A stretch of 64,000 nucleotides of DNA from Bdellovibrionota bacterium (GTDB taxonomy: Bacteria > Bdellovibrionota_C > UBA2361 > CAKMMH01). The position numbers were made by a program, and so were the translations under genes. Numbering within the stretch: position 1 is the stretch's first letter; each line of letters begins with the position of its first letter. The DNA lies in contig JAXFOK010000015.1 of NCBI GenBank assembly GCA_034180415.1, positions 2,205 to 66,204 of the forward strand. The letters run 5' to 3'. This document shows positions 1-64,000 of the stretch, in pieces. The notes under the pieces were generated by a model. It did no database searches, was not told the origin of the DNA, and worked only from the letters and a program-made list of their open reading frames with translations.

Positions 1-21
1 AGAGTTGATGTTCTTGGTGAA

Positions 22-516
22 ATGAATCCATTTGAAGAAGGTGATCTTGCAAATACTGATGATTTAGCTATCAACGTTGGTTCTGCTTATGGCTACTCTG
101 ATATGAACTCACTTGATAAGACATATGCAAATCAATCTGTAAGTGCTGACGCTAACTTAAAGTGGAAAGGATTCTCACTAGCTGGTGAATACTTCTTTGA
201 TAGATTAGATCCAGAAGGCGAGGGAGAGAATGCTGACTTTAATGGTATGTATGTTCAAGCTGGTTACTTTGTATTACCTCAACAATTAGAACTTGCTTCT
301 CGTTTCAGTTATGCTGATTGTGACGACGGTAAAGTTTTGGGACAATGTGCAGGCAATGACAATATTAAGCAAGCTTCTGTTGTAGCTAACTACTACTTCT
401 GGGGACAACACCTAAAAGCACAAGTTGGTTATGATATAGTAAGAGAAAAAGATTACGAAACAAGAGATAATGAAAACACTAATAAGTGGATGGTAGGTAT
501 TTCTACTTGGTGGTAA
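22..516 (+). CDS. C-terminal fragment of an outer-membrane beta-barrel/porin-like protein (5' end lies outside the window)
   Basis: The reading frame is open from the window edge. Amphipathic beta-strand-like segments and a C-terminal ...GISTWW aromatic end are typical of OM beta-barrels. No specific family was recognised. Confidence 0.4.
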   Translation: MNPFEEGDLANTDDLAINVGSAYGYSDMNSLDKTYANQSVSADANLKWKGFSLAGEYFFDRLDPEGEGENADFNGMYVQAGYFVLPQQLELASRFSYADCDDGKVLGQCAGNDNIKQASVVANYYFWGQHLKAQVGYDIVREKDYETRDNENTNKWMVGISTWW

Positions 517-520
517 TCGA

Positions 521-716
521 AAAAAGGCCGATACGCTAAAAAATACTGCGTTATTTTGAAAAAGGTTTCGCTCGCTGTACAACTTAGTACACCGTCGCTC
601 ACCTTTTTCAAAATGCCTTGTCTTTTTTGCGTCTCGGCCTTTTTTTATCTACAATACGCTAAAAAATACTTATGTTGTTTTAAAAAAAGTTTCGCTCGCT
701 GTATATTTCTTAAACG
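521..716. repeat. Family-A palindromic intergenic element: one full variant copy (521–647) plus a partial second copy (655–716)
   Basis: The termini aaaaaggccgatacgc ... gcgtctcggccttttt are inverted complements. Internal gtttcgctcgctgtac and caaaatgcctt modules are shared with the family-A copies at 4735, 21004 and 39357. The annotated ORF 556..747 lies wholly inside the repeat. Confidence 0.6.
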
Positions 717-759
717 TGTTCTTTGTCTTTTATGTTTTTACAACTAACTGCTTTTTTTA

Positions 760-860
760 AAGTCTGTCATCTGAAACCCGAAGATAGATATCTGTTTCCT
801 AAAGCTTATTACCCGTTACTTGAAACCTGCCTCTTGAAATATATTTTTCCCTCTTGAATA
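760..860. repeat. Cluster of CTGAAAC/CTTGAAA(C) short motifs upstream of the HIT gene (family-C-like)
   Basis: tctgaaaccc, ctgtttcc (inverted), cttgaaacc, cttgaaat and cttgaata sit at roughly 10–25 nt spacing. The same motif family recurs downstream of several other genes. Confidence 0.4.
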
Positions 861-1234
861 TTCAACAATTTAATTTTACTATACAAATTATGAGTGAAAC
901 AATTTTTTCAAAAATTATAAATAAAGAAATCCCTGCGACAATCGTCTATGAAACTGATACAGTTTTAGCATTTAAAGATATTAATCCTGTCGCCCCTGTT
1001 CATATTCTTGTAATTCCTAAAAAGGAAATTAAAAACGTAAATTTTTTAACAGGTGATGATAAAGATATACTAAGCAATATGTTTGAGGCTGTAAAAATTA
1101 TCGTAGAAGAACAGGGAATTAAAGAATCTGGTTATAGGCTCGTTATTAATAACGGTAAAGATGCACTGCAATCAGTTGAACACTTACATATCCATATAAT
1201 AGGTGGTAAAGAGCTTAAATGGCCTCCATGCTAA
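854..1234 (+). CDS. HIT-family (histidine triad) nucleotide hydrolase
   Basis: The C-terminal HLHIHIIGG histidine-triad motif is present. Length is about 126 aa. The N-terminal FSKIINKEIPA is typical of HinT-like proteins. Confidence 0.8.
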   Translation: MNIQQFNFTIQIMSETIFSKIINKEIPATIVYETDTVLAFKDINPVAPVHILVIPKKEIKNVNFLTGDDKDILSNMFEAVKIIVEEQGIKESGYRLVINNGKDALQSVEHLHIHIIGGKELKWPPC

Positions 1235-1279
1235 AAATTTTTATAGTGGCTTTTTTATAAAAAAGGATAAATTAAAAAT

Positions 1280-1726
1280 ATGTTAAAAAAATTTAGTGCA
1301 AGGATACTTTTATCATTTTTTATTTTGGTTCTTTGCTTAGATGCATGCGTTCTAGTGCCATTCATTGATTCATATAAAGAAATGGGAGTGACGGAAGGTG
1401 ACAGGCAAGCACTTCTAGTAAAAACATTAAAAAATTTCCAAGACTACATTTATTGGGGGCAATATAATAATGCTTTATCTTTTGCTGACGAAGAAAGGGG
1501 ATTAGATATTAAGAAATCATTTAATAGATATAAAGAAGTAAAAATTGTTACTATGAAAACAGATGATGTTACATTCCTAAATTCTTCAAAAGAAGCAAAT
1601 GTTAATGTTATTGTAAAATATTATAAAATTCCACAATACATCGTAGTAGATGAAGTGGTAAATGAAACATGGTACTTTAATATGGGGAATTGGAAAATAA
1701 AAGAGAGGTTTATAGTAAGTGAATAA
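1280..1726 (+). CDS. Small lipoprotein, function unknown
   Basis: Signal peptide with an LDAC lipobox. Overlaps the next gene by 8 nt (translational coupling). Confidence 0.5.
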   Translation: MLKKFSARILLSFFILVLCLDACVLVPFIDSYKEMGVTEGDRQALLVKTLKNFQDYIYWGQYNNALSFADEERGLDIKKSFNRYKEVKIVTMKTDDVTFLNSSKEANVNVIVKYYKIPQYIVVDEVVNETWYFNMGNWKIKERFIVSE

Positions 1727-2579
1727 GTTTAGTATTAAAATAATCTTTTTTAGTTTGGTAGTAATTTTACTTTTTTGCTTATCAGCATGTAATTTTAATG
1801 GTTTTTTTTATAAACAAAATAATATAAATGAGAATTTTACTGAAGCTACGTTCTCATTAAAAATTTTGGAAAAAATTAATGATGGGGAAAAAATTTATAT
1901 ATTAGGTGAAGCATCATCAAGTCAAAAATTTCCTGTAAGCTTAGTTTTGTTAAAATTAGGATTAATGGGACAAAATGGTGATATTATAAATGAGGAAACT
2001 TACAAATTTGCTAACTTGATGGGAAAAGATAAAAGTGAATTTTTTGAAAAAAATGAACCTAAAAAATTCTTAATCGTTATAGATTCTACATTATATACTT
2101 TTAATAATCCTACAGATTTTCAATTAGAGCTTTCTTGGGGAAATAAGAATATTTTAGCTCAAAATACTGAAGCTAATTTAACTAATAATGTTATTGGTGA
2201 AAATAATAAGATTGAGGTTAATTCTAATATAACTACACCTAGCAATATAAATCGTAGTGAAGCTTTTAAAATGGTAAATTTACAATTTGAGAAAAAAATA
2301 GCAAAAGTTAATGCTAAAGATCCGCAATATTATTTTGTAATTACTGGAGAATTTGAAAATTTATCAGATAAAGTTATAAATGATATTTCACTAGCTGTTT
2401 CTTTTAAGAGTAAATTAAGTGATAATAAATTAAATAATGAAGATGAATTTCTAGATATAAAAAGCGTAGGTCTTAATCCTAAAAGTTCTAAGAAATTTGA
2501 AATGGAGCTTGAAACTATCTTAAATAGCCAAGATGCCAATATTTATAAACCAGTAATTAAAATAGTAAGTTTTAATTAA
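1719..2579 (+). CDS. Lipoprotein, function unknown
   Basis: Signal peptide with an LSAC lipobox. N/K-rich. No motif recognised. Confidence 0.5.
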   Translation: MNKFSIKIIFFSLVVILLFCLSACNFNGFFYKQNNINENFTEATFSLKILEKINDGEKIYILGEASSSQKFPVSLVLLKLGLMGQNGDIINEETYKFANLMGKDKSEFFEKNEPKKFLIVIDSTLYTFNNPTDFQLELSWGNKNILAQNTEANLTNNVIGENNKIEVNSNITTPSNINRSEAFKMVNLQFEKKIAKVNAKDPQYYFVITGEFENLSDKVINDISLAVSFKSKLSDNKLNNEDEFLDIKSVGLNPKSSKKFEMELETILNSQDANIYKPVIKIVSFN

Positions 2580-2606
2580 TTAAATTTTTTAATTTCAAAA
2601 TAGTAT

Positions 2607-3908
2607 ATGAAAAAAAAATTATATGTAAGAACGTATGGTTGCCAAATGAATGCATACGATTCTGTAAGAATCAAACAAATGCTTTCTCAGGATTATGAAG
2701 AAACAGATACAACACTAGATGCAGATCTTATAATTATTAATACTTGTAGTGTTAGAAAGAAACCTGAAGAAAAACTTTTTGCAGTCTTAGGAACACTAAA
2801 ACCATTAAAACAAAAAAATAAAAATCTAATAATAGGAGTAGGGGGATGTGTCGCGCAACAATATGGAAGTGAAATAATAAAAAGAGTCCCTCATGTCGAT
2901 TTTGTTTTCGGGACGCATAATTTATCGTTAATTCCTGAATTTATAAAAGATAGTCAATGTGCTAATAATGTAAAAGTTGATTATAGGGAAAAATGGGAGG
3001 ATCTGCCTGTAACTAACCCTTATAACGGAGCATTGTCAATTTCTGTTGCAATAAGTAGAGGATGTAATAATAGATGCGCTTATTGTATTGTCCCTCAAAC
3101 AAGAGGCCCTGAGGTTTCAAGACCATCAAGTCAAATTATAGATGAAATTTCACTATCAGTTGAGCAAGGAACAAAAGAAGTCCTTCTTTTAGGTCAATGT
3201 GTTAATTCTTATGGAAGTGATTTAGAGGAGGATATTACATTTGAGAAACTTCTTGATAAAATCTCCAAAATTAATGGACTTGAAAGAATAAGATTTACTA
3301 GCCCTCATCCAAAACATATTACAGATGAATTCATTGATTTAGTATGTTCTAATCCTAAAATTTGTAGACATGTTCATCTTCCACTTCAGGCGGGAAGTAA
3401 TAGAATTTTAGAGTTAATGAATAGAAAATATACAAAGGAACATTATCTAGAAATTATTGAAAAAATAAGAAGGAAAGTTCCTGATATGGCTTTTACTACT
3501 GATATTATAGTTGGTTTTCCAACTGAAACAGAAAGTGATTTTTTAGAAACAGTTGGAGTTGTTGAAAAGGTTGGATTTGTAAATAGCTACTCTTTTGTGT
3601 ATTCACCTAGACCTAATACAAAATCGCTAGAACTTAAAGATGATATCTCTTATAGTGAAAAACTTGGTTGGCTTAATTTTTTACAAGATAGACAATATGA
3701 GGTTTCAGCTAGAGTGTTAAAAGATTTTATTGGTAAAACTACTAGTATTTTAGTAGATGGTTATTCTAAAAAAGATAAAACATGTTTAAAAGGGACAAAC
3801 TCTCAGAATATTACAGTTAATCTTTCTAAAGACTATTCAAATGTTAAACTTGGTAGTATCATAGATGTTGAAGTTAAAGATATTTCAAGATTGACGTTAA
3901 AAGCATAA
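2607..3908 (+). CDS. miaB: tRNA-2-methylthio-N6-isopentenyladenosine synthase (MiaB-family radical-SAM methylthiotransferase)
   Basis: N-terminal YVRTYGCQMNAYDS (MTTase domain Cys), radical-SAM CNNRCAYC (CxxxCxxC), C-terminal TRAM-like domain. 433 aa. Confidence 0.9.
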   Translation: MKKKLYVRTYGCQMNAYDSVRIKQMLSQDYEETDTTLDADLIIINTCSVRKKPEEKLFAVLGTLKPLKQKNKNLIIGVGGCVAQQYGSEIIKRVPHVDFVFGTHNLSLIPEFIKDSQCANNVKVDYREKWEDLPVTNPYNGALSISVAISRGCNNRCAYCIVPQTRGPEVSRPSSQIIDEISLSVEQGTKEVLLLGQCVNSYGSDLEEDITFEKLLDKISKINGLERIRFTSPHPKHITDEFIDLVCSNPKICRHVHLPLQAGSNRILELMNRKYTKEHYLEIIEKIRRKVPDMAFTTDIIVGFPTETESDFLETVGVVEKVGFVNSYSFVYSPRPNTKSLELKDDISYSEKLGWLNFLQDRQYEVSARVLKDFIGKTTSILVDGYSKKDKTCLKGTNSQNITVNLSKDYSNVKLGSIIDVEVKDISRLTLKA

Positions 3909-3918
3909 TTTTAAATTT

Positions 3919-4734
3919 TTGTATAAAGGATTTTTGTTTATGAATAAAAAAAATATTATAGAAAATAATAATGTCGATATAAAAAAAACAAATGAACCAC
4001 AATCAGAAATTGAAATAACATTTGTTGAAGATCCTTTATTTAGATTTTTTAAAAAATGGCAGAATGTTATTTTCTGGGGTCTTGTTGTTATAATTGCTTG
4101 CTATTTTGGTTATAATAAATATTCTGATATTAGAATAAATGAACAAAAAAGTGATGCAGATTTATTTGAAGAGTTTAGACCTATATACGCAAATATTATT
4201 ACCTTAAGTAAGGATATTAAGCAAAAAGAGTTAGAAATTCAAAAAGATACTAATGAGAAGAAAGATACTAAAGGAAAAGAAAAAGATTTAAATGAGCTAA
4301 AAGAACGTTTAACAAAATCATTAAGTGAGGCACAAAGTCGTATTAAGCCATTAGCTACAAGTAAATATTATAGCACTATTTCTAAGTTGTATTCTGCTTT
4401 ATTAAAGAAAAATGCAGGAGACCAAAAAGGTTTTGAAGAAGATATAAATAAAATAGATTTTAATAATTATAAAAATGAAAGTAATGAACAATCAAGATTT
4501 TACAAGGAGCTAGCGAGTATTATTATTGCAAAGGCCTACTTAGATGATGAAACGAAAATTTCAAATGCTAAAGAACTACTAACTAATTTAATAAAAGATG
4601 GTAAATATTTTAACGTGGTAGCTTTTAATACATTGTCAATAATTGCTAAAGGTGAGGAAGAAGAAGCGCTTAAGAAGTTAAAAGAAGAGTTGTTGAGTAA
4701 GGCTCCTGAACAATCTGAACTATTAAAAAATTAG
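3919..4734 (+). CDS. Membrane-anchored coiled-coil/TPR-like protein (possibly a YfgM-like translocon-associated protein)
   Basis: Single N-proximal transmembrane segment (VIFWGLVVIIACYFGY) followed by a charged helical region. The family assignment is tentative. Confidence 0.4.
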   Translation: MYKGFLFMNKKNIIENNNVDIKKTNEPQSEIEITFVEDPLFRFFKKWQNVIFWGLVVIIACYFGYNKYSDIRINEQKSDADLFEEFRPIYANIITLSKDIKQKELEIQKDTNEKKDTKGKEKDLNELKERLTKSLSEAQSRIKPLATSKYYSTISKLYSALLKKNAGDQKGFEEDINKIDFNNYKNESNEQSRFYKELASIIIAKAYLDDETKISNAKELLTNLIKDGKYFNVVAFNTLSIIAKGEEEEALKKLKEELLSKAPEQSELLKN

Positions 4735-4852
4735 TGATGTATCCAAGATTGCTTTGTTATATTAAGGGGGGGCAATGCTCATCGTAGCATGAGTACGCTT
4801 CCGATTGCCCCCCTTAAAATGCCACGCACTCTTGGCGTCTCACTAATTTTTT
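4735..4852. repeat. Family-A palindromic element (single copy) immediately after the stop codon of 3919..4734
   Basis: The 5' module gatgtatccaagattgc and 3' module aaatgccacgcactcttggcgtctcactaatttt match the family-A termini. The internal 14-bp inverted repeat is ttaagggggggcaat...attgccccccttaa. Confidence 0.65.
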
Positions 4853-4892
4853 AATCGCCAATGCATCTAAGATAACTATCAAAAGTTTATAT

Positions 4893-5080
4893 GGTCATTA
4901 CCCGAAGGGTAAACTAGAGCGAGCGTAAGCGAAGCGGCATAGGGCGTTACGTAGACACACGAATGTGTGGATGGCCAAGTAGACGAGCAATTTTGCGATA
5001 GTAAAATTGTGAAGGATACTTGGTTGTATGAGAATCACCATCAAAACAGCACCCCTTGCGGGTGCCCTAAGTAAAAAAAA
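4893..5080. ncRNA. GC-rich, highly structured intergenic element: candidate small RNA or structured repeat (strand undetermined)
   Basis: About 50% GC in a 30% GC genome. Perfect hairpins at ttacccgaagggtaa, cacacgaatgtgtg, ccaagta...tacttgg and gcaccccttgcgggtgc. No credible ORF: the 61-aa minus-strand ORF 4898..5083 is rejected. No RNase P, tmRNA or SRP signature motif. Confidence 0.3.
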
Positions 5081-5233
5081 CATAAACAGTATTTAGTACG
5101 ACGCATATAAGAGTTAGGGGGCTGATACTCGTTGCTACATCCCTGATTTAGCTCATTTTTCTTACCACTTATTGAAAATTATGCTTATCTTTTTTATAAT
5201 CTTTCTATTGTTTATAGGAGTTTAATTTTAGTC

Positions 5234-7924
5234 GTGACTACCGCATTTAACCTTAATTCATACAGTAATATTCCTCCGATGCTTGAGCAATATATAGAAT
5301 ATAAAAATGAGCATCCAGATTGCCTCATTTTTTGTCAAGTAGGTGATTTTTATGAATTATTCTTTGATGATGCGAAGGTCGTTGCAAAAACTTTAAATTT
5401 AACTTTAACTTCTAGAGATAAAAATTCTGAAAACCCAATCCCAATGTGTGGTGTGCCAATTGTCGTGATAGATGGATATATAGATAGACTCGTCGATCTT
5501 GGTTTCTCTGTAGCGATAGTTAGTCAAGCAGAGCTTGCCTCTGAAGCTAAAGGAATGGTTAAACGAAAACTAGAAAGAATTATAACACCAGCTGTTAGAC
5601 TTCTTGGAAGTGATAAATCAGAATCATCAATTGTTGCTTGCTTGTATTTTGATAACGAAAAAAATATTTCAATTGTTTTTTCAGATATCCAAAGCGCAAA
5701 ATTATATTATAGAGAAAATATTAATATAGAAAATTTAAAATCAGAACTTAGCCGAATTTCTCCAAAAGAAATAATTCTTCTTCAAAACTTAGGTGGTAAA
5801 AAGATCGACAGACGTGCTCTTTGGTTTAGAGATATAGAAAGAAACTTAAGCGACGCAGTTATAAAGATTAAACCAGAAACTTACATAAGCATTGATTTAA
5901 ATCCACTTAGAAAATTCGGAGATATAAAAGGTTACGCAAGCTTATCAAACGTTACTAAAAAAGCTACAAGATTGTTTTTTAACTATATTGATGAAGTAAC
6001 TGTAGAGAAAACATTACAAATTGAAGAAATAACAAAATGTAACTATGAAAGCATTATGGGGCTTGATGCAAGCGCTAGGATGAACTTAGAGCTTATTTCT
6101 AATCAAAAAGATGCAAGTAAAAAAAATACCCTTTTTGATTATATGGATATGACTGTAACAAAAGGGGGAGAAAAACTTTTAAGAAGTTGGATCTTAGCAC
6201 CTCTTTTAAATAAAGATGAAATATGTAAAAGACAAGATAGTGTAAAATTTTTACTAGATGAAGTTTCTATTCGTTATGAAATAAGAAATATTTTTAAATA
6301 TATATGTAATTTTTCTAAAATTGCATCAAGACTAGAAATGTCAATAGTTACACCAAGAGAACTAGGGGCGTTAAGAGATAGTTTAAGTGATATTCCAAAG
6401 ATCTTATTATTATTTAAAAATGATATTGATGAATTAGAAAATAAATTACCTGACAATTTAAAACGTATTCTAGAAAATTTAAATTATCCCAAAGAACTTT
6501 TAACACTTTTAAGGGATACACTTATTGAGAATCCAAGTAATTCTATAAATGAGGGAAATATAATAAGAGAAGGGTATGACGAAGAAGTTGATAGGCTTCG
6601 CTATGTAAGACAAAATGGGTGTTCTTGGATTTTAGACTTAGAAGCAAAAGAAAGAGAATTAAGTAAAATAAACTCACTTAAAATAAAGTTTAATAATGTT
6701 ATTGGTTATTTTATAGAAGTTACAAAAAGTAATGCAAATAAGGTTCCAAGTAATTATATTTTAAAGCAAAACACAACAAATACTACAAGATTTATTACAA
6801 GTGAATTAAAAGAACGAGAAAAAGAAGTTTTAGGTGCTGAAGCAAAGCTTTTCTCTTTAGAAAGAGATATCTTTTCAAAACTAAAAGATGACTTAATGAA
6901 GTATCTTCCGATCTTAAGAAGTCTTTCAGAAACTATATCACTTCTTGACCTTTACGCTTCTCTTTCTGAACTTGCAGAACAAGAAGCGTTAACTAGACCT
7001 CAAATAGTCGATGAAGAAATACTAGAAATTAAAGATGGCGTGCATCCAATTTTAAAAAGAGTATTAAAAAGTGATTTTATTCCAAATTCACTATCATTAT
7101 CTACTTTGCAAACTTTAGCTGTCCTTACAGGTCCTAATATGGGTGGAAAATCTACCTATTTAAGACAATGCGCACTTATTGTGATTATGGCGCAAATTGG
7201 AAGCTTTGTTCCTGCAAGAGAAGGAACAAAGATAGGAATTGTCGATAAAATTTTTGCCCGTCTTGGCGCATCTGATGATATGGAAGAAGGCGAGTCTACT
7301 TTTATGGTAGAAATGAGAGAAGCTTCTAATATTTTATCAAATGCTACAAATAGGTCTTTTGTCCTTATAGATGAAATAGGGAGGGGAACTGCGACCACTG
7401 ATGGTCTTTCAATTGCTGAGGCAATTTTAGAATACTTGCTTTTAAAAATAAAATGTCGAACGATATTTGCAACACATTTTCATGAGCTTACAGAGCTTGC
7501 TTACAAATATAAACAATTAAAAAATTTGTCGGTCGGTTCGATAGAGACAAGTGGTGAGGTCGTTTTTACTCATGAAATTGTTTCTGGGGCTGCAAAAAAA
7601 TCTTATGGTATCCATGTAGCAAAACTTGCAGGTATAAACAAAGGGATTTTAAATCGTGCTTCGCAAATATTAAATGATATGGAAAGAAAAAGTAATATAT
7701 CTTCAAATTCTCAGTTATCATTTTTTGAGCTTCAAGGGAATAATAATGAAAATATAACGGAATTATTTAAAGAAGATGAAAAGTTAGAGCTTCCTGAGGA
7801 TTATGATGCATTAAAAGAGCTTGCAAGAAATATAAAAAATGTAGATATTAATTCTATGACACCTTTAAACGCATTGGAGTTTTTAAATAATTTAAAAAAT
7901 AACGTAACTTTAATAAAAGAATAA
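5234..7924 (+). CDS. mutS: DNA mismatch repair protein MutS
   Basis: 896 aa. Walker A GPNMGGKSTYLRQ. Mismatch-binding N-terminal domain (FYELFFDDA). C-terminal HTH/dimerisation region. GTG start. Confidence 0.95.
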   Translation: MTTAFNLNSYSNIPPMLEQYIEYKNEHPDCLIFCQVGDFYELFFDDAKVVAKTLNLTLTSRDKNSENPIPMCGVPIVVIDGYIDRLVDLGFSVAIVSQAELASEAKGMVKRKLERIITPAVRLLGSDKSESSIVACLYFDNEKNISIVFSDIQSAKLYYRENINIENLKSELSRISPKEIILLQNLGGKKIDRRALWFRDIERNLSDAVIKIKPETYISIDLNPLRKFGDIKGYASLSNVTKKATRLFFNYIDEVTVEKTLQIEEITKCNYESIMGLDASARMNLELISNQKDASKKNTLFDYMDMTVTKGGEKLLRSWILAPLLNKDEICKRQDSVKFLLDEVSIRYEIRNIFKYICNFSKIASRLEMSIVTPRELGALRDSLSDIPKILLLFKNDIDELENKLPDNLKRILENLNYPKELLTLLRDTLIENPSNSINEGNIIREGYDEEVDRLRYVRQNGCSWILDLEAKERELSKINSLKIKFNNVIGYFIEVTKSNANKVPSNYILKQNTTNTTRFITSELKEREKEVLGAEAKLFSLERDIFSKLKDDLMKYLPILRSLSETISLLDLYASLSELAEQEALTRPQIVDEEILEIKDGVHPILKRVLKSDFIPNSLSLSTLQTLAVLTGPNMGGKSTYLRQCALIVIMAQIGSFVPAREGTKIGIVDKIFARLGASDDMEEGESTFMVEMREASNILSNATNRSFVLIDEIGRGTATTDGLSIAEAILEYLLLKIKCRTIFATHFHELTELAYKYKQLKNLSVGSIETSGEVVFTHEIVSGAAKKSYGIHVAKLAGINKGILNRASQILNDMERKSNISSNSQLSFFELQGNNNENITELFKEDEKLELPEDYDALKELARNIKNVDINSMTPLNALEFLNNLKNNVTLIKE

Positions 7925-7929
7925 TTTTT

Positions 7930-9231
7930 ATGAAAAAGATAAAATCAATATTTTTAACTTTAATATGTCTTCTTTGTCTAGTTTTATCCTTTAATTCTAC
8001 ACCATCATATGCATTAAGTGATATTACTTCATATAACAATGCAAATATTAGCATTAAAGTGTTTGAAAATTTAGAAAATGAATTTTTAAAATTAAGAAAT
8101 GAGGATCCACAAGTTGAAAGAATTAATGAGTGGGAAACATTAGCAAGAAAGTTTGAGATATTTTTTGACAAAAATGAAAGATTAAGCCAAAGTGCTCAAG
8201 GAATGTATGACGCTACAATATTGTACGAAGAGTTATATAAAAAAGTTAAATCTGAAAAATATTTAGATAGAACATTTATTATTATAGAAAAATTTTTAAA
8301 AGATTACTCTAATCATTATTTAGCAGATGATATATTAATTAAAAAAGGTGATATATATCTTTTTTTGCTAAATGATTATGAAAAGTCTAAAGATTGTTAC
8401 GATGAGGTAATGGAAAATTATCAGCAAGGTGATATGTATGAACTTGCAAAAGCAAGAATTAAATTAATTTTAGATAAAAAGAATAATAACACTACTTCAA
8501 ATTTTATTGGTCAACAGGTAAGAAATAATGGTGGAGAGGATAAATTTACAAATTCAAATTTCGTAATTGTAATTGACCCAGGTCATGGTGGAGAAGAAGG
8601 CGGTGCAAAAAACAATTCTGGCCTTATGGAAAAGGATTTAACGCTAGATATGGCTCTAAAACTTGAAAGGATTTTAAAGCAAAACACAGGATTTAATGTA
8701 TATCTTACAAGAAGAACAGATAAATTCGTTTCTTTAGGTGAAAGAACAGAATTTGCAAATGCAAAGCAAGCAGACCTTTTTATAAGCTTACACATAAACG
8801 CAAGTCCTAATAAGAGCGCGTATGGAATAGAAACATATTATCTTGATAATACAGACGATAAATCTAGTAGAAAATTAGCAGAGAGAGAGAATAAGTCGTT
8901 AACATTTGGAAATGGAAAAATTGATGATTTACAGTTCATGCTTAGTGATTTAATTCAAAGTGCTAAGCAAGAAGAATCAATAGTACTTGCAAATAATGTT
9001 CAAAGAGAATTAATAAAGCATTTAGATAAAAGATGGCGTGGAATAAAAAATTTAGGTGTTAAAAAGGCACCTTTTTATGTACTTGTTGGCGCGCACATGC
9101 CATGCATATTAGTTGAAACATTATTTATTGATAATTATCAAGATGCCAAGAAGTTATCAAATGAAAATTTTAGACAGGATGTCGCGCATGCTCTTTATGT
9201 TGCAATCCTTCGCTTTTTTGACGAGAAATAA
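7930..9231 (+). CDS. N-acetylmuramoyl-L-alanine amidase (Amidase_3 family) with an N-terminal helical/TPR-like domain
   Basis: Signal peptide. The C-terminal Amidase_3 core is VIVIDPGHGGEEGGA ... TRRTDKFVSLGERTEFAN ... SLHINAS. The N-terminal about 200 aa is helical with repeats. Confidence 0.8.
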   Translation: MKKIKSIFLTLICLLCLVLSFNSTPSYALSDITSYNNANISIKVFENLENEFLKLRNEDPQVERINEWETLARKFEIFFDKNERLSQSAQGMYDATILYEELYKKVKSEKYLDRTFIIIEKFLKDYSNHYLADDILIKKGDIYLFLLNDYEKSKDCYDEVMENYQQGDMYELAKARIKLILDKKNNNTTSNFIGQQVRNNGGEDKFTNSNFVIVIDPGHGGEEGGAKNNSGLMEKDLTLDMALKLERILKQNTGFNVYLTRRTDKFVSLGERTEFANAKQADLFISLHINASPNKSAYGIETYYLDNTDDKSSRKLAERENKSLTFGNGKIDDLQFMLSDLIQSAKQEESIVLANNVQRELIKHLDKRWRGIKNLGVKKAPFYVLVGAHMPCILVETLFIDNYQDAKKLSNENFRQDVAHALYVAILRFFDEK

Positions 9232-9253
9232 AGTTAGTCTTTTATAAATAAAA

Positions 9254-10024
9254 TTGAAAATGTGCTATAAAGAGTTTAAAAATTTTTTTAACAGCATATA
9301 TGAATTTTCGAGCGATGAAAATCTAGAGATTTATCTTGTTGGAGGATTTTTGAGAGATTGGTTTATAAATAATGAGTTTCGTTCAAATGATGTAGATTTT
9401 GCAGTAAAAGGCGATGCTAAAAATTTAGTAAATAAATTTATAAAAGAATATGGTGGTAAAGTTACAGAGTTTAAATCTTTCTTAACATCTAAAATTTCAG
9501 ATATTCCTTCATTAAATATTATTAATCAAATTGATTTTGCAGGGTTAAGAAAAGAAGTCTATGAAAAAGATGGAGCTTTTCCAAAAGTTGAAAGTACAGA
9601 TGATATTTTAGAGGATTTAAAAAGAAGAGATTATAGTATAAACACTCTTGCCATTAAACTAAAGGACTTTTTAAAGTCTTTTAATGATGATACAAAAAAT
9701 TTAGATAAGGGACTTCTTAGCAAGTTTATCATTAATAGTCAAAAAGGTTTAGAAGATTTAGAAAATAGAGTATTAAGAGTGCTTCACTTTAGAAGTTTTT
9801 ATGATGATCCAACAAGGATTTTAAGAGGATATAGATATAAGTATAAAATTAATGGAGATTTTGATAATGATACAAAAGAGCTTTTAAAAGATGCAAAGGA
9901 TAAAAAGTTACTTAATAATATTTCTAAAAGTCGCATATTAAAAGAAATTGAAAAGATTAGAAATGAACAAAATGCGGAATTAATTTTACAAGATTTTGAA
10001 AGTTTTTTTGGTGCAGTAATTTAA
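9254..10024 (+). CDS. Short nucleotidyltransferase of the poly(A) polymerase / CCA-adding head-domain family
   Basis: YLVGGFLRDWFI ... NDVDFAV matches the GG(x)RD...DxD pol-beta-type motif of PcnB/CCA enzymes. At 256 aa it lacks the usual C-terminal body domains. Confidence 0.5.
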   Translation: MKMCYKEFKNFFNSIYEFSSDENLEIYLVGGFLRDWFINNEFRSNDVDFAVKGDAKNLVNKFIKEYGGKVTEFKSFLTSKISDIPSLNIINQIDFAGLRKEVYEKDGAFPKVESTDDILEDLKRRDYSINTLAIKLKDFLKSFNDDTKNLDKGLLSKFIINSQKGLEDLENRVLRVLHFRSFYDDPTRILRGYRYKYKINGDFDNDTKELLKDAKDKKLLNNISKSRILKEIEKIRNEQNAELILQDFESFFGAVI

Positions 10025-10034
10025 AGGATAAATC

Positions 10035-11255
10035 ATGTTAAATATTTCAGATATTACCAATAAGCTTATAAAAAGTGCAAAGAATTTTTATGATGTTTCA
10101 AATATTGATATTGTATTTAAACCTTCTTTAAATTTATCAATAGGAGATTTCTATTCTGATTTTTTGATTTTATTAGCAAAAAAATATAAAAAAAATGTAA
10201 ACGAAATATTTGATAATATTACAAAGGACTTTACTTGTGAGAATTGTGATATATCTTTAGTCGGGGATTATGTAAATATAAGACTTAAAAGTTTTAAGTT
10301 AAAAGATATAACGCCAATGAATCCTGATGTAAAAATTAATCATTCGATTGTTTATGTTCCTGTACTTAATACATATTCTAAATCTTTGTTTTATAGACTA
10401 GCTTTTAAAGGATTTCTTAATAGTATTTTATTTAAAAATTTTAATGTTAATTCAAAGTTATATTTAGGAAATGAGCAGTATTGTATTAATTTTGATGACT
10501 ATAAGAGTTTTCTTAATACCTTAGAGGATGTTTATAATAAATGTATAAGTGATAAAGATATCATTAATATAATTAATACAATAACTAAAAATAACAATGA
10601 AGATTTATTTATTACTCTTTTAGGCCCTAATACCTATTATCAAAGGGAGTTATCTAAAGAATTTTTTAAAACAATACAAGGACAAAATCATTTTGTTTTT
10701 AAATTTCATTCAAAAGATTGGGGAAATGTTTATAAGGAAGATGAGCATAAGCTATGTGATTTTATAAAGAGTATCGATAGTTACACTACATTTATGAATT
10801 TAACATATATGCTTTCAAAAGATTTAGATTTTAAAGAAATAAACTTTGAAGATTCACGAATTAATACTCAAGAGAATTTTATATATTTTTTAAATTTAAC
10901 CTATAATAGGATTAACAAATTTTTTACAAAGATTGATAATACCTCATCAAGTGAATTTGAATTTTTAAGAGATGATAAATTAAGAAACATAATACTTAGA
11001 AGTTATTTATTCAAGGTTACATTGTATGACTCTTTGATTTCTGGGGATATTGGGAAATGGATTCTGGGGGTAGATAATCTTTTAAGGGAAGTTAATTTTG
11101 TCTTAAATAGTCCTAATTTTCGCTATAAACTTACTAATAATTCAAAGGTAAATACTGGTTTGTTAATTACTGATTCTCAATCAAATACTGTTAGTATTAA
11201 GGATAAGTTTGTCTTTAATTTTATTTTAGACCTATTTCAAGATTTCTTAAAGTAG
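10035..11255 (+). CDS. Hypothetical protein (406 aa), no recognisable motif
   Basis: Long uninterrupted ORF with typical N/K-rich composition, placed 10 nt after the previous gene. Confidence 0.4.
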   Translation: MLNISDITNKLIKSAKNFYDVSNIDIVFKPSLNLSIGDFYSDFLILLAKKYKKNVNEIFDNITKDFTCENCDISLVGDYVNIRLKSFKLKDITPMNPDVKINHSIVYVPVLNTYSKSLFYRLAFKGFLNSILFKNFNVNSKLYLGNEQYCINFDDYKSFLNTLEDVYNKCISDKDIINIINTITKNNNEDLFITLLGPNTYYQRELSKEFFKTIQGQNHFVFKFHSKDWGNVYKEDEHKLCDFIKSIDSYTTFMNLTYMLSKDLDFKEINFEDSRINTQENFIYFLNLTYNRINKFFTKIDNTSSSEFEFLRDDKLRNIILRSYLFKVTLYDSLISGDIGKWILGVDNLLREVNFVLNSPNFRYKLTNNSKVNTGLLITDSQSNTVSIKDKFVFNFILDLFQDFLK

Positions 11256-11384
11256 TGTAATATTTAAATAAATATGTATTTTTTATGAAAATTTTTATTG
11301 TCGTACCTTTTTTAAAAATTTTATAGTGAGGTTTCCTTTCTTTTTGTTACTTTAAAAAATTTTTTGCAAGGAGTCTATTGTTAA

Positions 11385-12743
11385 ATGGTACCTTTTAAAG
11401 AGTATAGAATGAGTATGTTCCAAGTAGTGTCACTAAGTGGAATTGTAATGGGGTGCATGTTACTTGCGTTTTATTTAGGTGTCTATTTCGGAAATAAAAT
11501 TGGTTTCGAAAATGCGATGAATGAAAGTAGAGAAAATTTAGCTAAGGTTCCTATTGATTTATCAGATACAGGAAAAGATGATGTTGATGAAAAAACTGTA
11601 AATCAAGTTTATGAGAAATTGAAAAAAGATAGTTTAAATGAAGATTTTGATAATGATCTTCCAACACTTGCTAAAATTGCAGAAGATATTAATCAAAATG
11701 AAGATAATGGTAAAAATGATAAAGGAGATAAAATAAATATTCTTGGTAATGATGAAGTACCTGATGTGGTTGGTGGAAATAAAAAGGCTATCGGGGAATA
11801 TGTAGAAGATATCAATTTTGCAGGTGGTGATGATGGCCAAAAAGTTAAAAAAGATATTATTAAAGGAAGTGATGAAGATAAAGAGGATGTAGCTTTAGTA
11901 GTAGATGGCGTTGACACAGAGAGTGAGGATATTAAAGCAGAGATTAAAGATGTAAAGAAAAAAATCGATGAACATTTAGAAAAGGAAAAAGATGTTAATA
12001 AAGATGATATTAAGCCAGTTTTGCCTAAGATAGATAGTCAAAAGGAGCAGAAATTAATAGATGAAAAAGAAGCTTCAATAAAAATTGTTGCAAAAGATAA
12101 TAAGATTATTGAAGTTCAGAGGCCAAATGGAAATAATTTAAAGTTACCTGTAAATCAGGATGGAAAAGCAAAGGTTGAAAAAATAGAAACAATTGCTATT
12201 AATGAAAATGATACAAAAATTAAACTTGAGCCTACAAATGTTATTGTTCCAAATAATGATATCAAGCGTCCTGAGGTACAACATTTAAATATTCAAGAAA
12301 AGCCAAGTAATCCAAATACGCAAAGTGGAATTCTACCAAAATTGCCAAGTGGAAATAGTGTTAATAGTGTTCCTGGTAACAATCTACCAAATAATAATAA
12401 CCAAGCTGATATTAATCGACCAATGGGGTATCAAGGTGCTATTAATCAAGGAAATCAGGGAGAAGTAAATGTACCTACTGCTTCAAGTACATCTCATATT
12501 CCTAGAGGATTTTATGTTCAAATAGCAGCAACAACTAATGAGGGAGAGGCTGCGTTATTATCTAGAAAAGTTAGAGAGTCTGGTTTTAAAGTGGTAGTTG
12601 AACAATCAGTAGTTGGAGGTTCGAGATATTATAGGGTTCTTGCTGGTCCTGAAGATACTAGGGAACATGCAACTAGAATGGTTGATCAAATACGAAGGGA
12701 ACCTTATATTAATTCTCAGCCATTCGTAAGAGATGTTAAGTAG
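11385..12743 (+). CDS. SPOR-domain, septal-peptidoglycan-binding membrane protein (FtsN/DedD-like)
   Basis: N-terminal TM helix, long acidic/Lys-rich and Pro/Asn-rich linker, C-terminal SPOR domain (FYVQIAATTNEGEAALLSRKVRESGFKVVVEQSVVGGSRYYRVLAGP). RBS caaggag upstream. Confidence 0.7.
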   Translation: MVPFKEYRMSMFQVVSLSGIVMGCMLLAFYLGVYFGNKIGFENAMNESRENLAKVPIDLSDTGKDDVDEKTVNQVYEKLKKDSLNEDFDNDLPTLAKIAEDINQNEDNGKNDKGDKINILGNDEVPDVVGGNKKAIGEYVEDINFAGGDDGQKVKKDIIKGSDEDKEDVALVVDGVDTESEDIKAEIKDVKKKIDEHLEKEKDVNKDDIKPVLPKIDSQKEQKLIDEKEASIKIVAKDNKIIEVQRPNGNNLKLPVNQDGKAKVEKIETIAINENDTKIKLEPTNVIVPNNDIKRPEVQHLNIQEKPSNPNTQSGILPKLPSGNSVNSVPGNNLPNNNNQADINRPMGYQGAINQGNQGEVNVPTASSTSHIPRGFYVQIAATTNEGEAALLSRKVRESGFKVVVEQSVVGGSRYYRVLAGPEDTREHATRMVDQIRREPYINSQPFVRDVK

Positions 12744-12897
12744 TTGTTATTAAAGATAATTTTAAATATTATTAATTTTTAAAAAATTGGTATTAAGTAT
12801 TTTTTGTAAAATATCCGAAATAATATTTAATGATGTTTTGTAGTTTTTAGTGATATAAGAATTAAGGCTTTAAGAATTTTATTATGTTTTACTTTAA

Positions 12898-14640
12898 ATG
12901 AGCAACTCTTTATTAGAACCTAACAAAGACATATTATCACGTATTGGTCATTACGTAGTAACAGATATTGGCGCAAAGAGAGAAACTAATCAAGATAATT
13001 TTATCGTCGTTTATGGTGAAAATTTCATATACTATGTCGTTTGTGATGGTATGGGCGGAACTGATGGCGGAGAAATCGCTTCCCAAATGACGGTTTCCTA
13101 TATAGATTCTGAATTAAAAGGTAAAAAAATAAGTGACATTGAAGATGTAAAAAAAGTAGTATATGAAGCTAATGAGAGAGTTTTCGAATATGGCATGGAA
13201 CATAAAGAAGTTCAAGGCCTAGGTACAACAATAACAAGTTTACTTGTGATGCCAAAAAGTTCATGGACTTTAAATGTTGGTGATTCAAGAGTTTATAAAA
13301 TCTTTGGCGATACGATAAGTCAAATTACAGAAGATGATACAGTTTTAAATGAGCTTATAAAATCTGGTGTTATATCTCAGGAAAAAGCAAAAAGTCATCC
13401 CATTTCAAATATGCTTACTAAGACTATCGGACAGGGAAAAAGTCTTGAGATTGAAACAACGAGACTCGGATTTTTAGATTATAGGGAAAGATTTATTTTA
13501 TGTTCAGATGGCTTATATAATATGGTTTCTGATAATGAAATCATGGAAATAATAAGCAATAATGATGTTAAAGAAGGTGTCAGAGGGTTAATAAAAAAGG
13601 CTAATGATAATGGTGGAATAGATAATATTACTGCGATGCTTGTAGGTGTATTTAACCAAAGAATATTATCTGATGAAGAAGAAAATAGCTTAATTGAACA
13701 ATCAAAAGCAAGGGTCGTAAAACCACAAGAGATATCAAATAATATAGATTACAATAAGCTTACTCAAAGGTTTGAGGAATTTAAAAATAGTGATGATGGC
13801 AAATATAAGAAATTATGGAATAAAACAGTTACTGACCACAATAACAATGAAAAAGTTGATGTGTCTAGTAGTGATTTAAGAGTATTAAGCCATTTAATTA
13901 TTTTAGTTGTATTGATAGTTTTAGGTTGTATTTTTGTAATTCCTAATAACAGTGTTAAACTTTCTAGGCAAATTCAAGAAGATAAATTTGAGGATAAAAT
14001 AGGCAATATTAAAGTTACAGAAGATGATTATAAGTTTAGGTTGAATTTTGAAGATAAAAAGTATGACGATAATGATAAGTTTATAGATTATTCTAAAAGA
14101 GAAATTATAGCTTATAATGAGATATTGGATATTGTTAAAAAAAGAGAAAGTTTATCAGAAGAAAAATTGTTAAGGCAAAAAAAAATATTATTAGATAGTA
14201 ATAAGGCTATAGAATCACAAATTAATAAATTGTCAGAAAAGATAAATGATATTAGAGAATATAATAACAAGAATTTATTAGATATTGCACGCGAGATATC
14301 AGAAAATGATGAAAATGTTAAAAAATTATCAGATGATTTTTTAAGTTTTTCATATGATATTCTTAATAATGATTTAAATCAAAATGATTACAATAAAATC
14401 AAAGAAGAAAAATTAAATAGGTTATATAAGCAAGTTGAGAGCTATTTTTATGATAAGATTTCTAAATATGAAATTCAAATAAAGTCTATGCAAGATAAAT
14501 TGCTTAGTAATCAATTTAATCTTTCAATTGTTGATTTAAAAATGCAATATGCAAAATTATTAGTTGATAATGAAGAAGAAAAATTAAAAGATTTTGAGGC
14601 AAAAATTAATACATTAAAGCAAAGAGTAAGCAAATCTTAA
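12898..14640 (+). CDS. PP2C-family Ser/Thr phosphatase with a C-terminal TM segment and a long coiled-coil domain
   Basis: N-terminal PPM motifs (YVVCDGMGGTDGGEIAS, ...CSDGLYNMVSDNE..., DNITAMLV). TM helix LSHLIILVVLIVLGCIFVI. The C-terminal about 230 aa is heptad-like. Confidence 0.8.
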   Translation: MSNSLLEPNKDILSRIGHYVVTDIGAKRETNQDNFIVVYGENFIYYVVCDGMGGTDGGEIASQMTVSYIDSELKGKKISDIEDVKKVVYEANERVFEYGMEHKEVQGLGTTITSLLVMPKSSWTLNVGDSRVYKIFGDTISQITEDDTVLNELIKSGVISQEKAKSHPISNMLTKTIGQGKSLEIETTRLGFLDYRERFILCSDGLYNMVSDNEIMEIISNNDVKEGVRGLIKKANDNGGIDNITAMLVGVFNQRILSDEEENSLIEQSKARVVKPQEISNNIDYNKLTQRFEEFKNSDDGKYKKLWNKTVTDHNNNEKVDVSSSDLRVLSHLIILVVLIVLGCIFVIPNNSVKLSRQIQEDKFEDKIGNIKVTEDDYKFRLNFEDKKYDDNDKFIDYSKREIIAYNEILDIVKKRESLSEEKLLRQKKILLDSNKAIESQINKLSEKINDIREYNNKNLLDIAREISENDENVKKLSDDFLSFSYDILNNDLNQNDYNKIKEEKLNRLYKQVESYFYDKISKYEIQIKSMQDKLLSNQFNLSIVDLKMQYAKLLVDNEEEKLKDFEAKINTLKQRVSKS

Positions 14641-14666
14641 GTAATGTGGTAGACTCACAATATTTC

Positions 14667-14695
14667 TAAGGAAACACTGATTAATTTAAAATATC
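14667..14695. repeat. Family-B half-element (aaggaaacactgattaat)
   Basis: Shares aaggaaacactgattaat with 14798..14870 and, in inverted form, with 40014..40052. Confidence 0.5.
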
Positions 14696-14797
14696 TCGCA
14701 GAAGCCTATTATCTAAAATCCTATTCCTATATAGCAACATAAATTATATTTTTTTCGAAGAATTTTATATGAAGCTATTTTATTTTTTAGTAATTTA

Positions 14798-14870
14798 AAG
14801 AAAACACTGATTAATTCAAAATATCGTGTAAGGAGTCGACTAAAATTTTGCATTAATCAGTGTTTCCTTA
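14798..14870. repeat. Family-B palindromic element (14-bp perfect inverted repeat aaacactgattaat ... attaatcagtgttt)
   Basis: Perfect inverted repeat with an about 40-nt spacer. The 3' module gtcgactaaaattttgcattaatcagtgtttcctta is almost identical to ggcgactaaaactttgcatcagtgtttcctta at 40014..40052. Confidence 0.6.
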
Positions 14871-14888
14871 ATTTTAATTTTCTATTAA

Positions 14889-15995
14889 TTGGTTTTTATT
14901 ATGAAAAATTTTTATGATTATTTATGTTTATCATTAATTGCTATGGAATTAAAGCCTAGCGAAAGTAGGGAGTTTAGTTTGTTTTTATCAAATGAAAATA
15001 TTTATGAAAAGGAAAATAGTATAAATTTAATTTCAAAAAATTTTCCTAAAATAATTGAAAAGTTTCAGAATAAATTAGTTAAAGAAACTATAATGAATAA
15101 AATATCAAAATGGGAAAGCCAAGGGATAAAATTTTTATTATTAGGTACTAATGATTATCCAATATCATTAAAAAGTATTTTTAATCCGCCACTAGTTTTA
15201 TTTTATAAAGGAATATGGAAAAAGGATTATGATTATAATAACTCGGTTGCTATTGTCGGGTCTAGGAAGGCTTGTTTGATGCAATCTAAATTTGTTAGTG
15301 AGCTTGCAAAAAGTTTAAGTTATTCTAACATTTGTATAGTTAGTGGTTTAGCTCAAGGGATTGATGCGGCATCTCATATAGGAGCTCTTGGTAATCCTTC
15401 AAATTTATTTCCAACAATTGCAGTTTTAGGAAGCGGGGTAAATTATATTTATCCATCTGTGCATAAATATTTAGCACATAAAATAATTGAAGAAGGTGGG
15501 GTAATATTAAGTCATTTTTTACCCGACACTTCGCCACTTCCATATAATTTTTTAGATAGGAATAGAGTGATCTCAGGTCTTTCAAAAATTATAATTGTTG
15601 CACAAGCTGCTATGAAAAGTGGTGCGCTTTCTACAGCTAGATATGCTCTTGAACAGGGAAGGGATCTTTTAGCTGTTCTTGGCCCAGTGTATGACGAAGG
15701 ATTTGAAGGTTCAAATAATTTAATTACTCAAGGAGCAATCCCTATTGCTAATATAGATGATTTTTATAAGTTATATCCTGAGTATTTAAAAGATATGAAT
15801 CTTGATAATATTGAAAGTACCATTACTAATGAACCTGAAAAAACAGTTTATGAATATATAAAAAAACGAAAAAAAGTTACACGAAGTGAATTATATGAAA
15901 AATTTATAGATCTTGATTTACCATTAATAATTATTAATTTACAAGCTGAAAATTATATAGATTCACTGCCTGGTGAGGAATATGTGGTAAGGTGA
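14889..15995 (+). CDS. dprA: DNA processing protein DprA (Smf)
   Basis: Rossmann-like core with SGLAQGIDAASHIGAL and RNRVISGLS motifs. The C-terminal winged-helix extension is typical of DprA. An alternative start at 14901 (MKNFYD) is possible. Confidence 0.85.
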   Translation: MVFIMKNFYDYLCLSLIAMELKPSESREFSLFLSNENIYEKENSINLISKNFPKIIEKFQNKLVKETIMNKISKWESQGIKFLLLGTNDYPISLKSIFNPPLVLFYKGIWKKDYDYNNSVAIVGSRKACLMQSKFVSELAKSLSYSNICIVSGLAQGIDAASHIGALGNPSNLFPTIAVLGSGVNYIYPSVHKYLAHKIIEEGGVILSHFLPDTSPLPYNFLDRNRVISGLSKIIIVAQAAMKSGALSTARYALEQGRDLLAVLGPVYDEGFEGSNNLITQGAIPIANIDDFYKLYPEYLKDMNLDNIESTITNEPEKTVYEYIKKRKKVTRSELYEKFIDLDLPLIIINLQAENYIDSLPGEEYVVR

Positions 15996-16062
15996 CAGGG
16001 AACAGGTTTCAAGTGTTTCCTGAGACCCGAACTCTGAAACCTATTTTCTGAAATTTAATTTA
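15996..16062. repeat. Family-C element (GGTTTCA / CTGAAAC motifs) immediately after the dprA stop
   Basis: ggaacaggtttcaagtgtttcctgagacccgaactctgaaacctattttctgaaat. Related motif strings occur at 18502, 31838, 40080 and 43925. Confidence 0.5.
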
Positions 16063-16106
16063 ATCATTAGCAACTTTTTAAATATTTCTTCGATAAACTT
16101 TATAGT

Positions 16107-16670
16107 ATGAGTGTAATAATATCTTATCAGAACAATTTATCGCTAAAAAATGAATATCTAGAAATTAGAGGTTTAGGTAGTAAAATAGGATTAGATAGAA
16201 CAGGAACTATAACAAATAGTAATGTTATTGAAGATTATTTTTCAATTTATTCAATAAATGAAGAATATGTACTAAATGTTAATGATGAAAATATATTACT
16301 TCCTAAATACTATAAAATGAATATCAATAATATGGATTTCTTTTTTTATACTATTTCACCTACATGTGAAAGTTTATCGTATGCTTGTTTTGATAAAGAT
16401 TTATCTCAAGTAAAAGAAAGAGATTTTATTACGTTAACTATTAATCATAATCTTAAAATATTAGATATAAAACTATATGAAGGGGTTGAGTATTATTTAG
16501 GCTCATCTAAAGTTTCTTCTATCTTTCTTGATGAAAATTTTGTTGCGCCTTATCATACTAAAATTAAGTATATAGATAAGAAAATACAAGTTATCGATGT
16601 TGCTGGAAGTCTTAAAAAAGAAGACGACTATTCTTACATATTAAATGATATTTTATTAAGATTTTCTTAG
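16107..16670 (+). CDS. Hypothetical protein with a possible C-terminal FHA-like domain
   Basis: The C-terminal segment ...LGSSKVSSIFLDENFVAPYHTKIKYIDKKIQVIDVAGS... weakly resembles the FHA core (G-R..D..L.D..VSR.HA.I......V.DLGS.NG). Weak call. Confidence 0.3.
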   Translation: MSVIISYQNNLSLKNEYLEIRGLGSKIGLDRTGTITNSNVIEDYFSIYSINEEYVLNVNDENILLPKYYKMNINNMDFFFYTISPTCESLSYACFDKDLSQVKERDFITLTINHNLKILDIKLYEGVEYYLGSSKVSSIFLDENFVAPYHTKIKYIDKKIQVIDVAGSLKKEDDYSYILNDILLRFS

Positions 16671-16708
16671 TTGCAAATATGCGAATAAAAGAAACTATTT
16701 TAAACTTT

Positions 16709-17050
16709 TTATTTTGAATTATTACTTGCTGCAGCTAGTGCGTCTAATTCACCGTCTGGAGAAACTATCTGAGTTACCCTTATACCAAATTTATCATTTA
16801 CTACTACTGCTTCACCTTGTGCTAATAATTTATTATTAACTCTAATATCTAAAGGTTCTTCTGGAAGTTTATTTAATTCTATAATTGAACCTTTTCTTAA
16901 TTTTATAAGTTTATCAAGAGTGCACTCAACTCTTCCTAGCTCTACAGATACTATGAGTTCTACATCATAAAAGAATTGAAGTGTACCAACTTTATCTTGA
17001 ATTGAAGCTGATTCAACAATATTCTCTTTTTCTTTTTTTTGCTCTTCCAT
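16709..17050 (-). CDS. FliN/SpoA (SctQ C-terminal) domain protein, orphan
   Basis: ELIVSVELGRVECTLDKLIKLRKGSIIELNKLPEEPLDIRVNNKLLAQGEAVVVNDKFGIRVTQI is a clear SpoA/FliN fold signature. 113 aa. No other flagellar or T3SS switch genes are adjacent. Confidence 0.75.
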   Translation of the reverse strand: MEEQKKEKENIVESASIQDKVGTLQFFYDVELIVSVELGRVECTLDKLIKLRKGSIIELNKLPEEPLDIRVNNKLLAQGEAVVVNDKFGIRVTQIVSPDGELDALAAASNNSK

Positions 17051-17235
17051 AAATTTAACCTAAGTAAAAAACTTTTCTTAGCTTATTTGATGCAAATTAT
17101 ATGAAAAAAGACTAAAAAAAGTCACAATTTTTAATATTTACTTAAAATTTTCTTCGAATTTTACCGATAAATGAAATAATCAAGGTTTATAGGTATTATA
17201 AAAAATTAGTTTTAATTGATAGATTTACGACAAAT

Positions 17236-18501
17236 ATGGAACAAATAGCTGGAAAATATAATATTATTAGGTTGTTAGGTAAAGGAGCTACTGGGGAAGT
17301 GTACCTTGTAGAGCATAATGACCTAAAGTTAGAATATGCACTAAAACTTTTGTCAAAGGAAGTTTCAAATAACGATGTGGTCGTAGAAAGATTTATAAAA
17401 GAGGCAAGATTACTAGAAAAATTTTCCCATAAAAATACTGCAAGATTAAGAGATTTTGGAAAAAATGATGATGGCCGTTATTACATGACTACTGATTTTT
17501 GTAAGGGGATTACATTAAGCGAGCTTGTAAAGAAAAGAGGGGCTATTAATTATAATTTAGCTCTTAAAATCATGATTGATATTTTAGATGTTCTATCTTG
17601 CGCACATAAAGAAGGGGTAGTTCATAGGGATATAAAATCTGAAAATGTGATAGTAAATTTTAATGAAAATTTTGATGATTATGATGAGTTAAAAGTGCTT
17701 GATTTTGGTATAGCCAAAATGAAGCAAGATATTAAATTAAATGATACAAAGACCATAGATGGTTCTGCATTAGGGACTCCTCAATATATGGCTCCAGAAC
17801 AAGCAGCTGGTGAACCTAATCTTGATCATAGGATTGATATTTATTCGGCTGGAATTGTTTTATATGAGCTTCTTGCTGGAAAAGTTCCTTTTTTTGGGGA
17901 AACTATAGTTCAAACGCTTTTAATGCATTTAACTCAGCCGATTCCTCCTTTTGATGAATCATTAAACATTCCAGAAGATGTTTCTAATATTGTTAATAAA
18001 GCATTACAAAAAATCCCTAACAATAGATATCAAACTGCTGAAATGTTTATGCAAGATTGTAAAAAGATTTTAAATTGTGAAAACGTTGGGGAAGTTTCAG
18101 GTGATAATGGTGCGTATGTTATAAATGATGAAAAAAAAGAGAAAACGAAAATTCTATGTATTGATGATAATCAGATGATTTTAAATATAATTAGCCATAT
18201 TTTAACAAAAGAGGGATTTGAAGTATTTACTACAAATGATCCGAGTACACTTCATAGTTATTTATTCCAAGAAAGAATAGATTTGTTGATTTCAGATATA
18301 AATATGCCAAGTATTAACGGTAATGATTTGTGTAAAATGTTAAAACAAACCATGCCAAGCCTTAAAATAGCACTTTTTTCGAATATTCCAGAACAAGACT
18401 TAGAAGCGCTTGCAAAAGATGCGTCAGCAGATGCTTGGATTTCAAAAAACGAAAAGCCAAATGTGTGGCTTGAAGGGATATATAAACTACTAGGAAGATA
18501 A
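17236..18501 (+). CDS. Hanks-type Ser/Thr protein kinase fused to a C-terminal response-regulator receiver (REC) domain
   Basis: Kinase motifs are intact: GKGATGEV, ALKLL (VAIK-like Lys), HRDIKSENV, DFG, APE. The C-terminal about 120 aa is KILCIDDNQMILNIISHIL ... DLLISDINMP ... IALFSN (REC with phospho-acceptor Asp). Confidence 0.85.
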   Translation: MEQIAGKYNIIRLLGKGATGEVYLVEHNDLKLEYALKLLSKEVSNNDVVVERFIKEARLLEKFSHKNTARLRDFGKNDDGRYYMTTDFCKGITLSELVKKRGAINYNLALKIMIDILDVLSCAHKEGVVHRDIKSENVIVNFNENFDDYDELKVLDFGIAKMKQDIKLNDTKTIDGSALGTPQYMAPEQAAGEPNLDHRIDIYSAGIVLYELLAGKVPFFGETIVQTLLMHLTQPIPPFDESLNIPEDVSNIVNKALQKIPNNRYQTAEMFMQDCKKILNCENVGEVSGDNGAYVINDEKKEKTKILCIDDNQMILNIISHILTKEGFEVFTTNDPSTLHSYLFQERIDLLISDINMPSINGNDLCKMLKQTMPSLKIALFSNIPEQDLEALAKDASADAWISKNEKPNVWLEGIYKLLGR

Positions 18502-18625
18502 TCTCTATAATCTGTTCCCAGTTTATTGAAAGCTGACCCTTGTTTTCTGAAACCTGTTCCCTACACCAGAAACCTTTTTCTTGTTATCTGATTCCTGAAA
18601 CACGACTCTTAGTTTCCTAATTTTT
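18502..18625. repeat. Family-C element after the kinase stop
   Basis: ctgttcccagtttattgaaagctgacccttgttttctgaaacctgttccctacaccagaaacctttttcttgttatctgattcctgaaacac. Repeated ctgaaac / ctgttccc motifs. Confidence 0.5.
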
Positions 18626-18692
18626 TATATTGTCGAAATTCTTATTTCTTGTTAATTTTGTAATAGTTTCGTAAATATTTTGTAAAGGAATT

Positions 18693-21002
18693 ATGAAAAT
18701 GTTACAAAGAGAAAAATTATTTTTAAGTTGTGTTTTTAGTCTTGCATTTATTGTTTTAACAAATAATGGAAATGCATTGTTAATTGATGATTTTAAGGAT
18801 GTTGATAATAATGGAAATCCTCTTGGACTGCAATCAAGCGTAAATTCAACTAATAGTACAAGTTGGAATGATGTTGGGTTAGCAAATGTAGTGGGCGGTT
18901 GTCGTAAAGTTGTTTTGAGTGGAGATGGAAGTGGAGTTTTTTCAGCTGGAAAGTATTCTCACAACCAAGATGATGCAAAAACTGCAAAGTCAATAATAAC
19001 ATGGGGGGAATGTGAAGACGGTACAGTGATGTCTGAAGTAGATTTCACAAAAGATGGTTCTAAATATTTTGTAGTCAAGTATAATAGTAATGATAGCGTG
19101 GATTATAGAGGAAAAATATATTTAAGATTATGGGATAGCTCTGATCATGAAGCAAATGTTCAGTGTGATCGTTATGAATCCGAGGAAGTGTACAAATGTA
19201 TGTACAAAAAATATACAGATGTTGATGTCGAGCTAGATAAGATTGTAAAGATTCAGTTGATAATGGATGGTTCAAGTGCATCTGGTTGGGATTTCGGTAT
19301 TGAGTCAGTTTTGACTGGAAATAGCCAAAATACAGTTTGTGGTGTTGTTCCTACTGCATCAAATAATTATGGTGCTAAAGATGAATGTGGATTCTGTCCA
19401 AATGATATAATGCCTGATAAATATCAATATGGTCAAGGAAAAGATGAGTGTGATTATTGTCCAAATGATACTTTGCCTGCTAACTATCAATATGGTGATG
19501 GAAAAATTTGTCGTAATTCATGTGATGTAAATCAAAATTGCGGATGGTGTCCAACAATCGATAATCCAGGAAAAGCTCATCAGAGGTATACTTGTAAGCA
19601 ATGTGATGATGGAATGGATAATGACGGAAAGGGTGATATTGACTGTGCTGATCCTCAATGCTTAAAGGGGGTTAATGGAAGCTGTGATCCTAACTATAAT
19701 AGTGAAGCACCACAGTGTAGCAATAAGAAAGATGATGATAATGATGGTAAGGTAGATAAAAACGATCCAGCATGTCTTGATGAAAATGGCAATTATAACC
19801 CAGACCTTGATGATGAATCAGATGAACCTGCTTGTTCTGATAAAGCAGATAATGATGGTGATGGTTTGATTGATTCAAAAGATCCTGGTTGCTATGCGAA
19901 AAATCCAAATACTGGAAAATATGAATATAAGCCAAATAAAAAGAGTGAAGAAGGACCAAATACTGAATGTTCAGATTCAAAAGATAATGATGGTGATGGA
20001 TATATTGATAGTAAAGATCCTGATTGTTGGTATACTGATTCAATTAAGTTAGGTGGAACTAAAGACTATTCAAATGAATCACCTTTTTATGATTGGAATC
20101 CTTGGGATCTTTCAGAAAGTGGTGCAAGAAAGTATCAATGTTCAGATGGAAAGGATAATGATGATGATGGGTTAGTTGATGCGCAAGATCCTGGATGTTT
20201 AGATGATAGTGGTAATTGGAATCCTAAGAAAGATAGCGAAATTAATTCAGATGATGGAAAACCAGAATGTTCAGATGGTAAGGATAATGATAAAGATGGA
20301 TATATAGATTATCCTGATGATCCAGGTTGCACATCAAAGGATGATGATTCTGAAAATGACAACATTACAAAGCCTGAATGTTCTGATGGTATTGATAATG
20401 ATAAAGATGGAAAAATTGATGAAGCTGATACTTCATGTTGGGTTTATGATAATAATGGAAATCCAATTAAGTACGATCCTAATATCGATGATGAATCAGG
20501 ATGTACAACAACTTCTAATGTAAGTAACTTAGATGTTGATAATGAAAGATTAGCTACAATTGGTTTAAATGCTGCTTTATATTTAAAGAGATTCCATGCT
20601 AATTCAAGTAATGAATATAAGAGAACTACTCTTTCTGCAAAACGTGCTGGAACTAAGATTAGTAAGGAAATTAATAAGGTGGTGACAGATTTGAAATCTT
20701 ATTCAGTTTCTTGTAATAGTCAGACAGGTTCTTCATGTAGAAATAACAATAATACAGAGCTTAACAAGTTTTCACAACAAGTTAGTCAATTAAATAAACT
20801 TGTTCGTCGTGCACAAAGAAGAGGTTTGTTCTTTAAGAAGAATTTTGAAAGCAAGGCAATTTCAAAAGCTAAGCAACAAAAAGCAGGTTACAAAAATGCA
20901 AAAGCTACTATGACTAATAACAGAAAGGCTGGAACAAGAATAACTGTTTATAATAATATAAATGCCAAGGTTAGTAGTATTAAGTCATTAGCTATTTGCT
21001 AA
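18693..21002 (+). CDS. Secreted protein (769 aa) with tandem Cys-bounded Asp-rich calcium/metal-binding-type repeats (TSP3/MopE-like) and a basic Lys/Arg-rich C-terminal domain
   Basis: Signal peptide. CPND-containing units (CGFCPNDIMPDKYQYGQG, CDYCPNDTLPANYQYGDG). At least 7 units of C-S-D-x-K-D-N-D-x-D-G-x-(I/V)-D-x-x-D-P-x-C (e.g. CSDKADNDGDGLIDSKDPGC, CSDSKDNDGDGYIDSKDPDC). Basic tail rich in K/R/N/S. Confidence 0.8.
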   Translation: MKMLQREKLFLSCVFSLAFIVLTNNGNALLIDDFKDVDNNGNPLGLQSSVNSTNSTSWNDVGLANVVGGCRKVVLSGDGSGVFSAGKYSHNQDDAKTAKSIITWGECEDGTVMSEVDFTKDGSKYFVVKYNSNDSVDYRGKIYLRLWDSSDHEANVQCDRYESEEVYKCMYKKYTDVDVELDKIVKIQLIMDGSSASGWDFGIESVLTGNSQNTVCGVVPTASNNYGAKDECGFCPNDIMPDKYQYGQGKDECDYCPNDTLPANYQYGDGKICRNSCDVNQNCGWCPTIDNPGKAHQRYTCKQCDDGMDNDGKGDIDCADPQCLKGVNGSCDPNYNSEAPQCSNKKDDDNDGKVDKNDPACLDENGNYNPDLDDESDEPACSDKADNDGDGLIDSKDPGCYAKNPNTGKYEYKPNKKSEEGPNTECSDSKDNDGDGYIDSKDPDCWYTDSIKLGGTKDYSNESPFYDWNPWDLSESGARKYQCSDGKDNDDDGLVDAQDPGCLDDSGNWNPKKDSEINSDDGKPECSDGKDNDKDGYIDYPDDPGCTSKDDDSENDNITKPECSDGIDNDKDGKIDEADTSCWVYDNNGNPIKYDPNIDDESGCTTTSNVSNLDVDNERLATIGLNAALYLKRFHANSSNEYKRTTLSAKRAGTKISKEINKVVTDLKSYSVSCNSQTGSSCRNNNNTELNKFSQQVSQLNKLVRRAQRRGLFFKKNFESKAISKAKQQKAGYKNAKATMTNNRKAGTRITVYNNINAKVSSIKSLAIC

Positions 21003-21003
21003 T

Positions 21004-21388
21004 AAAATTGACGATGCATCCAAGATTGCGTCGTTATTCGAGAGAGATGCCGTCCTCGCTGTACTTAATAGTACAGCTGTGGGTGCATCCTCTCGAATGC
21101 CTAGCACTCTTGGCGCCTCGTCAATTTTATATATTAAGACGATGCATGTGATGATGCTACGTTCATTTTGAGGGATAAACGGTCCTTGCTGTACTTAATA
21201 GTACAGCTGTGGGAGCATCCTCCCGAATGCCTAGCACTCTTGGCGCCTCGTCAATTTTATATATTAAGACGATGCATGTGATGATGCTACGTTCATTTTG
21301 AGGGATAAACGGTCCTTGCTGTACTAATCGTACAGCTGTGGGAGCATCCTCTCGAATGCCTAGCACTCTTGGTGCCTCGTCAATTTTA
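21004..21388. repeat. Tandem array of three family-A palindromic elements (units about 121 nt)
   Basis: Copy 1 is 21004–21128. Copies 2 and 3 (21129–21249, 21250–21388) form a 121-nt direct repeat (atattaagacgatgcatgtgatgatgc...). Each has a central hairpin gctgtacttaatagtacagc and a 3' module gaatgcctagcactcttggcgcctcgtcaatttt. Termini are inverted complements. The ORF 21163..21408 is a repeat artefact. Confidence 0.8.
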
Positions 21389-21514
21389 TAAAATGGACCT
21401 TTTAACAACCCCTAAAAGGTAAAAGTTTTAATGGGTTGGTGCGTAATTAAAGTTTGCTGTGAAAAATTTCGATATTGAGTATAGGTTGGATTATATTTTT
21501 TTAAGTTTTAAGCT

Positions 21515-22762
21515 ATGAAATTATTAATTATTGATGTTTCAACAGAAGCTCAAGCAAAGTGTGCTAAAAAAATAGAGCCTTTTAATAGAAGTGATGTCGA
21601 AATGCTTGATTTAAAAATCAAGCTTGCAAACGAGCAAACTTATAAAGATATTCTAGAAGGAGCAGATGTTGCAATACTTGGTGCAGGGTTAGGTGAGTCT
21701 GCAATAGTGGTCGCAAGAGAGATTGCAAGCGTGTGCCCTTGGATGAATATTATAATGTTTGTTAAAGAGTCATTATACGGTGGAAGCTCTTTTAGAAGCG
21801 CACATTCAGTGGGCGTAAGAAAAGTTTTTTCTGATAACGCAAGTCCTCTTGATTTCTTGCAAGAACTTGTAGCAATTCACAGTGAATTTAGAAAAGAAGG
21901 TCGAGCCAGGGAAGGTATAGTTGTCGCGGTGAATCATGCCAAGGGAGGCGTCGGAGCAACTTCAATTTGCGCAGCTCTTGCAGAGGTTTGTGGAGTTTAT
22001 AATAAAAGGACACTTCTTTGGGATTTAGATGTCGAGACAAGAGATTTAAGTCGCTCTCTTACTGCAAGTGGAACAGAAGCCAAAGTAGTTTCATCGTGGG
22101 TTAATGGTTCAAGAGAAATTTCAAGAGAATCTTTAAAAGATGCACTTTTACCTATAAGTAATGAAGTTTCAATATTAATTCCACCAGATTGTATGGCTGA
22201 GTCTATGGATTTAGTGTGTCATACAGATAGTATAGCTCTTTGTAGTAGAATTTTAGAGCTTTCAAGAGTGCTTTTTGACGTAATTATTATTGATACTGGT
22301 GGAAGAATGGGACCTGCTACTGGAGCAGTAGTAAGAAATAGTGATAAAACTTTAATTGTTATTGATGATACGATTTTGGGACTAACAGCTGTCGATCTTT
22401 ATTTAAATTTTATTAAGAGTTTAGTTGGAACTCCAGATAGAATTAATTTTTTAATAAATCAATATACTGGAAATCTTCTTACAAAAAATCAGATTGAAGC
22501 TGAGTTAGAACCTATTCATAGGTTAGGACATGAGGTTTGGAGCTTAGATCCAGTGTATATGGACCCAAAAGCTAGCCTTTGGTCAGCAAGTGGTAAGACG
22601 CTTTATAGTTTAGGTAATAGAAATACAAGAGTTGCTCTAGAAAAGATGGCTGTAATTCTAGGACTTACTATTCAACATGGCGTAGTAAAGAGAGAAAACC
22701 AAGCAAATAATAACCAAAAAGAAAAAGGACATAAGTTTTTGAATTTTTTTAATAAAAAATAA
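21515..22762 (+). CDS. tadZ: TadZ/CpaE-type pilus-assembly ATPase (ParA/MinD-like, N-terminal degenerate receiver domain)
   Basis: N-terminal MKLLIIDVSTEAQAK REC-like fold. Deviant Walker A AVNHAKGGVGATSICAALA. 415 aa. Located at the head of the flp operon. Confidence 0.8.
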   Translation: MKLLIIDVSTEAQAKCAKKIEPFNRSDVEMLDLKIKLANEQTYKDILEGADVAILGAGLGESAIVVAREIASVCPWMNIIMFVKESLYGGSSFRSAHSVGVRKVFSDNASPLDFLQELVAIHSEFRKEGRAREGIVVAVNHAKGGVGATSICAALAEVCGVYNKRTLLWDLDVETRDLSRSLTASGTEAKVVSSWVNGSREISRESLKDALLPISNEVSILIPPDCMAESMDLVCHTDSIALCSRILELSRVLFDVIIIDTGGRMGPATGAVVRNSDKTLIVIDDTILGLTAVDLYLNFIKSLVGTPDRINFLINQYTGNLLTKNQIEAELEPIHRLGHEVWSLDPVYMDPKASLWSASGKTLYSLGNRNTRVALEKMAVILGLTIQHGVVKRENQANNNQKEKGHKFLNFFNKK

Positions 22763-22935
22763 TGTTTGTTATTTTTGTTAATATTTGAATCTTTTTTTAA
22801 AAAAAAGAATCTTAATACTTAAATATATGAGGTTTGTATTTGCTGATTTTTTAGTTTTAGTTTAAGTTGTAGTTATAAATAGCTATATTTGTAAACTAAA
22901 AATTTAAATAATATATATATTAAGGAGAAAGTAAA

Positions 22936-23109
22936 ATGTTAAGAATTTTTAGTAAGAAAGAAAAAGGTGCTTCACTCGTTGAGTACGCGTTACTAGTTGC
23001 TTTAATTGCATTAGGATCAATGGCTGCTATGAGATTACTATCAAATAATATTTCAGGTGCATTCTCTCAATCAGGTAGTATATTACAAGATGTAAGTAAA
23101 GCAGGTTAA
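22936..23109 (+). CDS. flp: Flp-family pilin precursor (57 aa), absent from the supplied ORF track
   Basis: MLRIFSKKEKGASLVEYALLVALIALGSMAAMRLLSNNISGAFSQSGSILQDVSKAG carries the Flp signature (G/ASLVEYALLVALIAL: prepilin-peptidase site G|A, conserved E and Y). Strong RBS aaggagaaagtaaaATG. Sits directly upstream of cpaB/tadA/tadB/tadC. Confidence 0.8.
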   Translation: MLRIFSKKEKGASLVEYALLVALIALGSMAAMRLLSNNISGAFSQSGSILQDVSKAG

Positions 23110-23127
23110 TTTATTAAGTATTTTATT

Positions 23128-24039
23128 ATGAAGCCACTTAGTTCTCAACCAGATAGTAATTCTAAGCTAATTTTTTTAGTTGCAATTGTTGTAATGCTTT
23201 TGCTAGGTGGCTTTCTTTTAATTTTTTTCGGATTTAGTAATAAATCTAATAATACCGGACAAAATTTTGATAATCCACAAAGTGAATTGAATGATAATAT
23301 AAATACTAGAGCAGAAAATAATGCAAATGTTGAAAGAACAGTTCAGGTTTTAGTTACAATAAGAGATATTAAAAATGGCGAAAAATTAGATCCTACAATG
23401 TTTAGGAAAGAAACAAGGCCAGAAAATTTTGTTAAACCTGATGATTATAGAGATTTTTCACAGATAGATGGTTTTTTTGCAAAATCAGATATTGGATTTA
23501 GAGAAACTATAGACCCAAATAAAGTATCAAGAAAAAAACCAGTAAATACTATAACGGCTAATATTCCTGAAGGTTACAGAGCTGTTACAATTAATGTTGA
23601 TGTGACAAGTAGTGTAGAAGGTTGGGCAAGAGCAGGAGCGTTTGTTGATGTTGTATGGAATTCAGTGATAAATGGAAAACCAGCTGCTACTGTAATTATT
23701 CAAAATGCAAAAATTTTATCAGCAGAAAGGCAAATTGAGGCTAATCCACAAGAGGGACAGGCTCCTGTTCCTAGTACTGTAACACTTCTTGTGCTTGCGG
23801 ATGATGCAACAAAAATTCATCTTGCAGAAACCACTGGTAAGTTAAGTTTACAGTTAAGAGGGGACGATGCTGAAAAAGGATTTGGGGCAAGAACTTCCCT
23901 TACAATAGATGATTTACTTGATAAGAATAATGGTAAAAAAGATAATAAAAAGTATGATGCTATTGTAAAAATTAAAGGTAAAAATGGTAAAATGGAAAGG
24001 TGGGGATTAAAGGATGGAAGTCTTGTTCTAATTGAGTAA
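23128..24039 (+). CDS. cpaB: CpaB/RcpC-family Flp pilus assembly protein
   Basis: N-terminal TM anchor, then a SAF-like region (VQVLVTIRDIKNGEKLDPTMFRKETRPENFVKPD) and a beta-rich C-terminus, at the canonical position between flp and tadA. Confidence 0.65.
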   Translation: MKPLSSQPDSNSKLIFLVAIVVMLLLGGFLLIFFGFSNKSNNTGQNFDNPQSELNDNINTRAENNANVERTVQVLVTIRDIKNGEKLDPTMFRKETRPENFVKPDDYRDFSQIDGFFAKSDIGFRETIDPNKVSRKKPVNTITANIPEGYRAVTINVDVTSSVEGWARAGAFVDVVWNSVINGKPAATVIIQNAKILSAERQIEANPQEGQAPVPSTVTLLVLADDATKIHLAETTGKLSLQLRGDDAEKGFGARTSLTIDDLLDKNNGKKDNKKYDAIVKIKGKNGKMERWGLKDGSLVLIE

Positions 24040-24057
24040 TTTTAAAAGAAGTTATAA

Positions 24058-25515
24058 ATGGCAAGAAATGAGACTAATGATGATTTAACAAGTTTGTTTT
24101 CTACAAGAAATAAGATGATAAATGAATCATCGCAAGGGGAGAATAATTCGTTAATGCCATCTGTATCTGGTGGAACTTCTTCTCGAGGTATTGCAAAAAC
24201 TAATAAAAATGATTCAAAAGATTATTCTCAAGGAAATGATAGTTTTAAAAAGGAACTTTCAGAGACAGGTAATAGGGTATTAAAAGAAGCAAGAAGTGAG
24301 CTAGGGGAACTTTTAAACAAACAAAAAGAATCTAACAAAGCTATTGATGAGTCAACGATTATTAAAGCTGTAGAAAAGGTTATTGAAAAAAATGAAGTTT
24401 CACTTCCTGACTTAGAAAAGGCTACTATTATTATTCATCTTCAAAAGGATTTGCTTGGTTGGGGAGTTTTACAGCCTCTTATAGATAATCCAGAAGTTAC
24501 AGATATTCACGTTTATGATTATGCTACAGTCGTGCTTCAACGTGGTAAAGTTAGTGAAAGAACTCAGTATCGATGGCCATCCAAACAAGTTTATATAGCA
24601 TTTATTGATAGGCTTCTTTTAAGACTTGGAAAATCACTATCTACTCAGCAACACACGGTTGATGCTGCGCTTCCAAATGGAATAAGAATTTGTGCAATTC
24701 ACGAGAGTGTTTGTGGTTCAAGAGGCCCACTTTTAAGTATTCGTGTACCAAGAGTTAGTAAAGTATCACTTGAAAGTATCGTATCATACCAAATGGCACC
24801 ACCATTAATTGTTAGGTATTTAGCAGCACTTGTAAAATGTGGTATTTGTACATTTATGATAGCAGGAGAAACTGGTACTGGTAAAACGACTATTATGAAA
24901 TGTCTTGCAACTCAATTTGGTGAAACTGAGTCAATCGTAGCTGTTGAAGATACTCCAGAACTTAATTTACAACATGAGTATTTTAGATCCCTTGTATCTC
25001 GTCCACCAAACACCGAGGGAAAAGGTGAAGTTACACTTCAAGAGCATATAAAAACTACTCTTCGTATGACACCAAACAGGGTACTACTTGGTGAAATGAG
25101 AACTCCATTTGCTGCAGAAGCTTTCTTAGAAGGTGTCCAAACAGGTCACGTTGGAATGAGTACAATTCACGCTCGTAATGCTAGAGAAACTCTTACAAGA
25201 CTTGAAGGACTTTTAGGACGTGCTCAACAGTCAGTTTCTACTGAGATTTTAAGGCAGCAAATCGCGCTTGCTGTAGATGTTGTTGTTTGGCTTTTTAGAG
25301 AAAAAGAAACGGGAAAACCAAGAGTAGGGGAAATAATTGAAGTTGGACACTGTGTTGAAGGTGTAATTCAAACGCGTCCTATGTTTTCAATTTTAAAAAC
25401 AGGAAAGGATCCTCTTTGGAGAGTCGACTCTTGGGCAAGTTTCTTTGATGAAGAGCTAGCAGAATACGGAATATTTCTAGGAGATGCGCCTCCTGAGATT
25501 AGTTTAAAAGACTAG
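24058..25515 (+). CDS. tadA: TadA/CpaF pilus-assembly ATPase (T2SS/T4SS secretion ATPase superfamily)
   Basis: Walker A IAGETGTGKTTIMKCL, Asp box, Walker B and His box (GHVGMSTIHA). The N-terminal about 140-aa extension is unusually long. Locally higher GC is typical of a conserved ATPase. Confidence 0.9.
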   Translation: MARNETNDDLTSLFSTRNKMINESSQGENNSLMPSVSGGTSSRGIAKTNKNDSKDYSQGNDSFKKELSETGNRVLKEARSELGELLNKQKESNKAIDESTIIKAVEKVIEKNEVSLPDLEKATIIIHLQKDLLGWGVLQPLIDNPEVTDIHVYDYATVVLQRGKVSERTQYRWPSKQVYIAFIDRLLLRLGKSLSTQQHTVDAALPNGIRICAIHESVCGSRGPLLSIRVPRVSKVSLESIVSYQMAPPLIVRYLAALVKCGICTFMIAGETGTGKTTIMKCLATQFGETESIVAVEDTPELNLQHEYFRSLVSRPPNTEGKGEVTLQEHIKTTLRMTPNRVLLGEMRTPFAAEAFLEGVQTGHVGMSTIHARNARETLTRLEGLLGRAQQSVSTEILRQQIALAVDVVVWLFREKETGKPRVGEIIEVGHCVEGVIQTRPMFSILKTGKDPLWRVDSWASFFDEELAEYGIFLGDAPPEISLKD

Positions 25516-25555
25516 CATAATATATATGTTTTTTAAAAAAAGGTTTTAAGAAAAA

Positions 25556-26485
25556 GTGTCTATTGAGGTTATACTAGGAATAATATTAATTCTTTTGTCA
25601 ATAATTGTCGCTTGTGTGCTATTATTGTCTAATAATAATTCTAGTCATTCAAATTTTAAAAGTTTAAGTTCTCAAAAGAATAACAATGATAATAATTTAG
25701 AAGATATTGATTTTGTAAAAGTAGAAAGAACTAGCAATGGAAAATATACTTTAAGACAAAAAATGATATATGCAAATTGGAAATTTCCTCCAATCCTATT
25801 TAATATGTTTAGGTTTTCATTAGCAATTTTATGCTTTATGATAGCAAAGACCTATTTTAAGATTTTTTTATCTACTATTATTGCCTTTTTAGCTTTTAAC
25901 TTTGCAAATGGTTTTTTAAACAGGGCAATAAAGAAAAGATTCGATGCGTTTGATAAAGACTATCCAACATTTTTACAAACAATAGTAAGTTTATTAAAAT
26001 CTGGTATGAATGTACTTACTGCTATAGATTCAGCATCTGAGGGGCTAGAAGATACGTCACTTTTAAAAAGTGAAGTTAAGGTCATGATGGAAAGATTAAG
26101 AGCAGGAGTCGGTGAAGAAAAAGCTATTGGAAATTTTGGAGCAACAATTGATCATCCAGAAATTGAATTATTTATCCAAACTATAATTTTAGGAAAAAGC
26201 CTAGGTGGTTCTTTATCTATGACCCTTGATAGGCTTGCAGAACAAGTAAGAAAAAGACAATATTTTAGAGGCTCAGCAGTTGCTTCTATAGCACAGCAAA
26301 AAGGATCTTTATGGGTTATTTTATATTTATTATCAGGTTTAATTATTACAATTGGATGTAAAGCTCCAGATTTATTTGCTGTTGGATTGCATAGCAATGG
26401 TGGTAGAATGGTCTTGGAAATAGGAATATGTATTATATTGCTTGGAATATTTTGGATTAAGAAAGTTATAAATATTAAGGTATAA
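25556..26485 (+). CDS. tadB: TadB (GspF-like inner-membrane platform protein)
   Basis: T2SSF domain (PTFLQTIVSLLKSGMNVLTAIDSASEGL ... IQTIILGKSLGGSLSMTLDRLAEQVRKR) with flanking TM helices. GTG start. Confidence 0.75.
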   Translation: MSIEVILGIILILLSIIVACVLLLSNNNSSHSNFKSLSSQKNNNDNNLEDIDFVKVERTSNGKYTLRQKMIYANWKFPPILFNMFRFSLAILCFMIAKTYFKIFLSTIIAFLAFNFANGFLNRAIKKRFDAFDKDYPTFLQTIVSLLKSGMNVLTAIDSASEGLEDTSLLKSEVKVMMERLRAGVGEEKAIGNFGATIDHPEIELFIQTIILGKSLGGSLSMTLDRLAEQVRKRQYFRGSAVASIAQQKGSLWVILYLLSGLIITIGCKAPDLFAVGLHSNGGRMVLEIGICIILLGIFWIKKVINIKV

Positions 26486-27346
26486 ATGAATTTATTAATT
26501 GGTTTTATCATAATTTTTGCGATTATAACTTTTGTGTTATTTGTAGTAATTGTTTATTCGAATAAGAAAAATCAAGAAAAATCTACTCCTAAATATTTAT
26601 CAAATTCTTCTAAAAAAAATGTAGCAAAAAATAATACTAAATCAAAGAATGGTAAAGATGAAAGTTTAGAATCACTTTTTTATAGAGCTGGAATCTTTGA
26701 TGAAAAAGACAAGGCGGCTTTTAATAGGAAAAAAGTGCTTTATCCATTAATTTTTGGAATTATAGGAGCCATATTAGGGATTTATTATGGAGGATATTCA
26801 CTTTTTCTAATGCCTACCTTAGGTGCATATCTTGGTTTAAAATTTCCAGGAAGAATACTAAATAAAAGAATAAAAGAAAGAGATGAAGATATCTTATACT
26901 ATTTACCACTTGTAATAGAGCAATTAGTTGTAGGAGTAAGTAGCGCACTTGATATAGGCCCATGTATAGCTTATGTCGTCGATATGGCAGAAAAAAGAGG
27001 AACACATAATCCTGTCACAATTCTTTTAAAACAAGTACAAATTTTAGTTAGATTTGGTGCATCATTAGATGACGCACTTGTAGATGTTGGTAAGCAATCA
27101 GGTCATAATGAACTTAAAAATAGCTTTTTACAACTTTCACAGGTTACAAAGCATGGTGGTGAAATTACGAAACAATTACAAGATCTTGGAACAACAGTTA
27201 CAAGACAACGTGAGATTATAATTGATGAACGTATAAAAAGATTGGAATTAAAAGCAACAGGCCCTGTATTTTTAGTATTTGCCGGCCATATGGCTATATT
27301 ATTAGCATTCTTATTTATGGGGCTAGCAAAATCTCTTAGTAATTAA
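26486..27346 (+). CDS. tadC: TadC (second GspF-like platform protein)
   Basis: T2SSF-like region (ILYYLPLVIEQLVVGVSSALDIGPCIAYVVDMAEK ... QVQILVRFGASLDDALVDVG) plus TM helices. The start abuts the tadB stop. Confidence 0.75.
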   Translation: MNLLIGFIIIFAIITFVLFVVIVYSNKKNQEKSTPKYLSNSSKKNVAKNNTKSKNGKDESLESLFYRAGIFDEKDKAAFNRKKVLYPLIFGIIGAILGIYYGGYSLFLMPTLGAYLGLKFPGRILNKRIKERDEDILYYLPLVIEQLVVGVSSALDIGPCIAYVVDMAEKRGTHNPVTILLKQVQILVRFGASLDDALVDVGKQSGHNELKNSFLQLSQVTKHGGEITKQLQDLGTTVTRQREIIIDERIKRLELKATGPVFLVFAGHMAILLAFLFMGLAKSLSN

Positions 27347-27411
27347 ATAGAACAATGTTATTGTTTTATTTAGATCTAAATAAAATTTATTAAAAATCCG
27401 ACATAATAGGC

Positions 27412-29496
27412 ATGAAGAAATTTCAGATTCAAGGGCAAGATTTTGTATTAGCACTTTTTGTGCTATCAATTACCGCAATGCTTGTAATACCACTTCCTAC
27501 AAGTATGCTTGATTTCTTGCTTGTTATTAACATTTCATTTTCATTGCTTCTTTTACTTGCTGGATTATATATGCCAAATGCGTTGGCATTAATTTCTTTT
27601 CCTTCACTTCTTTTATTAACAACACTTTTTAGATTAGGTTTAAATGTAGCATCTACAAGATTAATTTTGAGCCAAGGAGATGCAGGCCATGTTATTGAGG
27701 CTTTCGGTACATTCTTAATTAGAGGTGAAGTAACAATTGGTGTTATTATATTTTTAATAATAACAATTGTAAATTTTATAGTTATCGCAAAAGGTGCAAA
27801 TCGTGTATCAGAGATTACAGCAAGATTTTCACTAGAATCGCTTCCTGGAAAACAAATGGCAATAGACTCTGATCTTCGTTCAGGAGTCATTGATGTTAAT
27901 CAAGCTAGAAAAAGAAGAGATGACTTAAGAAAAGAATCACAGCTTTATGCTGCTATGGACGGAGCGATGAAATTTATTCAAGGTGATGCAATTGCGGGCT
28001 TCTTTATAACACTTACAAATATTATAGGTGGTTTGTATATAAGTTTAAGAGGTGGAATGAGCCTTGGTGAAGCTGTAGAAACTTATACAACGTTAACTGT
28101 AGGTGATGGATTAGTTAGTCAAATTCCTGCGCTTTTAATATCAATATGCGCTGGTATCGTTGTTACAAGAGTTAGCTCAGGTGAAAATTCAACACTTGGT
28201 AAAGAACTTCAAGGACAACTTCTTAGTAGTCCAAGTATTATAATTTTTACAGGTTCTGTACTATTTTTCTTTGCTATACTCCCAGGACTTCCTGCATTAC
28301 AATTTATAAGTGTTGGTACGTTCTTAATAAGTGTTGGTTTATATTTAAATTACAAAAAAAGAGAAAGTACAAGAAATGTGGAGTTTCTTCCAATATCAGT
28401 TCTAAAGGCAAATCGAGAATTGTTAGAAAGCGATAATAGTAAAATACAAAATGTATTTCAAATATTTATAGATAAAGAGTTTGGAAGTTACGTAAATGAT
28501 AACTCACTTTCTATTTTACAGAAATGTAATGAGTATAAGGAAAATTTTAAAAAAATGACAGGTTTCGAGTTTCCTCAATTTAAATTTGTCATAAAAAATG
28601 AAATATTAAAAAATGCATTTAAAGTTTATAAATTGAACACGCTTGTCGTAGAATCTAGTTTTAAAGATGACATGATATATTTAAATATTAATAAATCTGA
28701 GCTTCCAATTTTGGGATTAAAAGATTTTGTTGAGGATTATCATCCTATATATGGAAATAAACTTTATGGCGTTATTAAAAATACATATACAAGTTTGTTA
28801 TGTGAAGAAACGGATTTAATGTATTATGATAAAATCGATTGGATTTTATTAAATATTGCAAGTTTTTGCATTGATAATCCAATAGAGTTTTTTAGCATTT
28901 CGGATATTACAAAAGTGTTGAAAGATATAGAAAAAGATTATCCAGAGATAATAAAAGATTTGTTTTCTATACCCAAAGTTAATAGTGCAAAAATTTTCAA
29001 AGTATATGCTGAGCTCATGAGACAAGAGATATTTTATATATCACATAAAGAAATTTTAGAAGGTATTATTTCATATTTTAATGGTTATAATGTATCTGAC
29101 GAATCTGATTTTGATGTATTTAATATTGTAAGTTATATAAGGCAAAGTAAAAAATTACATGTTACGTATAATTCAATTTATAAAGATAAAAGAATAAAAC
29201 TTTGTAGTATTTCAGATGAACTTCAAGAAACTTTTGAAGAAATGATACCACAAGTTTATGAGGGAAGTGTTAATTTAGATTTAAAAGATTTTGGGGTAAT
29301 TAAGAATAATATTGTGGCACTTCAAAGACCATATTTAGAAAAAGGTGTAACAAGCTTTTCGATAGTTAGTTCTAAAGAGTTAATACCTGTTATATATAGT
29401 GTACTTAAGATTTTTCAATTAAAGATTAATATAGTAGAATTTGATGAGTTAACATCTGATTTAAAAATAGAACATATTGGAATTTGGAGAAAATGA
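27412..29496 (+). CDS. FlhA/SctV-family (FHIPEP) type-III export-gate protein paralog, encoded at the 3' end of the tad operon
   Basis: The N-terminal 330 aa align almost residue-by-residue with the FlhA membrane domain (LLLTTLFRLGLNVASTRLIL, ITARFSLESLPGKQMAIDSDL, MDGAMKFIQGDAIAG, TVGDGLVSQIPALLISICAGIVVTRV). The C-terminal cytoplasmic domain is divergent but retains an FlhA-like stretch (KENFKKMTGFEFPQFKFVIKN, cf. RKKFAQDMGFLPPVVHIRDN). Confidence 0.85.
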   Translation: MKKFQIQGQDFVLALFVLSITAMLVIPLPTSMLDFLLVINISFSLLLLLAGLYMPNALALISFPSLLLLTTLFRLGLNVASTRLILSQGDAGHVIEAFGTFLIRGEVTIGVIIFLIITIVNFIVIAKGANRVSEITARFSLESLPGKQMAIDSDLRSGVIDVNQARKRRDDLRKESQLYAAMDGAMKFIQGDAIAGFFITLTNIIGGLYISLRGGMSLGEAVETYTTLTVGDGLVSQIPALLISICAGIVVTRVSSGENSTLGKELQGQLLSSPSIIIFTGSVLFFFAILPGLPALQFISVGTFLISVGLYLNYKKRESTRNVEFLPISVLKANRELLESDNSKIQNVFQIFIDKEFGSYVNDNSLSILQKCNEYKENFKKMTGFEFPQFKFVIKNEILKNAFKVYKLNTLVVESSFKDDMIYLNINKSELPILGLKDFVEDYHPIYGNKLYGVIKNTYTSLLCEETDLMYYDKIDWILLNIASFCIDNPIEFFSISDITKVLKDIEKDYPEIIKDLFSIPKVNSAKIFKVYAELMRQEIFYISHKEILEGIISYFNGYNVSDESDFDVFNIVSYIRQSKKLHVTYNSIYKDKRIKLCSISDELQETFEEMIPQVYEGSVNLDLKDFGVIKNNIVALQRPYLEKGVTSFSIVSSKELIPVIYSVLKIFQLKINIVEFDELTSDLKIEHIGIWRK

Positions 29497-29497
29497 T

Positions 29498-31828
29498 ATG
29501 GCTGATAATAATAATAGTTTAATAATTATTAATTCTATAAATGAGCTTTATAAAATAGAGTCTAGTATAGCTATTACAAATAGTTCTGAAAGTTTTAAAG
29601 CTGTCGAGATTAGTACAGGAAGAAGTGTGATTTTATCTGTATTAAAAAGAAAATTTAACGTTTATTTAGATCCTAAAGAAATCTCACAATTTTTAGATAG
29701 ACTTAATAAGATTCAAACTTTTGGAAGTTCGCTTTCTTCATTAATTAGTTTTGGTGTTGATAAGGATGGAGTAGGGTATTCGGTATGTGCTATTTCCTCG
29801 GTTAACTCGGTCTTATCTGGAACTATCAACTATGGTGAGGCAACTAGACGTTTAGAAGCTGTTTTGCAGATTCTTATGAAAATGCATAAAGCAGATATAG
29901 CTTGTGGTGATATATGTAATGATTCATTTTTTATAAGTAGAGAAGGGAATATCGGATTATTAGCTATAAATGGGACTTACCCTAGAAAAAGTGATGAAAA
30001 CTTAACAAACAGTCATTATGCACTTCCTAATATTCATGAACCAATATCAATATTAAGTGATATCTATAGATTAGGAATACTTAGCTATAAATTATTTTTA
30101 AATGATTATGATGCATATCCTTTTGATGAAAATAATAATTATATTCAATTAATTTCTTTAAATTGTGATATACCAAGTTATATCGATTTAGCAATAAAAA
30201 CATGTTTAAGTGTAAATCCAGAGGGAAGATTTAGTAATGCTGAAGAGCTTTTTAATTATATTAAATCAGAGCGAGAAAAAGATTCATCAAACGATAACTC
30301 CTTAACTTCTATAAATCCTACAAATGATGAGTTTTCAAAAGTTAAGGTGCTTAATGAAATAGCACTTAGAGAAGAAGTAAATAGTAAAAATAAAAAGATG
30401 AAGGCTACATTAGGCATTGTGGGAGTAGTCTTAATTGTATTTTTTGTGATTATCTTTTTAAGCCAAAATCGAGGAAGAGGTAATAATGGTGTATTAAATA
30501 TGAGAAGAAACACCCAAACAAGTGAAAGCCAGTTAAGAGAGCAAGAAGAAAAATTAAAAAGAATATACGATAGTGAAGATCCGCTAATGTATGTTGCAAT
30601 GGTTAATATGGCAAATAAAGCCTTAAATCCTCAACAAAGAAAATTAGTAGAAAAATATATTGTAAAAAGATTTAAAAATTATCAATATGATAATCTTGTA
30701 GTTATATTAGAAGATTTTTTATCAAGTATAGTTGGTAATGAGATTCCAGAGTTTTATGAAAAATTATTACTTGCTCTTGATAAAAAATATCCGATTGAGA
30801 AAAGGGGAGTTATTTTTAAAGAGCTTTCTAAAAACAATAAAAGTTTAATTGTCGATTTAGCAATAGCTTTATCGTTAGATGATAATAATGAAAAAAGTTA
30901 TAGAGATGTTTTTGTAAGTTTTCTTGATGATGAGTTTAAAAAAGATATTCAGAGGAGATCTTTTGATGCACTATTAATTGCAGAATACTTCTCATGGCAA
31001 AAATATGAGAGCTTACTAAAAGAAAAACTTACAAAATTATCTGATGAAGATTTAGTATGGATTGTTCCAATTTTTGTTAAAAGAAATGATAAATACCTTG
31101 AAAATGTTATCGATTTAATTACAAAAAGACATTTACTTGATGATGTACAGTCAAGCTTTTTATCGCTTATTAATGAATTAAATCCTCCAAAAGAAATTAA
31201 GGATATCTTATTAAAAGCTAGTACATCTCAGATTACACAAAATGACATTCAAGTAGTTTCAAATTGGATTAATATTAATAAAGAAAAAATATTATATGTG
31301 ATGATATTAGCGTTAAAAACAGATATTTCGCTTAAAAGAGAAATATTTGATATATTTTCAGTAACTAGAGTTCAAGATGAGTTAATTAATAAATATGTCA
31401 AATTTGTTAAAGAAAATTTATGGAATAATAGAGGTGAGCTTACTACTTTGATACCATATTTATTAAAATCAAAAGATTATTCTGAGGATAAACTATTAAA
31501 TGCTATTAAATATAGTATAAAGAAATTAAGTAGTTCGGATAAAAGTAAAATATTAACAGAACTTGTTGAAATCGCTGATGATAAAATTAAAACAATTATT
31601 TTTGAAAATTTCTATGAAGATTTAGGAGTAGGGGTCTTAGTAAATTATCTTTCTTATGATGATAAAAATATTAAGAAACTTGCACTAAAAGGATTAAAGG
31701 AATCAGGTATTGATGACATCATTATCTCAAATCTAATTATTGAAAAGTATGATGAAGAAGATGATGACGAAATAAGAAATATGTATAAATCAAATTTCTG
31801 GTTTATAAGAAAAAGAGAATTAGAATAA
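29498..31828 (+). CDS. Membrane pseudokinase: N-terminal degenerate protein-kinase-like domain, TM helix, C-terminal helical-repeat (HEAT/ARM-like) domain
   Basis: The kinase fold is recognisable (YKIESSIAI..., HKADIACGDICNDSFFI in place of HRDLKxxN, ING in place of DFG, ...SDIYRLGILSYKLF) but G-loop, HRD and DFG are degenerate. TM segment ATLGIVGVVLIVFFVIIFL. The start sits 1 nt after the FHIPEP stop (tgatATGg). The track start 29477 is in-frame upstream, but the coupled ATG at 29498 is preferred. Confidence 0.5.
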   Translation: MADNNNSLIIINSINELYKIESSIAITNSSESFKAVEISTGRSVILSVLKRKFNVYLDPKEISQFLDRLNKIQTFGSSLSSLISFGVDKDGVGYSVCAISSVNSVLSGTINYGEATRRLEAVLQILMKMHKADIACGDICNDSFFISREGNIGLLAINGTYPRKSDENLTNSHYALPNIHEPISILSDIYRLGILSYKLFLNDYDAYPFDENNNYIQLISLNCDIPSYIDLAIKTCLSVNPEGRFSNAEELFNYIKSEREKDSSNDNSLTSINPTNDEFSKVKVLNEIALREEVNSKNKKMKATLGIVGVVLIVFFVIIFLSQNRGRGNNGVLNMRRNTQTSESQLREQEEKLKRIYDSEDPLMYVAMVNMANKALNPQQRKLVEKYIVKRFKNYQYDNLVVILEDFLSSIVGNEIPEFYEKLLLALDKKYPIEKRGVIFKELSKNNKSLIVDLAIALSLDDNNEKSYRDVFVSFLDDEFKKDIQRRSFDALLIAEYFSWQKYESLLKEKLTKLSDEDLVWIVPIFVKRNDKYLENVIDLITKRHLLDDVQSSFLSLINELNPPKEIKDILLKASTSQITQNDIQVVSNWININKEKILYVMILALKTDISLKREIFDIFSVTRVQDELINKYVKFVKENLWNNRGELTTLIPYLLKSKDYSEDKLLNAIKYSIKKLSSSDKSKILTELVEIADDKIKTIIFENFYEDLGVGVLVNYLSYDDKNIKKLALKGLKESGIDDIIISNLIIEKYDEEDDDEIRNMYKSNFWFIRKRELE

Positions 31829-31837
31829 GCAAAGCTA

Positions 31838-31945
31838 CTACTTGCTATCTGAATTCAAGTTTTTGGTGGCAGCTCTCTGGCTCCTGTTTCAGATTTCCGG
31901 TTTCGGGTAGCTGGTAGCAGATTTGCTGAATGCTCGAAAACAGAG
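31838..31945. repeat. Family-C element after the pseudokinase stop
   Basis: ctgtttcagatttccggtttcgggtagctggtagcagatttgctgaatgctcgaaaacag. Shares gctgaatgct and agcagatt with the element at 43925..44012. Confidence 0.5.
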
Positions 31946-32037
31946 AAAAAAGAAAATTATTTAAAATCGATAATTTTATTGCATAAATCAACACAAGTAA
32001 AACGTGTGTTAGAAAAATATGGAGGTTAAAAACAGCT

Positions 32038-32268
32038 TTACTGTTTATTTTTAACAAGATTGTTATCGTTATGATTTTCTTTAAGAGTTGAATCTAAACA
32101 CTCAGTAGTGTTCTCTAGTGGACTTTCCATCGGCGTTGATATGACGTATTCTTCATTTGCCCAAGCACCTAAATCAATAAGTTTACATCGTTTCGAACAA
32201 AAAGGAAGATAGTCTAAACTTTCAATAGTATTTTCGACAATCTCTTTTTTACAATTAGGACATTTCAT
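32038..32268 (-). CDS. yacG: DNA gyrase inhibitor YacG (zinc-finger)
   Basis: [10 protein letters not shown] ... [20 protein letters not shown] matches the YacG CPxC...PFCSxRCxxIDLGxW signature. Confidence 0.8.
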
Positions 32269-32298
32269 ATATAAAAACTTCTAAATTTTTATAAATCT

Positions 32299-32340
32299 CC
32301 TAAAAACAGTACACAAGTTATATTCTGTACTGTTTTTAGG
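32299..32340 (-). terminator. Hairpin (15-bp perfect inverted repeat) between the 32385..32675 gene and yacG; candidate intrinsic terminator or operator
   Basis: cctaaaaacagtaca-caagttatattc-tgtactgtttttagg. On the minus strand it is followed by an A/T-rich tract. It contains the ctgtac/gtacag core also seen in the family-A central hairpins. Confidence 0.45.
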
Positions 32341-32384
32341 TAAAATTTGTTTATTTTGAAAATAAAAGAAAAAAGTTTTAAGGT

Positions 32385-32675
32385 CTAAATAGCCAATTCT
32401 TTTAAGCTATTTAAATTAGAATTTTCCATTTCGCCTTGAGATATTATGGCGCGTTGTAGGCTATCTGAGTCTAAATCTAATGCTTCACAGATAAAAGCAA
32501 AAGTTAGGGGAGTTTCAAGATCTTCTCCCATAATCCAAAGTTTGGCAGCTTCTCGCAAATCACCTTCACCACTAACAAAGTCAGTTATTGCTCTTTGAAG
32601 GACAGCAGCAAGTAACTTCTTCTCTGGAAGATATTGATTTTGAGATGGGATTTCAGAATTTGACCAACCTTTCAT
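32385..32675 (-). CDS. Hypothetical small acidic protein (96 aa)
   Basis: ORF with a plausible start. No motif recognised. Confidence 0.4.
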   Translation of the reverse strand: MKGWSNSEIPSQNQYLPEKKLLAAVLQRAITDFVSGEGDLREAAKLWIMGEDLETPLTFAFICEALDLDSDSLQRAIISQGEMENSNLNSLKELAI

Positions 32676-33634
32676 ACAAGATTCCTTTTATTTAATAAAG
32701 TTAATTACAATAATCAAATTTTACACACACATTCTCTTTGCTAGCTAGTTAACTAAAAAGTCAACTTATAGTCTGCTAGCACTGATTCACTAGCGTTAAT
32801 GATATGTATAAAGTTAAGAATATACAAAAATATTAAATTATGAAAAATTAAAACTCCAATTTATAGAAAAATGCTTTGTAATCTTAAAACAACCTAAATA
32901 AACATAAGCTCCCTAAATAAATACGAGCTTTAAGCGTAAGACTAACTTAAAGGCTATTAAAAGACTACACGCTAAGCCTTAAAAACTCATAATAAAATAT
33001 TTTTACAACATTTAAAAACGATACTAATTTTAACGACTAAATAAGTCCTAAATTTTTTCAATCGTAAAAGAATATTTTGATATTCTACTAAAAAAAAAAT
33101 CTTACTCAATATAAAAAGGATTAATAAAGCAAAAAATCCTTTTTGAAAGATTCTTTAAGTAAAATATAAATGAAACCTATATAGAAAAATCGCCTTAAAT
33201 TTTGAAATAGAAACTTCAAAATAGCGAATCCACACAAGCTTAATAATACTAAACTTAAAAGTAACCCAAATTTAGCTTGTTTGTTTAGCTTGTTTGTTTA
33301 GTTTGTTTTTAAGCTTTATCTTTAAGCTTATATTGTGTTATATCTTATATAAGCTTGTCTGAATTTGCTACTTATTCTACTAAAAAATTTAACTTCTAAC
33401 CTTAAAAAACTATATTCTTTCAAACCGATTGCACACGATTATATGAAAAAGAAATTCAAACTTCAAGAAAAAAATACATTAGCGATAAAAAAAATAAAAA
33501 AATAGAATAATGTTTAAAAATTACTTGACTTAGATAAAAAATTGGGTCTTAAATTTTGAAAAATATCAAGGCTTTAACTTAATTTTTACGTAAAAACTTC
33601 ATGTATTTTATAGTGTGAATTATTACTAATATTT

Positions 33635-34603
33635 TTATTTATTTAATGCAAGGATTAACTTTGAGATATTTTCATCAATATCAAATTTCTTATTTTGAAT
33701 AGCATCTTTAGTTTGAATTTTTTCCTTATCAAGTAAAGTAATACTTTTTATAGCTTGCTCATATTCATTTCTGATTTGTTTACTACTATCTTTTAATGAT
33801 AATAATCTTCCTGTAAAAATTTCGTATGCATTTGGTGCTTGAATATTAACACTTCCGCCAATCTTATCTAATTCTTCCTTTAATAATGGAAGCGTAGCAA
33901 TATCATCTTTTAAATCTTTAAGTACAGGTAATCCTTCTAACACGCCACTTTTGTAAACTTCAAGTTCTTTACCTTTTTCATTTAATGGCTTTAGCGACAA
34001 GAAAATACCAAATTCTTCAGCTAGCAGCACGTGTCGCCTTTTTAATCTAATTTCTTTACTTTTTAAATCTTCTTTGTCAGTATCAAATGTGCCATAATTT
34101 GCGCTTTCAATTCTTAATGAATCTAACAATTCATAGGTATTGTTAATAGATTCATTTATATCTTTGTTTTTTAATAGACCTAGAATACTTAAGGACTTTT
34201 TAATATTTTTTAGTTCTAATAATGCTTCTTCAAAATCTCCTCTTTTTGCAAGAGAACCAATACTAAAAATTTGATTTTGAATTTTTGATGATAAGAGATT
34301 GTGTGGTAAATGCTTTTGCTTCGCTACTTGTGTAAGTGAAGGAAAAGAAGAGTAAAAAATTAAACTTAACATTTTATTAGGAATGTTTGGCTCTAATCTA
34401 TGAATACTAACCTTTAACGCGTTATCATATGATTTTTTATTAATTTCTTGCCTTAAAAGCTCAAAACTTACGCTAGATTCGCAATAATTTATGATTATTT
34501 CAAAAAAAGTTGAAAATAAAAAGATTAATACTAAGCTTATTCCAGACACGAAATAACCCGATTTTAAAGTTAAAGTATTATTGGGTAGCTTGTAGTAATT
34601 CAT
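33635..34603 (-). CDS. Hypothetical membrane-anchored protein (322 aa)
   Basis: N-terminal TM helix (YFVSGISLVLIFLFSTFF). The rest is helical and charged. No motif recognised. Confidence 0.4.
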   Translation of the reverse strand: MNYYKLPNNTLTLKSGYFVSGISLVLIFLFSTFFEIIINYCESSVSFELLRQEINKKSYDNALKVSIHRLEPNIPNKMLSLIFYSSFPSLTQVAKQKHLPHNLLSSKIQNQIFSIGSLAKRGDFEEALLELKNIKKSLSILGLLKNKDINESINNTYELLDSLRIESANYGTFDTDKEDLKSKEIRLKRRHVLLAEEFGIFLSLKPLNEKGKELEVYKSGVLEGLPVLKDLKDDIATLPLLKEELDKIGGSVNIQAPNAYEIFTGRLLSLKDSSKQIRNEYEQAIKSITLLDKEKIQTKDAIQNKKFDIDENISKLILALNK

Positions 34604-34694
34604 TTAAAATTAATGTATATTATAGAAACCTTAAAATAAACTAAAATTTTATTGAATTTTACCAAAATAAATATTTAAAAACAATAGGAATATT

Positions 34695-35963
34695 ATGAAC
34701 TTAGATGAAGAAAACAGAGTTAATAATTTAAGAAAAGTTTTACTTGGTGATTCTATAAGAGATACTTTTCCTATTTTTGCTAAATATGAGCAAAAAAGGC
34801 TTTGCTTTCTAGATTCTGCTGCAAGTACTCAAAAGCCAAAATGTGTAATTGACAGATTAACAGATTTTTATTCAAACGAGTATTCAAATATTTTAAGAGG
34901 TGCATACGAATTAAGTGCCAATGCAACCATACGATACGAAGAAGCACGGAGCGGAATTTCTAATTTTATAGGTTCTAAGTCATCAGATAGTATTGTGTTT
35001 ACAAGAGGTACAACAGAAAGTATAAATTTAGTATCTTATGCTCTTGAAGATTATTTTAATGAAGGAGATGTAATTTTATTAACAATAGCTGAGCATCATA
35101 GTAATATCGTTCCATGGCAATTTCTAGCTAAAAGAAAAAACTTAAAATTAGTTTATGCAAAAATTAATAATAATTACAATTTAGATATTGAAGATTTTTA
35201 TAATAAAGTTAAAGAATTTAAACCAAGATTAATTGCAGCTACTATGTGTTCAAATGTTTTAGGTTCTGTTTTTCCAGTAAAAGAAATTATATCGGGTGCA
35301 AAAAGTGTAAATGCACTTGTTCTTTTAGATGGTGCGCAATATGTTGCTCATAATAAAGTTAATGTAAATAAACTTGATGTAGATTTTCTATGTTTTAGTG
35401 GACATAAAATGTACGGACCTACAGGAATAGGGGTTCTTTATGCTAAAAGAGAACTTTTAGAAATGATGAAACCATTTCAAGGTGGGGGAGAAATGATATC
35501 AGAAGTTACATTAGACGATACAACTTTTGCCGATATCCCGTATAAATTTGAGGCGGGTACTCCAGCAATAGCTGAAGTTATGGCGCTAGGTGAGGCAGTT
35601 AATTTTATAAACCAAGTTGGAATCGAAAATATTTATGAACATGAAAAGAGTGTTTTTGAATATGCTATATCAAGGTTATCTTCTATAAGTTATGTAGATA
35701 TGTATTCTTCAAAATCTTCAAATGATAGTGGTAGCGTAATATCTTTTAATATAGATGGTGTACACCCTCATGATTTTGCAAGTATAGCTGATAATTTTGG
35801 TGTACAAATTCGCTCAGGTTTCCATTGTGCTATGCCACTTCTAAATTATTTAAAAGTTAATGCTACAAATAGAATAAGCTTAGGTATGTATTCTGATAAG
35901 CAAGATATTGATATGTTAATTGATGCAATATTAGAAAGTAGAAAGATTTTTAAAGTTAATTAA
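34695..35963 (+). CDS. Cysteine desulfurase (SufS/CsdA, class-V aminotransferase family)
   Basis: The PLP-lysine region ...FLCFSGHKMYGPTGIGVLYAKRELLE... and the C-terminal active-site Cys loop (RSGFHCAMP) are characteristic of group-II cysteine desulfurases. Confidence 0.85.
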   Translation: MNLDEENRVNNLRKVLLGDSIRDTFPIFAKYEQKRLCFLDSAASTQKPKCVIDRLTDFYSNEYSNILRGAYELSANATIRYEEARSGISNFIGSKSSDSIVFTRGTTESINLVSYALEDYFNEGDVILLTIAEHHSNIVPWQFLAKRKNLKLVYAKINNNYNLDIEDFYNKVKEFKPRLIAATMCSNVLGSVFPVKEIISGAKSVNALVLLDGAQYVAHNKVNVNKLDVDFLCFSGHKMYGPTGIGVLYAKRELLEMMKPFQGGGEMISEVTLDDTTFADIPYKFEAGTPAIAEVMALGEAVNFINQVGIENIYEHEKSVFEYAISRLSSISYVDMYSSKSSNDSGSVISFNIDGVHPHDFASIADNFGVQIRSGFHCAMPLLNYLKVNATNRISLGMYSDKQDIDMLIDAILESRKIFKVN

Positions 35964-35993
35964 GTTTTTTATTTTTATAAAAGAGATAAATAT

Positions 35994-37076
35994 ATGACAT
36001 CAGATTTTATAAGAAAGACTTTAATTCCTAATAATGAAGATATGCAATCTTGGAGTAATTTATCAAGTCTTGCTGGCGATTCTAGTAGTGATGATGAACA
36101 AGAAGGAAGCAGTATAAAATCTTTAAGACCAAATGCGTTTTTAGAGTATATAGGTCAAGATAGGGTAAAGGAAACAGTAAAAATTGCATGTAGCGCAGCA
36201 TTAAAAAGAGAGGATACATTAGATCATATTTTGTTTCATGGGCCTCCAGGACTTGGAAAAACTTCAATGGCAAGATTAATTGCAAATGAGCTTGGAGTAG
36301 GGTTTAAGACCACATCTGGTCCTGTTATCGAAAAACCAGGGGATTTGGCTGCAATTTTAACAAGTCTAAATGAAAATGATGTATTATTTATAGATGAAAT
36401 TCATAGGATTCCAAGAGTTGTAGAAGAAGTTTTATATCCAGCTATGGAAGATTTTGAAATTGACATTATGATAGGAAACGGTCCTGCTGCAAAATCAATA
36501 AAAATCGATTTAAAACCATTTACTTTAATAGGTGCTACAACTAGGACAGGGCTTTTAACTTCCCCTCTAAGGGATAGATTTGGGCTAATTTTAAGACTTG
36601 ATTTTTATAAGATTGAAGAGCTTAGAGATATAGTTCTTCGTTCAGCTAGCATACTAAATTTAAAAATTGATGATTTAGGCGCTTTAGAAATTGCAAGACG
36701 CTCTAGGGGAACACCAAGAATTGCAAATAAGCTTTTAAAGCGCGTTAGAGATTATGCTCAAACGAATAACTCTGATGTTATCAATAAAGAGATTGCTAAA
36801 AAAGCGTTAGATTTTCTTCAAATTGATAATCTTGGTCTTGATGAGATGGATAGGTTTATTTTAAAAACTATAATTGAAAAATTTCAAGGAGGTCCTGTAG
36901 GTATAGAAACTATATCATCAGCAATAGGTGAAGAAAAAGACACAATTGAAGATGTTTATGAACCATATTTAATCCAAGAAGGATTTCTTATAAGAACAAA
37001 AAGGGGACGTGTCGTAACAGAGCAAGGTTATAAACATCTAGGAATAAAATTTAACGGTGAATTATTGTTTGTTTAG
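35994..37076 (+). CDS. ruvB: Holliday-junction branch-migration ATPase RuvB, with an about 55-aa Ser/Asp-rich N-terminal extension
   Basis: Walker [21 protein letters not shown], Walker [10 protein letters not shown], sensor motifs and the C-terminal winged helix. The N-terminus ([40 protein letters not shown]) is longer than in canonical RuvB. Confidence 0.95.
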
Positions 37077-37115
37077 ATAATTTAATTCGTTGATAATAAA
37101 AAAGAAAAATAGTTT

Positions 37116-39356
37116 ATGGTTACTAAAAGATTACGATTAGCTGTTTGGTGGGAAAGGCTTGAGATGCCTTTAAAACTAGCACTTTTTGTGCTTGGAGCTT
37201 CGCTTTTAGCATTAGTTATCTATTGGCAAAAACCTCGGTTTGAAATTGAGAATTTTGGAAGTAATTTAACTTTTTTTATCCTTATTAATTTAAATATTGC
37301 ACTTCTTTTTGTTTTTGTTTTTCTAGTAGCAAGAAATATCGTTAAACTTATTTTTGAACGAAAACAAAATATACTAGGTTCAAAGTTAAAAGAAAAATTA
37401 ATTTTTGCATTTGGTGGTTTAACTCTTGTTCCTACAATTATCATTTTTATTCTTTCTAGCACAATGCTTAGTCATTCAATGGAAGAAATTTTTTCGAAAA
37501 ATATTTTGGAAGCTATTACTGGGGCTAATGAACTTGCACAAAATTACTACGGGAGTGTTGAGAAGGATTATGAAAGTTTAGGAAGTGAGATAGAAAAAGA
37601 AATAGGAAAAGAAATTAATAATCTAAATATTAATAATCCTGAAAATAAAAAGGAAATTCTTAAAGGTTATTTTTCTTCAGTAATTCAAGATGAGAATGTG
37701 TTTGATGTAACATTAGTTGATGATAAAGATAATGTTGTAGCCGATTTTACAAAGCAAAATATAAAGAGCAAATATAAACTTAGTCTAGATGGCGAGTCAA
37801 TAAAAGAAATAATTAAAAAACATGTTTCTAGGTCTATTGTAGAGGAAGTCGGTAAAGACCAGGTGATGAGGATTTATTATCCAATAAGAATTAATAATGA
37901 ATATTATGCTCTGGTTTTAACAGGTATTATCGATAAAAGTATGAATGAATCTTTACTTCAAGTAGAAGATGCATATAAAGATTACGAAAATTTATTGTTT
38001 CACAAAAATCCTGTTCGTTCAAGTTATTTGTTGACGCTTGCTATGATGACAATGCTTATTTTATTTGCCGCAATTTGGGTAGCATTTTATATCGCAAAAG
38101 AAATTACTGTACCAATTGAAAAGCTTGCAAATGCAACAAAACAAGTAGCTCATGGTGATTATGATTGCGTTATTAAAACTGTTGGAAGTGATGAGATTTC
38201 TTATTTAAGTCGTTCATTTAATATGATGCTTTCTGATTTAAAGCAATCAAAAAATGAAACCGAACGTCATCGTCTTTTTATGGAAACTGTACTTTCAAAC
38301 CTTGCAGTAGGTGTTATTACTCTTAATAAAGATAGAAAGCTTATTGCTGTAAATACCGCAGCATCTGACATTTTAAATCTAACAGCCGGGGAGCATAATG
38401 GGAGTAAATCATTGTATGATATTTTTGATAAACAAATAGCAGATAAACTTATAAGCTTACTAAATAATTCCTCTTTAATATTAGATGAATTTAGTTCAGG
38501 TATGACAGACACTGAGTTTACTATAAGATCTGAAGGGCGTGAATATCAAATAGTTTGCACAGCCGGCGTTATAGTTGATAGCACGGGAGATACTTTAGGA
38601 AGCGTTCTTATATTTGATGATGTAACGGACTTATCGCATGCACAAAAAATGGCTGCATGGCGAGAAGTCGCAAGAAGAATCGCTCATGAAATAAAAAATC
38701 CATTAACTCCTATTAGGCTATCTGCTCAGCGTATTCAACGAGATGCAAAGCTTAATAATCTTCCGTCGTTATATAATGAGTCAAGTTCAATGATTGTAGA
38801 GCAAGTAGATATCATTAAAAGATTAATTGATGAGTTCTCAAATTTCGCAAGAATGCCGACATCATCTTTTGAAAAAGTAGATATTGTTGCTTTCTTAAAA
38901 GATATTATTCAATCATTTTCTGAAAATAATGAAGATATTGAATTTAATGCTGATATAGAAGAAGATGCATTAGAAACATCTGTAGATATTGGGCAAATGA
39001 GACTTGTCCTCCTTAACTTATTTGAAAATGCAATGCAAGCCTTAAGGAATGCGAAAATAGAAGACCCTAAAATTAATGTTAAACTTTCTTATTTAAAAAA
39101 GATTAAATCTTTTTCAATTGAAATTGCAGATAATGGCCCTGGAATTTCTGATATTGATAAAACAAGAATTTTTGAACCTTATTATACGACAAAAGAAACA
39201 GGAACAGGACTTGGACTTGCAATCGTTACTTCAGTTATTTCTGACCATCGAGGGCGAATTAGAATATTTGACAACAAGCCAAGAGGCGCGAAATTTATTA
39301 TTACACTTCCGCTTTCGCAAGGCGATGCTAGGGCTAAGACTCAACGTTTCAATTAA
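37116..39356 (+). CDS. Membrane sensor histidine kinase (NtrY-like: TM region, HAMP, PAS, HisKA, HATPase_c), no cognate regulator adjacent
   Basis: Multiple N-terminal TM helices. HAMP (...VPIEKLANATKQVAHGDYD...). The PAS-like segment has no strong signature and is inferred from the HAMP–HisKA spacing. H-box RIAHEIKNPLTPI. G-boxes DNGPGISD and GTGLGLAIV. Confidence 0.85.
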   Translation: MVTKRLRLAVWWERLEMPLKLALFVLGASLLALVIYWQKPRFEIENFGSNLTFFILINLNIALLFVFVFLVARNIVKLIFERKQNILGSKLKEKLIFAFGGLTLVPTIIIFILSSTMLSHSMEEIFSKNILEAITGANELAQNYYGSVEKDYESLGSEIEKEIGKEINNLNINNPENKKEILKGYFSSVIQDENVFDVTLVDDKDNVVADFTKQNIKSKYKLSLDGESIKEIIKKHVSRSIVEEVGKDQVMRIYYPIRINNEYYALVLTGIIDKSMNESLLQVEDAYKDYENLLFHKNPVRSSYLLTLAMMTMLILFAAIWVAFYIAKEITVPIEKLANATKQVAHGDYDCVIKTVGSDEISYLSRSFNMMLSDLKQSKNETERHRLFMETVLSNLAVGVITLNKDRKLIAVNTAASDILNLTAGEHNGSKSLYDIFDKQIADKLISLLNNSSLILDEFSSGMTDTEFTIRSEGREYQIVCTAGVIVDSTGDTLGSVLIFDDVTDLSHAQKMAAWREVARRIAHEIKNPLTPIRLSAQRIQRDAKLNNLPSLYNESSSMIVEQVDIIKRLIDEFSNFARMPTSSFEKVDIVAFLKDIIQSFSENNEDIEFNADIEEDALETSVDIGQMRLVLLNLFENAMQALRNAKIEDPKINVKLSYLKKIKSFSIEIADNGPGISDIDKTRIFEPYYTTKETGTGLGLAIVTSVISDHRGRIRIFDNKPRGAKFIITLPLSQGDARAKTQRFN

Positions 39357-39730
39357 AAAATTGGCGATGCATCGCGAAGATTGTTGCGTTATTTGAATGT
39401 AAGTCTTGCTAGCTGTACAAAAGTACAGCGTCGCTTCGAGTTCATTCAAATGCCTTGCACTCTTCGCGCCTCGCCAATTTTTTATAGGCAAAGAGAAGAG
39501 AAAGATTTTGGCGATGCATCGCGAAGATTGCTGCGTTATTTGAATGTAAGTCTTGCTAGCTGTACAAAAGTACAGCGTCGCTTCGAGTTCACTTAAATGC
39601 CTTGCACTCTTCGCGCCTCGCCAATTTTTTATAGGCAAAGAGAAGAGAAAGATTTTAGCGATGCATCGCGAAGATCGCTGGTTATTTGAATTTAACTCTT
39701 GCTAGCTGTACAAAAGTACTGCTACATACC
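39357..39730. repeat. Tandem array of family-A palindromic elements (two full units of about 149 nt plus a truncated third)
   Basis: Each unit is aaaattggcgatgcatcgcgaagattg ... gctgtacaaaagtacagcg ... caaatgccttgcactcttcgcgcctcgccaatttttt, separated by the spacer ggcaaagagaagagaaagatt. The termini are inverted complements. ORFs 39231..39638 and 39381..39596 are repeat artefacts. Confidence 0.8.
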
Positions 39731-39848
39731 TGACCCGTAAGGGTAATGGTACCTGCAGGTCTAAATTTTTGCACAAAATGTGATTTGATTCGAGAAATTA
39801 TGGGATATTTGCGATTTGATTCTGAATCGTAAGAATTTTAAGGAAAAA

Positions 39849-40018
39849 CCCCGTTAGAGGTTTATTAGAGCATGCGTTAGCATGCGGCGCTAGGGCAGAA
39901 TGTAGATGAACGAAGTGAGGCTGCCGGTGTAGACTCGGGAATGTTCGCGTTAGCGACATTCACGAGGATACTCCGGTGTGTGTAATAACCTCATAAATTC
40001 CGCCCACGTAGGGGGCGA
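39849..40018. ncRNA. GC-rich structured intergenic segment: candidate small RNA or decayed element
   Basis: About 50% GC. Hairpins at gcatgcgttagcatgc, gaatgttcgcgttagcgacattc (about 10-bp stem) and cgcccacgtagggggcg. No ORF. Flanked by a family-B module at 40014..40052. Confidence 0.25.
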
Positions 40019-40052
40019 CTAAAACTTTGCATCAGTGTTTCCTTAAAATTAC
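40014..40052. repeat. Family-B module (ggcgactaaaactttgcatcagtgtttcctta)
   Basis: Near-identical to the 3' module of the element at 14798..14870. Confidence 0.55.
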
Positions 40053-40079
40053 TTTTTTGTTCGATGGGGAAAAAATGTT

Positions 40080-40160
40080 CACTTTATTTTCTGGTCTTAG
40101 GGTTCAGATATTAGGGTTTCAGACGTTTCGAATCAGGTTTCGTGTAACAGGTTAAAAGCT
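40080..40160. repeat. Family-C element downstream of the minus-strand HD-domain gene
   Basis: ggtcttagggttcagatattagggtttcagacgtttcgaatcaggtttcgtgtaacaggtt. Repeated GGTTTCAG-type motifs. Confidence 0.45.
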
Positions 40161-40163
40161 TTA

Positions 40164-41006
40164 TTATATCTCAAACCCATCTTTTTTTAATACATCTTTA
40201 ACTATTTCTAGTTTTTTAAAAAGATCGTTTATTTTAACTTCTGTAGCTAGGTTTTGATTTATTGAATTTTCTAAAAATTTGTCTACGTGATTTAATACAA
40301 ATTTTATGAAGCCAATTTTATTACAAATTTTTTTAGAATAATCAAAGTTTAATAATCGTACAAGCGCAAGCTTTACAAATAAATCATTATATGCTGAAGG
40401 TATAAGAATTTTTCCGTTAAAATGTCGCTTGTTAACAATTGCATCAATAATTTCATCAGATATTACAATATTATAATCAATGTCTTTAAAAGTTAAAAAT
40501 CGATTATTTTTTATCATTATTTTCATATTTGATACGATATCAGAATCTTCTGTTGCGTTAAGTCCTAGCTTTAAAAAATTTTTTCTTTCGTCATTTGAAG
40601 ATTTATAAAAAGGTTCATCTTCAATTTTAAATCTGCCATCGTGAAGTTTTATAAAAAGAAGAGTTGCTTCATCATCAAAATTATCACTATTTATTAAAAT
40701 ATTTTTTCCCATATCTCCATGATTTAATTCTTTTTGGATTTCACCATTTTTCATCTGATAAAATCTTCCTACATCGTGAAGCATAGCGCCAATTTTTAAT
40801 CTGATTTTGTCTTCATCGTTAAAATCTTTAAGTTTATTTTCATTTTCTATTAATTCACACATCGCATTAAAAACATCAATGCTATGAGAATACTTAACAT
40901 TATACCATTTAATTTCTTTTTCATTTATAGTAGCTTGAAATTGGTTGTGGAAATGCTTTTCTAAAATTTTATAACTATCAACTATTAAATCATTAGTTAA
41001 ATTCAT
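40164..41006 (-). CDS. HD-domain phosphohydrolase-like protein
   Basis: HD motif ...IGAMLHDVGRFYQ... with an upstream His (HSIDVFNAM). 280 aa. Confidence 0.65.
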   Translation of the reverse strand: MNLTNDLIVDSYKILEKHFHNQFQATINEKEIKWYNVKYSHSIDVFNAMCELIENENKLKDFNDEDKIRLKIGAMLHDVGRFYQMKNGEIQKELNHGDMGKNILINSDNFDDEATLLFIKLHDGRFKIEDEPFYKSSNDERKNFLKLGLNATEDSDIVSNMKIMIKNNRFLTFKDIDYNIVISDEIIDAIVNKRHFNGKILIPSAYNDLFVKLALVRLLNFDYSKKICNKIGFIKFVLNHVDKFLENSINQNLATEVKINDLFKKLEIVKDVLKKDGFEI

Positions 41007-41221
41007 AGATCAAACCTTGCAATAAAAATAATACTACTATTAAAAATAGTTAAAATGAATATGTATAAATGAATATTAGTTTCCTAAAACATTCCACTTG
41101 TTAACTTATCAATCTTTGCCTGGTAATAGGAATCAGATTTTTTATATTCATCAAAGACATCATATAAAGTAACAAATATTTTTGCAATATTACTTCGAAC
41201 GACATGAACGATGATATCACT

Positions 41222-41320
41222 GAAGCTTAAAAAAATAACAAGACGCAAAAAAGGCGAGGCATTTGAGGGGGACCAACCGGAGGCGTGCTTTTGTACGTTG
41301 AGGATTGGTCCTCTTTGGAA
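41222..41320. repeat. Family-E element, truncated copy (5' half)
   Basis: gcttaaaaaaataacaagacgcaaaaaaggcgaggcatttgagggggaccaaccggaggcgtgcttttgtacgttgaggattggtcctc matches 41458.. over about 95 nt. ORFs 41084..41326 and 41448..41642 are repeat artefacts. Confidence 0.7.
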
Positions 41321-41457
41321 AAACAAAAATAAAGTTTTAGGTATTAAATATGGTTGAAGAATATGTTAAAAGTGTATGCTTGATTCCGGAAAAAGGATGA
41401 GGCACCGGCAATGATAGGCATTTTCATAAAAAGCGAGAGAAAGAGGGATGATTTATA

Positions 41458-41600
41458 AGAAGCTTAAAAAAATAACAAGACGCAAAAAAGGCGAGGCATT
41501 TGAGGGGGACCAACCGGAGGCGTACTTTTGTACGTCGAGGATTGGTCCTCCCTCAAATAACGAAGCATTTTTTGATGTATTGTTATTTTTTTTAAGCTTG
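41458..41600. repeat. Family-E palindromic element, complete copy (about 140 nt)
   Basis: Outer inverted repeat gcttaaaaaaataacaa ... ttgttattttttttaagc. Inner inverted repeats gcatttgagggggaccaa ... ttggtcctccctcaaata and ggaggcgtacttttgtacgtcgagg. It abuts the stop of the minus-strand gene 41592..42149. Its aaaaaaggcgaggcatttga module is the reverse complement of the family-A 3' module with the central part deleted. Confidence 0.7.
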
Positions 41601-42149
41601 GATGCGGTCAAGCATAATAGCACATGCCGCACGCACCGATAAGTGATTATAATCCGTAGGCCCTTTAATAGGCTCTAAAAAATAATCTGCTCTTGCTAGC
41701 AATTCGTCACTCATTCCCCAACCAGTCCCAAGCATAAGCATATATGGGGTATTTGGGTCATCATTCATCATTTTCTTCATTTCTTTAAAAGAAATTCTTT
41801 TTCCGCCATCTCTTGCAGAGCTAGCGATAAGTTTTGGAAGGGTACCGTATTGTTCATCAAGGATTGTTATTGCTTCATCAATTTCTCTTACAATGTGTAC
41901 TTTTGTTAAAGCGTCTTTTCTATTTCCGTTATATTTTTCGCCGAAACCTGTCATCCAGTGTGCCTTTAAAGTGCTTGCAAGTTTTCTAAGAGATGGGGAA
42001 GAGTGGCAAACAAAGGTGTTGTTTACGCCATAAGTTCTTGCGCTTCTTGCAATGTCGTGTAAATCAATCATAGTTAAAGATGTGGTCACGATATTTTTTT
42101 GTTTATCGACCATATTATCGTGAAGTAATATTACGTTTAAATTTGCCAT
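41592..42149 (-). CDS. SPOUT-superfamily (SpoU/TrmH-like) RNA 2'-O-methyltransferase, small form
   Basis: Motif-1-like LTMIDLHDIARSARTYGV (cf. xxDPHNxGAIxRTAxAFGV). Motif-2-like YMLMLGTGWGMSDELL. Motif-3-like EPIKGPTDYNHLSVRAACAIMLDRI (cf. IPMxGxxxSLNVSVAAxIxLYE). It sits where rplS normally follows trmD. Confidence 0.5.
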   Translation of the reverse strand: MANLNVILLHDNMVDKQKNIVTTSLTMIDLHDIARSARTYGVNNTFVCHSSPSLRKLASTLKAHWMTGFGEKYNGNRKDALTKVHIVREIDEAITILDEQYGTLPKLIASSARDGGKRISFKEMKKMMNDDPNTPYMLMLGTGWGMSDELLARADYFLEPIKGPTDYNHLSVRAACAIMLDRIQA

Positions 42150-42170
42150 GATTTCCTTAATATAAAAATT

Positions 42171-42884
42171 TTATACTCTACCTAATAATTCAGGTTTTAT
42201 ATTTTTAGTTTTTTCTAGTGCTTTTTCTTTACGCCATTTTTTTATATTTTCATGATGACCTGAAATAAGAACATTAGGAACTTTTAATCCTCTAAATTCC
42301 TCAGGTCTTGTATATTGTGGAGCTTCAAGAAGATTTTCTTGAAAAGATTCTGTAATTACAGACTCGCTATTTCCAATAACATTTGGAATAAGTCTAGTGG
42401 TCGCTTCAATAATAGCCATAGAGGGGATTTCTCCCCCCATTAGAACATAATTTCCGATAGAGATTTCTTCATCAACTGCTAAATCTATAACTCTCTGATC
42501 GACTCCTTCATATCTTCCACATATGAATATTAAATTTTCTTTTTGAGAATATTCTTTTGCTTTTTCTTGAGTAAAAGTTGTTCCTGATGCACTTAGTAAT
42601 ATTACATGCGCATCTTTCATTGTTTCTTTAACTTTTTCTACTGCATAAACAATAGGTTCAGGCTTTAAAAGCATACCAGCTCCGCCTCCGTATGGTTCAT
42701 CATCAACTTTATAGTGTGGAGGAGATGCAAAATCTCTAAAATTAATAACATCAATAGAGAGAATATTATTTTTAATTGCTTTGCTTAAAAGGCTTGTGTT
42801 TAGAAAACTTTGGAATATCTCTGGAAAAATTGTAAGAACAGCAATCTTCATTTTAACTTTGAATAAAACTTTTCCACTTAACAC
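42171..42884 (-). CDS. trmD: tRNA (guanine37-N1)-methyltransferase TrmD
   Basis: MKIAVLTIFPEIF... N-terminus, SPOUT knot region (DDEPYGGGAGMLLKPEP, ...ICGRYEGVDQRVI...), C-terminal tRNA-binding domain. Confidence 0.9.
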   Translation of the reverse strand: MLSGKVLFKVKMKIAVLTIFPEIFQSFLNTSLLSKAIKNNILSIDVINFRDFASPPHYKVDDEPYGGGAGMLLKPEPIVYAVEKVKETMKDAHVILLSASGTTFTQEKAKEYSQKENLIFICGRYEGVDQRVIDLAVDEEISIGNYVLMGGEIPSMAIIEATTRLIPNVIGNSESVITESFQENLLEAPQYTRPEEFRGLKVPNVLISGHHENIKKWRKEKALEKTKNIKPELLGRV

Positions 42885-42961
42885 AACGTGTTAAGTGGAT
42901 ACATGAAGCAATATTTTAAGCTTAGAAAAATTGAGCTAATAAAATTAAATATTAAAAATTC

Positions 42962-43288
42962 TTATGCTCTTTCTTTAGCTCTGTCTTTTCTTGCTCTACG
43001 TGCTTCTTTAATCTTAGCAAGTCTTGCCTCTTCTTTGTCTTCAAAAATATTTGATATATTATTTTTGATTAAAGTTCTAACAAGAGCGCTAGGTTTTGCA
43101 CCATTTTCGATCCAAGATTTTACTCTTTCTTCTTTTAAAACTACTAAAGGAGGATCTTGCATAGGGTTATATGAACCAACAATCTCGATATATTTTCCAT
43201 CTCTTCTAAAACCAGTTTCTGTTGCTACTATTCTATAAAACGGATTTTTTTTCTTTCCATGTCTTGAAAGTCTTAGTGTAACTGCCAC
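42962..43288 (-). CDS. rpsP: 30S ribosomal protein S16
   Basis: (M)AVTLRLSRHGKKKNPFYRIVATETGFRRDGKYIEIVGSYNPM... is canonical S16. The track ORF (to 43336) over-extends. The GTG at 43288, preceded by ggag about 10 nt upstream, gives the proper N-terminus. The basic C-terminal tail (RRARKDRAKERA) is an extension. Confidence 0.85.
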   Translation of the reverse strand: MAVTLRLSRHGKKKNPFYRIVATETGFRRDGKYIEIVGSYNPMQDPPLVVLKEERVKSWIENGAKPSALVRTLIKNNISNIFEDKEEARLAKIKEARRARKDRAKERA

Positions 43289-43513
43289 GTTTTTTTTTCT
43301 CCAAATAAAAATAAAAAATAAAAATTTATTACACACTTAAATGCTATAAGTTAAGAAAACAAATCTTCTTAATTTATGTTAACTAGAGAAGTATAAACTT
43401 AACTTATTGTAAATGAAAGTGTTATCGATAAAAAAATAAAATTTTTTACTAGATGTCCTATAAAATTTTGTTCACAAATTTATCATATTATTGTATAATT
43501 TGCAAATAGTTAG

Positions 43514-43891
43514 GTGGTATTTATTAGATATTTTAAAGAGAATGCTTATATGAAAAATATTAAAATATTCATACTTTTCCTAGTTTTTTTAGTAATTTAT
43601 CCTTTTTTAAGTGTTTTTTGTCAAGATTTAGCGATAGCTTCAGATGATATTAATTTAGATAGCCCTGATGATGTTGTGTTTTGTGCTGCTGTAATGCCAT
43701 GCGATGAGCAAGGGAATGTTCTTAAAGAATATTTAGATAGTGATTGTTTAAGCGTATATCAAGAAAGATGCCTTAGATATAAGTTGAACGATATTTCAGA
43801 GAAAGAATGTAACTGTAATAAGACATTAAAGAAAAAGAATAGAAAAATTAAAAAATTGAAAGCAAAAATAAAATTTTTGCAAAGGAGATAA
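43514..43891 (+). CDS. Small secreted Cys-containing protein with a basic C-terminal tail, unknown function
   Basis: Signal-peptide-like MKNIKIFILFLVFLVIYPFLSVFC (the likely true start is the second Met near 43550). Six Cys. The tail is KKKNRKIKKLKAKIKFLQRR. Confidence 0.4.
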   Translation: MVFIRYFKENAYMKNIKIFILFLVFLVIYPFLSVFCQDLAIASDDINLDSPDDVVFCAAVMPCDEQGNVLKEYLDSDCLSVYQERCLRYKLNDISEKECNCNKTLKKKNRKIKKLKAKIKFLQRR

Positions 43892-43924
43892 CTTTCAATT
43901 TATTTTTGATATTATTATTTAGTA

Positions 43925-44012
43925 ATCATCAAGTCAAAATTACGAGTCAGGTATTAAGGTTTCAAGCGTCAGATAACTGGTTGCAGAATCCTGAATGCTG
44001 ATAGCAGATTGA
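43925..44012. repeat. Family-C element between two convergent genes (43514..43891 + and ffh -)
   Basis: gtcaggtattaaggtttcaagcgtcagataactggttgcagaatcctgaatgctgatagcagattg. Shares tgctgaatgct / agcagatt with 31838..31945. Confidence 0.5.
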
Positions 44013-44026
44013 TGTCACTTATTTTA

Positions 44027-45367
44027 TTAAAACCTAAAATTCCTAAACGACTTCATTAAATTTCCCATACCCATACTATTAATTTTTTTCATCATTTGCT
44101 TCATTTGGGTAAATTGTTTTAAAAGTTGGTTAACATCTTCAATTCTTGTGCCAGAACCTAATGCAATTCTTTGCCTTCTACTACCATTTATAATATCACT
44201 ATTTCGTCTTTCTTTTTTAGTCATAGAAAGAATTATAGCTTCAACTTTTTTCATTTCTTTATTTGCATCATCATCATTTACTTTTTTTGTAAGTTCGCCC
44301 ATGCCAGGAATCATTCCAAGTATTGATGAAAAACTTCCCATCTTCTTTATCATTTTTAATTGAGATAAAAAGTCATCAAATGAAAACTCGTTTTTCTTAA
44401 ATTTTTGTTCTAGTTTTTTACTTTCTTCTAAATCAAAATTTTCTGTTGCCTTTTCAATTAATGTTAAGACATCTCCCATACCTAAAATTCTAGAAGCCAT
44501 TCTATCAGGGTGGAATACTTCAAGTGCATCACCTTTTTCACCAACACCAATAAATTTGATAGGAACTCCTGTAACTTTTTTCATTGAAAGTGCAGCACCG
44601 CCTCTTGCGTCACCATCGAGCTTTGTAAGAATTAAACCAGTAAGAGGTAATGTTTCTAAAAATCCTGTTGCAACATTTACTGCCTCTTGTCCGGTCATTG
44701 CGTCAGCTATAAGTAAAATTTCTTGAGGTGTAAATTTTTTGTTAATTAAAGAAAGCTCTTTCATAAGCTCTTTATCAATTTGAAGTCTTCCTGCAGTATC
44801 AATAATCATCACAGGAATACCCTTGTTTTCAGCTAGCTTTTTAGCTTCTTTTACAATTTTTACAGGATCTTGCTTAGGGTTTGAATCAAAGACTTCAATG
44901 TTATTTTGATTTCCAAGTGTTTTTAACTGCTCAATTGCTGCTGGCCTATAAACATCAGCTGGCACTAAAAGAGATGATTTCTTAAATTCTTTTTTTATAT
45001 ATTTTGCAAGTTTTACAGATGTAGTAGTTTTACCTGAACCTTGAAGGCCAACAAGCATAATAATGGCCGGAGGGGCTGCGTTTAATTTTAAGTCTTCACT
45101 ATTTTCTCCCATTACCTTTGTAAGTTCTTCATTTACTATTTTAATAATTTGTTTATCGGGAGTTAAGCATTTTAAAACATCTTCTCCAAGAGCTTTTTGA
45201 GCCACACTATCACAAAATTCTTTTGCAACTTTAAAGTTAACATCTGCTTCAAGCAGAGCCATTCTTACTTGTCTTAATGCATCATCTAATTCTTTTTTGG
45301 TTATTACGCTTTTTCCTCTAATAAGATTAAAAGCATTTTTCATTTTTGAGTGTAGTGAATCGAACAT
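44027..45367 (-). CDS. ffh: Signal recognition particle protein Ffh
   Basis: N domain. G domain with LVGLQGSGKTTTSVKLAKY, DTAGR and TKLDGDARGGAALS. Met-rich C-terminal M domain (…MKKMGSFSSILGMIPGMG…). 446 aa. Confidence 0.95.
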   Translation of the reverse strand: MFDSLHSKMKNAFNLIRGKSVITKKELDDALRQVRMALLEADVNFKVAKEFCDSVAQKALGEDVLKCLTPDKQIIKIVNEELTKVMGENSEDLKLNAAPPAIIMLVGLQGSGKTTTSVKLAKYIKKEFKKSSLLVPADVYRPAAIEQLKTLGNQNNIEVFDSNPKQDPVKIVKEAKKLAENKGIPVMIIDTAGRLQIDKELMKELSLINKKFTPQEILLIADAMTGQEAVNVATGFLETLPLTGLILTKLDGDARGGAALSMKKVTGVPIKFIGVGEKGDALEVFHPDRMASRILGMGDVLTLIEKATENFDLEESKKLEQKFKKNEFSFDDFLSQLKMIKKMGSFSSILGMIPGMGELTKKVNDDDANKEMKKVEAIILSMTKKERRNSDIINGSRRQRIALGSGTRIEDVNQLLKQFTQMKQMMKKINSMGMGNLMKSFRNFRF

Positions 45368-45410
45368 ATATTTCCTTAAGTTATTATTTTGTAAATTATT
45401 AAATCATATC

Positions 45411-46556
45411 TTAAAAGCTTTCAAAAGCATTAGGGTCTGTAGTCGGTTTCATTTCTACAGGCTTTCTATTATTATTTTCTAGAGAATATTTAGACTTAAT
45501 ATATTGAGGCCAAACTCTTAATGCGTCAAGACATTTAGGGGAATAAATTCCGTTTTGTTCGCATATTGAACTTGGGTAGGTCTCTTCAAAACTGCTAATT
45601 TCCTTTAAAAAATCTTGGCAATCTCTTGATAAATAAATAATTTTGTCAACTTGCTTTAAATTTTGATTTGTATCTTCGTTTTTTTTGCTTTTTGACTTTT
45701 CTTCATCTGAGATGGTGTTAAAGATATCAAAATCACCAAGTTCTAAATTATTTTGATTTTTGCATGTTATACATTTGTCTGAATATCTTTCTTTTTTTTC
45801 TCTACAAAGATTTCTCACTATTTTATCTCCAATTGAGATAACTTTCATAAAATTATTTATTGAGTTTTGAGTCTTGTATAAATTTTTAGCATTAAAATAA
45901 TCTGTTTTTAATTTTGGAATTTTGATATTATCAATCTTTTTAAAAAAATCTTTAAGTTCGGGAATTTCTTTCTTATCATTAGAGCTACTTTCTTTTGCAT
46001 TTGAAATAATAATGTGAGAATAACCTTCTATACATCGCTTATCTTTATATCCATATTTTGCACATAATCCAATAGGGGAGTAGGGATAAAGAGCAAGAAG
46101 TTCTTTAACAATATCTTCACATTTTGTATTTTGTGGATCTGGTTTGTAATTTAAGTCTTTGTGAAAATTTGGCATGCAAATTAATGGCACAGTTTTTTCA
46201 AGTTCGTTTAATAAAACTTTTTTAGCATTAGAGATAATATCTTTATCATTTGTTTTTAAAGAGTTAGTGTAATCGCTTTTGGCTTTAGCAACTGACAACT
46301 CTTGAACTTTCACAAAAGTGTCATTATCTCCATGTTCATTTTTGCCTTTAATATGATTAATTGTATCATCGATATTAACTAAAGTTTCTAAAGTATCTTT
46401 TTGAGATTTCTCTAATTTCTCTAAATTTTTATTAAACTCTTCATTAATTTTTAATGAATCATTATTGACATTATCTTCACCATAAGAAATCGTTGAAAAA
46501 CATAAACTAAAAATTATAAAAGTAATTGATATTTTTTTTAAAATATTTTTTGACAT
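45411..46556 (-). CDS. Secreted Cys-rich protein (381 aa), unknown function
   Basis: Signal peptide MSKNILKKISITFIIFSLCFSTISYG. About 14 Cys in paired arrangements, probably disulfide-rich. No catalytic motif recognised. Confidence 0.5.
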   Translation of the reverse strand: MSKNILKKISITFIIFSLCFSTISYGEDNVNNDSLKINEEFNKNLEKLEKSQKDTLETLVNIDDTINHIKGKNEHGDNDTFVKVQELSVAKAKSDYTNSLKTNDKDIISNAKKVLLNELEKTVPLICMPNFHKDLNYKPDPQNTKCEDIVKELLALYPYSPIGLCAKYGYKDKRCIEGYSHIIISNAKESSSNDKKEIPELKDFFKKIDNIKIPKLKTDYFNAKNLYKTQNSINNFMKVISIGDKIVRNLCREKKERYSDKCITCKNQNNLELGDFDIFNTISDEEKSKSKKNEDTNQNLKQVDKIIYLSRDCQDFLKEISSFEETYPSSICEQNGIYSPKCLDALRVWPQYIKSKYSLENNNRKPVEMKPTTDPNAFESF

Positions 46557-46739
46557 ATAAAACCAAATCCTTTTATTAATATTTTGAAAAACAATTATAC
46601 AAATTCTATTTTATCATAAAAGAATATAGAAAAATACTGTAGATCTAGTAAAAATAGCTACCTAGTAAGATAGGTTAAAATTAGCATTTATGCTTATGTG
46701 CATCATGTTTTATAATAATTGAATTAAATATTTAAAGAT

Positions 46740-47495
46740 TTATACTAAATATTTAGTAAAGTTTGCGACATTACTAGCGTTAGCATCAAGTGCTTTTTGA
46801 GGTTCATCAACAATTTCGTTTTGAAGAGTATTAGTTAGCTTTATTGCTTCTTCAAAATTATTTAATTTATTTCCGACATCTAAATTTTTGTCTGTTTCGT
46901 TTTTAACTTCTTCGAAATTCTTTGAAATAGTATGTTTTAGTAATGTAATTCTTGCTTCTGCTGTTTTTACTGTTGCTAGTGTGTTTATAATATTCTCTTT
47001 TTTTGATAATTCAATTTTTTCTATTCCAAAGCCATCTTTTATGTCGTCTGGAAATATTATGTCTAGTGTTTGACCAATTTTATTTTCGACATAAATCTTG
47101 GCTTCTTCATCAGTTAATGGTTTTATACTATCGAAATCGGTTTCATCAGTTAAAGTTTTCATTCCAGAAAGAAGATCGTTTGCTTCTTTTTGTAAAACTT
47201 GAACTTTCTTTGGTACGATTTCTGCATTACTGTTTGCAACTTGTTCAACGATACCTTTTATACTTTCAAACATATCGCTTATTTTTTCTGTTGCATCGTT
47301 TGCAAGATTTAGTATAGAAATTGTTTTATTAGTTTCTTCTGTACGTTTTAGATTTGATTCTTTAGGTTTAGAAGATACAGAAACTACGTCAACTAGCGTA
47401 TTGATTGCGCTTTGTACTTTATTGGTAACTGCTTCGCCCGTAGGCCTGTTTACCTTTTCAAGTATTATGTTGTTATTAGTTCCTTCTATTTTCAT
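46740..47495 (-). CDS. Hypothetical helical protein (251 aa)
   Basis: No signal peptide. Heptad-rich, charged. No motif recognised. Same strand as its neighbours. Confidence 0.4.
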   Translation of the reverse strand: MKIEGTNNNIILEKVNRPTGEAVTNKVQSAINTLVDVVSVSSKPKESNLKRTEETNKTISILNLANDATEKISDMFESIKGIVEQVANSNAEIVPKKVQVLQKEANDLLSGMKTLTDETDFDSIKPLTDEEAKIYVENKIGQTLDIIFPDDIKDGFGIEKIELSKKENIINTLATVKTAEARITLLKHTISKNFEEVKNETDKNLDVGNKLNNFEEAIKLTNTLQNEIVDEPQKALDANASNVANFTKYLV

Positions 47496-47581
47496 TTTTT
47501 TTATTAATTAATTTCCTTTTTTTCTCCTTGCGAGGTTATATGTCGACACTATGTTTAAAAACTTTAGTGTTTTTTTTATAA

Positions 47582-48457
47582 CTATAAGAAAATTTTCTTA
47601 AATTTGTTGTTTTTGCTCTCAACGTGCTCATTTGGAGCAAAAATTTTCTTTAAATTTTCAAAACGAAGGATATTCGGGTCTTCCTTTGATAGATAAGAAA
47701 TGACATCACCTAGGCTTCTTCCTAGCAAAAATTTAGGCAAATATTCATATTTTACGCACTCATAGACGTATTCTGAGGCTATTCTTGATGATTGACTAAT
47801 AGCCCTATCTAAATGAAGTGCTATATGAAAACTTGTTACTTTTGGATTATAACGCTCTAAACTTATTGAAAATTCTTCCCCAGAAACGGAGGCTAGGGCC
47901 TTTAATCTTAATATCTTCATAGTAATTTTAGGGTCAGGTTGCCTAAATCTGTCAAGTACGTGTTCAGTTGGTCTTAAAACCTTATTGTAAAGATCAGTTA
48001 AACATGAAATCGTAAAATATATAGAATTATTTAGGATAAGTATTTCATTTATTGTGATATCTCTTGTTTGAAAATACTTTTCGGTACTTTCTAAAACTTC
48101 TATTCCGTGTCCATGTTTAGAATCATCTTTCATAAAAGCAAGTTCTAGCTCTTTGTCGATTTTTGATGTTTTTTTATCACCAAATCTAACAATATCAATA
48201 TCTCTTGGGCGTCTAAATGAAAAATTGTAATTTAACGCAAATCCTAGTGCTAATCTTGCGGCTCCTCCTTTAAAACCGTATTGAGGGGGAATTGTTGGGA
48301 GTAAATCAATTTGAGGAAGTTTTATTGATAAAATGTTATCTACAAATGACTCGAATTTTACTTTTGGTGCTAATTTTAAAATATCATTAGGTATATTTAA
48401 AAAATTGTAAGATTGCTTTATTAGTTTGATTTTATTAATATTTTCGTTTTGACTCAT
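47582..48457 (-). CDS. Putative nucleotidyltransferase-fold protein (pol-beta / minimal NTase-like)
   Basis: FKGGAARLALGF ... RRPRDIDIVRF fits the G[GS]-(x)n-[DE]h[DE]h pattern of pol-beta-superfamily NTases. A third acidic residue is possible in ...RDITINE. The exact family (CD-NTase/SMODS-like, MNT, other) cannot be decided by eye. Confidence 0.35.
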   Translation of the reverse strand: MSQNENINKIKLIKQSYNFLNIPNDILKLAPKVKFESFVDNILSIKLPQIDLLPTIPPQYGFKGGAARLALGFALNYNFSFRRPRDIDIVRFGDKKTSKIDKELELAFMKDDSKHGHGIEVLESTEKYFQTRDITINEILILNNSIYFTISCLTDLYNKVLRPTEHVLDRFRQPDPKITMKILRLKALASVSGEEFSISLERYNPKVTSFHIALHLDRAISQSSRIASEYVYECVKYEYLPKFLLGRSLGDVISYLSKEDPNILRFENLKKIFAPNEHVESKNNKFKKIFL

Positions 48458-48625
48458 ACTACATAAACCTTAAATAAAAATCATACAGAAAGATAATCTT
48501 GTGAATAAACAAAAATGCTTCACTTAGTTTTGTTATTTTAAGCATAAAAAATTTTTGGTTAAGATTTTAATTTGCGTTAACATGAAAGAGTTGTGACTTA
48601 AAAACCTAAAAAAAGGAGAACTCTT

Positions 48626-48811
48626 ATGGCTAATAATAAAAATCAAATTAAATTTAATGGTAGCGAATATGCATGGAATGGAAATTTTTGGTATGATACT
48701 AAGACTTTTATGATTCCTTCTACAATTATTGCTGAAAACTTAACAAGAGAGCTTAGCAAAAAGCTTGGTGTTAAACCAAATATTGTGATTGAAAATAATC
48801 ATGCTCAATAA
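48626..48811 (+). CDS. Small hypothetical protein (61 aa)
   Basis: Good RBS aaaggagaactcttATG. Trp/Asn-rich. No motif. Confidence 0.3.
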   Translation: MANNKNQIKFNGSEYAWNGNFWYDTKTFMIPSTIIAENLTRELSKKLGVKPNIVIENNHAQ

Positions 48812-49336
48812 TTAAATGTATGCTTAGTTCCTTTAAAAATGTTTATATGTAAGATTTTTAAAGGAATCTAGGTCTAATATTCATAATTCTTTAAATTCAT
48901 ATAAGTCTGCTTCATGTCTCTTTAACACTAATAATTTCATATTCGTTTCATGTTAGTTTTATAATATTTATTAAATTTCACATCATAACAATTTGTAGTT
49001 ATATTTTTATTTTTGTTTTTAGAATTTAATAATGTGGTAGAAAAATGCCCAATTAACATATAACAAATGATAATTTTTGCAAAACAAAGAAGCTAGCTTG
49101 TCCAGTTGCTACGCAATCAATAGTTCTTGTCTCACATCATTTTAATTCATTTGAAAATATAAGGGAAAGTTTCATTAATATTAATAAAATGATTAAAAGT
49201 TTATTAATAAAAACGAAATTTGAAAATGTTGATATGCAATTAGAAATTTTAGAAAAAGGGGATATTCGCAAGATTCGATAAAACAATATTATCTGATGCA
49301 TAAAAAAATACTTTAGAAACATTATTTAAAAATAAT

Positions 49337-49687
49337 ATGTTAAAGTTAGCTGTAATAAGAAAAGTTGCAGGTTTTGTGAAAGCAAGATTTGGTAAAAAAG
49401 AGTTAATAGATATCTTAACTGACAAAGATGTTAATAAAAATATAGAAAATTCAATGAAAGTATTATTGATAAAAGGTAATTTAAATGAATTGTCAAATCT
49501 TATTGAAACGTTAAAGAAAAGTGGTGTTAAAGTAGAAGTTATATTAAATGGGTTAAAAAATGTTTCAAAAGGCGTAATAAATTATTTAATTGATAATTAT
49601 GATGAAAATCAGTTAAAAAAAAATTCTATGTTTTCTGGGGGCAGATCGTTTGTCAGAGAAGGATTCATTAATTATATTAAAAGATAG
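49337..49687 (+). CDS. Hypothetical protein (116 aa)
   Basis: ORF in an otherwise gene-poor AT-rich stretch. No motif. Confidence 0.3.
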   Translation: MLKLAVIRKVAGFVKARFGKKELIDILTDKDVNKNIENSMKVLLIKGNLNELSNLIETLKKSGVKVEVILNGLKNVSKGVINYLIDNYDENQLKKNSMFSGGRSFVREGFINYIKR

Positions 49688-50049
49688 TGAAGTCTAAAGT
49701 AAAATCATTAATACTATTTAAAAAATGTTGGTAATAATATAAGACAATAAAAAGATGATTTGCATTTAGGAAAATATAATTACAATAAAGCAAGTATGAA
49801 TTCTTTAATAGCTTTAAATAATATTTTAAAAAGCTATTTTGATGAACAAGAAATAGCAGAGATGATGGTATAGCTTGATATTGATTATCATAAAATAATT
49901 TATATAATATCATGTATTTTAAAAGACTAAATATTTAAGATTTAAGGTTTTTAATAATATTTTAATAAGTTTCCATTGTGATATAAGAAGTTGTTTCATT
50001 GTTTTTTCCTTGATTGATTTATATTTTTTAGGCTACCTTAATCTTTTTC

Positions 50050-50094
50050 TAAGTAGCGTTAAGGTATTTTTATAAAAGATATCTTAACGCTACT
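50050..50094. promoter_or_regulatory. Perfect 13-bp inverted repeat (operator-like) about 55 nt upstream of the 50150 gene, with a -10-like tataaa in the spacer
   Basis: aagtagcgttaag-gtatttttataaaagatat-cttaacgctactt. The arms are exact reverse complements. GC content of the arms is well above the local background. Confidence 0.5.
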
Positions 50095-50149
50095 TACAAC
50101 AGGGTAAGATAGCAAAAAAAATTCCCGAAAAATAAATAAAGGAATAAAA

Positions 50150-50656
50150 ATGAAACACTATAATTTCTCTTGGCGTATCAGCGATACTAATTCGGGTAAG
50201 CAAGTTCTTTCGCCGATTTCTGCTGAGGATAGGGAGTATAATCCATTAACTGACATCGCAGTACAAGGAGATGCGCTAACGCTTAAAACCCGTTCGGAGC
50301 TTAAGTGCTTTGAATATGACGAAGATAAAACTTTTCATGACATGAGTGAGACGCTTAGCCTGTCTTTGCCGATCGATAAATTTGCGGTACAGTTTTTTAA
50401 TAACCGTGCGAAAATTAAAGCGGCGAAAGATAGGACGAAAAGGGCGCTCTTAACGCTTACTCTTCCTGGTAATGCCAAAATTTATAGGGCTAACAATGTC
50501 CTTATTAAATTTTATAGGGGCATTTACCTTTACTTTGCCGCCATCATGAATGATGGCGATGAAGTAAAGGTTGCCTTTAATAATGAAGATGGAGCAAAGC
50601 TCAAACTTCGCACGTACGCCTTCAAAGATGGGTGTATGAATATCTACAATAATTAA
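50150..50656 (+). CDS. Hypothetical protein (168 aa) encoded by a compositionally anomalous (about 42% GC) gene; likely horizontally acquired
   Basis: Codon usage is GC-richer than all neighbours (gcg, ccg, cgc, ggc codons are frequent). No motif recognised. Preceded by an operator-like IR and followed by a GC-rich structured element. Confidence 0.5.
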   Translation: MKHYNFSWRISDTNSGKQVLSPISAEDREYNPLTDIAVQGDALTLKTRSELKCFEYDEDKTFHDMSETLSLSLPIDKFAVQFFNNRAKIKAAKDRTKRALLTLTLPGNAKIYRANNVLIKFYRGIYLYFAAIMNDGDEVKVAFNNEDGAKLKLRTYAFKDGCMNIYNN

Positions 50657-50889
50657 GGTTTTATACCTTAGACCTATCAATCACATGAGGGAAGGTCTTT
50701 TTAACAAGGTTTTCTCTCATAATATTTTTAATCAATGAATTCTACACTCAATATAAATTTGTATCCTACGTTGTGTTATTAAGATTGTTAACTTTCAAGA
50801 ATTGTTTTTAAGAAACTTGTATCAAATGAAAAAATGAATTAAAGAATAAAGATTTTTAAGTTAATAAGAAAAAGAAAGAAGAAAGATTG

Positions 50890-51092
50890 AGAAAGCCTTC
50901 TCAATAACTTCCTAACCCCAATCAGTAATAACTTCATGGGGCTAGGTGAGTCGGAGGGAGGGCTTTAGTCTTCTTTAGTTCCCCCTTGTAGTTGAAGAAC
51001 TAGGAGGTCTATAGCATCCTCTTTTTGAACCAACAGCGGGGCTAGATATCTATCTGCGCCCCACAGGCAGCCTGAAGTCGGCTGCTATTTTT
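50890..51092 (+). ncRNA. Candidate small RNA (about 200 nt, 47% GC) ending in an intrinsic terminator
   Basis: GC-rich island without an ORF. Hairpins ggggctagatatctatctgcgcccc and gcagcc-tgaagtc-ggctgc followed by tattttt (plus-strand Rho-independent terminator). Located 230 nt after the 50150 gene and 185 nt before the Fic gene. Confidence 0.35.
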
Positions 51093-51275
51093 AAGATTAT
51101 ATGTAAGATTCTGATGTTGTTTTAAATTTTTTTAGTTGCCCCATAATAAGGCCTTAATATTAATAAAATTAAAGGAGTAATGTTTCATGTATTTATTTCC
51201 TTTTGTCCTCATAAAACTTTTCATGTATAATACAACCTGGTGTTATCTTAGAATTTAAATATATTATTTGTTATT

Positions 51276-52463
51276 ATGGATAAAAAAAAGAAAAGTAATA
51301 TTAAAAATTTAACTACCGATCCATTTAAAGAATATCTAAAAGTTAAAAATCCTAGTAAAGAAGAAAAGGTTTATGCTTGGCAAACAGCTATAGGCCTTCA
51401 AGATGTTGATGGACTTTCAGTTTCAAAATATTTGTTAAGTGTTGCAAAAGAAAATATCGATGGAATTATTAATCTAAATGAGGCTAAAAAACGTATAGAT
51501 TCATATTATGAAGAAGTAACACATCGTAAACTTGAAACTACAAAAGAGTCTGATAAAGTTTCTGTAAGGATTACTAAAATTCTTGGAGAAAAGTCTTTTG
51601 TTTTTTCACCTTCGCAATATATTTCAATTCATAGACGTTTGTTTCAAGGAGTTTATAAGCATGCTGGAAAAGTTAGAAAATATGATATATTAAAAAAAGA
51701 ATGGATATTAAACGGTGCTTCCATTATCTATGGTGGTAAAAAAGAGCTTATGGAAACTCTTGAATATGATTTTAAAGTTGAGAAGGAATTTTGTTATAAA
51801 AATTTAACAAAAAATAAAATGATAACTCATCTTGCGCGTTTTATAGCAAACTTATGGCAAATACATATTTTTGAAGAAGGAAATACTCGAACAACAGCTG
51901 TATTTTTAATTAAATATCTTAAGTTCTTGGGATTTAATGTAACTAATGATATCTTTGCCAAGAATGCATGGTATTTTAGAAATGCACTTGTTAGGGCAAT
52001 TTATAAAGATGCTTCTAAAGGAATTTTTGAAGATTTATCATTTCTAGAATTATTTTTAAGAAACCTAATATTAAATGAAAAGAATGTATTAAAAAATAGA
52101 TATTTACATTTAAATTGGAAAAATAAAGATAACAAAAAACAGCACAAAAAACAGCACAATAAACAGCACATTGAAAATGGAAAAATAGAAGATTTAAAAG
52201 GAAAATCTAAGGCTTCTTGTAATAAAAAGCTTCAAAATACTTTAGAAAAAAATATGCTTTCTGATAAGACAAGTAAAAATATCTTGAAACTTTATAATGA
52301 ATTTCAGAATAAAAAGATATTTTCGAGAAAAGATATTATGGCTATTCTTAATATTACACAAAGACCTGCATCAACTCTTATTAAAAAAATGTATTTATTA
52401 AAATTTATAGATAAAGTTCATGGGGCAGGAAAGGGCAAATATAAGTTTTATAAATTAAATTAG
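51276..52463 (+). CDS. Fic/Fido-family protein with a non-canonical active-site motif and a C-terminal winged-helix domain
   Basis: The Fic motif is present as HIFEEGNTRTTA, against canonical HxFx(D/E)GNGRxxR: G to T at position 8 and no terminal Arg. Low-complexity KQHKKQHNKQH repeat. C-terminal wHTH-like ...ILNITQRPASTLIKKMYLLKFID... Confidence 0.7.
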   Translation: MDKKKKSNIKNLTTDPFKEYLKVKNPSKEEKVYAWQTAIGLQDVDGLSVSKYLLSVAKENIDGIINLNEAKKRIDSYYEEVTHRKLETTKESDKVSVRITKILGEKSFVFSPSQYISIHRRLFQGVYKHAGKVRKYDILKKEWILNGASIIYGGKKELMETLEYDFKVEKEFCYKNLTKNKMITHLARFIANLWQIHIFEEGNTRTTAVFLIKYLKFLGFNVTNDIFAKNAWYFRNALVRAIYKDASKGIFEDLSFLELFLRNLILNEKNVLKNRYLHLNWKNKDNKKQHKKQHNKQHIENGKIEDLKGKSKASCNKKLQNTLEKNMLSDKTSKNILKLYNEFQNKKIFSRKDIMAILNITQRPASTLIKKMYLLKFIDKVHGAGKGKYKFYKLN

Positions 52464-52548
52464 TAATTGCCATAAGTAATTTATTAAATATGTAAAGAGA
52501 TAGCTATCTTATTTTGAGATGATTAACCGTCGAAAACAGGAAAATACA

Positions 52549-52605
52549 AAAAAAGCACGAAAAACTTAACCTTTGTTTAAGCCTTACTTTTCGTGCTTTT
52601 TTTTT
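52549..52605. terminator. Bidirectional intrinsic terminator between the convergent Fic (+) and PFOR (-) genes
   Basis: aaaaaagcacgaaaa...cttttcgtgcttttttttt: an 11-bp stem flanked by an A-run on one side and a T-run on the other. Confidence 0.6.
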
Positions 52606-52614
52606 GCATATAAA

Positions 52615-52646
52615 ACGATGATAAATTTAAAAATTCATCATCGTTT
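52615..52646 (-). terminator. Hairpin immediately after the PFOR stop codon
   Basis: aacgatgat-aaatttaaaaatt-catcatcgtt, about 10-bp stem. Confidence 0.4.
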
Positions 52647-52653
52647 CTATATC

Positions 52654-55600
52654 CTATAAATTAGCAAGCTTCTTATAATAATCATATCTTGCGTTAACAT
52701 TCTCTTGAGCAATCTTAGCAAGTTCTTCTGCACGCTCAGGATTAGATTTAACAAGCATCTTATAACGGTTCTCACCGTAAATATAATCTGAAAGTGGAAT
52801 ACTTGGTTCTTTTGAATCAAGTGTAAGAGGGTTTTTACCTTCTTTAGCATTTTCTGGATTATATCTGTAAAGAAGCCAGTGTCCAGAATTTACCGCTTTC
52901 TTTTGTTCATTTAATCCATTTCTTAAGTCAATACCATGAGCAATACAGTGAGCATAACAAATGATTAATGATGGTCCATCATAGTTTTCAGCTTCAAGTA
53001 AAGCCTTAACTGCATGAGCATCATTTGCACCAAGTGAAATGCTTGCAACATATACATTCTTATAACTCATTGCATGAAGTCCAATGTCTTTCTTGCCTGT
53101 TGATTTACCAGCAGCAGCAAATTGAGCAACAGCACCTGTTGGAGTTGACTTAGACATCTGTCCTCCTGTATTTGAATATACTTCAGTATCAAGAAGTAAT
53201 ACATTTACATTTTGTCCAGAAGCAAGCACGTGGTCTAATCCACCGTATCCAATATCGTATGCCCAACCATCACCTCCAAAGATCCAAACGCTTTTCTTAA
53301 CAAGATAATCAGCAAGAGATACAAGCTCTAAAGCTTCATCGCTAGAATCGTTCTTTAACGCATCTTTTAACTTAGCAACTCTTTCTCTTTGAGCATTGAT
53401 TTCTTCCTCTGTGCTTTGAGAAGCAGTAAGAATTTCTTCTACTAAAGCGCTTCCTGCTTTATCTTTTAAAGCTTCAAGAAGTTCTTTTGCTTGAGCGTTT
53501 TTCTTATCTACTGTTAATCTAAATCCTAGACCAAACTCTGCGTTATCTTCAAATAGAGAGTTTGCCCAAGCAGGACCTCGTCCATCTTTGTTCTTAGCAT
53601 AAGGAGTAGTAGGTAAGTTACCACCATAAATAGAAGAACAACCTGTTGCATTTGCTACAAGCATTCTGTCACCAAAAAGCTGAGTTACAAGTTTGATGTA
53701 TGGAGTTTCACCGCAACCTTGGCAAGCCCCAGAGAACTCAAATAATGGTTCAAGAAGTTGTGAACCTTTGACAGTGTTGTGCTGAACTTTATTTCTATCA
53801 GTGTAATCAATAGTGTTAAAGAAATCCCAACATTCTACTTCTTGCTTTCTAATTGGTTCAAATGGTACAAAGTTAAGAGCTTTACCGCCTTCAACTTTCT
53901 TACTCTTAGCAGGGCAGTTTTCTACGCATAGTCCACAACCTGTGCAGTCTTCACATGAAAGTTGTAAAGTAAACTTAGTTCCCTCTGGGAATGTCTTATC
54001 TTTAATATCAGCAGACTTAAATCCAGCTGGTGCATTTTTTAGTTTATCTTCACTATATGCTTTCATTCTTATTACAGCGTGAGGACAAACTATTGAACAC
54101 TTACCACATTGAATACAAGTTTCTGGATCCCACTCTGGAACTGAAAGTGCAATAGCTCTCTTTTCCCATTTTGTTGTTGCACTTGGGAATGTACCATCTG
54201 CAGGAAGGTCGCTAGTTTTTAAGCTTTCGCCTTCAAACGCCATCATTGGAGCAATTACTTTCTTTACGAACTCTGGAGCTTTGTCTGATACAACTTGACG
54301 TCTTGTAATTGTGCTTGTAACTTGTTTTGGATAATCAATCTTATGTAAGTGTACAAGGCTTTCATCAACAACTTTGTAGTTCTTTTGAACGACTTCATCA
54401 CCTTTCTTACCAAAAGTCTTTTTGATTGCAGCTTTAATTTTTTCAATAGCTTCATCTTTTGGTAAGATATTTGCAATTGCAAAGAAACAAGTTTGCATGA
54501 TTGTATTTGTTCTTGTACCCATTCCATTTTTAAGTGCTACATCATAAGCATTAATTGAATAGAATTGAATATCCTTATCAATTATTTCTTGTTGAAGCTC
54601 ACGAGGAAGTTTATCCCAAACTTCATCTGCTTCATATGGAGCATTTAACAAGAAAGTTGCACCTTTTGCAGCTTCTTTTAGTACGTCTAGTTTTTCAACA
54701 AAACTAAATTGGTGACAAGCAACAAAGTTTGCATGATCAATTAAATAAATTGATCTAATCTTGTTTTTACCAAAACGAAGGTGAGACTTTGTAAGACCTC
54801 CAGATTTCTTTGAGTCATATACAAAGTATCCTTGAGTGTAGTTGTCAGTTTCGTTACCGATAATCTTAATAGAGTTTTTGTTAGCACCAACTGTACCATC
54901 AGAACCAAGACCAATGAAAATACCTCTAAATGTGCTTTCATCTTCAGTTCTAAAGTTAGGGTCATAAGTTAAGCTAGTGTTTGTTAAGTCATCTGTGATA
55001 CCAACAGTAAAGTGATTCTTAGGAGTATCTTTCTTAAGTTCATCAAATACTGCTTTAATCATAGCAGGTGTGAATTCTTTTGAAGATAGACCGTAACGAC
55101 CACCGATGATTTTTACTTTTCTATCAGTTTCTGCAAACGCAGCAACTGTGTCTAAGTAAAGAGGTTCACCTAAGGAGCCAGCTTCTTTTGTTCTATCTAA
55201 AACTGCGATGCTCTTAACAGTTGTAGGGATTGCGTCAATAAAATCTTTAACGCTAAATGGTCTAAATAGATGTACTTTTAATACACCAACTTTTTCGCCC
55301 ATTTTTGAAGACATGTAATCTACGACTTCTTCAGTTGTCTCTGCACCAGATCCCATAAGAATTAAAATTCTTTCAGCATCTTTTGCTCCATAGTAATCGT
55401 AAAGGTCATAATGACGTCCTGTAACTTTCTCAAGTTTTTTCATTGCTTCTTTTACAATCTCTGGAGTTTTTTGATAATAAACGTTTGCTGCTTCTCTTGA
55501 TTGGAAGAATACGTCAGCGTTTTGTGCAGTACCACGAATAAATGGTCTATCAGGAGATAAACCTCTTTCTCTATGAGCTATAACATCTTTAATATCAATT

Positions 55601-56181
55601 AATGAACGAATTTCCTCTGGAGAAATAACTTCAATTTTATTAATTTCGTGAGATGTTCTAAAGCCATCAAAAAAGTGCATAAAAGGAACTCTAGCTTTTA
55701 GAGTTGACATATGAGCAACCATTGCCATATCCATGCTTTCTTGAACTGAGCTTGAAGCTAACATTGCAAAACCAGTTTGTCTGCAAGCGTAAATATCACT
55801 ATGATCGCCAAATATTGAAAGAGCGTGAGTTGCAAGAGTTCTTGCTGCTACATGGAAAACTGCTGATGTAAGCTCACCTGCAATTTTGTACATATTTGGG
55901 ATCATTAAAAGAAGCCCTTGAGATGCGGTAAAAGTTGTACTTAATGCTCCTGCTTGAAGTGCTCCGTGAACTGCACCTGCTGCACCTCCTTCACTTTGCA
56001 TTTCGTAAACTCTAGGAACTGTTCCGAAAACATTTTTAACATTTTTGGCACTCCAGCTATCTGAATGTTCTCCCATAGGAGAAGATGGAGTAATTGGGTA
56101 AATAGCAATTACCTCACTTAAATTAAACGCCACATGAGCAGCAGCCTCATTAGCATCCATGATTGCTTTTTGATTAGTCAT
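52654..56181 (-). CDS. nifJ: Pyruvate:ferredoxin (flavodoxin) oxidoreductase, single-chain (NifJ/PFOR)
   Basis: 1175 aa. Two 4Fe-4S ferredoxin motifs (CIQCGKCSIVCPHA, CTGCGLCVENCP). TPP-binding C-terminal domain (GGDGWAYDIGYGG). Characteristic N-terminus MTNQKAIMDANEAAAHVAF. Confidence 0.95.
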   Translation of the reverse strand: MTNQKAIMDANEAAAHVAFNLSEVIAIYPITPSSPMGEHSDSWSAKNVKNVFGTVPRVYEMQSEGGAAGAVHGALQAGALSTTFTASQGLLLMIPNMYKIAGELTSAVFHVAARTLATHALSIFGDHSDIYACRQTGFAMLASSSVQESMDMAMVAHMSTLKARVPFMHFFDGFRTSHEINKIEVISPEEIRSLIDIKDVIAHRERGLSPDRPFIRGTAQNADVFFQSREAANVYYQKTPEIVKEAMKKLEKVTGRHYDLYDYYGAKDAERILILMGSGAETTEEVVDYMSSKMGEKVGVLKVHLFRPFSVKDFIDAIPTTVKSIAVLDRTKEAGSLGEPLYLDTVAAFAETDRKVKIIGGRYGLSSKEFTPAMIKAVFDELKKDTPKNHFTVGITDDLTNTSLTYDPNFRTEDESTFRGIFIGLGSDGTVGANKNSIKIIGNETDNYTQGYFVYDSKKSGGLTKSHLRFGKNKIRSIYLIDHANFVACHQFSFVEKLDVLKEAAKGATFLLNAPYEADEVWDKLPRELQQEIIDKDIQFYSINAYDVALKNGMGTRTNTIMQTCFFAIANILPKDEAIEKIKAAIKKTFGKKGDEVVQKNYKVVDESLVHLHKIDYPKQVTSTITRRQVVSDKAPEFVKKVIAPMMAFEGESLKTSDLPADGTFPSATTKWEKRAIALSVPEWDPETCIQCGKCSIVCPHAVIRMKAYSEDKLKNAPAGFKSADIKDKTFPEGTKFTLQLSCEDCTGCGLCVENCPAKSKKVEGGKALNFVPFEPIRKQEVECWDFFNTIDYTDRNKVQHNTVKGSQLLEPLFEFSGACQGCGETPYIKLVTQLFGDRMLVANATGCSSIYGGNLPTTPYAKNKDGRGPAWANSLFEDNAEFGLGFRLTVDKKNAQAKELLEALKDKAGSALVEEILTASQSTEEEINAQRERVAKLKDALKNDSSDEALELVSLADYLVKKSVWIFGGDGWAYDIGYGGLDHVLASGQNVNVLLLDTEVYSNTGGQMSKSTPTGAVAQFAAAGKSTGKKDIGLHAMSYKNVYVASISLGANDAHAVKALLEAENYDGPSLIICYAHCIAHGIDLRNGLNEQKKAVNSGHWLLYRYNPENAKEGKNPLTLDSKEPSIPLSDYIYGENRYKMLVKSNPERAEELAKIAQENVNARYDYYKKLANL

Positions 56182-56272
56182 ATATATATTCCTTTTAATA
56201 AAACACGCTCATACGCTTTAATTGTTTAAATTAGAGCGTATGAAACTAAAAACTATGTATAAAATTTTTTAT

Positions 56273-56971
56273 TTATTTGAAGTCTAGAAGTTCAACTTCA
56301 AAGATTAAAAGAGAGTTTGGCTCGATTGCAGCGCCTGCACCGTTTTCTCCATAAGCAAGTTCTGGCTTAATGTAAAACTTAAATTTTGAGCCTTTATTCA
56401 TAAGCTGAACACCTTCTGTCCACCCTGGGATTACACCGCTAAGAGGAAATTCGATAGGTTCATTTCTCTTATAAGAGCTATCAAATTCTTTTCCATCAAT
56501 TGTTGTTCCCTTATAGTGAACTTTTACAGTGTTATCTTTTGTAGGTTTTGCACCTTGTCCTTCTTGTAAGATTTCGTATTGAAGCCCTGAAGCTGTCTCT
56601 TTAACATTTTTATTTTTCTTGTTTTCTTCTAAGAATTTTTTTGCGGCTTCTAAGTTTTTAGTTTTCATTTCTTCTATCATTTTTGTCTGATTTTCACGAA
56701 GTTTTGTGCTAACTCTATCTCTAATTTCATTCATCTCGTCTTCTGTAAGAGCAAGCTCTTTTCCATCAAATGCGTCATTTAACCCCTTTAAAAAGAAATC
56801 CTTGTTAATTTCCATAGGGATTGCTTTTAAAGATTGCATAGTGTTTACGCCAACCATATAGCTAAATTTTTCTTCATCTGTATTCAATTTTATCTCCTTT
56901 TTATCGTTTAGACCTTTATTACAAGCAAATAGTAATAAGGTGGCAGTAAGTAAAACTAGTGTTTTTTTCAT
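56273..56971 (-). CDS. FKBP-type peptidyl-prolyl cis-trans isomerase lipoprotein (FkpA/FklB-like)
   Basis: Lipoprotein signal (LLFAC). N-terminal dimerisation helix. C-terminal FKBP domain (VKVHYKGTTIDGKEFDSSY ... GVIPGWTEGVQLMNKGSKFKFYIKPELAYG). Confidence 0.85.
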   Translation of the reverse strand: MKKTLVLLTATLLLFACNKGLNDKKEIKLNTDEEKFSYMVGVNTMQSLKAIPMEINKDFFLKGLNDAFDGKELALTEDEMNEIRDRVSTKLRENQTKMIEEMKTKNLEAAKKFLEENKKNKNVKETASGLQYEILQEGQGAKPTKDNTVKVHYKGTTIDGKEFDSSYKRNEPIEFPLSGVIPGWTEGVQLMNKGSKFKFYIKPELAYGENGAGAAIEPNSLLIFEVELLDFK

Positions 56972-57103
56972 TATTAAAACTCCTTTAAAAAAGAATTTAC
57001 TTTAAGTATTCTAATAAGTTATATATTACTATATTTAAAAAAAGATAAAAATAGCTTGAAATGAAAATCGCAACTTTTGATTAAAGCAGGAGAAGATAGA
57101 AAA

Positions 57104-57418
57104 TTAGCCTTTAAAAGCCTTATTTTTTAATATTTCATAAATTACATCCATATTATCATTTTCTGAAATTTTATTTAGTTTTTGTGTGCCACATTTTATG
57201 CACTCATGTAAAATGTACTCTTTTCCGTTTTTTTTAATAAAATCAATAGGTTCCATAAGCCCTTTACAAGGGTTATCGCGATCCCCTGGGTTAATATCTA
57301 CGTGTTTTGAGTAAAGGCACTTTGGGCAATGATTTGTAAATCCATTTCCTTTGACAAATTCCCCACAATTTTCGCATGTAAAATCTTCGATGTATTTTGT
57401 AAATAGTTGTTTTTTCAT
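57104..57418 (-). CDS. RNHCP-domain zinc-ribbon protein
   Basis: FTCENCGEFV ... FTNHCPKCLYSKH ... CIKCG. Spacing of Cys/His ligands matches the RNHCP family. Confidence 0.6.
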   Translation of the reverse strand: MKKQLFTKYIEDFTCENCGEFVKGNGFTNHCPKCLYSKHVDINPGDRDNPCKGLMEPIDFIKKNGKEYILHECIKCGTQKLNKISENDNMDVIYEILKNKAFKG

Positions 57419-57633
57419 GATATTTAAATGAAATGAAAAAATTTTTTATTATTTTATTTTATTTAGCTAAAAAAGTGAAGCATTTTCATATTGTGTGACG
57501 ATTTAGGAATGAGAAGTAGTATGAGGTTTAATATAATAAATTTTGCAAATTTGATTTGAATATGAGAGGTTTTAGTATTAATATATTTCTAATTATATAA
57601 AATTAGTTTAAAAAATTTGGAGAACATTAATTC

Positions 57634-58326
57634 ATGGTAAAGATTGCAAAGCAACCAACAATTACAAATACTAAAACACAAAAAATCGATCCTAAAGATA
57701 CCGAGTATTCTATAAGAAATAATAGTGATCTTAATATTTCGGTTTCGGTTGGTAAAAAAGAAGAACCTCGAAAAGTTGAGACTAAGATAGCAAGAGATAG
57801 GGAAAATATAAATAATCAACAAAGACTTGATACAGAACGCGCAAATAGAACTAATATCAATGTTAAAAACCAAGAGACTCAGAATCAGCAAAAATCTATT
57901 ACGGTAGATGCAGCAAGTAATTCTGTTTCAAAAAATGAAAACATTGAAGCTTCAAATTCAGTATCAAAAAACGAGACAATTAAAGCATCAAATTCGCTTG
58001 AAGGTGAAGTTAACTTTAAAATAGAAGTTGATGATTCTTTAACAGTATCAGTAGATCCTAAAAAGTTACAAAGAAATGATGTTGTAATTGAAGGAAAAGT
58101 TTATAAGTTAAAAGATTTTACTTTACCTAAAACTGATCCAGATGCGATAACTATTAGTGTCGATATGATACGTGGGCTTGCAAAAAAATTTTTAAATATT
58201 TCTATAGGTGGAGGCGATAGTTATGTAGCGCAAGCTAAATTAAAAGGGAGCGTTTCTAGTTTGTATGGTAGTGAAATGCATAAAAGTAATAAAAAAGAAC
58301 CTGATCTTATTATTATGGCTTCTTAA
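57634..58326 (+). CDS. Hypothetical protein (230 aa) with a basic N-terminal region and a short tandem repeat
   Basis: Repeats ASNSVSKNENIE / ASNSVSKNETIK. No motif recognised. The overlapping minus ORF 57589..57891 is rejected. Confidence 0.4.
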   Translation: MVKIAKQPTITNTKTQKIDPKDTEYSIRNNSDLNISVSVGKKEEPRKVETKIARDRENINNQQRLDTERANRTNINVKNQETQNQQKSITVDAASNSVSKNENIEASNSVSKNETIKASNSLEGEVNFKIEVDDSLTVSVDPKKLQRNDVVIEGKVYKLKDFTLPKTDPDAITISVDMIRGLAKKFLNISIGGGDSYVAQAKLKGSVSSLYGSEMHKSNKKEPDLIIMAS

Positions 58327-58392
58327 TATTTAATTTAGTATTTAATGCTAAAGTTTTTTCTTTTTTAGGATTTTATAAAGGTATTTTTAATA

Positions 58393-58788
58393 ATGACGCT
58401 TGGAACATATAAACAAGATATATTTGATTTAGAGATACAGGCGTGGTGCTACGGATTAAAAAATTACCCTGGCCAAATCAATACAGATTTAGTGGCTGCA
58501 GTGTTAAATGAAGTTGCGCCCTGTTTCAAAGAGGCATTAAAAGCAAATTTACAATTTAGAGTTGTTGATATTGCTGAACAATTTGTCGAAGCTAGCCATT
58601 ATGTAGTAGATCATTACACAATCACAAAGTTAATATGTCAAAGTTTTCCAAATCCTAATGATTTATCAGACGATATGGACGAGTTATATTTAATTGCAAA
58701 TATACTTGATGAAATCGAAGGTCAATATGTGGGATTTCATACAGTAATGGAAAATTATTGGAGTAATACTTCAAAAAGTGCTGCTTAA
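58393..58788 (+). CDS. Hypothetical acidic protein (131 aa)
   Basis: ORF with a plausible start. No motif. Confidence 0.4.
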   Translation: MTLGTYKQDIFDLEIQAWCYGLKNYPGQINTDLVAAVLNEVAPCFKEALKANLQFRVVDIAEQFVEASHYVVDHYTITKLICQSFPNPNDLSDDMDELYLIANILDEIEGQYVGFHTVMENYWSNTSKSAA

Positions 58789-58955
58789 AAATTTCTTCCT
58801 TGTCAATCTTACCATATATAACCTATTAATTTTTATTACAATCAATTACGAATAATTATTACTAAAACTATTTGAAGCTATTTTTTCAATATAAACATCT
58901 AATTATCAAGTAAAGTTTGTATTTATAAAGTTTTATTTTAGGGTGTAGTTTTAAA

Positions 58956-59261
58956 GTGGCAAAAAGTAGTGAATTTTCAGAAAATTATTATGTTAAAGAA
59001 TTCTTAACTTATTATGCTGGTTTTCTTGCAAATTTAACAGAAGACATGAAAAAAGAAGCTGATGAAAATTTAAATGAATTATGTTTAATTGATGAGAAAG
59101 CTAAGAATTTATTAACCACTCCCGTTTATACAAAGTTTAAAAAGAAAAAATCAAACTTAATAAAATCTTTTAATGAAAAATTATTACAGAATATAGACGA
59201 TAAAAAAGTTTTAAAGTCGCTTGATGTAGCAAAAGAATCACTTGAAAAATTTAATATTTAA
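58956..59261 (+). CDS. Hypothetical protein (101 aa)
   Basis: ORF. No motif. Confidence 0.35.
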   Translation: MAKSSEFSENYYVKEFLTYYAGFLANLTEDMKKEADENLNELCLIDEKAKNLLTTPVYTKFKKKKSNLIKSFNEKLLQNIDDKKVLKSLDVAKESLEKFNI

Positions 59262-59274
59262 TTTGGGGATAAAA

Positions 59275-59646
59275 ATGTTATTAGCTTATACATACAATTA
59301 TAATATTAGACAAGATAAGCCATTTTTAGCAATAATGCCTGATTTGGCAATCGATAGATTGGCACTTCCTGTACCAATTGATAAATTAGCGATTTCAGAT
59401 GTTGCGATTTTTTATGTGAGTAATCAAGAAGCAGTTACAGTTAGAAAAGAAGATAATGGTCTAGTTATAAAACCACTTTCTGGGCAAAATCTTTACATAA
59501 CAACAAACCTGGCAGATCGCCCTGGTGTTTCGGCAAGAGAATTGAAAATTATAAGAGATCCTAAAACTTCAGCGTATATTTGTAATTATAAAAAAGAAAA
59601 AGATACGACTTGGAGGGAATGGACACCATATGCAGTACAATTATAA
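59275..59646 (+). CDS. Hypothetical protein (about 123 aa)
   Basis: The track start (59242) overlaps the previous gene. The ATG at 59275 is preceded by ggggataaaa (RBS), lies just after the upstream stop, and is preferred. Confidence 0.35.
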   Translation: MLLAYTYNYNIRQDKPFLAIMPDLAIDRLALPVPIDKLAISDVAIFYVSNQEAVTVRKEDNGLVIKPLSGQNLYITTNLADRPGVSARELKIIRDPKTSAYICNYKKEKDTTWREWTPYAVQL

Positions 59647-59773
59647 ATATTTTATAAGTTCCTTTTAATACTATGTAAAATTTTTATTAAAAAATCTTGA
59701 ATTTTGTCTATTGATGGTTACTTTTCAAATATGCAGAAGACGTATTAAGATAAAATTTTAGGGTTTATGTAAA

Positions 59774-60814
59774 GTGGAATATCAAGATTATTATAAAACA
59801 TTAGGAGTCGATAGAAAGGCAACAAGCGCTGAAATTACAAAGGCGTATAGAGCGCTAGCAAGAAAGTACCATCCGGATGTAAATAAGGAAAAAGGAGCTG
59901 AAGAAAAGTTTAAACAGATAAATGAAGCCTACGAGGTCTTAAAAGATCCCGAAAAAAGAAAACTTTACGATTCACTTGGCTCAAACTGGAAAGCAGGGCA
60001 GCAATTTGGTGGATTTGATGGTGCGAATTTTGGTGGGGGAGCTAATGGGGGGTTTAGTGAAGCCTTTAAAAGCTTTATGGGAGGAGCTGGAAAAGCCCAA
60101 GGAAATCGTACTACTTATAGGACATCTACTAATTTTGATACAGGTACTTTTAGCGATTTTTTTAGCACCCTTTTTGGAGGAGGTGGCTTCTCGGAAGGGT
60201 TTGGGGGGGGAGTCCACTCAGATATTTTCTCAAATATGAGCGGGTTCTCTGCTTCAAGACAAGGGTGTAACGCGTCAAATTTTAATGCAGCTCAAAGTGA
60301 AAAAAGTCAAGATTTTGACATCACAATAACAGCTAAGGAATGCATCTTAGGGACTGAAAAAATCTTAAATATATCAAAAGGTAGTGTTAATAAAAAGCTT
60401 AAAATAAAGATTCCAAAAGGTACGACGCAAGGAAAATTTATTCAAATAAAAGATAAGGAACTAGGTACTATAAAAATAAAAGTTAATGTTATAGATGACG
60501 CAAATATTTCTATTAAAGGAAAAGATATTTATTTAACAGTACCTGTTGAATGCTATGAAGCTGTACTTGGAACAACGCTTGAGTTTAATTCATTCTTTGG
60601 AAAGATAAATGTAAAACTTCCAGAAGGCTCTAGTAGTGGTGCAAAGTTAAAGCTAAAAGGAAAGGGGCTTGAAGGTAAAGATGGTGCGGGAGATTTATAT
60701 ATTGTTATTCAAATAAAAGTTTCAAAAGGCTTAAGTAAAGAACAAAAGGAGCTTTACAAACAATTAGAGAAAATTTCTGAAAATCAAAGTAAAAAAGAGA
60801 GGATATCATTATGA
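59774..60814 (+). CDS. DnaJ-family co-chaperone lacking the zinc-finger domain (CbpA-like curved-DNA-binding protein)
   Basis: J domain with HPD (YHPDVNK). Gly/Phe-rich linker. C-terminal CTD I/II beta domains. No CxxCxGxG repeats. GTG start. The stop overlaps the clpB start (ATGA). Confidence 0.8.
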
Positions 60815-63444
60815 TAAACTTTAATAATTATACTGTAAAAGCAAGAGAGTGTTTTGAGCTTGCACAAAAAACTTTAGCTAGGATGTCACATCAGCAACTT
60901 TCAGTAGAACATCTTTTTTATGCAATGCTTGAACAAAATGAAGATATTATAAAAGATATTTTTGAAAATAATAAAATTAATATTAAGTCTTTAAAAAGTG
61001 ACACGCAGAAACTATTGGACAGAATTCCAAGTGTTAGAGGTGTTACTCAAGAACTTGATAAGGTGTATGTTACACAAGAACTTCAAAAAGTTTTTCTTGA
61101 AGCTGAGAATGTAAAATTAAGATTTAAAGATGAATATGTATCATTAGAACATATTTTACTTGCTATTTTTGAGGTTGAAAATCCAGTAAAGGAACTTTTA
61201 AAAAGTAAAGGATTAGATCAAAATAAAATTTTACTTTCCCTTGAAACAATAAGAGGAAATCAAAAGATTACTTCTGATAATCCTGAAAGCACGTATAACG
61301 CACTTAAAAAATACGGAAGAGATTTACTAGAAGAAGCCAAAAGAAATAAACTAGAGCCAATTATAGGGCGTGATGAAGAGATAAGACGTGCTATACAAAT
61401 TCTTTCAAGAAAAACTAAAAATAATCCTGTGCTTATTGGTGAACCAGGTGTCGGTAAGACTGCAATTGTTGAAGGGCTAGCTCAAAGAATTCTTAATAAA
61501 GAAGTTCCTGAGAGTTTAAAAAATAAAACAATCTTTGCTCTTGATATGGGAGCACTTGTCGCAGGAGCTAAATATAGAGGTGAATTTGAAGAGAGGTTAA
61601 AAGCAGTTTTAACTGAAGTTAAAAAATCAAATGGTAATATTATTTTATTTATAGATGAACTTCACTTAATAGTTGGTGCTGGAAAAACAGATGGTGCAAT
61701 GGATGCAGGAAATATGCTAAAACCAATTCTTGCTCGTGGTGAACTTCACTGTATTGGTGCTACGACTCTTGATGAGTATAGGCAATACATTGAAAAAGAC
61801 AAGGCACTAGAAAGACGTTTTCAGCCAATTATTGTAAAAGAGCCAAGCATTGAAGATACAATTTCAATCTTAAGAGGTATAAAAGATAGATACGAACTTC
61901 ATCATGGAGTTATGATAAAAGACTCTGCATTAATAAGTGCAGCTAAGATGTCTGCTAGATATATTGGAGATCGATATTTACCTGATAAAGCAATCGATTT
62001 GGTTGATGAAGCTTGTGCAAGAATTAGAACTGATATCGATTCTATGCCTTATGAACTTGAGGAGGTAAATAGAAAAATAATTGAACTTCAAATTGAGGAG
62101 GCTGCACTAAAAAGAGAAACAGAAACTGATAATCAAATAAGATTACAAGAAATTAAAAAAGAACTTGTAGAATATAAAGAAAAGTTTACAAAATTAAATT
62201 CTCAGTGGAGTACTGAAAAAACTATAATTTCTGAGGTTAGAGAAATTAAGAAAGAAATTGAGAATGTAAAATTTGAAATTGAAAATGCACAGCGTGCTTA
62301 CGATTTAAATAAAGTTGCTAAACTTCAACACGGTACTTTGCCTGAGCTTAAAGCTAAGTTAAAAGAAAAAGAAGCACAAATTGAAAACTTCGATACTAAG
62401 CTTTTAAGAGAAACAGTAGGTGAAGAAGAAATCGCAAATGTAGTTTCTAAATGGACAGGTATTCCACTAGATAGACTTATAGAAACTGAAAGACAAAAAC
62501 TTTTAAAATTAGAAGAAAGACTTCATAAGCGAGTTATAGGACAAGATGAAGCTGTAACACTTGTTTCAAATGCAATAATTAGAGCAAGAAGTGGTATAAA
62601 AGACCCGCAAAAGCCAATAGGAAGTTTTATGTTTTTAGGCTCAACTGGTGTTGGTAAAACTGAGCTTGCAAAAGCACTTGCTGAATGTTTGTTTGATAGT
62701 GATAAAAATATTGTAAGAATTGATATGAGTGAATATATGGAAGCTCATACGGTTTCAAGGCTTATTGGTGCGCCTCCAGGATACATTGGTTTTGATGAAG
62801 GAGGACAACTTACCGAGGCTGTAAGAAGAAACCCATATTCAATTGTGCTTTTTGATGAAATTGAAAAAGCACATAGTGATGTTTTAAATATTTTACTTCA
62901 AGTATTAGATGATGGGCGTTTAACAGATTCAACAGGTAAGCTTGTTGATTTTACAAATACAATTGTAATTATGACATCTAATTTTGGAGCAGAATACTTA
63001 ACTGAAGTTATAAATGGAAATGGTTCTTTAGATGAAGCGAAAGATAATTTAACAAAGAGTTTAAGGACTAAGTTTAAACCTGAGTTTTTAAATAGGATTG
63101 ATGAAATTATAGTCTTTAATCCATTAACTAAAAATGAAGTTCTTGCGATCGTTGATAAGATTTTAAATGAAACGAGAAAACGTTTAAAGGAAATGGACTT
63201 ACTTTTGGATGTATCACAAGGTGCCAAAGAATATATTGCCAGGGTTGCTTTTGATCCAATATATGGTGCTAGGCCAATAAAGAGATATATTCAAAATACG
63301 CTTGAAACACTTATTGCTAAAACACTTATTAAAGAATCAGTTCCTAAAGGTGCTACGCTTTGTGTTCTTCTTAAAAATAATAATGGAGATAATGCTAACA
63401 ATACAGAAGATATGCTAGAAGTCGTAGTAAGATTAGAGAATTAA
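60811..63444 (+). CDS. clpB: Chaperone disaggregase ClpB
   Basis: 877 aa. Two AAA+ modules ([32 protein letters not shown]). Long middle coiled-coil domain (present in ClpB, absent from ClpA). N-terminal Clp_N repeats. Confidence 0.95.
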
Positions 63445-63517
63445 TAATGTTGGATTTATGAAGCATGCGTTGTCAAGGGCTATAGTAGAAGTACGAACGT
63501 ATGGCGGGCCGAGTGAT

Positions 63518-63560
63518 ACTTGAAAAGCAAAGCTTTTCAAGGGAACTCGGTTGTCTTTTT
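63518..63560 (+). terminator. Intrinsic terminator after clpB
   Basis: cttgaaaagc-aaa-gcttttcaag hairpin, followed downstream by ttgtcttttt. Confidence 0.5.
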
Positions 63561-63831
63561 ATCATCTTTTCTATCCATTAATTTTAAAAGCTTTTTAATT
63601 TGTTGTCTTTATTATTTATTTTACATTTATAGTTCATTCATTATTTACTTTACTGAAACAAAACAAAAGCTTAAAACATCATACTAATAAAGGATCAGGG
63701 TATTATTTTCCTTGGATACATAAAGTTAATTTATTTTAGAGGTAATAGTATGCTGAACCATTCATCAATTTTATCAATTATTAAAAGCTTATACATATAT
63801 ATTAATTGAGCATAATTTTCATCTTTAATGA

Positions 63832-64000
63832 AAGTGCATATTCAGCTGTAATGCAAAGTCAGGACAAACATGTAATGATGATAGAGAATGTTGCGGTGGG
63901 GCTTGCATGTATGATAATTAAGGTAATAAAGTTTGTAGTTTGCTTTTATGTCAATATGGTACACCTTGTAATAATGACAGTGATTGTGCTACAGGAATAC
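63832..64000 (+). pseudogene. Tandem Cys-rich (knottin/conotoxin-like) peptide units with no start codon and an internal in-frame stop; possibly a disrupted secreted-peptide gene running off the window
   Basis: Translation KCIFSCNAKSGQTCNDDRECCGGACMYDN* then GNKVCSLLLCQYGTPCNNDSDCATGI... in the same frame. The Cys spacing is repeated between units. A 19-codon ORF with a good RBS (63750..63809) lies upstream in a different frame. Confidence 0.25.

Follow-up and report, generated by a model that had tools for sequence, protein, structure and literature searches.

In Myxococcus xanthus, the Tad-like Kil apparatus works together with a needleless type III secretion system, T3SS*; each of the two has a large gene cluster of its own, and the T3SS* comes with a complete export apparatus and a complete sorting platform (PMC8460266, PMC12075869). 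Systems of the Kil type are marked by an ATPase with an N-terminal FHA fusion, a short secretin, and Tip minor pilins. The Pseudomonas aeruginosa H1-T6SS, an envelope nanomachine, has a threonine phosphorylation pathway (PpkA/PppA/Fha1) whose Hanks kinase, PP2C phosphatase, and FHA protein are encoded together with it.

The 64-kb stretch of DNA analyzed here (the window) stems from a low-GC, gut-associated, uncultured MAG lineage of the Bdellovibrionota. Many metagenome contigs from pig gut carry the same locus, as does MAG GCA_028724725.1, and the named homologs of the window proteins belong to Bdellovibrionota. Window ORFs from 100 aa upward were scanned against Pfam, and NCBIfam equivalog models with their cut-offs were also used for gene naming. 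Like Kil and T3SS*, the locus associates a Tad-like pilus machine with type III export-apparatus components and FHA-domain proteins, and the hosts are predatory or related delta-type lineages. Unlike the Myxococcus arrangement, however, the window holds one SctV-like gene inside the Tad operon, together with a pseudokinase gene, and neither SctRSTU nor SctN nearby. The FHA-ATPase fusion of Kil-type systems is absent as well, as the window TadA/CpaF shows only the T2SSE domain at E ≤ 0.001 (Pfam).

The Tad-like operon and its FHIPEP gene

The operon starts with tadZ/cpaE (21515..22762, + strand), whose product combines a receiver-like N-terminus with a ParA/MinD ATPase (AAA_31, 3.3e-12, and CbiA). 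It is followed by a Flp-type pilin gene (22936..23109, + strand), recognized as an ORF with a G/ASLVEY motif and matched by Pfam Flp_Fap in loci L001–L005, and by rcpC/cpaB, tadA/cpaF, tadB, and tadC (23128..27346, + strand; RcpC 3.9e-18, T2SSE 3.2e-33, T2SSF 1.2e-12 and 3.2e-07). The Tad/Flp core (TadZ, Flp pilin, RcpC, TadA ATPase, TadB, and TadC) is present in its entirety and in the order usual for the classical systems, Aggregatibacter tad and Caulobacter cpa. There are, however, differences to these systems: a secretin (RcpA/CpaC) and a prepilin peptidase (TadV/CpaA) were not found by Pfam in the window (ORFs from 100 aa upward) and may lie elsewhere in the genome, FHIPEP and pseudokinase genes are appended, and PP2C, FHA, and kinase genes are prepended. 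A TadZ-based search retrieved 43 species-level loci with TadZ identities of 58–83%, and the operon order tadZ-flp-rcpC-tadA-tadB-tadC-FHIPEP-pseudokinase is conserved in related Bdellovibrionota. FHIPEP is the conserved penultimate gene, located directly 3' of tadC at 26 of 26 loci in related species, and a pseudokinase ortholog comes next after it at 22 of 22.

In the window, FHIPEP occupies positions 27412..29496 (+ strand; FHIPEP 3.3e-156). It had initially been taken for a FlhA paralog 10 kb away from the phospho-signaling genes described below; a FHIPEP gene does lie at about that distance, but as a conserved Tad-operon gene closer to SctV rather than a stray FlhA. The protein reaches 521 bits with the SctV/hrcV model TIGR01399 (cut-off 692) and 472 bits with the FlhA model TIGR01398 (cut-off 772), and the homologs from nine relatives score 536–597 and 489–547 bits, respectively. 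The SctV model thus outscores the FlhA model for all ten proteins, with every value under both cut-offs, and the Tad-linked proteins attain just 61–71% of the FlhA cut-off. They share the full-length architecture of FlhA and SctV, to both of which their transmembrane half is 44–50% identical, but differ in a divergent C-terminal domain and form a monophyletic clade of their own that, like SctV, has no FlhA insertion. Other Sct genes are absent from the window and from the 10-kb flanks of the 43 loci. By scores and neighbors, the FHIPEP protein fits neither flagellar FlhA nor injectisome SctV, and we assign it to a distinct Tad-linked class of the SctV/FlhA family.

The Tad-linked FHIPEP could be a flagellar FlhA after all, namely the divergent form of this clade that is co-transcribed by chance with a polar Tad operon, while fliN is scattered and the genes for PP2C, FHA-like protein, and kinase are neighbors without relation to it, of a kind abundant in Bdellovibrionota. 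The family and the clade do have flagellar genes, none of the loci examined showed a second FHIPEP, and some of these proteins are named FlhA by NCBI. Moreover, FliQ and FliR at locus L040 fall somewhat under their equivalog cut-offs, so that the proteins of this clade are divergent in general. Nevertheless, we consider this explanation unlikely. At the same locus FliM, FliN, and FliP clear the flagellar cut-offs, and FliP, FliQ, and FliR prefer the flagellar over the Sct models, whereas the FHIPEP on the same contig does neither; the consistent preference for the SctV model and the missing FlhA insertion likewise argue against it. FHIPEP also evolves faster than the hook protein, with 43–50% identity compared to 60–65% for FlgE within the same clade, and a FlhA less conserved than the hook protein would be unusual among flagellar proteins in general. 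Lastly, tadC and the pseudokinase gene are its neighbors in every locus with room for them, flhB, flhF, and flhG never are, and a PP2C-FHA-kinase trio heads the Tad-like operon in 31 of 33 loci of related species, which is not a chance neighborhood.

The pseudokinase gene (29477..31828, + strand) shares its first 20 nt with the end of the FHIPEP gene. According to the alignment, its product has lost the VAIK Lys, the HRD Asp, and the DFG Asp; it carries a transmembrane segment at residues 307–333 and HEAT-like repeats. Pfam Pkinase matches the orthologs in L012 and L013.

Phosphatase, FHA-fold, and kinase genes

The block upstream of the operon (12898–18501) had been described in an earlier note as consisting of PP2C, FHA-like, FliN/SpoA, and kinase-receiver genes. 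All four are present, but dprA had been overlooked among them. The first gene (12898..14640, + strand) encodes a membrane PP2C Ser/Thr phosphatase with a catalytic domain at approximately residues 22–251 (PP2C_2, E = 1.9e-12, 47.6 bits against a cut-off of 24) and a single transmembrane segment at residues 322–355 predicted from hydropathy. Because it narrowly misses the cut-off of the NCBIfam Stp1/IreP model (225.3 against 230 bits), we refer to it as a PP2C and not as Stp1. The 228-aa helical tail is rich in K, L, D, and E and contains no Pro and one Gly, and is therefore plausibly a coiled coil, much as first proposed. With the L007 counterpart the protein shares 48% identity. Between it and the next gene of the trio lies dprA, for DNA-processing protein A (14889..15995, + strand; DNA_processg_A, E = 3.4e-66), a housekeeping bystander within the block that takes the same place in L007, L057, and L065.

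The 187-aa protein (16107..16670, + strand), which has two beta-sandwich domains, had been proposed as a possible FHA reader of phosphothreonine, to be confirmed by HMM search. The Pfam model PF00498 did not provide this confirmation (14.3 bits against a gathering score of 20.7, E = 0.058), but the distant homologs P0244 and P0245 clear the FHA cut-off, and a family profile searched against the PDB had only FHA structures as top matches, those of CT664 and YscD first. Furthermore, the best 50 Foldseek matches of its confident AlphaFold2 model (pLDDT 85.8) in the PDB were all FHA domains with target TM-scores of 0.6–0.69, so that the protein does have a FHA fold. The fold is retained, but the phosphothreonine pocket is degenerate: GR is changed to GS and SxxH to A/K/R-x-x-H in eight of eight family members (AxxH in the window protein), leaving only the Gly and the His invariant, and the Arg and Ser that bind phosphothreonine are replaced throughout the family.

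The kinase gene (17236..18501, + strand) encodes a Hanks-type Ser/Thr kinase (Pkinase, E = 8.9e-47, 160.1 bits against 31.7) fused to a C-terminal receiver (REC) domain (Response_reg, E = 7.1e-19, 68.5 bits against 30.2). Consistent with the fusion originally proposed, both catalytic and phospho-acceptor motifs are kept, with HRDIKSEN, DFG, and APE in the kinase and DD, SDINMP, and SK, including the Asp pocket, in the receiver. The latter is of a generic type and not CheY-specific.

These three genes have the same order and strand as the canonical head trio. The similarity of PP2C and kinase to the canonical head proteins amounts to only approximately 30–34% identity, however, which is the level of generic similarity, and the 187-aa protein has no BLAST match to the canonical head FHA protein and a different architecture. 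In GCA_964534945.1, the block from PP2C to fliN and the Tad operon are found on different contigs, and physical linkage is therefore not needed. By analogy, PpkA/PppA/Fha1 offers a plausible model for the operation of the head trio, although here the machine is Tad-like, the FHA protein of the window family has no residues for binding phosphothreonine, and the kinase carries a receiver domain.

fliN and the flagellar genes of the lineage

Upstream of the kinase gene and divergent from it, as had been noticed from the sequence and with 185 bp in between, lies a stand-alone fliN (16709..17050, − strand) for a flagellar C-ring protein. The product has a full SpoA domain (FliMN_C, E = 4.2e-23), exceeds the cut-off of the fliN equivalog TIGR02480 (93.7 against 84.05 bits), and is 52–60% identical to named FliNs of flagellated bacteria, which bears out the original SpoA assignment. 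It differs from other flagellar fliN genes in being monocistronic, outside a fliM-fliN(-fliOPQR) operon, and in its fixed head-to-head position with the kinase gene in the family. The 64-kb window contains no other flagellar structural genes. Such orphan genes had been considered rare, but in this lineage they are not: fliN stands alone in the window, L007, L057, L065, L009, L011, and L058, and only L040 has it in a canonical operon. The earlier note had conceded that its proposal would fail if these genes were scattered members of a normal flagellar set, and this is probably largely the case, as flgD-flgE-fapA and fliL are present in GCA_964534945.1 from the same low-GC family, and matching FlgE was found on contigs of 30–34% GC in pig-gut study cohorts shared with the window species. 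More distant relatives have motA-motB-fliMNOPQR or flgD/flgE. Most likely, the lineage has dispersed flagellar genes, and the window fliN is an ordinary C-ring gene among them.

It had been suggested that FliN and FHIPEP form a repurposed, non-flagellar sorting platform of type III kind under phospho-control. In support of this, the two are encoded less than 11 kb apart in the window, in L007, and probably in L065, and the best matches of the 187-aa protein include YscD and CT664, two T3SS proteins whose FHA domains do not bind phosphothreonine. On the other hand, no FliN is found within 10 kb in 40 of the 43 loci with Tad-linked FHIPEP, the one nearby in L040 is part of a normal fliMNOPQR operon, and the two genes are on different contigs in GCA_964534945.1 and HKST-UBA25. 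SctK, SctL, and SctN were not seen, and hook genes exist in the family. For FliN the idea is unsupported, since the protein is canonical, scores above the flagellar equivalog cut-off, and has flagellar genes for company in relatives. What survives of the suggestion is a type-III-like component accompanied by Ser/Thr phospho-signaling genes, whose partner is the Tad-like pilus operon and not FliN; the platform in its original form is largely refuted and very improbable.

The divergent pair of fliN and kinase gene is found in four of four lineages of the window family and survives the inversion of the whole unit in two of them. FliN (85–88% identical across sister genera, and 85% in the comparison in which the kinase reaches 80% with its L007 counterpart) and the kinase rank with the most strongly conserved proteins encoded in the region. 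This could be explained if the kinase, antagonized by the PP2C, phosphorylated or docked on FliN/FliM and so controlled the flagellar switch independently of CheY. Receiver domains are classic C-ring ligands, as in CheY-FliM/FliN, and a candidate sigma-28-type promoter, TAAA-N17-CCGATAA (17143..17170, + strand), faces the kinase gene. We regard this possibility as improbable, however, because the pairing is absent outside the family (L009, L011, L040, and L058) and the receiver domain is not specifically CheY-like.

Proposed control of the Tad-like machine

The 5.6-kb block is best explained as a family-specific synteny block and not as a single machine, and a gene order shared within a single family says little about function. 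Combining such a block and an ordinary fliN with a remodeled regulatory head of a phospho-gated Tad-like machine that includes FHIPEP yields an account to which we would give an even chance. The PP2C, the 187-aa protein with its tandem of degenerate FHA domains, and the kinase would then be the window family's version of the canonical head, in which the phosphatase gained a transmembrane segment and a coiled coil, the FHA protein lost its reading of phosphothreonine, and the kinase gained a receiver domain, with dprA, fliN, and the gene for a secreted repeat protein interleaved. Kinase and phosphatase might set the Ser/Thr phosphorylation state of machine components and thereby gate assembly or activity, comparable to PpkA/PppA/Fha1 for T6SS, and the receiver domain would supply a two-component input to the kinase in this family. 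The ring of the SctV-like FHIPEP, with the pseudokinase as its partner, would belong to the inner-membrane Tad-like machine instead of a flagellum, reminiscent of Kil and T3SS* in Myxococcus. A Tad-like system with such a built-in gate protein resembling those of type III secretion would constitute a new variant of these systems.

A bolder proposition, which we advance tentatively and think somewhat more apt to be wrong than right, is that in an uncultured clade of Bdellovibrionota, comprising at least 43 species, a type III secretion gate protein of a third FHIPEP class besides FlhA and injectisome SctV has become part of a Tad-like pilus machine, where it is coupled to a membrane pseudokinase and under the control of PP2C, FHA protein, and Hanks kinase, and that in the low-GC gut family this controller has gained a two-component input and been wired to the flagellar program via fliN. 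If true, the clade would have in one operon the counterpart of the Kil/T3SS* partnership of Myxococcus.

In the account given even odds above, the head-to-head fliN and the possible sigma-28-type promoter would tie pilus control to the motility program. The promoter motif is suggestive only: L007 preserves its CCGA block and spacing, L057 does so in part, and the single match in 64 kb compares with 0.55 expected by chance, which alone is not statistically significant. Between the kinase gene and tadZ, the window encodes an acidic double-disulfide repeat protein (18693..21002, + strand) with seven NF033662 repeats (7.6e-43, NCBIfam) and an N-terminal signal-like sequence, which is presumably secreted and also follows the pair of fliN and kinase genes in L007, L057, and L065.

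A FHIPEP gene in the Tad operon

The operon downstream of the phospho-signalling block comprises, after an acidic repeat protein gene and a 130-bp tandem repeat, tadZ, flp, rcpC, tadA, tadB, tadC, a FHIPEP gene (27412-29496) and a gene for a 783-aa protein (29477-31828). The latter protein is a pseudokinase in which the VAIK Lys, the HRD Asp and the DFG Asp are no longer present; it has a single TM segment, and its C-terminal part is HEAT-like. Its start overlaps the FHIPEP stop by 20 nt, by which the two genes are translationally coupled, and its C-terminal motif YKxxFWFIRKRE is conserved.

A scan of the genome collection with TadZ yielded 43 species-level loci, all from uncultured Bdellovibrionota-type MAGs, onto which the window proteins were mapped. 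Among the loci with sufficient room, FHIPEP lies immediately 3' of tadC in all 26, an orthologue of the pseudokinase follows FHIPEP in 22 of 22, and a trio of PP2C, FHA and Hanks kinase genes (hereafter the head) immediately precedes tadZ in 31 of 33, the exceptions being the window family (locus L014), a low-GC gut-associated lineage, and locus L033. The same arrangement was found in contexts reached independently, by way of FHIPEP homologues. We know of FHIPEP only as the export-gate ring in flagella and injectisomes. A full-text literature search retrieved no paper linking a FHIPEP gene to a Tad/Flp operon, and a preprint from 2026 about the Tad machine of Bdellovibrio refers to FHA and histidine-kinase neighbours and to no FlhA or type III component. 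New here is this form of a Tad operon, whereas the cluster of phospho-genes and fliN is mostly ordinary. That a type IV filament operon contains FHIPEP throughout the clade would suggest a hybrid envelope machine and, if the protein indeed works with the pilus machine, a role of FHIPEP beyond flagella and injectisomes.

A more modest reading is that this FHIPEP is the only FlhA of the clade, in which case the operon would, unusually, couple flagellar export to pilus assembly; a second FHIPEP was found in none of the loci examined. The window protein and nine relatives, however, score higher with the SctV than with the FlhA model (521-597 vs 472-547 bits), all ten remaining below both cut-offs (SctV 692, FlhA 772). 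Among solved structures, YscV and SsaV match slightly better than FlhA, and since most matches span the TM half only, the cytoplasmic domain is divergent. An insertion of 3-5 residues that the three FlhA references share is absent from 13 of 13 Tad-linked FHIPEPs, as it is from the SctV references, and neighbour-joining of the TM region, indicative given five references only, places the Tad-linked proteins in one clade beside YscV/SsaV. Their identity to either FlhA or SctV (44-50%) equals the distance between FlhA and SctV. Furthermore, in locus L040 FliP, FliQ and FliR favour flagellar models and the FHIPEP on the same contig favours SctV. Within the clade, the median identity of FHIPEP is 43-50%, compared to 60-65% for the hook protein FlgE; an FlhA less conserved than the hook protein is unusual. 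Based on these comparisons we conclude that the Tad-linked FHIPEPs constitute a distinct class.

TadZ (window 21515-22762; L014-L056) is unusually conserved with 58-83% identity, as is TadA (57-84%); TadB, TadC, RcpC and FHIPEP of the same operons share only 27-65%. The gene between those for the kinase and TadZ (18693-21002) encodes a secreted protein that contains seven acidic double-disulfide repeats (NF033662) and differs in length among strains of one species (763-769 aa; L001-L006). The intergenic tandem repeat just upstream of tadZ (21052-21390; 2.6 copies, 96% identical) is relatively GC-rich, contains one terminator-like hairpin per copy (TTGGCGCCTCGTCAA followed by a T-run) and matches no Rfam family; it may be regulatory or mobile in nature.

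The phospho-signalling block and its FHA-fold protein

Genes in the block were called from an ORF listing and Pfam and NCBIfam scans. All four genes that the earlier note had grouped into one module are present, but dprA (14889-15995, + strand; E = 3.4e-66), which lies in their midst, had been omitted. The first gene (12898-14640, + strand) encodes a 580-aa PP2C phosphatase (PP2C_2, 1.9e-12; Stp1/IreP, 225 bits vs a cut-off of 230) with a single TM segment at residues 322-355 and a 228-aa tail that is devoid of proline and rich in K/L/D/E; its identity to the homolog in L007 (GCA_050952645.1) is only 48%. The last (17236-18501, + strand) encodes a Hanks kinase of 421 aa that carries a receiver at its C-terminus (Pkinase, 8.9e-47; Response_reg, 7.1e-19), in which the HRD, DFG and APE motifs and the acidic pocket of the receiver are intact. 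A CheY-specific identity of the receiver was ruled out, as PhoP, CpxR and CheY all score approximately 40-45 bits, which indicates a generic receiver.

The block tolerates insertions, since in the closest relative, L065, a gene for a 100-aa 23S-rRNA-intervening-sequence protein (7928-8230) separates dprA from the FHA-fold gene. Upstream of the block, 10035-11255 encodes a 406-aa protein whose sole match is to the N-terminal domain of arginyl-tRNA synthetase (E = 1.7e-05); a catalytic domain was not detected in it, and its position is conserved in relatives. Neither tRNA genes nor any Rfam family at gathering score were detected by scans of the entire 64 kb.

The proposed FHA protein, p187 (187 aa; 16107-16670, + strand), failed the Pfam FHA HMM (14.3 bits vs a cut-off of 20.7, E = 0.058), but the fold itself was supported by a structure model. 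Exhaustive searching yielded only seven relatives, two of which, both distant, pass the Pfam FHA cut-off. With the family profile, FHA structures rank first in the PDB, albeit weakly (CT664, YscD, Slr1951; E = 0.03-0.3). A confident AlphaFold2 model built from the family alignment (pLDDT 85.8, pTM 0.76) comprises two beta-sandwich domains, and the best 50 Foldseek matches of this model in the PDB are all FHA domains. The fold of p187 is that of FHA. In the alignment, the phosphothreonine-binding Gly-Arg and Ser-x-x-His are replaced in every family member and only the Gly and the His are invariant; p187 is therefore probably not a phosphothreonine reader.

Disregarding the insertions (in brackets), the window genes PP2C, [dprA], FHA-fold protein, [fliN, opposite strand], kinase, [repeat protein] and tadZ correspond in order and strand to the canonical succession PP2C-FHA-kinase-tadZ. 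The window PP2C and kinase share 30-34% identity with the proteins of the canonical head, which is a generic level, and in GCA_964534945.1, a MAG of the window family, the block is located on a different contig from the Tad operon. Orthology of p187 to the head FHA protein was rejected: the head proteins consist of a SRARNRTVMLTPE motif, a linker and a canonical FHA domain with intact pThr pocket. As BLAST finds no link at 1e-5 and the architectures differ, a positional correspondence is claimed for p187, not orthology. It is likewise plausible that the window trio as a whole corresponds to the head by position, without orthology being claimed.

A flagellar FliN in a very probably flagellated lineage

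The 113-aa FliN (16709-17050, - strand; FliMN_C, 4.2e-23) had been taken as a hint of a repurposed type-III-like sorting platform. This reading is not supported: the protein exceeds the TIGR02480 cut-off for flagellar FliN (93.7 bits vs 84.05) and shares 52-60% identity with its counterparts in ordinary flagellated bacteria, and flagellar genes are present in the window family. Exact copies of the window FliN were retrieved from numerous metagenome contigs, chiefly of pig-gut studies, and from MAG GCA_028724725.1, with the gene order of the window. The named homologs belong to Bdellovibrionota, Oligoflexia or Bdellovibrionales MAGs. The window has a G+C content of 30%. Its close relatives, together a low-GC family, are L065 (FliN 88% identical), L007 (85%) and L057 with L015 in GCA_964534945.1 (FliN 77%, TadZ 74%).

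In L058 (FliN 62% identical), flgD and flgE lie approximately 5 kb from a stand-alone fliN. A search with this FlgE retrieved P0274, a FlgE in GCA_964534945.1, from a locus with the order flgD-flgE-fapA...fliL and 30.6% G+C. Its identity to a further FlgE, P0272, is 72%, in line with how far other window proteins diverge from this MAG. The P0272 contigs have 30-34% G+C and the same gene order, and stem from study cohorts that also yielded the window contigs. Amino-acid composition gave a weak signal for window-family FlgE, usable only with identity clustering and context look-ups. Flagellar genes in relatives, among them hook and fliL genes in the window family, thus point largely to the situation that the earlier note had named as refuting its proposal, a normal complete flagellar set with scattered members. 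Together with the score of FliN, these loci make it very probable that the window lineage is flagellated, its flagellar genes being dispersed.

The stand-alone fliN is a habit of the lineage, also seen in L009 and L011, and amid dispersed flagellar genes it provides no evidence for a repurposed sorting platform. In L009 (GCA_020434495.1; 6448-7395) it is divergent from a low-molecular-weight phosphotyrosine phosphatase/fructosamine-kinase pair, a second case of fliN beside phospho-signalling genes. Flagellar genes adjoin the Tad-FHIPEP operon in L040 alone among the 43 loci, so this adjacency is incidental; FliM, FliN and FliP of L040 all exceed their flagellar cut-offs. The operon in question is a canonical motA-?-motB-fliM-fliN-fliO-fliP-fliQ-fliR (1-5819, CAYQVO010000005.1), and the PP2C-FHA-kinase-Tad-FHIPEP module follows immediately downstream in the same orientation.

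Divergent fliN and kinase genes, separated by 185 bp in the window, stand head-to-head in all four window-family lineages examined, in the same orientation in L065 and inverted as a unit in L007 and L057. Both proteins are among the best conserved of the region (FliN 85%, kinase 80% identity between window and L007). The intergenic alignment retains a TAAA-N17-(A/G)CCGA(T/C) block on the kinase strand, which resembles a sigma-28 promoter and, as a lead, is a candidate site. With N15-17 spacing the sigma-28 pattern matches once in 64 kb vs 0.55 times expected by chance, which is not significant by count; with N14-16 spacing the window contains no match. A general promoter/terminator consensus scan was uninformative (60 promoter-like sites vs 60.2 expected) due to the AT-rich DNA.

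Possible control of the Tad-FHIPEP machine

In the mechanism we propose, all regulatory links of which are inferred, a Tad-like machine would be gated through reversible Ser/Thr phosphorylation by the kinase and PP2C, and its inner-membrane part would include the FHIPEP ring together with the partner pseudokinase. Throughout most of the clade, it would be a canonical FHA protein that reads this phosphorylation. For the window family, the receiver input of the kinase and its tie to fliN suggest that motility and pilus activity might be coordinated. The two closest working models are the control of a T6SS by PpkA/PppA/Fha1 and, in Myxococcus, the recruitment of a needleless T3SS* by the Tad-like Kil pilus (PMC8460266, PMC12075869). 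If the proposal is true, the operon would lend genetic support, from a second phylum, to the recently discovered cooperation of a Tad-like pilus with a T3SS-like export apparatus in bacterial predation. The conserved PP2C-FHA-kinase head provides a control logic for the machine that can be tested.

Farther downstream, several ORFs at 45411-50656 have no Pfam match, and a Fic-domain protein is encoded at 51276-52463.

Follow-up and report, generated by a model that had tools for sequence, protein, structure and literature searches.

A complete open reading frame in the window, the whole 64 kb stretch of Bdellovibrionota DNA that was analysed, encodes a soluble Hanks-type serine/threonine kinase with a response regulator receiver (REC) domain at its C terminus. 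The matches found place it in a large conserved family concentrated in the Bdellovibrionota, the receivers of which are systematic orphans. We consider it somewhat more probable than any contrary view that the receiver acts as input switch to the kinase, served by a phosphodonor to which it is not genetically linked. On this evidence the gene is an ordinary member of a family that databases annotate automatically, and a variant of known signalling parts; no description of the kinase-REC family was found in the literature. Two-component and Hanks-type signalling are generally viewed as running in parallel, meeting only through occasional cross-phosphorylation. If the receiver were truly the sole regulator of an intact Ser/Thr kinase, the protein would couple the two as a hard-wired converter, and its family a simple model for the control of a protein-kinase fold by receiver phosphorylation.

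Domains of the kinase-REC protein

The gene is divided as follows:
17236-18501, + strand: complete kinase-REC open reading frame, 421 aa, predicted soluble Hanks-type Ser/Thr kinase with C-terminal receiver
17257-18048, + strand: kinase catalytic domain, residues 8-271 (Pkinase, PF00069)
18049-18150, + strand: interdomain linker, residues 272-305, predicted to be disordered from about 283 to 301
18151-18462, + strand: REC domain, residues 306-409, helix 5 of which runs on to about residue 420

The initial annotation described an intact Hanks kinase fused to a receiver that retains its phospho-acceptor aspartate, and suggested searching for both domains with profile models. These searches bore out the fusion: Pkinase (PF00069) aligned with residues 8-271 over profile positions 1-258 of 263 (160.1 bits, E 8.9e-47; gathering cut-off 31.7 bits), and Response_reg (PF00072) with residues 306-409 over positions 1-104 of 111 (68.5 bits, E 7.1e-19; gathering cut-off 30.2 bits).

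All the catalytic residues of the kinase are there, namely the Gly-loop (G15, G17 and G20), K37, E56, H130-R131-D132, N137, D156-F-G, T173, T181 and P187-E188; the codons for K37, D132 and the activation-loop threonine T173 lie at 17344-17346, 17629-17631 and 17752-17754 respectively. K37, E56, H130, D132, D156-F-G, T181 and P187-E188 were unchanged in 60 of 60 homologues, which extended down to around 43% identity, and the Gly-loop, VAIK lysine, alphaC glutamate, HRD aspartate, asparagine, DFG and APE were each either invariant or conserved in at least 56 of the 60. R131, which makes the protein an RD kinase, is present in 56 members, whilst the position of T173 is occupied by threonine or serine in 47. 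The domain aligned over its full length with the solved domains of Stk1, PknB and StkP (E 5e-47). In the AF2 model it has the bilobal protein-kinase fold, with a pLDDT of about 90 or more, and superposed on M. tuberculosis PknB (Foldseek matches 5u94 and 1o6y) with target-normalised TM scores of 0.92-0.93 and an rmsd of 1.8-2.2 Å. We regard it as an intact, PknB-like domain and a putative ATP-dependent Ser/Thr kinase.

The closest relatives in both sequence (S. aureus Stk1/PknB, E 5e-47) and fold (PknB, TM 0.93) are thus the PASTA kinases PknB, Stk1 and PrkC, with which the protein also shares the RD motif and the activation-loop threonine. However, it has neither the transmembrane (TM) helix nor the extracellular PASTA repeats of these kinases, and a cytoplasmic receiver occupies the slot of the sensor or dimerisation region. 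It likewise falls outside the Stk1/PknB equivalog NF033483: its score of 254.6 bits is well below the cut-off of 450, and only profile positions 5-294 of 563 are aligned.

In the receiver, the signature quintet consists of the acidic pair D310-D311, the phospho-acceptor D354 (codon GAT at 18295-18297, as checked in the DNA), S382 at the Thr/Ser position and K404 at the Lys position. The five line up with their counterparts in PhoP, CpxR and CheY. Each was unchanged in all 60 homologues, and the switch aromatic, W401, was tryptophan or phenylalanine in every one. The lack of a Response_reg match, or of the Asp/Thr/Lys triad, had been named as grounds for abandoning the fusion; with 68.5 bits and D354, S382 and K404 in place, neither was observed. 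The domain aligned with PhoP, CpxR, CheY and others (59 PDB matches, E around 1e-10), and the model of residues 305-420 contains five strands alternating with five helices in a (beta-alpha)5 fold, with block-mean pLDDT values of approximately 84-94. Four further residues, C366, K370, P408 and W411, are both invariant and specific to the family, the receivers of which score 180-207 bits against the family REC profile whereas other receivers reach at most 61 bits. The family RECs therefore form a subfamily of their own with tight conservation, as would suit a receiver with a dedicated partner. The invariance of the Asp pocket across the family, to around 43% identity, speaks for a functional Asp phosphorylation, as opposed to a relic, and the conservation of residues in both domains would be expected only if Ser/Thr and Asp phosphorylation were both under selection.

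No TM segment was predicted in the protein, the highest mean Kyte-Doolittle value over 19 residues being 1.32, nor did Pfam and hydropathy reveal any other sensor domain besides the kinase and REC. HisKA and HATPase_c gave no match. The linker ranges from 25 to 95 residues in length across the homologues and has a pLDDT below 50 at residues 283-301; with this segment disordered and a pTM of 0.72, the full-length AF2 model predicts a flexible connection that leaves free the arrangement of kinase and receiver in space.

A family of orphan receivers

The fusion is no one-off: a search of relatives, as had been proposed, returned many proteins of the same kind. The best 120 database matches were all full-length with the kinase-REC architecture, and those that were named came from Bdellovibrionota or SAR324. 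A profile search covering 1.84 billion representative sequences was dominated by tandem-kinase proteins; at least around ten clusters at 50% identity with exactly this architecture were present among its best 150 matches. A contig profile search with the full-length family alignment responded to generic kinase motifs and found mostly unrelated Hanks kinases, the useful loci being L016, L019, L025 and L036.

Only one histidine kinase (HK) was found in 222 kb around 16 family loci, compared with 5.5 per 100 kb around generic RECs, and no HK, Hpt or other phosphodonor linked to the family was found at these 16 loci. Hence the family REC is a systematic orphan receiver. Members at 43-49% identity occupy unrelated gene contexts. 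A distant member (L087) lies just downstream of a cluster resembling a type III secretion system or flagellar export apparatus (FHA/YscD, FliF/YscJ, FliMN_C, FliP and FliQ), whilst another (L088) is divergent from a T2SSE ATPase that bears a REC of its own.

The one candidate donor in the window is:
37116-39356, + strand: NtrY-like HK (NtrY_N-HAMP-PAS-HisKA-HATPase_c)

The initial annotation stated that no HK is adjacent to the kinase-REC gene, that this NtrY-like kinase is an orphan without its own regulator, and that the two might be paired. The first two observations held. No HisKA/HATPase protein besides the NtrY-like one was found in the 64 kb, and its gene starts 18.6 kb downstream of the kinase-REC gene with at least 12 unrelated genes between; no REC other than that of the kinase was detected in the window, and the 3' side of the NtrY-like gene consists of a repeat-rich non-coding stretch followed by an HD-domain gene on the other strand. 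Tandem intergenic repeats in the window had no Rfam match and no visible link to the kinase-REC gene.

The pairing itself is conjecture, nothing specific having been found to link the two proteins, and we think it decidedly doubtful that the NtrY-like kinase is the cognate phosphodonor. It is suggested by the window holding one HK and one REC only, by the orthologues of the NtrY-like kinase in Bdellovibrionota, which at three NtrY loci always follow RuvB and never have an adjacent regulator, and by the presence of both genes in two of the two relatives' assemblies that were checked. In one of these, GCA_050952645.1, they are probably on a single contig, the longest reported for each being 354,834 bp, and both families are widespread in the phylum with similar divergence. 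However, any two genes with wide conservation in the phylum would be expected to turn up together in three genomes, the kinase-REC and NtrY-like genes are on different contigs in GCA_964534945.1, and, as well as being well separated here, they are adjacent at none of the 16 family loci and three NtrY loci. Nor does the receiver resemble NtrX or NtrC: it scored 41.6 bits against the ntrC model (cut-off 558.6), no better than against OmpR, no NtrX structure was present among its 59 PDB matches, and the protein contains no AAA+ or HTH output, such that it does not classify as NtrX. Furthermore, the 64 kb are the only visible part of a genome in which other orphan kinases would be usual, as bacterial genomes generally hold many of them.

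Other fusions of Hanks kinases and receivers are arranged as kinase-REC-HD-GYP (L019, from a Chloroflexi MAG, and L025), REC-kinase (L016, from a Gemmatimonadota MAG, and L121 and L122), kinase-REC (L036) and kinase-REC-kinase (P0382). The last of these is an exception, its match to the full-length family profile extending over positions 3-427. The RECs of the others are unrelated to the family subfamily, reaching at most 48 bits where family members score 180-207. Most are probably independent fusions, distinguished by extra domains or the reverse order. The Chloroflexi-type kinase-REC-HD-GYP protein was considered as an ancestor of the family and rejected, as such RECs score around 35 bits against the family REC profile.

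Neighbourhood of the gene

The features surrounding the gene are:
12898-14640, + strand: PstP-like membrane-anchored PP2C Ser/Thr phosphatase, 580 aa (PP2C_2, E 1.9e-12)
16107-16670, + strand: clade-restricted open reading frame, 187 aa, always beside the kinase/FliN module
16709-17050, - strand: FliN/SctQ-type C-ring protein, 113 aa (FliMN_C, E 4e-23), divergent partner of the kinase-REC gene
17051-17235, no strand: AT-rich intergenic region, 185 bp, common to the divergent FliN-like and kinase-REC genes
16708-18486, no strand: unit of FliN, intergenic region and kinase-REC, inverted relative to close relatives

The pairing of FliN and kinase genes is kept in the relatives at 80% and 69% identity. 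The inversion of the unit is based on its blastn orientation against L081 and on the gene order in L081, L082 and L086; no convincing inverted repeats flank the segment, the match found being 17 nt long and 82% identical in AT-rich DNA, one among 114 comparable pairs. Promoter-like hexamers occur on both strands of the 185 bp intergenic region, no more commonly than in shuffled sequence.

The 187 aa product is probably a divergent FHA-fold protein of the YscD-like type. Three orthologues have sub-threshold matches to FHA or Yop-YscD_cpl, the top PDB profile match is the FHA domain of YscD at a non-significant E value of 0.81, and the top Foldseek matches are FHA domains, from a poor AF2 model (pLDDT 53.6). 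It contains the motif G132-S-S...A147-P-Y-H150, and lacks the canonical phospho-Thr-binding Arg and Ser. With each of the FHA signals non-significant, the model poor and these residues missing, a kinase/phosphatase/FHA triad is not claimed. The phosphatase has its PP2C domain at approximately residues 27-214 and a TM segment at approximately 330-348 (19-residue Kyte-Doolittle mean of 3.1); it is a candidate for reversing the action of the kinase, and is syntenic only in the close relatives at 69% and 80% identity. The synteny of all three genes, encoding PP2C, FliN and the FHA-like protein, is confined to a narrow clade.

Over a wider range, the kinase-REC gene has been conserved vertically, in synteny with housekeeping genes (MutS, amidase and DprA). 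Its locus in the window also adjoins Tad pilus and FlhA genes.

The receiver as proposed input to the kinase, and other readings

As the protein has no TM or other sensor domain, the REC is the only candidate input; as the established chemistry of both families does not, to our knowledge, allow a Hanks kinase to phosphorylate aspartate, an outside source of the Asp-phosphate is required. Which way the signal runs, how dimerisation would operate and what the phosphodonor and substrates are we infer as follows. An HK or phosphorelay encoded elsewhere, or possibly a small-molecule donor of the acetyl phosphate type, would phosphorylate D354, upon which the S382/W401 switch would remodel the alpha4-beta5-alpha5 face of the receiver. 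This would either alter self-association, PknB being activated by dimerisation, or release the tethered kinase domain, which could then autophosphorylate its activation loop at T173 and go on to phosphorylate Ser/Thr substrates. The PstP-like PP2C encoded 2.6 kb upstream might reverse the signal in this clade, and the most plausible area of action would be the FliN-type and FHA-like proteins encoded alongside, together with the nearby Tad pilus and flagellar machinery.

The RD kinase, conserved activation-loop threonine, PknB-like fold and disordered linker of variable length all support the receiver acting as input. Further support, albeit indirect, comes from kinase/REC fusions of other lineages encoded beside HKs, which demonstrate that such proteins can be wired into phosphorelays: a hybrid HK and single RECs come after the kinase-REC-HD-GYP gene in L019 and L025, and two HKs precede the REC-kinase in L016. 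The synteny of PP2C in the relatives at 69% and 80% identity is a further point in favour. Against this analogy, the RECs of these HK-adjacent fusions are unrelated, at no more than 36 bits against the family REC profile, and that of L019 and L025 may control the HD-GYP domain instead of the kinase. The lack of a linked HK, Hpt or other donor at the 16 loci makes the input entirely hypothetical. The narrow range of the synteny of the PP2C, FliN and FHA-like genes also counts against the model, as does the loose placement of the two domains in the AF2 prediction. The initial annotation had a His-kinase phosphorelay gating the kinase, or the reverse. With all the signature residues conserved, the first is the most economical reading; the second cannot mean Asp phosphorylation by a Hanks kinase, which leaves phosphorylation of the receiver on Ser/Thr as its one possible sense.

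Such reverse wiring, in which the kinase would be the input or actuator and the receiver a CheY-like output adaptor, is in our view unlikely. The kinase would phosphorylate its own receiver or be tethered to it, the receiver docking on C-ring proteins of the FliN/SctQ type, on pilus or secretion ATPases or on a phosphorelay, with the consequence that Ser/Thr phosphorylation would modulate Asp-phosphate signalling. Phosphorylation of response regulators by Hanks kinases in trans is well documented (reviewed in PMC4601284), and the genomic associations point the same way: the kinase gene is divergent to a FliN-type gene with which it has stayed together through an inversion, the L087 and L088 members lie by export and secretion genes, and the locus in the window abuts those for the Tad pilus and FlhA. 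However, these links to appendages differ from one locus to another and are missing at most loci, the kinase would have no input for want of a sensor domain of its own, the fully conserved Asp pocket would still need an external phosphodonor, and no conserved Ser/Thr site was identified in the REC.

Phosphorylation-independent receivers typically lose at least one of the acidic pocket, Thr/Ser or Lys residues. The retention of all five pocket residues and the aromatic switch in all 60 homologues accordingly makes it very unlikely that this one is a pseudo-receiver, a dimerisation or scaffolding module holding the kinase active or localised, even though the absence of a linked phosphodonor would be explained and the invariant C366, K370, P408 and W411 of helices 3 and 5 point to a fixed protein-protein interface; atypical receivers of this sort are known (PMC4395418). 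PADLOC matches to the PD-T4-6 models (E down to 6e-75), as well as to mad6, MkoA and PglW, raised the possibility that the protein is a PD-T4-6-like kinase of anti-phage defence. Nearly all of these cover the generic kinase domain (approximately residues 3-316, with one PD-T4-6 model extending to 354), as would be expected for any PknB-like kinase, whilst the NCBIfam scores are far below the cut-offs (143 bits against 460 for MAD6, 87 against 990 for PglW). PADLOC found no other defence genes among the neighbours, which are housekeeping, pilus and flagellar genes, and the vertical conservation alongside MutS, amidase and DprA also counts against a defence role, which we reject as having next to no chance of being correct.

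Being concentrated in this phylum, the family could supply candidates for known gaps in the Ser/Thr signalling of predatory Bdellovibrionota, where the kinase activating or gating DgcB, and hence prey invasion, is still not identified (PMC6733907). There is a slim chance that the family links a His-Asp relay to processes gated by Thr phosphorylation in these predators, with a surface or prey-contact signal passing via an orphan HK, possibly the RuvB-linked NtrY-like protein, to the Ser/Thr phosphorylation of FHA-type or appendage targets. Candidates among such targets would be FliN and the C-ring, the machinery of the Tad or type IV pilus, and enzymes gated by an FHA domain, of which DgcB is an example.

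Receivers are covalently coupled to a Ser/Thr phospho-signalling enzyme in the REC-PP2C regulators, for example RsbY of Bacillus cereus. In both RsbY and the kinase-REC protein the fusion would allow a His-Asp relay to set Ser/Thr phosphorylation; here, however, the enzyme is a kinase and not a phosphatase, it is N-terminal to the REC, in reverse of the usual REC-output order, and there is no HK nearby. Hybrid HKs have the same order of kinase then receiver, but the absence of HisKA and HATPase_c means that this protein is not one of them, and, in contrast to the hybrids, intramolecular phosphotransfer is impossible for a Hanks kinase unable to phosphorylate aspartate, hence its receiver must be served in trans. 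The cyanobacterial proteins of the HstK type combine a Hanks kinase domain and a histidine kinase domain. These too bridge both phosphorylation systems within one protein, although HstK carries the transmitter side and the kinase-REC protein the receiver side. Ser/Thr phosphorylation is also tied to two-component receivers in the cross-talk of Stk1 with CovR and PknH with DosR, as covered in a review (PMC4601284). In those pairs the proteins are separate and the kinase acts on the regulator as its substrate, whereas in the kinase-REC protein the two are fused and control is likely to run from receiver to kinase.

Domain structure and conservation of the kinase-receiver protein

The ORF, which lies at exactly 17236..18501 as initially annotated, is on the + strand, has an ATG start and encodes 421 aa. 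It contains a Hanks-type Ser/Thr kinase domain followed by a receiver (REC), and is referred to here as kinase-REC. Both domains exceed their Pfam gathering scores: PF00069, protein kinase, covers residues 8-271 (160.1 bits against 31.7; E 8.9e-47) and PF00072, response-regulator receiver, residues 306-409 (68.5 bits against 30.2; E 7.1e-19). The top NCBIfam kinase model is that of the Stk1/PknB PASTA-kinases, but as just its catalytic half is aligned, scoring 254.6 bits where the cut-off is 450, the protein is PknB-like rather than a PASTA kinase. The solved kinase domains of Stk1, StkP, PknB and PknA align end to end with the catalytic part (E 5e-47 to 3e-37), and PhoP, CpxR, CheY, ArcA, DivK and others with the receiver part (E ~1e-10 to 1e-5). 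These receiver alignments identify the acidic pair as D310-D311, the phospho-acceptor Asp as D354, the Thr/Ser as S382 and the Lys as K404, in agreement with the earlier proposal that the acceptor is retained, and the codons of the key residues were confirmed in the window DNA. No hydrophobic segment was found in the protein (maximum 19-residue Kyte-Doolittle mean 1.32).

Searching 5.8 billion protein clusters produced 6,957 matches, the best 120 of which all have both PF00069 and PF00072, are 416-567 aa long and show 97-100% query coverage with 43-99% identity. Hence the fusion, originally noted in one protein, defines a family. The few named members among these 120 come from Bdellovibrionota or Bdellovibrionales MAGs and one SAR324. 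In an alignment of 60 members, with 43-84% identity to the window protein, the kinase residues K37, E56, H130, D132, D156-F157-G158, T181 and P187-E188 are invariant, bearing out the description of the catalytic domain as intact. R131 is present in 56 of 60, making this an 'RD' kinase family, and the activation-loop position T173 is Thr or Ser in 47. D310, D311, D354, S382 and K404 are each found in 60/60, so the expected Asp/Thr/Lys set is complete throughout; the aromatic switch position, W401, is always W or F. The linker between the domains ranges in length from 25 to 95 residues. In an AlphaFold2 model made from this alignment both domains are confident (mean pLDDT 86.7), with disorder limited to the activation loop (162-178) and linker (283-301), and superposition of the kinase part on M. 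tuberculosis PknB gives a target-normalised TM score of 0.93 and an rmsd of ~2 A. Of the 50 best PDB matches listed for the model, none spans both domains.

Family members score 180-207 bits against a REC-only profile and all other receivers sampled 61 bits or less; hence the family receiver represents a distinct, tightly conserved subfamily. Its family-specific invariant residues (C366, K370, P408 and W411) may mark an interface. Within this large, conserved and uncharacterised family, whose members are annotated in databases only as 'protein kinase', the window gene is an ordinary representative. Both domains are canonical, and the architecture is already in databases through automatic cataloguing; no published account of it or of the family was found in the literature searched, and a survey from 2005 of the architectures of prokaryotic Ser/Thr kinases mentions no receiver fusion.

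Gene neighbourhood and synteny

With about 30% GC, the window is AT-rich; the genes around kinase-REC are arranged as follows.

5234, + strand: MutS
7930, + strand: amidase
9254, + strand: poly(A) polymerase-like protein
11385, + strand: SPOR-domain protein
12898-14640, + strand: 580-aa PP2C phosphatase carrying a central TM helix (19-residue Kyte-Doolittle mean 3.1)
14889, + strand: DprA
16107-16670, + strand: 187-aa ORF without a Pfam family
16709-17050, - strand: FliN-type protein
17236-18501, + strand: kinase-REC
18693-21002, + strand: secreted Asp/Cys-repeat protein, 769 aa
21515-27346, + strand: Tad/Flp pilus genes (CpaE/TadZ-like, CpaB/RcpC, CpaF, TadB, TadC)
27412, + strand: FlhA

Loci of the orthologues with 80% and 69% identity (L081, L082 and L086) share the order PP2C, DprA, small ORF, kinase-REC/FliN and large secreted protein. 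By blastn against L081, window positions 16708-18486, comprising FliN, the kinase gene and the 185 bp between them, are in the opposite orientation to all of the flanking DNA, which is collinear with the relatives; hence the whole divergent FliN/kinase-REC module is inverted in comparison with these relatives. No convincing inverted repeats were found at the breakpoints, just a weak 17-nt pair (16691-16707 and 18654-18670). Members with 43-49% identity have unrelated genomic contexts. GreA lies within ~6 kb of kinase-REC in six distant loci (L083, L084, the contig encoding P0028, L092, L095, where it abuts the gene, and L099), which is probably ancestral synteny. In L087 (82-9374) kinase-REC is immediately downstream of a cluster resembling T3SS or flagellar export genes (two FHA/YscD-like, YscJ/FliF, FliMN_C, FliP and FliQ), and in L088 (5553-9458) it is divergent from an MshEN-T2SSE ATPase with its own REC; these appendage-gene associations are suggestive but heterogeneous.

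The 187-aa ORF is clade-restricted, with five database matches, and consists of two all-beta halves. All three orthologues have sub-threshold Pfam matches to FHA or Yop-YscD_cpl in a common C-terminal region, the top PDB profile match is the YscD FHA domain (E 0.81) and Foldseek, run with a model of low quality (pLDDT 53.6), matches FHA domains almost exclusively, among them those of GarA, OdhI, FhaA and Bdellovibrio DgcB. These three weak but concordant signals make an FHA-like (YscD-like) protein probable. Its phospho-dependence is uncertain: at the phospho-Thr-binding positions the canonical Gly-Arg is replaced by G132-S133 and Ser-x-x-His by A147-P-Y-H150, resembling the non-canonical T3SS FHA domains. 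Given the weakness of these signals and the loss of the canonical Arg and Ser, a kinase/phosphatase/FHA triad is not claimed.

The 769-aa protein has a signal-peptide-like N terminus, no Pfam family and at least four copies of C-x-D-x-x-D-[ND]-D-x-D-G-x-x-D-x-x-D-x-x-C, which resembles a calcium-binding repeat; its counterparts vary in size (493 + 269 aa in L081, 663 aa in L086). The CpaE/TadZ-like ATPase (21515-22762) has an N-terminal region of ~130 residues without a Pfam match and unseen by the receiver profile, which by analogy with TadZ may be a degenerate pseudo-receiver. A 783-aa ORF without a Pfam family (29477-31828) directly follows FlhA, with overlapping stop and start; this position is often occupied by FlhF. 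Intergenic tandem repeat arrays, none with an Rfam match, lie at 21037-21420 (three copies of ~130 bp), 39361-39800 (three of ~147 bp) and 41210-41564 (two 118-nt copies 237 bp apart); their GC content is above that of their surroundings, and they contain spurious repeated ORFs on both strands.

An orphan receiver and its likely role

An HMM of the HisKA/HATPase core was built from verified kinases and used to scan six-frame ORFs. Of 69 loci with a generic receiver at the centre, 25 contained histidine kinases (HKs), a density of 5.5 per 100 kb; near unrelated Hanks kinases the density was 1.2 per 100 kb. The 16 kinase-REC family loci (222 kb) contain one, in L084, which has its own adjacent regulator. 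The family receiver is a systematic orphan, so any HK that phosphorylates D354 would always be encoded elsewhere.

The initial annotation proposed as a possible partner the NtrY-like kinase at 37116-39356 (+ strand; NtrY_N, HAMP, PAS, HisKA and HATPase_c domains), which is the only HK in the 64-kb window, just as the REC of kinase-REC is the only detectable receiver. That this kinase is itself an orphan, as initially described, holds across the phylum. It is followed by tandem repeats and then an opposite-strand HD-domain gene, with no ntrX; orthologues with 72%, 41% and 41% identity to it are in every case preceded by RuvB, sometimes with DUF4390 between (window 35994-39356, L089 and L090), and none has an adjacent regulator. 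Both proteins occur in both of the relatives' assemblies that could be checked, probably on one contig in GCA_050952645.1 (354,834 bp is the longest reported for each), but the genes are on different contigs in GCA_964534945.1 and never adjacent, and the receiver resembles those of NtrC/NtrX no more closely than it does OmpR-type receivers. Support for the pairing, with 64 kb of this genome to judge from, is thin, and it appears improbable.

Hanks kinases transfer phosphate to hydroxyl groups, and hence cannot load D354; together with the strict conservation of the Asp-phosphorylation apparatus, this implies an external donor. Of the two directions of signalling originally envisaged, it is gating of the kinase by the receiver that stands as the most economical model, with the receiver, the sole non-catalytic domain of a soluble protein, somewhat favoured as the input switch. 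We infer that phosphorylation of D354 would remodel the alpha4-beta5-alpha5 face via S382 and W401, altering self-association or an intramolecular contact; in a PknB-like RD kinase such as this one, the change would control autophosphorylation of the activation loop (T173). PknB is activated by dimerisation. In the window's clade, the upstream membrane-anchored PP2C would be the obvious candidate for reversal.

The reverse wiring seems rather unlikely; in it the kinase would act on the receiver to which it is fused, or the receiver would serve FliN-type or pilus proteins as a CheY-like adaptor. A phosphorylation-independent scaffold is disfavoured by the intact receiver quintet and is less plausible than the NtrY pairing, whilst a PD-T4-6-type defence kinase is hardly credible, as the PADLOC matches span essentially just the kinase domain. 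The initial observation is borne out, and its interpretation in part. Kinase-REC is a PknB-like kinase with an orphan receiver as its likely sensor, a variant assembled from known signalling parts rather than a system of a new kind; as a fusion it would convert, in a neat and testable way, between the two main bacterial phosphorylation systems. In Bdellovibrio, the kinase that phosphorylates DgcB, an FHA-gated cyclase, has yet to be identified (PMC6733907), which offers a speculative though testable place to seek the family's function.

Hanks-kinase/receiver fusions elsewhere

Such fusions recur in several forms even in a small sample. A kinase-REC-HD-GYP protein is found in a Chloroflexi MAG (L019, 9980-14832) and an unclassified MAG (L025, 6751-11959), lying in both between a PAS-GAF-LuxR regulator and a hybrid HK (HisKA-HATPase-REC-REC), which precedes stand-alone receivers. 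The arrangement resembles a phosphorelay operon tying Ser/Thr phosphorylation to c-di-GMP hydrolysis. A REC-kinase is directly downstream of two HKs in L016 (3320-10792), another of ~450 aa is present in L121 (7935-9296) and L122 (7340-8701), and L036 has the kinase-REC order. The receivers of all these fusions are unrelated to that of the kinase-REC family, hence the fusions probably arose independently; they do show that phosphorelay wiring is possible for such proteins. The 819-aa database protein P0382 has a kinase-REC-kinase arrangement, and looks like a fused form of the adjacent-gene layout on the P0028 contig, where the 3' end of kinase-REC and a further kinase gene overlap.

Follow-up and report, generated by a model that had tools for sequence, protein, structure and literature searches.

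Repeats of the curated family NF033662, named the "acidic double-disulfide repeat", are known from proteins of Myxococcota, Bdellovibrionota, CPR bacteria and some archaea, and are abundant in the predatory Myxococcota and Bdellovibrionota. The proteins that carry them often add beta-sandwich domains such as GBD-like, PPC, PKD and DUF11 domains, and in Myxococcota the repeat is habitually joined to galactose-binding-like or PPC beta-sandwiches. As a loose analogy, Ca2+ repeats in the thrombospondins, too, occur together with a beta-sandwich of lectin-like type and a helical domain for oligomerisation. In the structure of MopE, the copper ligands are His-based. The C-rich domain of human teneurin-4 (residues 834-871) was crystallised with three bound Ca2+ ions (7PLP), which are held by E835, D840, D843, N844, D845, D847, D851, D854 and D856; two of the three sites are thrombospondin type-3-like and superimposable on the sites of T3 repeats (PMC9058538). 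A diatom or algal origin of teneurin was proposed in 2012, and the teneurin core was found by Tucker et al. to "align well" with the MopE motif (PMC3278476). Within a recognition group, the variable domain of TraA from Myxococcales is 95-100% identical; from one group to another, the identity is 45-85% and there are indels (PMC6372800). In Bdellovibrio, a predator, the modular MAT (mosaic adhesive trimer) proteins possess variable binding domains, one of which recognises a prey surface glycan (PMC10769870).

We analysed a 64-kb stretch of DNA (the window) from an uncultured low-GC member of the Bdellovibrionota, in which a gene at 18693..21002 on the plus strand, the strand of all the features below unless stated otherwise, encodes a protein of 769 aa. 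In this work, we document its architecture of signal peptide, head, Cys-rich linker, acidic repeat stalk and basic tail, the orphan nature of the tail, and the allelic mosaicism of the head. With a little better than even confidence, we regard the product as a Sec-exported, modular extracellular or surface recognition (adhesion) protein, in which a polymorphic head is carried on a Ca2+ stalk with a basic tail. The jelly-roll head, the conserved orphan tail, the four head alleles and the lineage-specific adjacency to tad genes are new beyond the earlier, sequence-only reading of this DNA.

All 120 matches listed for the full-length search bear 5-21 copies of the NF033662 repeat; however, no other member has this head or this tail, and relatives over the full length occur in about 10 clusters only. 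In the order of its parts, with a signal first, then a polymorphic beta-sandwich, then Cys-rich repeats and finally a conserved C-terminus, the protein is like TraA (PMC6372800), which also has discrete allele classes on a conserved backbone, as do the four head classes described below. Nevertheless, TraA possesses PA14, MYXO-CTERM, a traB partner and a different repeat family, and the resemblance is functional only. The likeness to the MAT fibres, which come from a predator of the same phylum, also concerns function only: these are trimeric fibres of a different architecture, with no evident relationship in sequence or fold.

The start of the gene may in fact be ATG 18699 rather than ATG 18693, because the Shine-Dalgarno-like AGGA (18686-18689) lies 9 nt before the former and 3 nt before the latter, and because the orthologs are called from the second Met. 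Residues 1-28 (18693..18776) form a predicted Sec (type I) signal peptide with basic K2, R6 and K8, a hydrophobic core at aa 9-22 (the Kyte-Doolittle 10-mer peak of 2.96 falls at aa 13-22) and a c-region TNNGNA; the likely cleavage is before LL, and A28 and L29 of this Ala-Leu junction are invariant among the orthologs. The mature protein contains 34 Cys, with an even Cys number in every domain. The n/h/c organisation of the N-terminus and the even parity of the 34 Cys support the predicted export, in line with the earlier description of the protein as secreted. The signal peptide is of the classical type and is not a prepilin leader (G/XXXXEY). A lipoprotein was considered and rejected by inspection, since the LFLSC (aa 9-13) is preceded by a hydrophobic stretch of a mere four residues and makes a poor lipobox. 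The searches gave no indication of how the protein might cross the outer membrane, nor of any known sorting or anchoring tag, the tail being without a Pfam or NCBIfam match, and a periplasmic location of the protein is therefore possible.

The head (aa 29-215, 18777..19337) contains four Cys and was modelled by AF2 as a beta-sandwich with a mean pLDDT of 90.1 and a pTM of 0.88. When this model was compared with the PDB by Foldseek, the top matches were CBM11/30/28/6, accessory modules of GH50 and xanthanase, and APC10. The TM values of 0.35-0.48, below the 0.5 taken as the mark of a close structural match, and the identity of about 10% to the CBM structures mean a likeness at the level of fold class alone, and no sugar-binding residues were identified in the head. 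At that level, the model assigns the head to the beta-jelly-rolls of the CBM or galactose-binding-domain-like type. The head has no Pfam, PDB-sequence or PHROG relative. Head-only searches of a 5.8-billion-protein database, performed with a single sequence and with a 9-allele profile, returned nothing, yet they are uninformative, as they also missed the 95%-identical relatives that the full-length query had recovered. Scans of JGI metagenomes with the head profile and with the tail profile revealed no relatives. Neither the head, nor the tail, nor the whole protein matched anything in PHROGs, so nothing hints at descent from a phage.

The Cys-rich linker (aa 216-300, 19338..19592, 9 Cys) is conserved among the orthologs and matches no Pfam or NCBIfam family. 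It comprises two 21-aa units of the type KDECxxCPND...YxYGxGK, followed by a degenerate third one (NCGWCPT). At the DNA level, TRF detects 2.0 copies of a 63-bp unit at 19377-19505, matching at 83%, which corresponds to KDECxxCPND...YQYGxG read twice. The CPND-type units claimed to precede the acidic repeats are thus indeed present, two of them clear and one degenerate.

The acidic stalk (aa 301-604, 19593..20504) comprises seven modules of the NF033662 or teneurin C-rich type, which were delimited with the pattern C-x-[DN]-x2-D-[DN]-D-x-[DK]-G-x-[IV]-D...C. They lie at 19602-19661 (from aa 304), 19716-19775 (from aa 342), 19833-19892 (from aa 381), 19968-20027 (from aa 426), 20139-20198 (from aa 483), 20268-20330 (from aa 526) and 20379-20438 (from aa 563). 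NF033662 matches the 769-aa protein in seven stretches with 143.9 bits (cut-off 41) and an E-value of 7.6e-43, thereby bearing out the count of at least seven units of about 20 aa; the units, described earlier as tandem, are not strictly head-to-tail, since linkers of 16-37 aa separate the modules. As DNA, the modules form diverged direct repeats with 63-79% identity. The stalk is highly acidic (85 D+E vs 31 K+R, pI 4.05, net charge about -54). The AF2 confidence (pLDDT) is low both for the stalk and for the tail.

When the stalk repeat profile was compared with the PDB, only teneurins were significant (thirteen distinct sequences, E 5.4e-8 to 2.5e-3), and, reciprocally, a 24-mer of teneurin-4 matched NF033662 alone (E 9.2e-9). 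The teneurin core C-x-D-x-K-D-N-D-G-D-G-x-[IV]-D-x-x-D-P-x-C is almost identical to that of the stalk modules, where seven of the Ca2+ ligands and the C838-C857 disulfide are also kept. More precisely, the equivalents of D840, D843, N844, D845, D847, D851 and D854, i.e., seven of the nine ligands, are identical in repeats 3-7, and repeats 1 and 2 have single substitutions among them; the E835 equivalent is found in repeat 3 only and that of D856 in repeat 4 only. Because these two are not conserved, the modules probably lack the third, LDLR-A-like Ca2+ site. Although the name of the family implies two disulfides per unit, here repeat 1 alone has a second Cys pair (C304, C318, C323 and C331 allow two possible pairs), whereas repeats 2-7 have the outer pair alone; of the teneurin disulfide pattern 1-3, 2-5, 4-6, these six repeats keep only the 1-3 equivalent. 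Given the mostly absent equivalents of E835 and D856 and the two teneurin disulfides missing in repeats 2-7, the stoichiometry and affinity of Ca2+ binding may differ from those of teneurin. Teneurin itself is a eukaryotic type II membrane protein with a single copy of the module and three disulfides, as opposed to the seven copies here with mostly one disulfide each. The protein cannot be called teneurin-like, because it lacks the YD-shell, NHL and TTR domains altogether.

The resemblance to thrombospondin type-3 and MopE repeats noted earlier is a likeness of motif; given the T3-like sites of teneurin and the alignment of its core with MopE, it was a sensible lead. The thrombospondin type 3 motif DxDxDGxxDxxD (PF02412; TSP-1, COMP) recurs as D-N-D-x-D-G-x-[IV]-D-x-x-D in repeats 2-7 and in a variant form in repeat 1. 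The Cys spacing is different; what is common is the motif and the likely mechanism. Neither TSP_3 (PF02412) nor Cu-binding_MopE (PF11617) matched the 769-aa protein at E<=1, and the stalk repeat profile found no thrombospondin or COMP chain in the PDB at E<=10, so the Pfam membership fell away. That the repeats are of a metal-binding type was upheld in another form, through the NF033662 match and the teneurin C-rich domain as the sole significant solved relative. As the repeats do resemble a known Ca2+-binding module and the N-terminus does resemble a signal peptide, the core idea of the sequence-only reading stands. At the level of sequence comparison, the family assignment of the stalk repeats and the conservation of seven of the nine Ca2+ ligands are established here, and from them we infer a putative Ca2+ binding by the modules.

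The tail (aa 605-769 with the stop codon, 20505..21002) is basic and predicted to be alpha-helical, the helices having been predicted by AF2 at low pLDDT. With a pI of 10.5, 31 K+R vs 8 D+E and a net charge of about +23, it is as basic as had been noted, but the low complexity ascribed to it did not survive the ortholog alignment: 59 of its 165 positions, many Arg and Lys among them, are invariant across five diverse orthologs, and the motif VRRAQRRGLFFKKN is near-invariant. Cys residues occupy positions 674, 682 and 769, and 0-2 residues separate the last Cys from the C-terminal end. When 1.84e9 representatives were searched exhaustively by HMMER with the tail as a query, its own family alone was recovered, and the tail occurs in 3 of 185,579 species genomes, all of them Bdellovibrionota MAGs. 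No PDB sequence relative was found for it. The alignment and the searches reported here point to a strongly conserved orphan domain of a narrow Bdellovibrionota lineage.

The head differs strongly among near-clonal strains. Thirty database sequences with an at least 95% identical backbone fall into four discrete head classes with 8, 8, 7 and 7 members, frequencies that come from a small and biased sample; the heads are at least 90% identical within a class and 49-62% identical, with indels, between classes, and each class was recovered from several samples. Between near-clonal strains, the dS of the head reaches 0.74-1.39 at an amino acid identity of 49-63% (dN/dS about 0.33-0.5), as opposed to an identity of 97-99% for the stalk and tail. 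In up to 10 flanking genes on both sides, dS is 0.00-0.04, with the exception of flp (57 codons), where it is <=0.08. In 60-nt sliding windows, the nucleotide identity falls from 98-100% to 47-88% and returns, the breakpoints being sharp and different between allele pairs. The replaced hypervariable segment has its maximal extent, 18780..19726, against L003 and spans 18900-19309 against L007; against L009, divergent patches are seen at 19490-19606 and 19787-19906.

Taken together, the indels, the saturated synonymous change and the sharp breakpoints allow us to conclude that the head mosaicism results from allelic replacement by recombination and not from targeted mutagenesis. A diversity-generating retroelement was considered and rejected on the same grounds, and the window ORFs examined included no RT gene. 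Assembly chimeras alone are an unlikely source of the head alleles, because the four classes recur in independent assemblies. The hypervariability shows that the head segment is under unusual selection and suggests the recognition of something outside the cell; avoidance of phages or predators would give the same pattern.

As claimed earlier, the gene lies upstream of a tad locus. The compact cluster (21515..27346), identified by Pfam matches, comprises tadZ for a TadZ-like ATPase (21515-22762), flp for the Flp pilin (22936-23109), rcpC (23128-24039), tadA (24058-25515), tadB (25556-26485) and tadC (26486-27346), and is followed in the window by flhA. The tad genes also adjoin the gene at L010, L011 and L001, the latter carrying a 61-67% identical ortholog. 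The check for the same adjacency in more remote relatives gave a negative answer: three distant loci, L002/L006 and L005, have no tad genes next to the ortholog, and what comes after it there is a PP2C-like gene, Kdo kinase, GT9, YicC and Gmk. The adjacency is lineage-specific, and the conserved block is instead the one upstream of the gene, consisting of PP2C, DprA, a 187-aa gene, and FliN with a kinase. The 769-aa protein has no match to the Pfam or NCBIfam models of Tad families.

If the protein is the exported recognition protein that we favour, its signal peptide would be removed on Sec export, and the mature protein would be fully disulfide-bonded. The N-terminal jelly-roll would serve as the ligand-recognition end, its most probable ligand being a glycan or some other epitope on the surface of prey, host, substrate or sister cells. 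The four head alleles would be maintained by diversifying or frequency-dependent selection and exchanged through homologous recombination. The short Cys-knotted linker would join the head to the seven acidic modules, each binding Ca2+ via a DxDNDxDGxxDxxD cage; with at least two thrombospondin-type-3-like sites occupied per module, the stalk would hold roughly 14 or more ions, and in a Ca2+-containing medium it would be stiff and protease-resistant. The basic helical tail would attach the protein to an anionic partner, such as the LPS of its own outer membrane or another polyanion, and would perhaps also drive self-association. In this scheme, we infer the cellular location, the identity of the head ligand and the function of the tail as an anchor.

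The allele classes could also be those of a TraA-like homotypic receptor for self or kin, in which heads of the same allele bind head to head and the four classes are four recognition groups. The parts would follow the same logic, from a type I signal and a polymorphic beta-sandwich at the N-terminus through Cys-rich repeats to a conserved C-terminal end that has an invariant Cys. The classes diverge internally and from one another to a similar degree as those of TraA, and four alleles of about equal frequency are what negative frequency dependence would give, although this equality rests on the small and biased set of 30 sequences. We find this reading doubtful, as there is no Pfam match to PA14 and none to MYXO-CTERM or another sorting tag, no traB-like gene is among the neighbours, and the organism is not known as social. 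It is also improbable that the protein assists the adjacent Tad/Flp pilus as an accessory adhesin or matrix factor, co-regulated with it or displayed on it. The gene does stand directly upstream of tadZ-flp-rcpC-tadA-tadB-tadC in the window, L010, L011 and L001, and two unrelated proteins, P0031 and P0117, join the NF033662 repeat to a type IV pilin-like N-terminus; however, L002/L006 and L005 lack tad genes, a spacer of 382-512 bp with hairpins and T-runs precedes tadZ, and the signal peptide is classical instead of being a prepilin signal. Of the earlier suggestion of an adhesin or matrix protein, adhesion or recognition is retained in view of the CBM-like head and its hypervariable alleles, and the functional link to tad is not.

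The very high acidic charge density and the about seven predicted multi-Ca2+ sites would also suit a Ca2+ buffer of the periplasm or the extracellular space, or a matrix protein of structural function without a specific ligand, whose head is a mere structural cap; a basic tail and an acidic stalk could even self-assemble electrostatically. This seems to us hardly probable, since it leaves unexplained why the head alone is replaced by divergent alleles on an otherwise nearly unchanged protein. As for a MopE-like protein binding copper or another transition metal, we hold it to be extremely improbable. The stalk modules have in common with MopE (PF11617) the short core G-x-D-[DN]-[DN]-x-D-G-x-x-D, and the teneurin C-rich core aligns with the MopE motif, as cited above. 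Nevertheless, the PF11617 model itself does not match, and P0031 and P0117 carry the MopE motif as an element of its own at the C-terminus, apart from the NF033662 repeats. Furthermore, the copper ligands of MopE are His, while the 304 residues of the stalk include no His and one Met, and the conserved ligands are all Asp/Asn oxygen donors, typical of Ca2+.

In a wider context, the protein might represent a previously unrecognised polymorphic receptor class in Bdellovibrionota with a swappable lectin-like head, a Ca2+-rigidified stalk and a new basic, helical surface anchor with an invariant Cys at its end, a proposal that we put forward tentatively and consider rather unlikely. If it is true, the lectin-like head sets the specificity for partners (kin, prey or host), as TraA does in myxobacteria. 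With its four balanced, recombining head alleles in a near-clonal population, the gene is a candidate specificity determinant in uncultured low-GC Bdellovibrionota, and the orphan basic tail domain is possibly a new means of keeping proteins at the cell surface. NF033662, an uncharacterised curated repeat, is now tied to a solved Ca2+-binding structure, which predicts its metal-binding residues. Moreover, the C-rich Ca2+-binding domain of teneurin may derive from the bacterial NF033662 repeat. If so, the diatom or algal origin would have to be revised for this domain, and a teneurin piece of bacterial origin would match the rest of the teneurin ectodomain.

Within the 64-kb window, neither an Rfam family nor paralogs or silent cassettes of any domain of the protein were found. 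The minus-strand ORF at 19690..20043 (117 aa) is no gene and, as had been supposed, an artefact of the GAT/GAC-rich repeats: in codon-shuffled versions of the gene, the antisense open runs measure 96 +/- 24 aa with a maximum of 209, and 117 aa falls inside this range. The spacer between the stop codon and tadZ, which amounts to 512 bp in the window, contains 2.6 tandem 130-bp units at 21009..21390 (TRF score 636, 96% matches), each unit being a long imperfect palindrome that ends in a terminator-like hairpin and a T-run, with terminator-like sites at 21110 and 21240. The copies number three in the window, two at L010 and one at L011, and their consensus folds into a single hairpin of 36 pairs, 17 of which show compensatory changes.

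The window protein sets a known repeat family in an architecture that is new and confined to its lineage; two of its domains are orphans, and its head is markedly polymorphic. The repeat protein described in the sequence-only reading is real, the ORF 18693..21002 (+) encoding 769 aa, and the interpretation given there is supported in part. A regular-expression scan of the protein located seven units of the pattern C-x-[DN]-x2-D-[DN]-D-x-[DK]-G-x-[IV]-D...C, starting at aa 304, 342, 381, 426, 483, 526 and 563. The earlier count of at least seven tandem units thus stands, whereas a strictly head-to-tail order does not, as linkers of 16-37 aa separate the units. At the DNA level, the stalk repeats are diverged direct repeats, and because they are only 63-79% identical, they should be regarded as old rather than as a product of recent slippage. 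The CPND-type units said to precede them were found as two 21-aa KDECxxCPND...YxYGxG units (63-bp unit x 2.0, 19377-19505, + strand) followed by a degenerate third one. The antisense ORF 19690..20043 (-) is indeed an artefact, given that codon-shuffled copies of the gene yielded antisense open runs of 96 ± 24 aa.

The start region bears an AT-rich 11-bp unit, ATTTTGTAAAT, repeated 2.9 times at 18655-18699, just 5′ of the start codon. Two in-frame ATGs are present, at 18693 and 18699; the AGGA at 18686-18689 is spaced in favour of 18699, which is also the start as called in the orthologs.

The Pfam search of the window protein gave no match to TSP_3 or MopE even at E≤1, so that membership of either family is not supported. 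The stalk is matched instead by the NCBIfam model NF033662, "acidic double-disulfide repeat", in seven stretches (143.9 bits against a cut-off of 41 bits, E 7.6e-43). When the whole protein was compared with all PDB sequences, the teneurin-4 C-rich domain (7PLP) was retrieved with E 4.8e-5, and a profile built from 22 repeat units (A3) matched teneurin-4, -3, -2 and Drosophila Ten-m with E 5.4e-8 to 2.5e-3. Teneurins were the only significant PDB sequence matches in both searches; the profile also hit a few EF-hand loops with insignificant E-values, and it found no thrombospondin or COMP chain among PDB sequences at E≤10. In the reverse search, a 24-residue teneurin-4 peptide matched NF033662 alone (E 9.2e-9). 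No statement of a link between the teneurin C-rich domain and NF033662 was found in the literature searched, and a 2026 paper on bacterial teneurin-like proteins leaves the C-rich domain out of its discussion (PMC13018210).

The teneurin-4 C-rich crystal binds three Ca2+ through E835, D840, D843, N844, D845, D847, D851, D854, D856 and backbone carbonyls, sites I and II being thrombospondin type 3-like and site III LDL-receptor class A-like, with disulfides 1-3, 2-5 and 4-6 (PMC9058538). Repeats 3-7 of the window protein are identical to teneurin-4 at the equivalents of D840, D843, N844, D845, D847, D851 and D854, and repeats 1 and 2 each carry single substitutions among these seven. Unlike in teneurin-4, counterparts of E835 and D856 are lacking in most repeats, and repeats 2-7 retain just the 1-3 disulfide. 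We therefore predict that at least the two T3-like Ca2+ sites of each module are occupied, and that the third is doubtful. The teneurin relation supports the earlier description of the repeats as being of a calcium-binding type, with binding predicted from sequence.

A MopE-type copper site was also considered. According to Tucker et al., who proposed a diatom or algal origin for the teneurin Cys-rich domain, its 23-aa core "aligns well" with the MopE motif (PMC3278476). The repeat region of the window protein contains no His, and two unrelated proteins bearing the stalk-type repeat (P0031 and P0117) have the Pfam MopE motif at the C-terminus, apart from the repeats; both facts argue against such a copper site. 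Each of these two proteins starts with an N-terminal methylation motif like that of type IV pilins and has six or seven NF033662 repeats in addition to the MopE motif, so that they look like pseudopilins bearing Ca2+ repeats.

At the N-terminus, a basic n-region is followed by a hydrophobic core (aa 9-22) and by a TNNGNA/LL junction that is invariant in the orthologs. The mature protein contains 34 Cys, with an even count in each domain: four in the head, ten in the linker (including C301), four in repeat 1, 12 in repeats 2-7, and four in the tail taken with C604. Because of these even numbers, an oxidising, extracytoplasmic location appears probable, and the secretion proposed earlier is in keeping with the signal-peptide-like N-terminus, export being a prediction.

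The head (aa 29-215), modelled alone, gave a beta-sandwich with high confidence (pLDDT 90.1, pTM 0.88). Its best Foldseek matches in the PDB were CBM11, 30, 28, 6 and 27, accessory modules of GH50 agarases and a xanthanase, and APC10/Doc1, with TM-scores of just 0.35-0.48. Judged from this model, the head would share only a fold class with carbohydrate-binding modules and has no close relative. The C-terminus is basic, as previously described (pI 10.5 for the last 165 aa); the term "low-complexity" does not apply to it, as 59 of these 165 positions do not vary among five diverse orthologs; they include VRRAQRRGLFFKKN, numerous Arg and Lys residues, and Cys 674, 682 and 769. The tail also carries the RRAQRRGLFFKK motif and is predicted to be helical, with low model confidence; its net charge is about +23, and that of the stalk about −54. 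When 1.84 billion representative proteins were searched exhaustively with HMMER, the tail turned up in its own family alone, and it is encoded in three of 185,579 species genomes, every one an uncultured Bdellovibrionota or Bdellovibrionales MAG.

The window was compared with strains that hardly differ from it in the genes around the locus. These genes, up to ten in number and lying on both sides, had a dS of 0.00-0.04 and an amino acid identity of 98-100%, the 57-codon flp reaching a dS of 0.08. In the head, dS rose to 0.74-1.39 and dN to 0.28-0.43, with 49-63% amino acid identity, and residues 343-769 returned to a dS of 0.02-0.10 and 96-99% identity. The gene is thus a mosaic among near-clonal strains. 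In 60-nt windows, nucleotide identity drops from 98-100% to 47-88% and then rises again; the divergence sets in directly after the predicted signal-peptide cleavage site, and covers 18780-19726 versus one near-clonal strain (L003), 18900-19309 versus another (L007) and small patches only versus a third (L009). The backbone is at least 95% identical in 30 of the 35 full-length family members. By their heads, these 30 sort into four discrete classes with 8, 8, 7 and 7 members, at least 90% identical within a class and 49-62% between classes, with indels. Each class was found in several independent assemblies, and two further classes were confirmed on long contigs at the same locus. The L007 head is nearer to that of a distant species (L008, 71%) than to the heads of its sister strains (62%), and the 64-kb window contains no second copy of the head. 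Such a pattern reads as the signature of a balanced, recombining polymorphism limited to the head, as expected of an exposed recognition surface, and it strengthens, as an interpretation, the adhesin-like role suggested earlier.

Full-length relatives form about ten clusters with 40-95% identity, none of them annotated. The remaining matches of the full-length search have the repeat alone in common, and all 120 matches listed bear 5-21 copies of it; in Myxococcota, the repeat is often joined to galactose-binding-like or PPC beta-sandwiches. Head and tail profiles found no family member among 241 million records of the JGI metagenome collection, perhaps because JGI seldom covers the habitat concerned; the known members all come from ENA, Logan or NCBI assemblies. 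In the L001 locus of the MAG GCA_050952645.1 (10001-12288), the ortholog is broken within repeat 5 into two ORFs of 493 and 269 aa with a 4-nt overlap; it may be a frameshift pseudogene or an indel error, and the isolate name may point to a long-read assembly.

The tad locus reported downstream is present as a compact cluster encoding a TadZ-like ATPase, Flp, RcpC, TadA, TadB and TadC. It lies 3′ of the gene in the window, in two near-clonal loci (L010, L011) and in L001. Three of the more distant loci (L002/L006 and L005) have the ortholog without tad, followed by a PP2C-like gene, Kdo kinase, GT9, YicC and Gmk. Where tad is present, the stop codon is separated from tadZ by a spacer of 382-512 bp, in which a palindromic unit (about 130 nt) occurs one to three times, each copy closing with a hairpin and a T-run. 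A functional tie to tad is therefore not upheld: the link is one of position, limited to certain lineages, and the gene probably forms its own transcription unit. An upstream block comprising PP2C, DprA, a 187-aa gene, a FliN-like gene and a Ser/Thr kinase-receiver is kept in every locus of this lineage that has upstream sequence. In the tad-less lineages, the upstream PP2C, the weakly FHA-like 187-aa protein and the kinase, taken with the PP2C/SpoIIE-like gene of 240-262 aa described below, put the gene among Ser/Thr-signalling genes.

The cluster runs tadZ, flp (22936-23109), rcpC, tadA, tadB, tadC and directly on to flhA (FHIPEP, 27412-29496), occupying 21515-29496 in all, with the same arrangement in L001, L010 and L011. 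The neighbouring ORFs that were inspected included no rcpA secretin, tadD or prepilin peptidase gene. The FliN-like and kinase-receiver genes are inverted as a pair between lineages (window 16709-18501; L001 7981-9759; L002 8043-9852): the window, L003, L007 and L009-L011 have FliN on the − strand next to a + strand kinase, whereas L001 and L002 carry a − strand kinase and a + strand FliN directly 5′ of the ortholog. The tad-less lineages share a conserved gene of 240-262 aa 3′ of the ortholog (L002 12160-12882; L005 996-1784), with no recorded Pfam match and a sequence that looks PP2C/SpoIIE-like by eye.

As a whole, the mechanism that we infer would run as follows. The protein would be exported by Sec and form its disulfides, and the acidic modules would take up Ca2+ to give a stiff stalk, which would hold the variable, lectin-like head apart from the conserved basic tail. 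The latter may anchor the protein on an anionic surface (its own LPS or another polyanion) or drive self-association. Prey or host glycans, phage avoidance and kin recognition are candidate selective agents acting on the head. Functional precedents exist, which serve as analogies and not as a family assignment. Myxobacterial TraA is built from a signal sequence, a PA14-like variable domain that is polymorphic, Cys-rich repeats and a MYXO-CTERM tag; in the variable domain, members of one recognition group are 95-100% identical and members of different groups 45-85% (PMC6372800). Unlike TraA, the window protein has neither a PA14 or MYXO-CTERM match nor a traB partner. Among the mosaic adhesive trimer (MAT) fibres of Bdellovibrio, one recognises a prey glycan (PMC10769870); this likeness would be one of function.

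The palindromic units are dispersed and imperfect, about 120-147 nt long and often in tandem arrays (window 21009-21390, 39361-39800 and ~4745-4860; L008 3350-3580). In the window they lie directly 3′ of the + strand gene stops at 4734, 21002 and 39356. Their consensus forms one long hairpin of 36 pairs, with compensatory changes at 17 of them, and a T-run comes after it; the GC fraction is about 0.40 locally, compared with about 0.30 in the background. The units have no Rfam match, and resemble ERIC/REP-like elements or extended terminators. Their copy number varies among near-clonal strains (3, 2 and 1 core matches), and three short-read contigs stop 64-78 bp past the stop codon, within the first palindromic unit.

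Follow-up and report, generated by a model that had tools for sequence, protein, structure and literature searches.

The SPRITE elements of pneumococcus are bounded by AAAA/TTTT, and a U-rich tract comes after their long stem, an arrangement that is terminator-like (PMC3049150). They lie near the 3' ends of coding sequences and are strongly enriched between convergent genes (PMC3049150). They have no known transposase or demonstrable target duplication, are restricted to one species group and have been proposed to be co-opted as terminators (PMC3049150). In Yersinia, ERIC elements (also called IRU) affect the upstream mRNA in a way that varies with their orientation and depends on translation by ribosomes (PMC2229807). 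The attC sites of integrons directly follow an open reading frame (ORF) in a fixed orientation and often overlap its stop codon. A ribosome-linked effect has been proposed for B-oriented ERIC copies of Yersinia and for REP elements that lie within about 15 nt of E. coli stop codons, and REP elements are targeted by insertion of IS110/IS1111-family elements. De Gregorio et al. 2005 reportedly found that ERIC copies overlapping or adjoining stop codons prefer one orientation.

The repeats described here form a new family of this known kind of element and are homologous to none of SPRITE, ERIC, REP/BIME or BOX. They occur in a 64-kb stretch of Bdellovibrionota DNA (the window). The array under study, here locus A, consists of three head-to-tail units of 130, 130 and 129 nt at window positions 21003–21392. 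The array and its neighbouring genes are as follows.

18693..21002, plus strand: upstream ORF from the ORF list, 769 aa, a Cys/Asp-rich repeat protein
21003..21133, plus strand: unit 1, an intact family member with A-run, 47-pair interrupted stem, tip hairpin and T-run
21134..21263, plus strand: unit 2, a hybrid of a divergent left arm L' (TTAAGACGATGCATGTGATGATGCTACGTTCATTTTGAGGGATAAACGG) with the tip and right arm of unit 1
21264..21392, plus strand: unit 3, also a hybrid of this type; its tip loop is TAATC, and one G of the conserved GCG is changed to T
21515..27346, plus strand: tad/flp pilus operon (Pfam), with TadZ/CpaE-like, Flp, RcpC, TadA and TadB/C genes

Tandem Repeats Finder (TRF) places the array at 21052–21390, with a period of 130, 2.6 copies, 96% matches and a score of 636. 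The unit borders from nhmmer and the covariance model are 21002/3–21133, 21134–21263 and 21264–21392. These results confirm the tandem, head-to-tail triplet of structured palindromes that the original prediction described, with a unit length of 130 or 129 nt in place of the 121 nt or so given there. The placement between a stop codon and the tad operon also holds. The TAA stop of the upstream ORF (21000–21002) forms the foot of the first hairpin, and the array begins directly after it. For this ORF, labelled adhesin-like in the original prediction, Pfam gives a weak DUF5780 match only, and the internal repeat families D2/D3 lie within it. From the end of the array to the ATG (21515) of the TadZ/CpaE-like gene, which matches Pfam AAA_31/CbiA, there are 122 nt. 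Identical strain genes of the tad operon have precomputed Pfam matches to Flp_Fap, RcpC, T2SSE and T2SSF.

The three units are not equivalent. Unit 1 has a predicted RNA folding energy of -67.6 kcal/mol (z -10.0), with 21002 as its first paired base, and scores 141.8 bits in the sense direction of the covariance model vs 57.4 bits antisense. Unit 2 (-44.9 kcal/mol, z -4.0, 61.6 bits) and unit 3 (-44.2 kcal/mol, z -4.5, 59.1 bits, one mismatch to the family motif) share the left arm L', which pairs poorly with the common right arm. Each unit had been expected to fold into a long stem closed by its inverted termini; unit 1 does so, and units 2 and 3 do not. The central hairpin that had been assigned to every unit, GCTGTAC-TTAATA-GTACAGC, is present in unit 1 (21058–21064 and 21071–21077 for the two arms) and in unit 2, and in unit 3 the loop is TAATC instead. 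Because the TRF repeat begins at the tip (21052) and not at the left arm, the true repeated block is the tip, right arm and L', present 2.6 times after a unique left arm. The units abut without spacers between them and the 15–18-nt linker at locus B is itself repeated, which rules out a CRISPR array, in line with the original prediction.

The family is dispersed. In the 64-kb window, nhmmer and the covariance model find five loci with eight full and four partial units. Further copies, as expected of a repeat family, occur at four more window loci (519, 4725, 39355 and 41592) and in related metagenomic contigs. A lineage-restricted and previously undescribed family of interspersed hairpin repeats, each about 130 nt long, has expanded locally into the triplet. 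The other window loci are listed below.

519..705, plus strand: locus D, an intact unit (519–649) and a left-arm fragment (650–705) broken off at the tip hairpin
4725..4880, plus strand: locus C, one intact unit (4725–4855), then a 25-nt left-arm fragment
39355..39723, plus strand: locus B, two intact units (39355–39486 and 39502–39633) and a third unit broken at or after the tip hairpin
41226..41592, minus strand: locus E, an intact unit (41592–41463), then a 237-bp period ending in a second right half (41351–41226)

The intact units of loci D, C and E have folding energies of -53.5 (z -10.7), -53.4 (z -8.5) and -53.5 kcal/mol (z -8.7) and covariance model scores of 118.4, 119.1 and 138.2 bits. 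By TRF, locus B extends over 39361–39719 with a period of 147 and 2.4 copies. The 3' motif of the family, AATGCCNNGNNNTNTTNGCGYCTNNNNNWTTTT, occurs nine times in the window vs 0.00 expected. The units have a G+C content of 40–48% vs 29.9% for the window. On either side of the window, over about 9.6 kb before it and 9.4 kb after it, there are no further units, which gives a density of about five loci per 83 kb.

Each unit has the same layout: an A-run, a G+C clamp, an interrupted stem, a tip with GTAC on both sides, the complementary clamp and a T-run. The unit termini are thus terminal inverted repeats made of the A-run, a clamp of 6–7 nt and their complement, and all units are flanked by A4-8 and T4-7. 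The stem has 47 pairs and is broken by small conserved mismatches and bulges, including an invariant U.G pair. Intact units have folding energies of -53 to -68 kcal/mol (z -7.6 to -10.7). Copies from different loci are only about 60–65% identical yet still complementary. The clamp, for example, occurs as TTGACGA/TCGTCAA, TTGGCGA/TCGCCAA, GGCCGA/TCGGCC, TTAGTGA/TCACTAA, TAACAA/TTGTTA and TTGATGA/TCATCAA. Among 14 distinct sequences, 98.2% of cells are paired, vs 82.6% after shuffling and 41–49% with slid partners. RNAalifold finds compensatory double changes in 27 of the 47 pairs; in the 14 sequences, 27 pairs covary, vs 6–8 with slid partners. This degree of pairing and covariation shows that the structure is under selection, as are the asymmetric loops, neither of which alone separates an RNA from a single-stranded DNA. 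In a strand test on seven intact units, variable G-U pairs outnumber A-C pairs by 10 to 3, a difference too weak to separate RNA from DNA folding. The sense and antisense folding energies of the units show no consistent difference.

SPRITE is the closest analogue. The two families share A-run/T-run ends, a position at gene 3' ends, convergent-gene sites and a restricted lineage. They are unrelated in sequence and host; the SPRITE duplex has 18 bp and a G+C content below that of its genome, whereas the unit has 47 pairs and a G+C content above. Unlike SPRITE, the family has conserved internal loops and a tip hairpin, abuts the stop codon and forms head-to-tail arrays. Set against the published description, a 47-pair stem with 40–48% G+C in a 30% G+C genome places the units outside SPRITE. 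The ERIC elements of enterobacteria are similar in being imperfect palindromes of about 127 nt that form RNA hairpins and are co-transcribed with flanking genes. ERIC copies are found in both orientations and at varied distances from genes, with TA duplicated, whereas the family has one orientation at all eight loci and no evident duplication. A blastn search (word 11) of 5,426 complete E. coli genomes gives no match to the unit, and the family is not ERIC.

Like REP, BIME and REPIN elements, the units are palindromes at gene 3' ends, where such elements stabilise the upstream mRNA, and cluster in mosaic arrays of variable copy number. REPs are 20–40 nt long with a conserved GTAG, and BIMEs and REPINs alternate in orientation, in contrast to a unit of 130 nt repeated head to tail. 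The strictly head-to-tail 130-nt units, and a window without a Y1/RAYT gene, set the family apart from this group. BOX of pneumococcus and Correia/NEMIS of Neisseria are likewise modular hairpin repeats that are co-transcribed with genes and affect mRNA processing, and the number of boxB modules is variable. These elements have another architecture and sequence and are not bound to stop codons or to one orientation. Integron attC sites, such as the 120–126-nt Vibrio cholerae repeats, resemble the units in size, as structure-conserved imperfect palindromes with retained unpaired bases, and in their position after an ORF. The units differ in having no core sites, integrase or cassette neighbours and in repeating without an ORF between them. 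An attC identity is ruled out by the missing RYYYAAC ... GTTRRRY, by flanks that are syntenic with repeat-free relatives and by the lack of an integrase in the window.

A scan of 185,579 species-representative genomes with a 33-nt family motif gives two chance matches only. In the JGI metagenomes, the same scan finds true members only in contigs L003 and L006, and in the IMG/VR viral contigs the motif is not found. Together, the motif scans of genome, metagenome and viral contigs give two true contigs, and the other four matches are chance. Further true members are present in contig L042, and two related metagenomic lineages carry the family. Plasmids, phages and E. coli genomes contain no blastn match to the unit. 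Against Rfam 15, the whole window has no matches at the gathering score, and at a permissive E-value the regions 20900–21550, 39300–41650 and 4700–5250 have only chance-level matches of 15–18 bits. Searches with MutS and transketolase assign the window to an uncultured Bdellovibrionota/Oligoflexia-like lineage. Many gut metagenome assemblies, from pigs, poultry and other sources, contain proteins identical to those of the window, as does the MAG GCA_028724725.1. The family is the first interspersed repeat family described for uncultured gut Bdellovibrionota, and a usable covariance model of it is available.

In four relatives with 67–83% protein identity (L008, L010, L011 and L043), the 74 kb examined contains no units. 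The L008 porin orthologue has its stop codon followed by unrelated sequence, and the L008 orthologue of the TPR_21 gene ends one codon earlier, without the repeat. Between two stop codons, L043 has 26 nt vs about 440 nt of repeats in L042. Since units are missing from the relatives and the L043 site is empty, the family was gained or expanded in a narrow lineage.

The covariance model scores of the family are directional (118–142 bits sense vs 44–57 bits antisense). All eight independent loci have the element in the orientation of the upstream ORF, with the element start between -24 and +3 nt from the stop codon of that ORF.

Locus D: unit start at +3 nt, past the TAA (514–516) of a porin gene
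Locus C: stop codon, the TAG (4732–4734) of a TPR_21 gene, inside the element
Loci A, B, E and L006: unit start at 0 nt in each, for locus B at the TAA (39354–39356) of an NtrY-like histidine kinase gene and for locus E at the stop of an RNA methyltransferase gene (41592–42149, minus strand)
L003/L042 transketolase gene: stop codon 24 nt inside the element
L003/L042 DUF5658 gene: unit start at +2 nt

The same orientation at all eight loci has a chance probability of (1/2)^8, or about 0.004, and the abutment to stop codons is far less likely still. In L003 and L042, a pair of convergent genes 200–300 nt apart has its own co-oriented unit on each gene. Orientation is therefore not set by replication, and a separate unit for each convergent gene argues against a simple shared bidirectional terminator. 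The family can supply stop codons. In two genes, TPR_21 and the transketolase of L003/L042, the last codons and the stop come from the element; the transketolase C-terminus SDIQKAFAI* of L043 is replaced in L042 by the element-encoded LMMHSK*. Few repeat families are so tightly coupled to gene ends, with one orientation and the foot on the stop codon.

Assembled copy number varies between strains of the species, in which all loci are occupied in every strain. At locus A, one unit is present in L013, L014 and L021, two in L015–L017 and three in the window; the arrays of L012, L019 and L020 contain N gaps. The 237-bp period of locus E is present in one, two or three copies. At locus D, the arrangement L-R-L'(partial) alternates between strains with L-R-L'-R-L'(partial), and locus B has one or two full units ahead of the partial one. 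Variation in copy number between strains, which the original prediction proposed as a check, is thus seen in the assembled counts of one, two or three units at the array and at four loci in all, with the caveat that single-unit versions may be short-read assembly collapse, as several scaffolds are N-gapped inside the array. The family explains assembly breaks and N gaps at repeat sites in this species.

At all four loci, the extra copies are blocks of a right arm and the next left arm. Such blocks fit unequal recombination or slippage and do not fit new insertions. The array would have arisen by such events between the common tip and right-arm segments of two adjacent units, which would leave one intact unit and hybrid units whose number varies by strain assembly. 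It would not have been made by repeated insertion. As for the 'recombination hot spot' of the original prediction, the variable copy number and the units truncated at the hairpin tip support it as a side property. Differences in the number of units ahead of the tad pilus operon, a colonisation locus, could change how much transcription reads through into it.

The preferred reading, to which a probability of about 0.55 is given, is that the units are terminator-like RNA hairpin repeats of the 3' end, comparable to SPRITE, ERIC and REP but not homologous to them. The earlier list of terminator, mRNA stabiliser, protein-binding site and recombination hot spot was too generic, and the evidence narrows it toward a 3'-end role without proving one. 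A role at the transcript level, in which the U-run would terminate transcription and the stem would protect the 3' end, is the best-supported reading because of the co-orientation and stop-codon abutment at eight of eight loci and the terminator-like order of A-run, stem and T-run. By sequence, intact units have the features of an intrinsic terminator, a stem and T4-7 that lie 0–3 nt past a co-oriented stop codon or overlap it. An ordinary terminator of the window (52548–52606) has the form A7-GCACGAAAA...TTTTCGTGC-T9, the same layout as the foot of the unit.

Under this terminator model, transcription would place each unit at the very 3' end of the upstream mRNA, where it would fold as a rod-like hairpin with about 47 pairs. 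The hairpin foot, with its A-run, G+C clamp and U-run, would copy the design of the genome's bidirectional intrinsic terminators. RNA polymerase would stop at the U-run, and the long stem would shield the 3' end from exonucleases. Since the stop codon is overlapped or adjoined by the foot, a ribosome terminating there would have to melt the lower stem, which would couple folding of the first unit to translation. The downstream units would be ribosome-free back-ups that insulate the tad operon from read-through. Transcription itself, termination and stabilisation, ribosome coupling and the way of spread are the parts of the model that we infer.

Several observations run against the terminator model. 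The stem is about five times the length of a normal terminator. Given the symmetry of the A-run and T-run, termination is expected both ways, so termination alone fails to explain the strict orientation. The strand-specific signals are weak (10 G-U vs 3 A-C, with inconsistent energies). The conserved asymmetric internal loops point to protein recognition, for which the terminator model names no partner. A start within 3 nt of the stop codon is not obviously explained by tolerance or selection alone.

It is unlikely that the family is a purely selfish, non-autonomous mobile element (MITE or REPIN-like) without host function, in which the gene-end position would reflect target preference and tolerance. 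The hairpin and its asymmetric loops would then be the target of a trans-acting transposase, such as a RAYT or an IS200/IS605-type HUH enzyme. The conserved mismatches and bulges do recall the extrahelical bases used by hairpin-recognising recombinases, and, as in SPRITE, the inverted repeat spans the entire unit and ends in an A-run and a T-run. The family is present in one lineage only, with sites that are full in L042 and L003 and empty in L043, and its G+C content of 40–48% exceeds the 30% of the genome. However, Pfam finds no transposase, RAYT/Y1 or integrase gene in the 64-kb window, and inspection of the window loci reveals no clear target-site duplication. At locus A, a TAA...TAA direct repeat is a possible reading; the other loci have no consistent repeat, and the corresponding junctions in L008 and L043 are too diverged. 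An identity of about 60–65% with 98% pairing indicates long-term structural selection and not recent transposition bursts, and within the species every locus is occupied in every strain, with only copy number differing. Single-strand transposons orient with replication, whereas the convergent genes 200–300 nt apart each have a co-oriented unit.

A translation-linked regulator is decidedly unlikely. Here, terminating ribosomes would be stalled or slowed by a stable hairpin that starts at the stop codon, which would expose or hide an RNase site and thereby tune the level of the upstream mRNA or its protein. At eight of eight loci, the stop codon lies within the foot of the stem or next to it, the element supplies the last codons and stop of TPR_21 and the L003/L042 transketolase, the strict orientation suggests an asymmetric RNA feature, and ERIC provides a precedent (PMC2229807). 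No RNase site or stalling signal is identified, however, and the genes concerned (porin, TPR, repeat protein, histidine kinase, RNA methyltransferase and transketolase) have no obvious common regulatory need. The family is a good natural system for studying the interaction of long 3' hairpins with terminating ribosomes and RNA polymerase, and also the route by which elements of this kind come to lie at stop codons.

Slightly less probable again is a structured element that homes to stop codons, spreading in one orientation to the last codons or stops of ORFs as a mobile terminator. The loops (5' GATGCAT ... TTGCnnCGTTAT; 3' AAATGCCnnGC ... GCGyCT) and the GTAC tip would be what a dedicated protein recognises. 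The spread could be linked to the termination of transcription or of translation, for example by insertion into the exposed non-template strand or through an RNA intermediate. If true, the element would be targeted by a principle that has been described for no bacterial repeat.

That the units act primarily at the DNA level is very improbable. They would be sites of recombination or landing, such as palindromes of the attC type or IS targets, or would bind a nucleoid protein, with the arrays as by-products of recombination. An IS110-family element lies exactly after the tip GTAC of the L006 unit, the third unit of locus B (B3) breaks at the same point as the L006 unit, and the fragment at locus D (D2) breaks in the tip. 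Four loci differ in assembled copy number, and, like attC, the units follow ORFs in a fixed orientation with conserved unpaired bases. The attC core sites (RYYYAAC ... GTTRRRY) are missing on inspection of the units, though, the flanking genes are syntenic housekeeping genes and not cassettes, and no integrase is nearby. IS targeting accounts for damage but not for the origin of the unit or its placement at stop codons.

Independent small genes, either trans-acting sRNAs or a type I toxin-antitoxin system with a hydrophobic peptide (MP.TL.AS.IF...) read from a conserved ATG, are scarcely credible: such loci are often tandemly duplicated and a conserved ATGCC in the right arm opens short hydrophobic frames in most units, but there is no Shine-Dalgarno sequence or other ribosome-binding site and no room for a promoter between stop codon and unit, the frames lack conservation (the peptides vary in length and end at different positions, one unit has GTG for ATG and two frames end after 11–12 codons), the seeming peptide conservation reflects conserved nucleotides pairing with the left arm, and the translated units have no match among 5.8 billion predicted proteins.

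In L006, the IS110-family element interrupts the unit directly after the GTAC of its tip, and the ends of the element are not common to the unit. Unit B3 breaks at the same point, which makes the tip a hot spot where insertions or breaks occur. A second structured repeat of about 190 nt, here called Y, follows truncated units at 4885–5082 and 39836–40030. Y has no Rfam match, and a comparison with the ends of the L006 IS110-family element finds no similarity. A weak Y copy lies after clpB at 63442–63578, and in strain L018 a Y repeat is inserted right behind unit 1 of locus A.

The tip of the hairpin unit, the approximately 130-nt repeat of the family, coincides with an insertion in a metagenome contig that carries true family members. 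The inserted element is as follows:
L006 (JAEEGL010107198.1) 234-1835, IS110-family element with a transposase ORF at 357-1442

It is inserted exactly 3' of the GTAC in the 3' arm of the tip hairpin. In the window, the truncated third unit of locus B is cut off at the same tip position (39716-39730, GTAC[A/T]GC|TACATACC...), and TACATA is the first sequence at both insert ends. Together, the shared position and shared insert start suggest that IS110-type insertion is targeted to the unit tip.

At window 4725-4734, L003 1639-1662 and L042 11949-11974, the upstream gene takes its final codon(s) and its stop from the hairpin element. The TPR_21 protein in the window ends in ...LLKN, with its TAG stop within the element, whereas that of the relative L008 ends in ...LLK. 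Similarly, transketolase ends in ...IVEKLMMHSK with the element and in ...IVSDIQKAFAI in the element-free relative L043.

A second structured repeat, Y, is approximately 190 nt long, G+C-rich and unrelated to the hairpin units. It has several hairpins capped by GNRA-like loops, and the motif GTAGA(C) ... CGAA ... GGATAC recurs in it. Its copies are:
4885-5082, plus strand, Y copy 3' of a truncated hairpin unit
39836-40030, plus strand, Y copy 3' of a truncated hairpin unit
63442-63578, plus strand, weak Y copy 3' of the clpB stop
L018 about 5602-5880, Y copy inserted in the target locus, immediately 3' of unit 1
L042 21376-21538, minus strand, Y copy

The insertion in strain contig L018 is flanked by repeated CCTCGTCAATTTTATAA. 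Folding of Y RNA gives dG values of -64 and -68 kcal/mol (z -5.2 and -3.3), and Y has no match in Rfam. An unknown ncRNA is one possible identity for Y; the terminus of a mobile element is another.

Two further features lie at the arrays:
41210-41564, minus strand, tandem period of 237 bp at locus E
21397-21420, plus strand, short A+T-rich hairpin (ACCTTTTA-ACAACCCC-TAAAAGGT, then AAAAGTTTT)

The 237-bp period consists of a spacer, a degenerate right-arm fragment (AAAATGCCTATCATTGCCGGTGCCTCATCCTTTTT) and a right half-unit, with 0, 1 or 2 extra copies depending on the strain contig. The short hairpin, just 3' of the target array, is kept in all strains regardless of unit number and may be the ancestral 3' terminus of this locus. 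The species' public scaffolds contain N runs within repeat arrays, and many contigs terminate in these arrays; the sequences concerned are L012, L019, L020, L022, L037 and L040. Short-read assemblies are evidently broken by the hairpin-repeat family, and MAG copy numbers are therefore unreliable.

The window also has an ordinary terminator:
52548-52606, plus strand, bidirectional intrinsic terminator (A7-GCACGAAAA ... TTTTCGTGC-T9)

The convergent Fic and pyruvate:ferredoxin oxidoreductase genes flank this terminator. Its score against the hairpin-repeat covariance model is weak (22.9 bits) and arises because the A-run, stem and T-run design is common to both.

The 769-aa ORF upstream of the target array has its own coding repeats (19377-20440, plus strand), which include:
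19377-19505, plus strand, 63-bp tandem pair inside the ORF

The protein is unrecognised by Pfam. A module of approximately 64-72 nt, present four to five times, encodes calcium-binding motifs resembling C-x-D-x-x-D-N-D-x-D-G-x-x-D.
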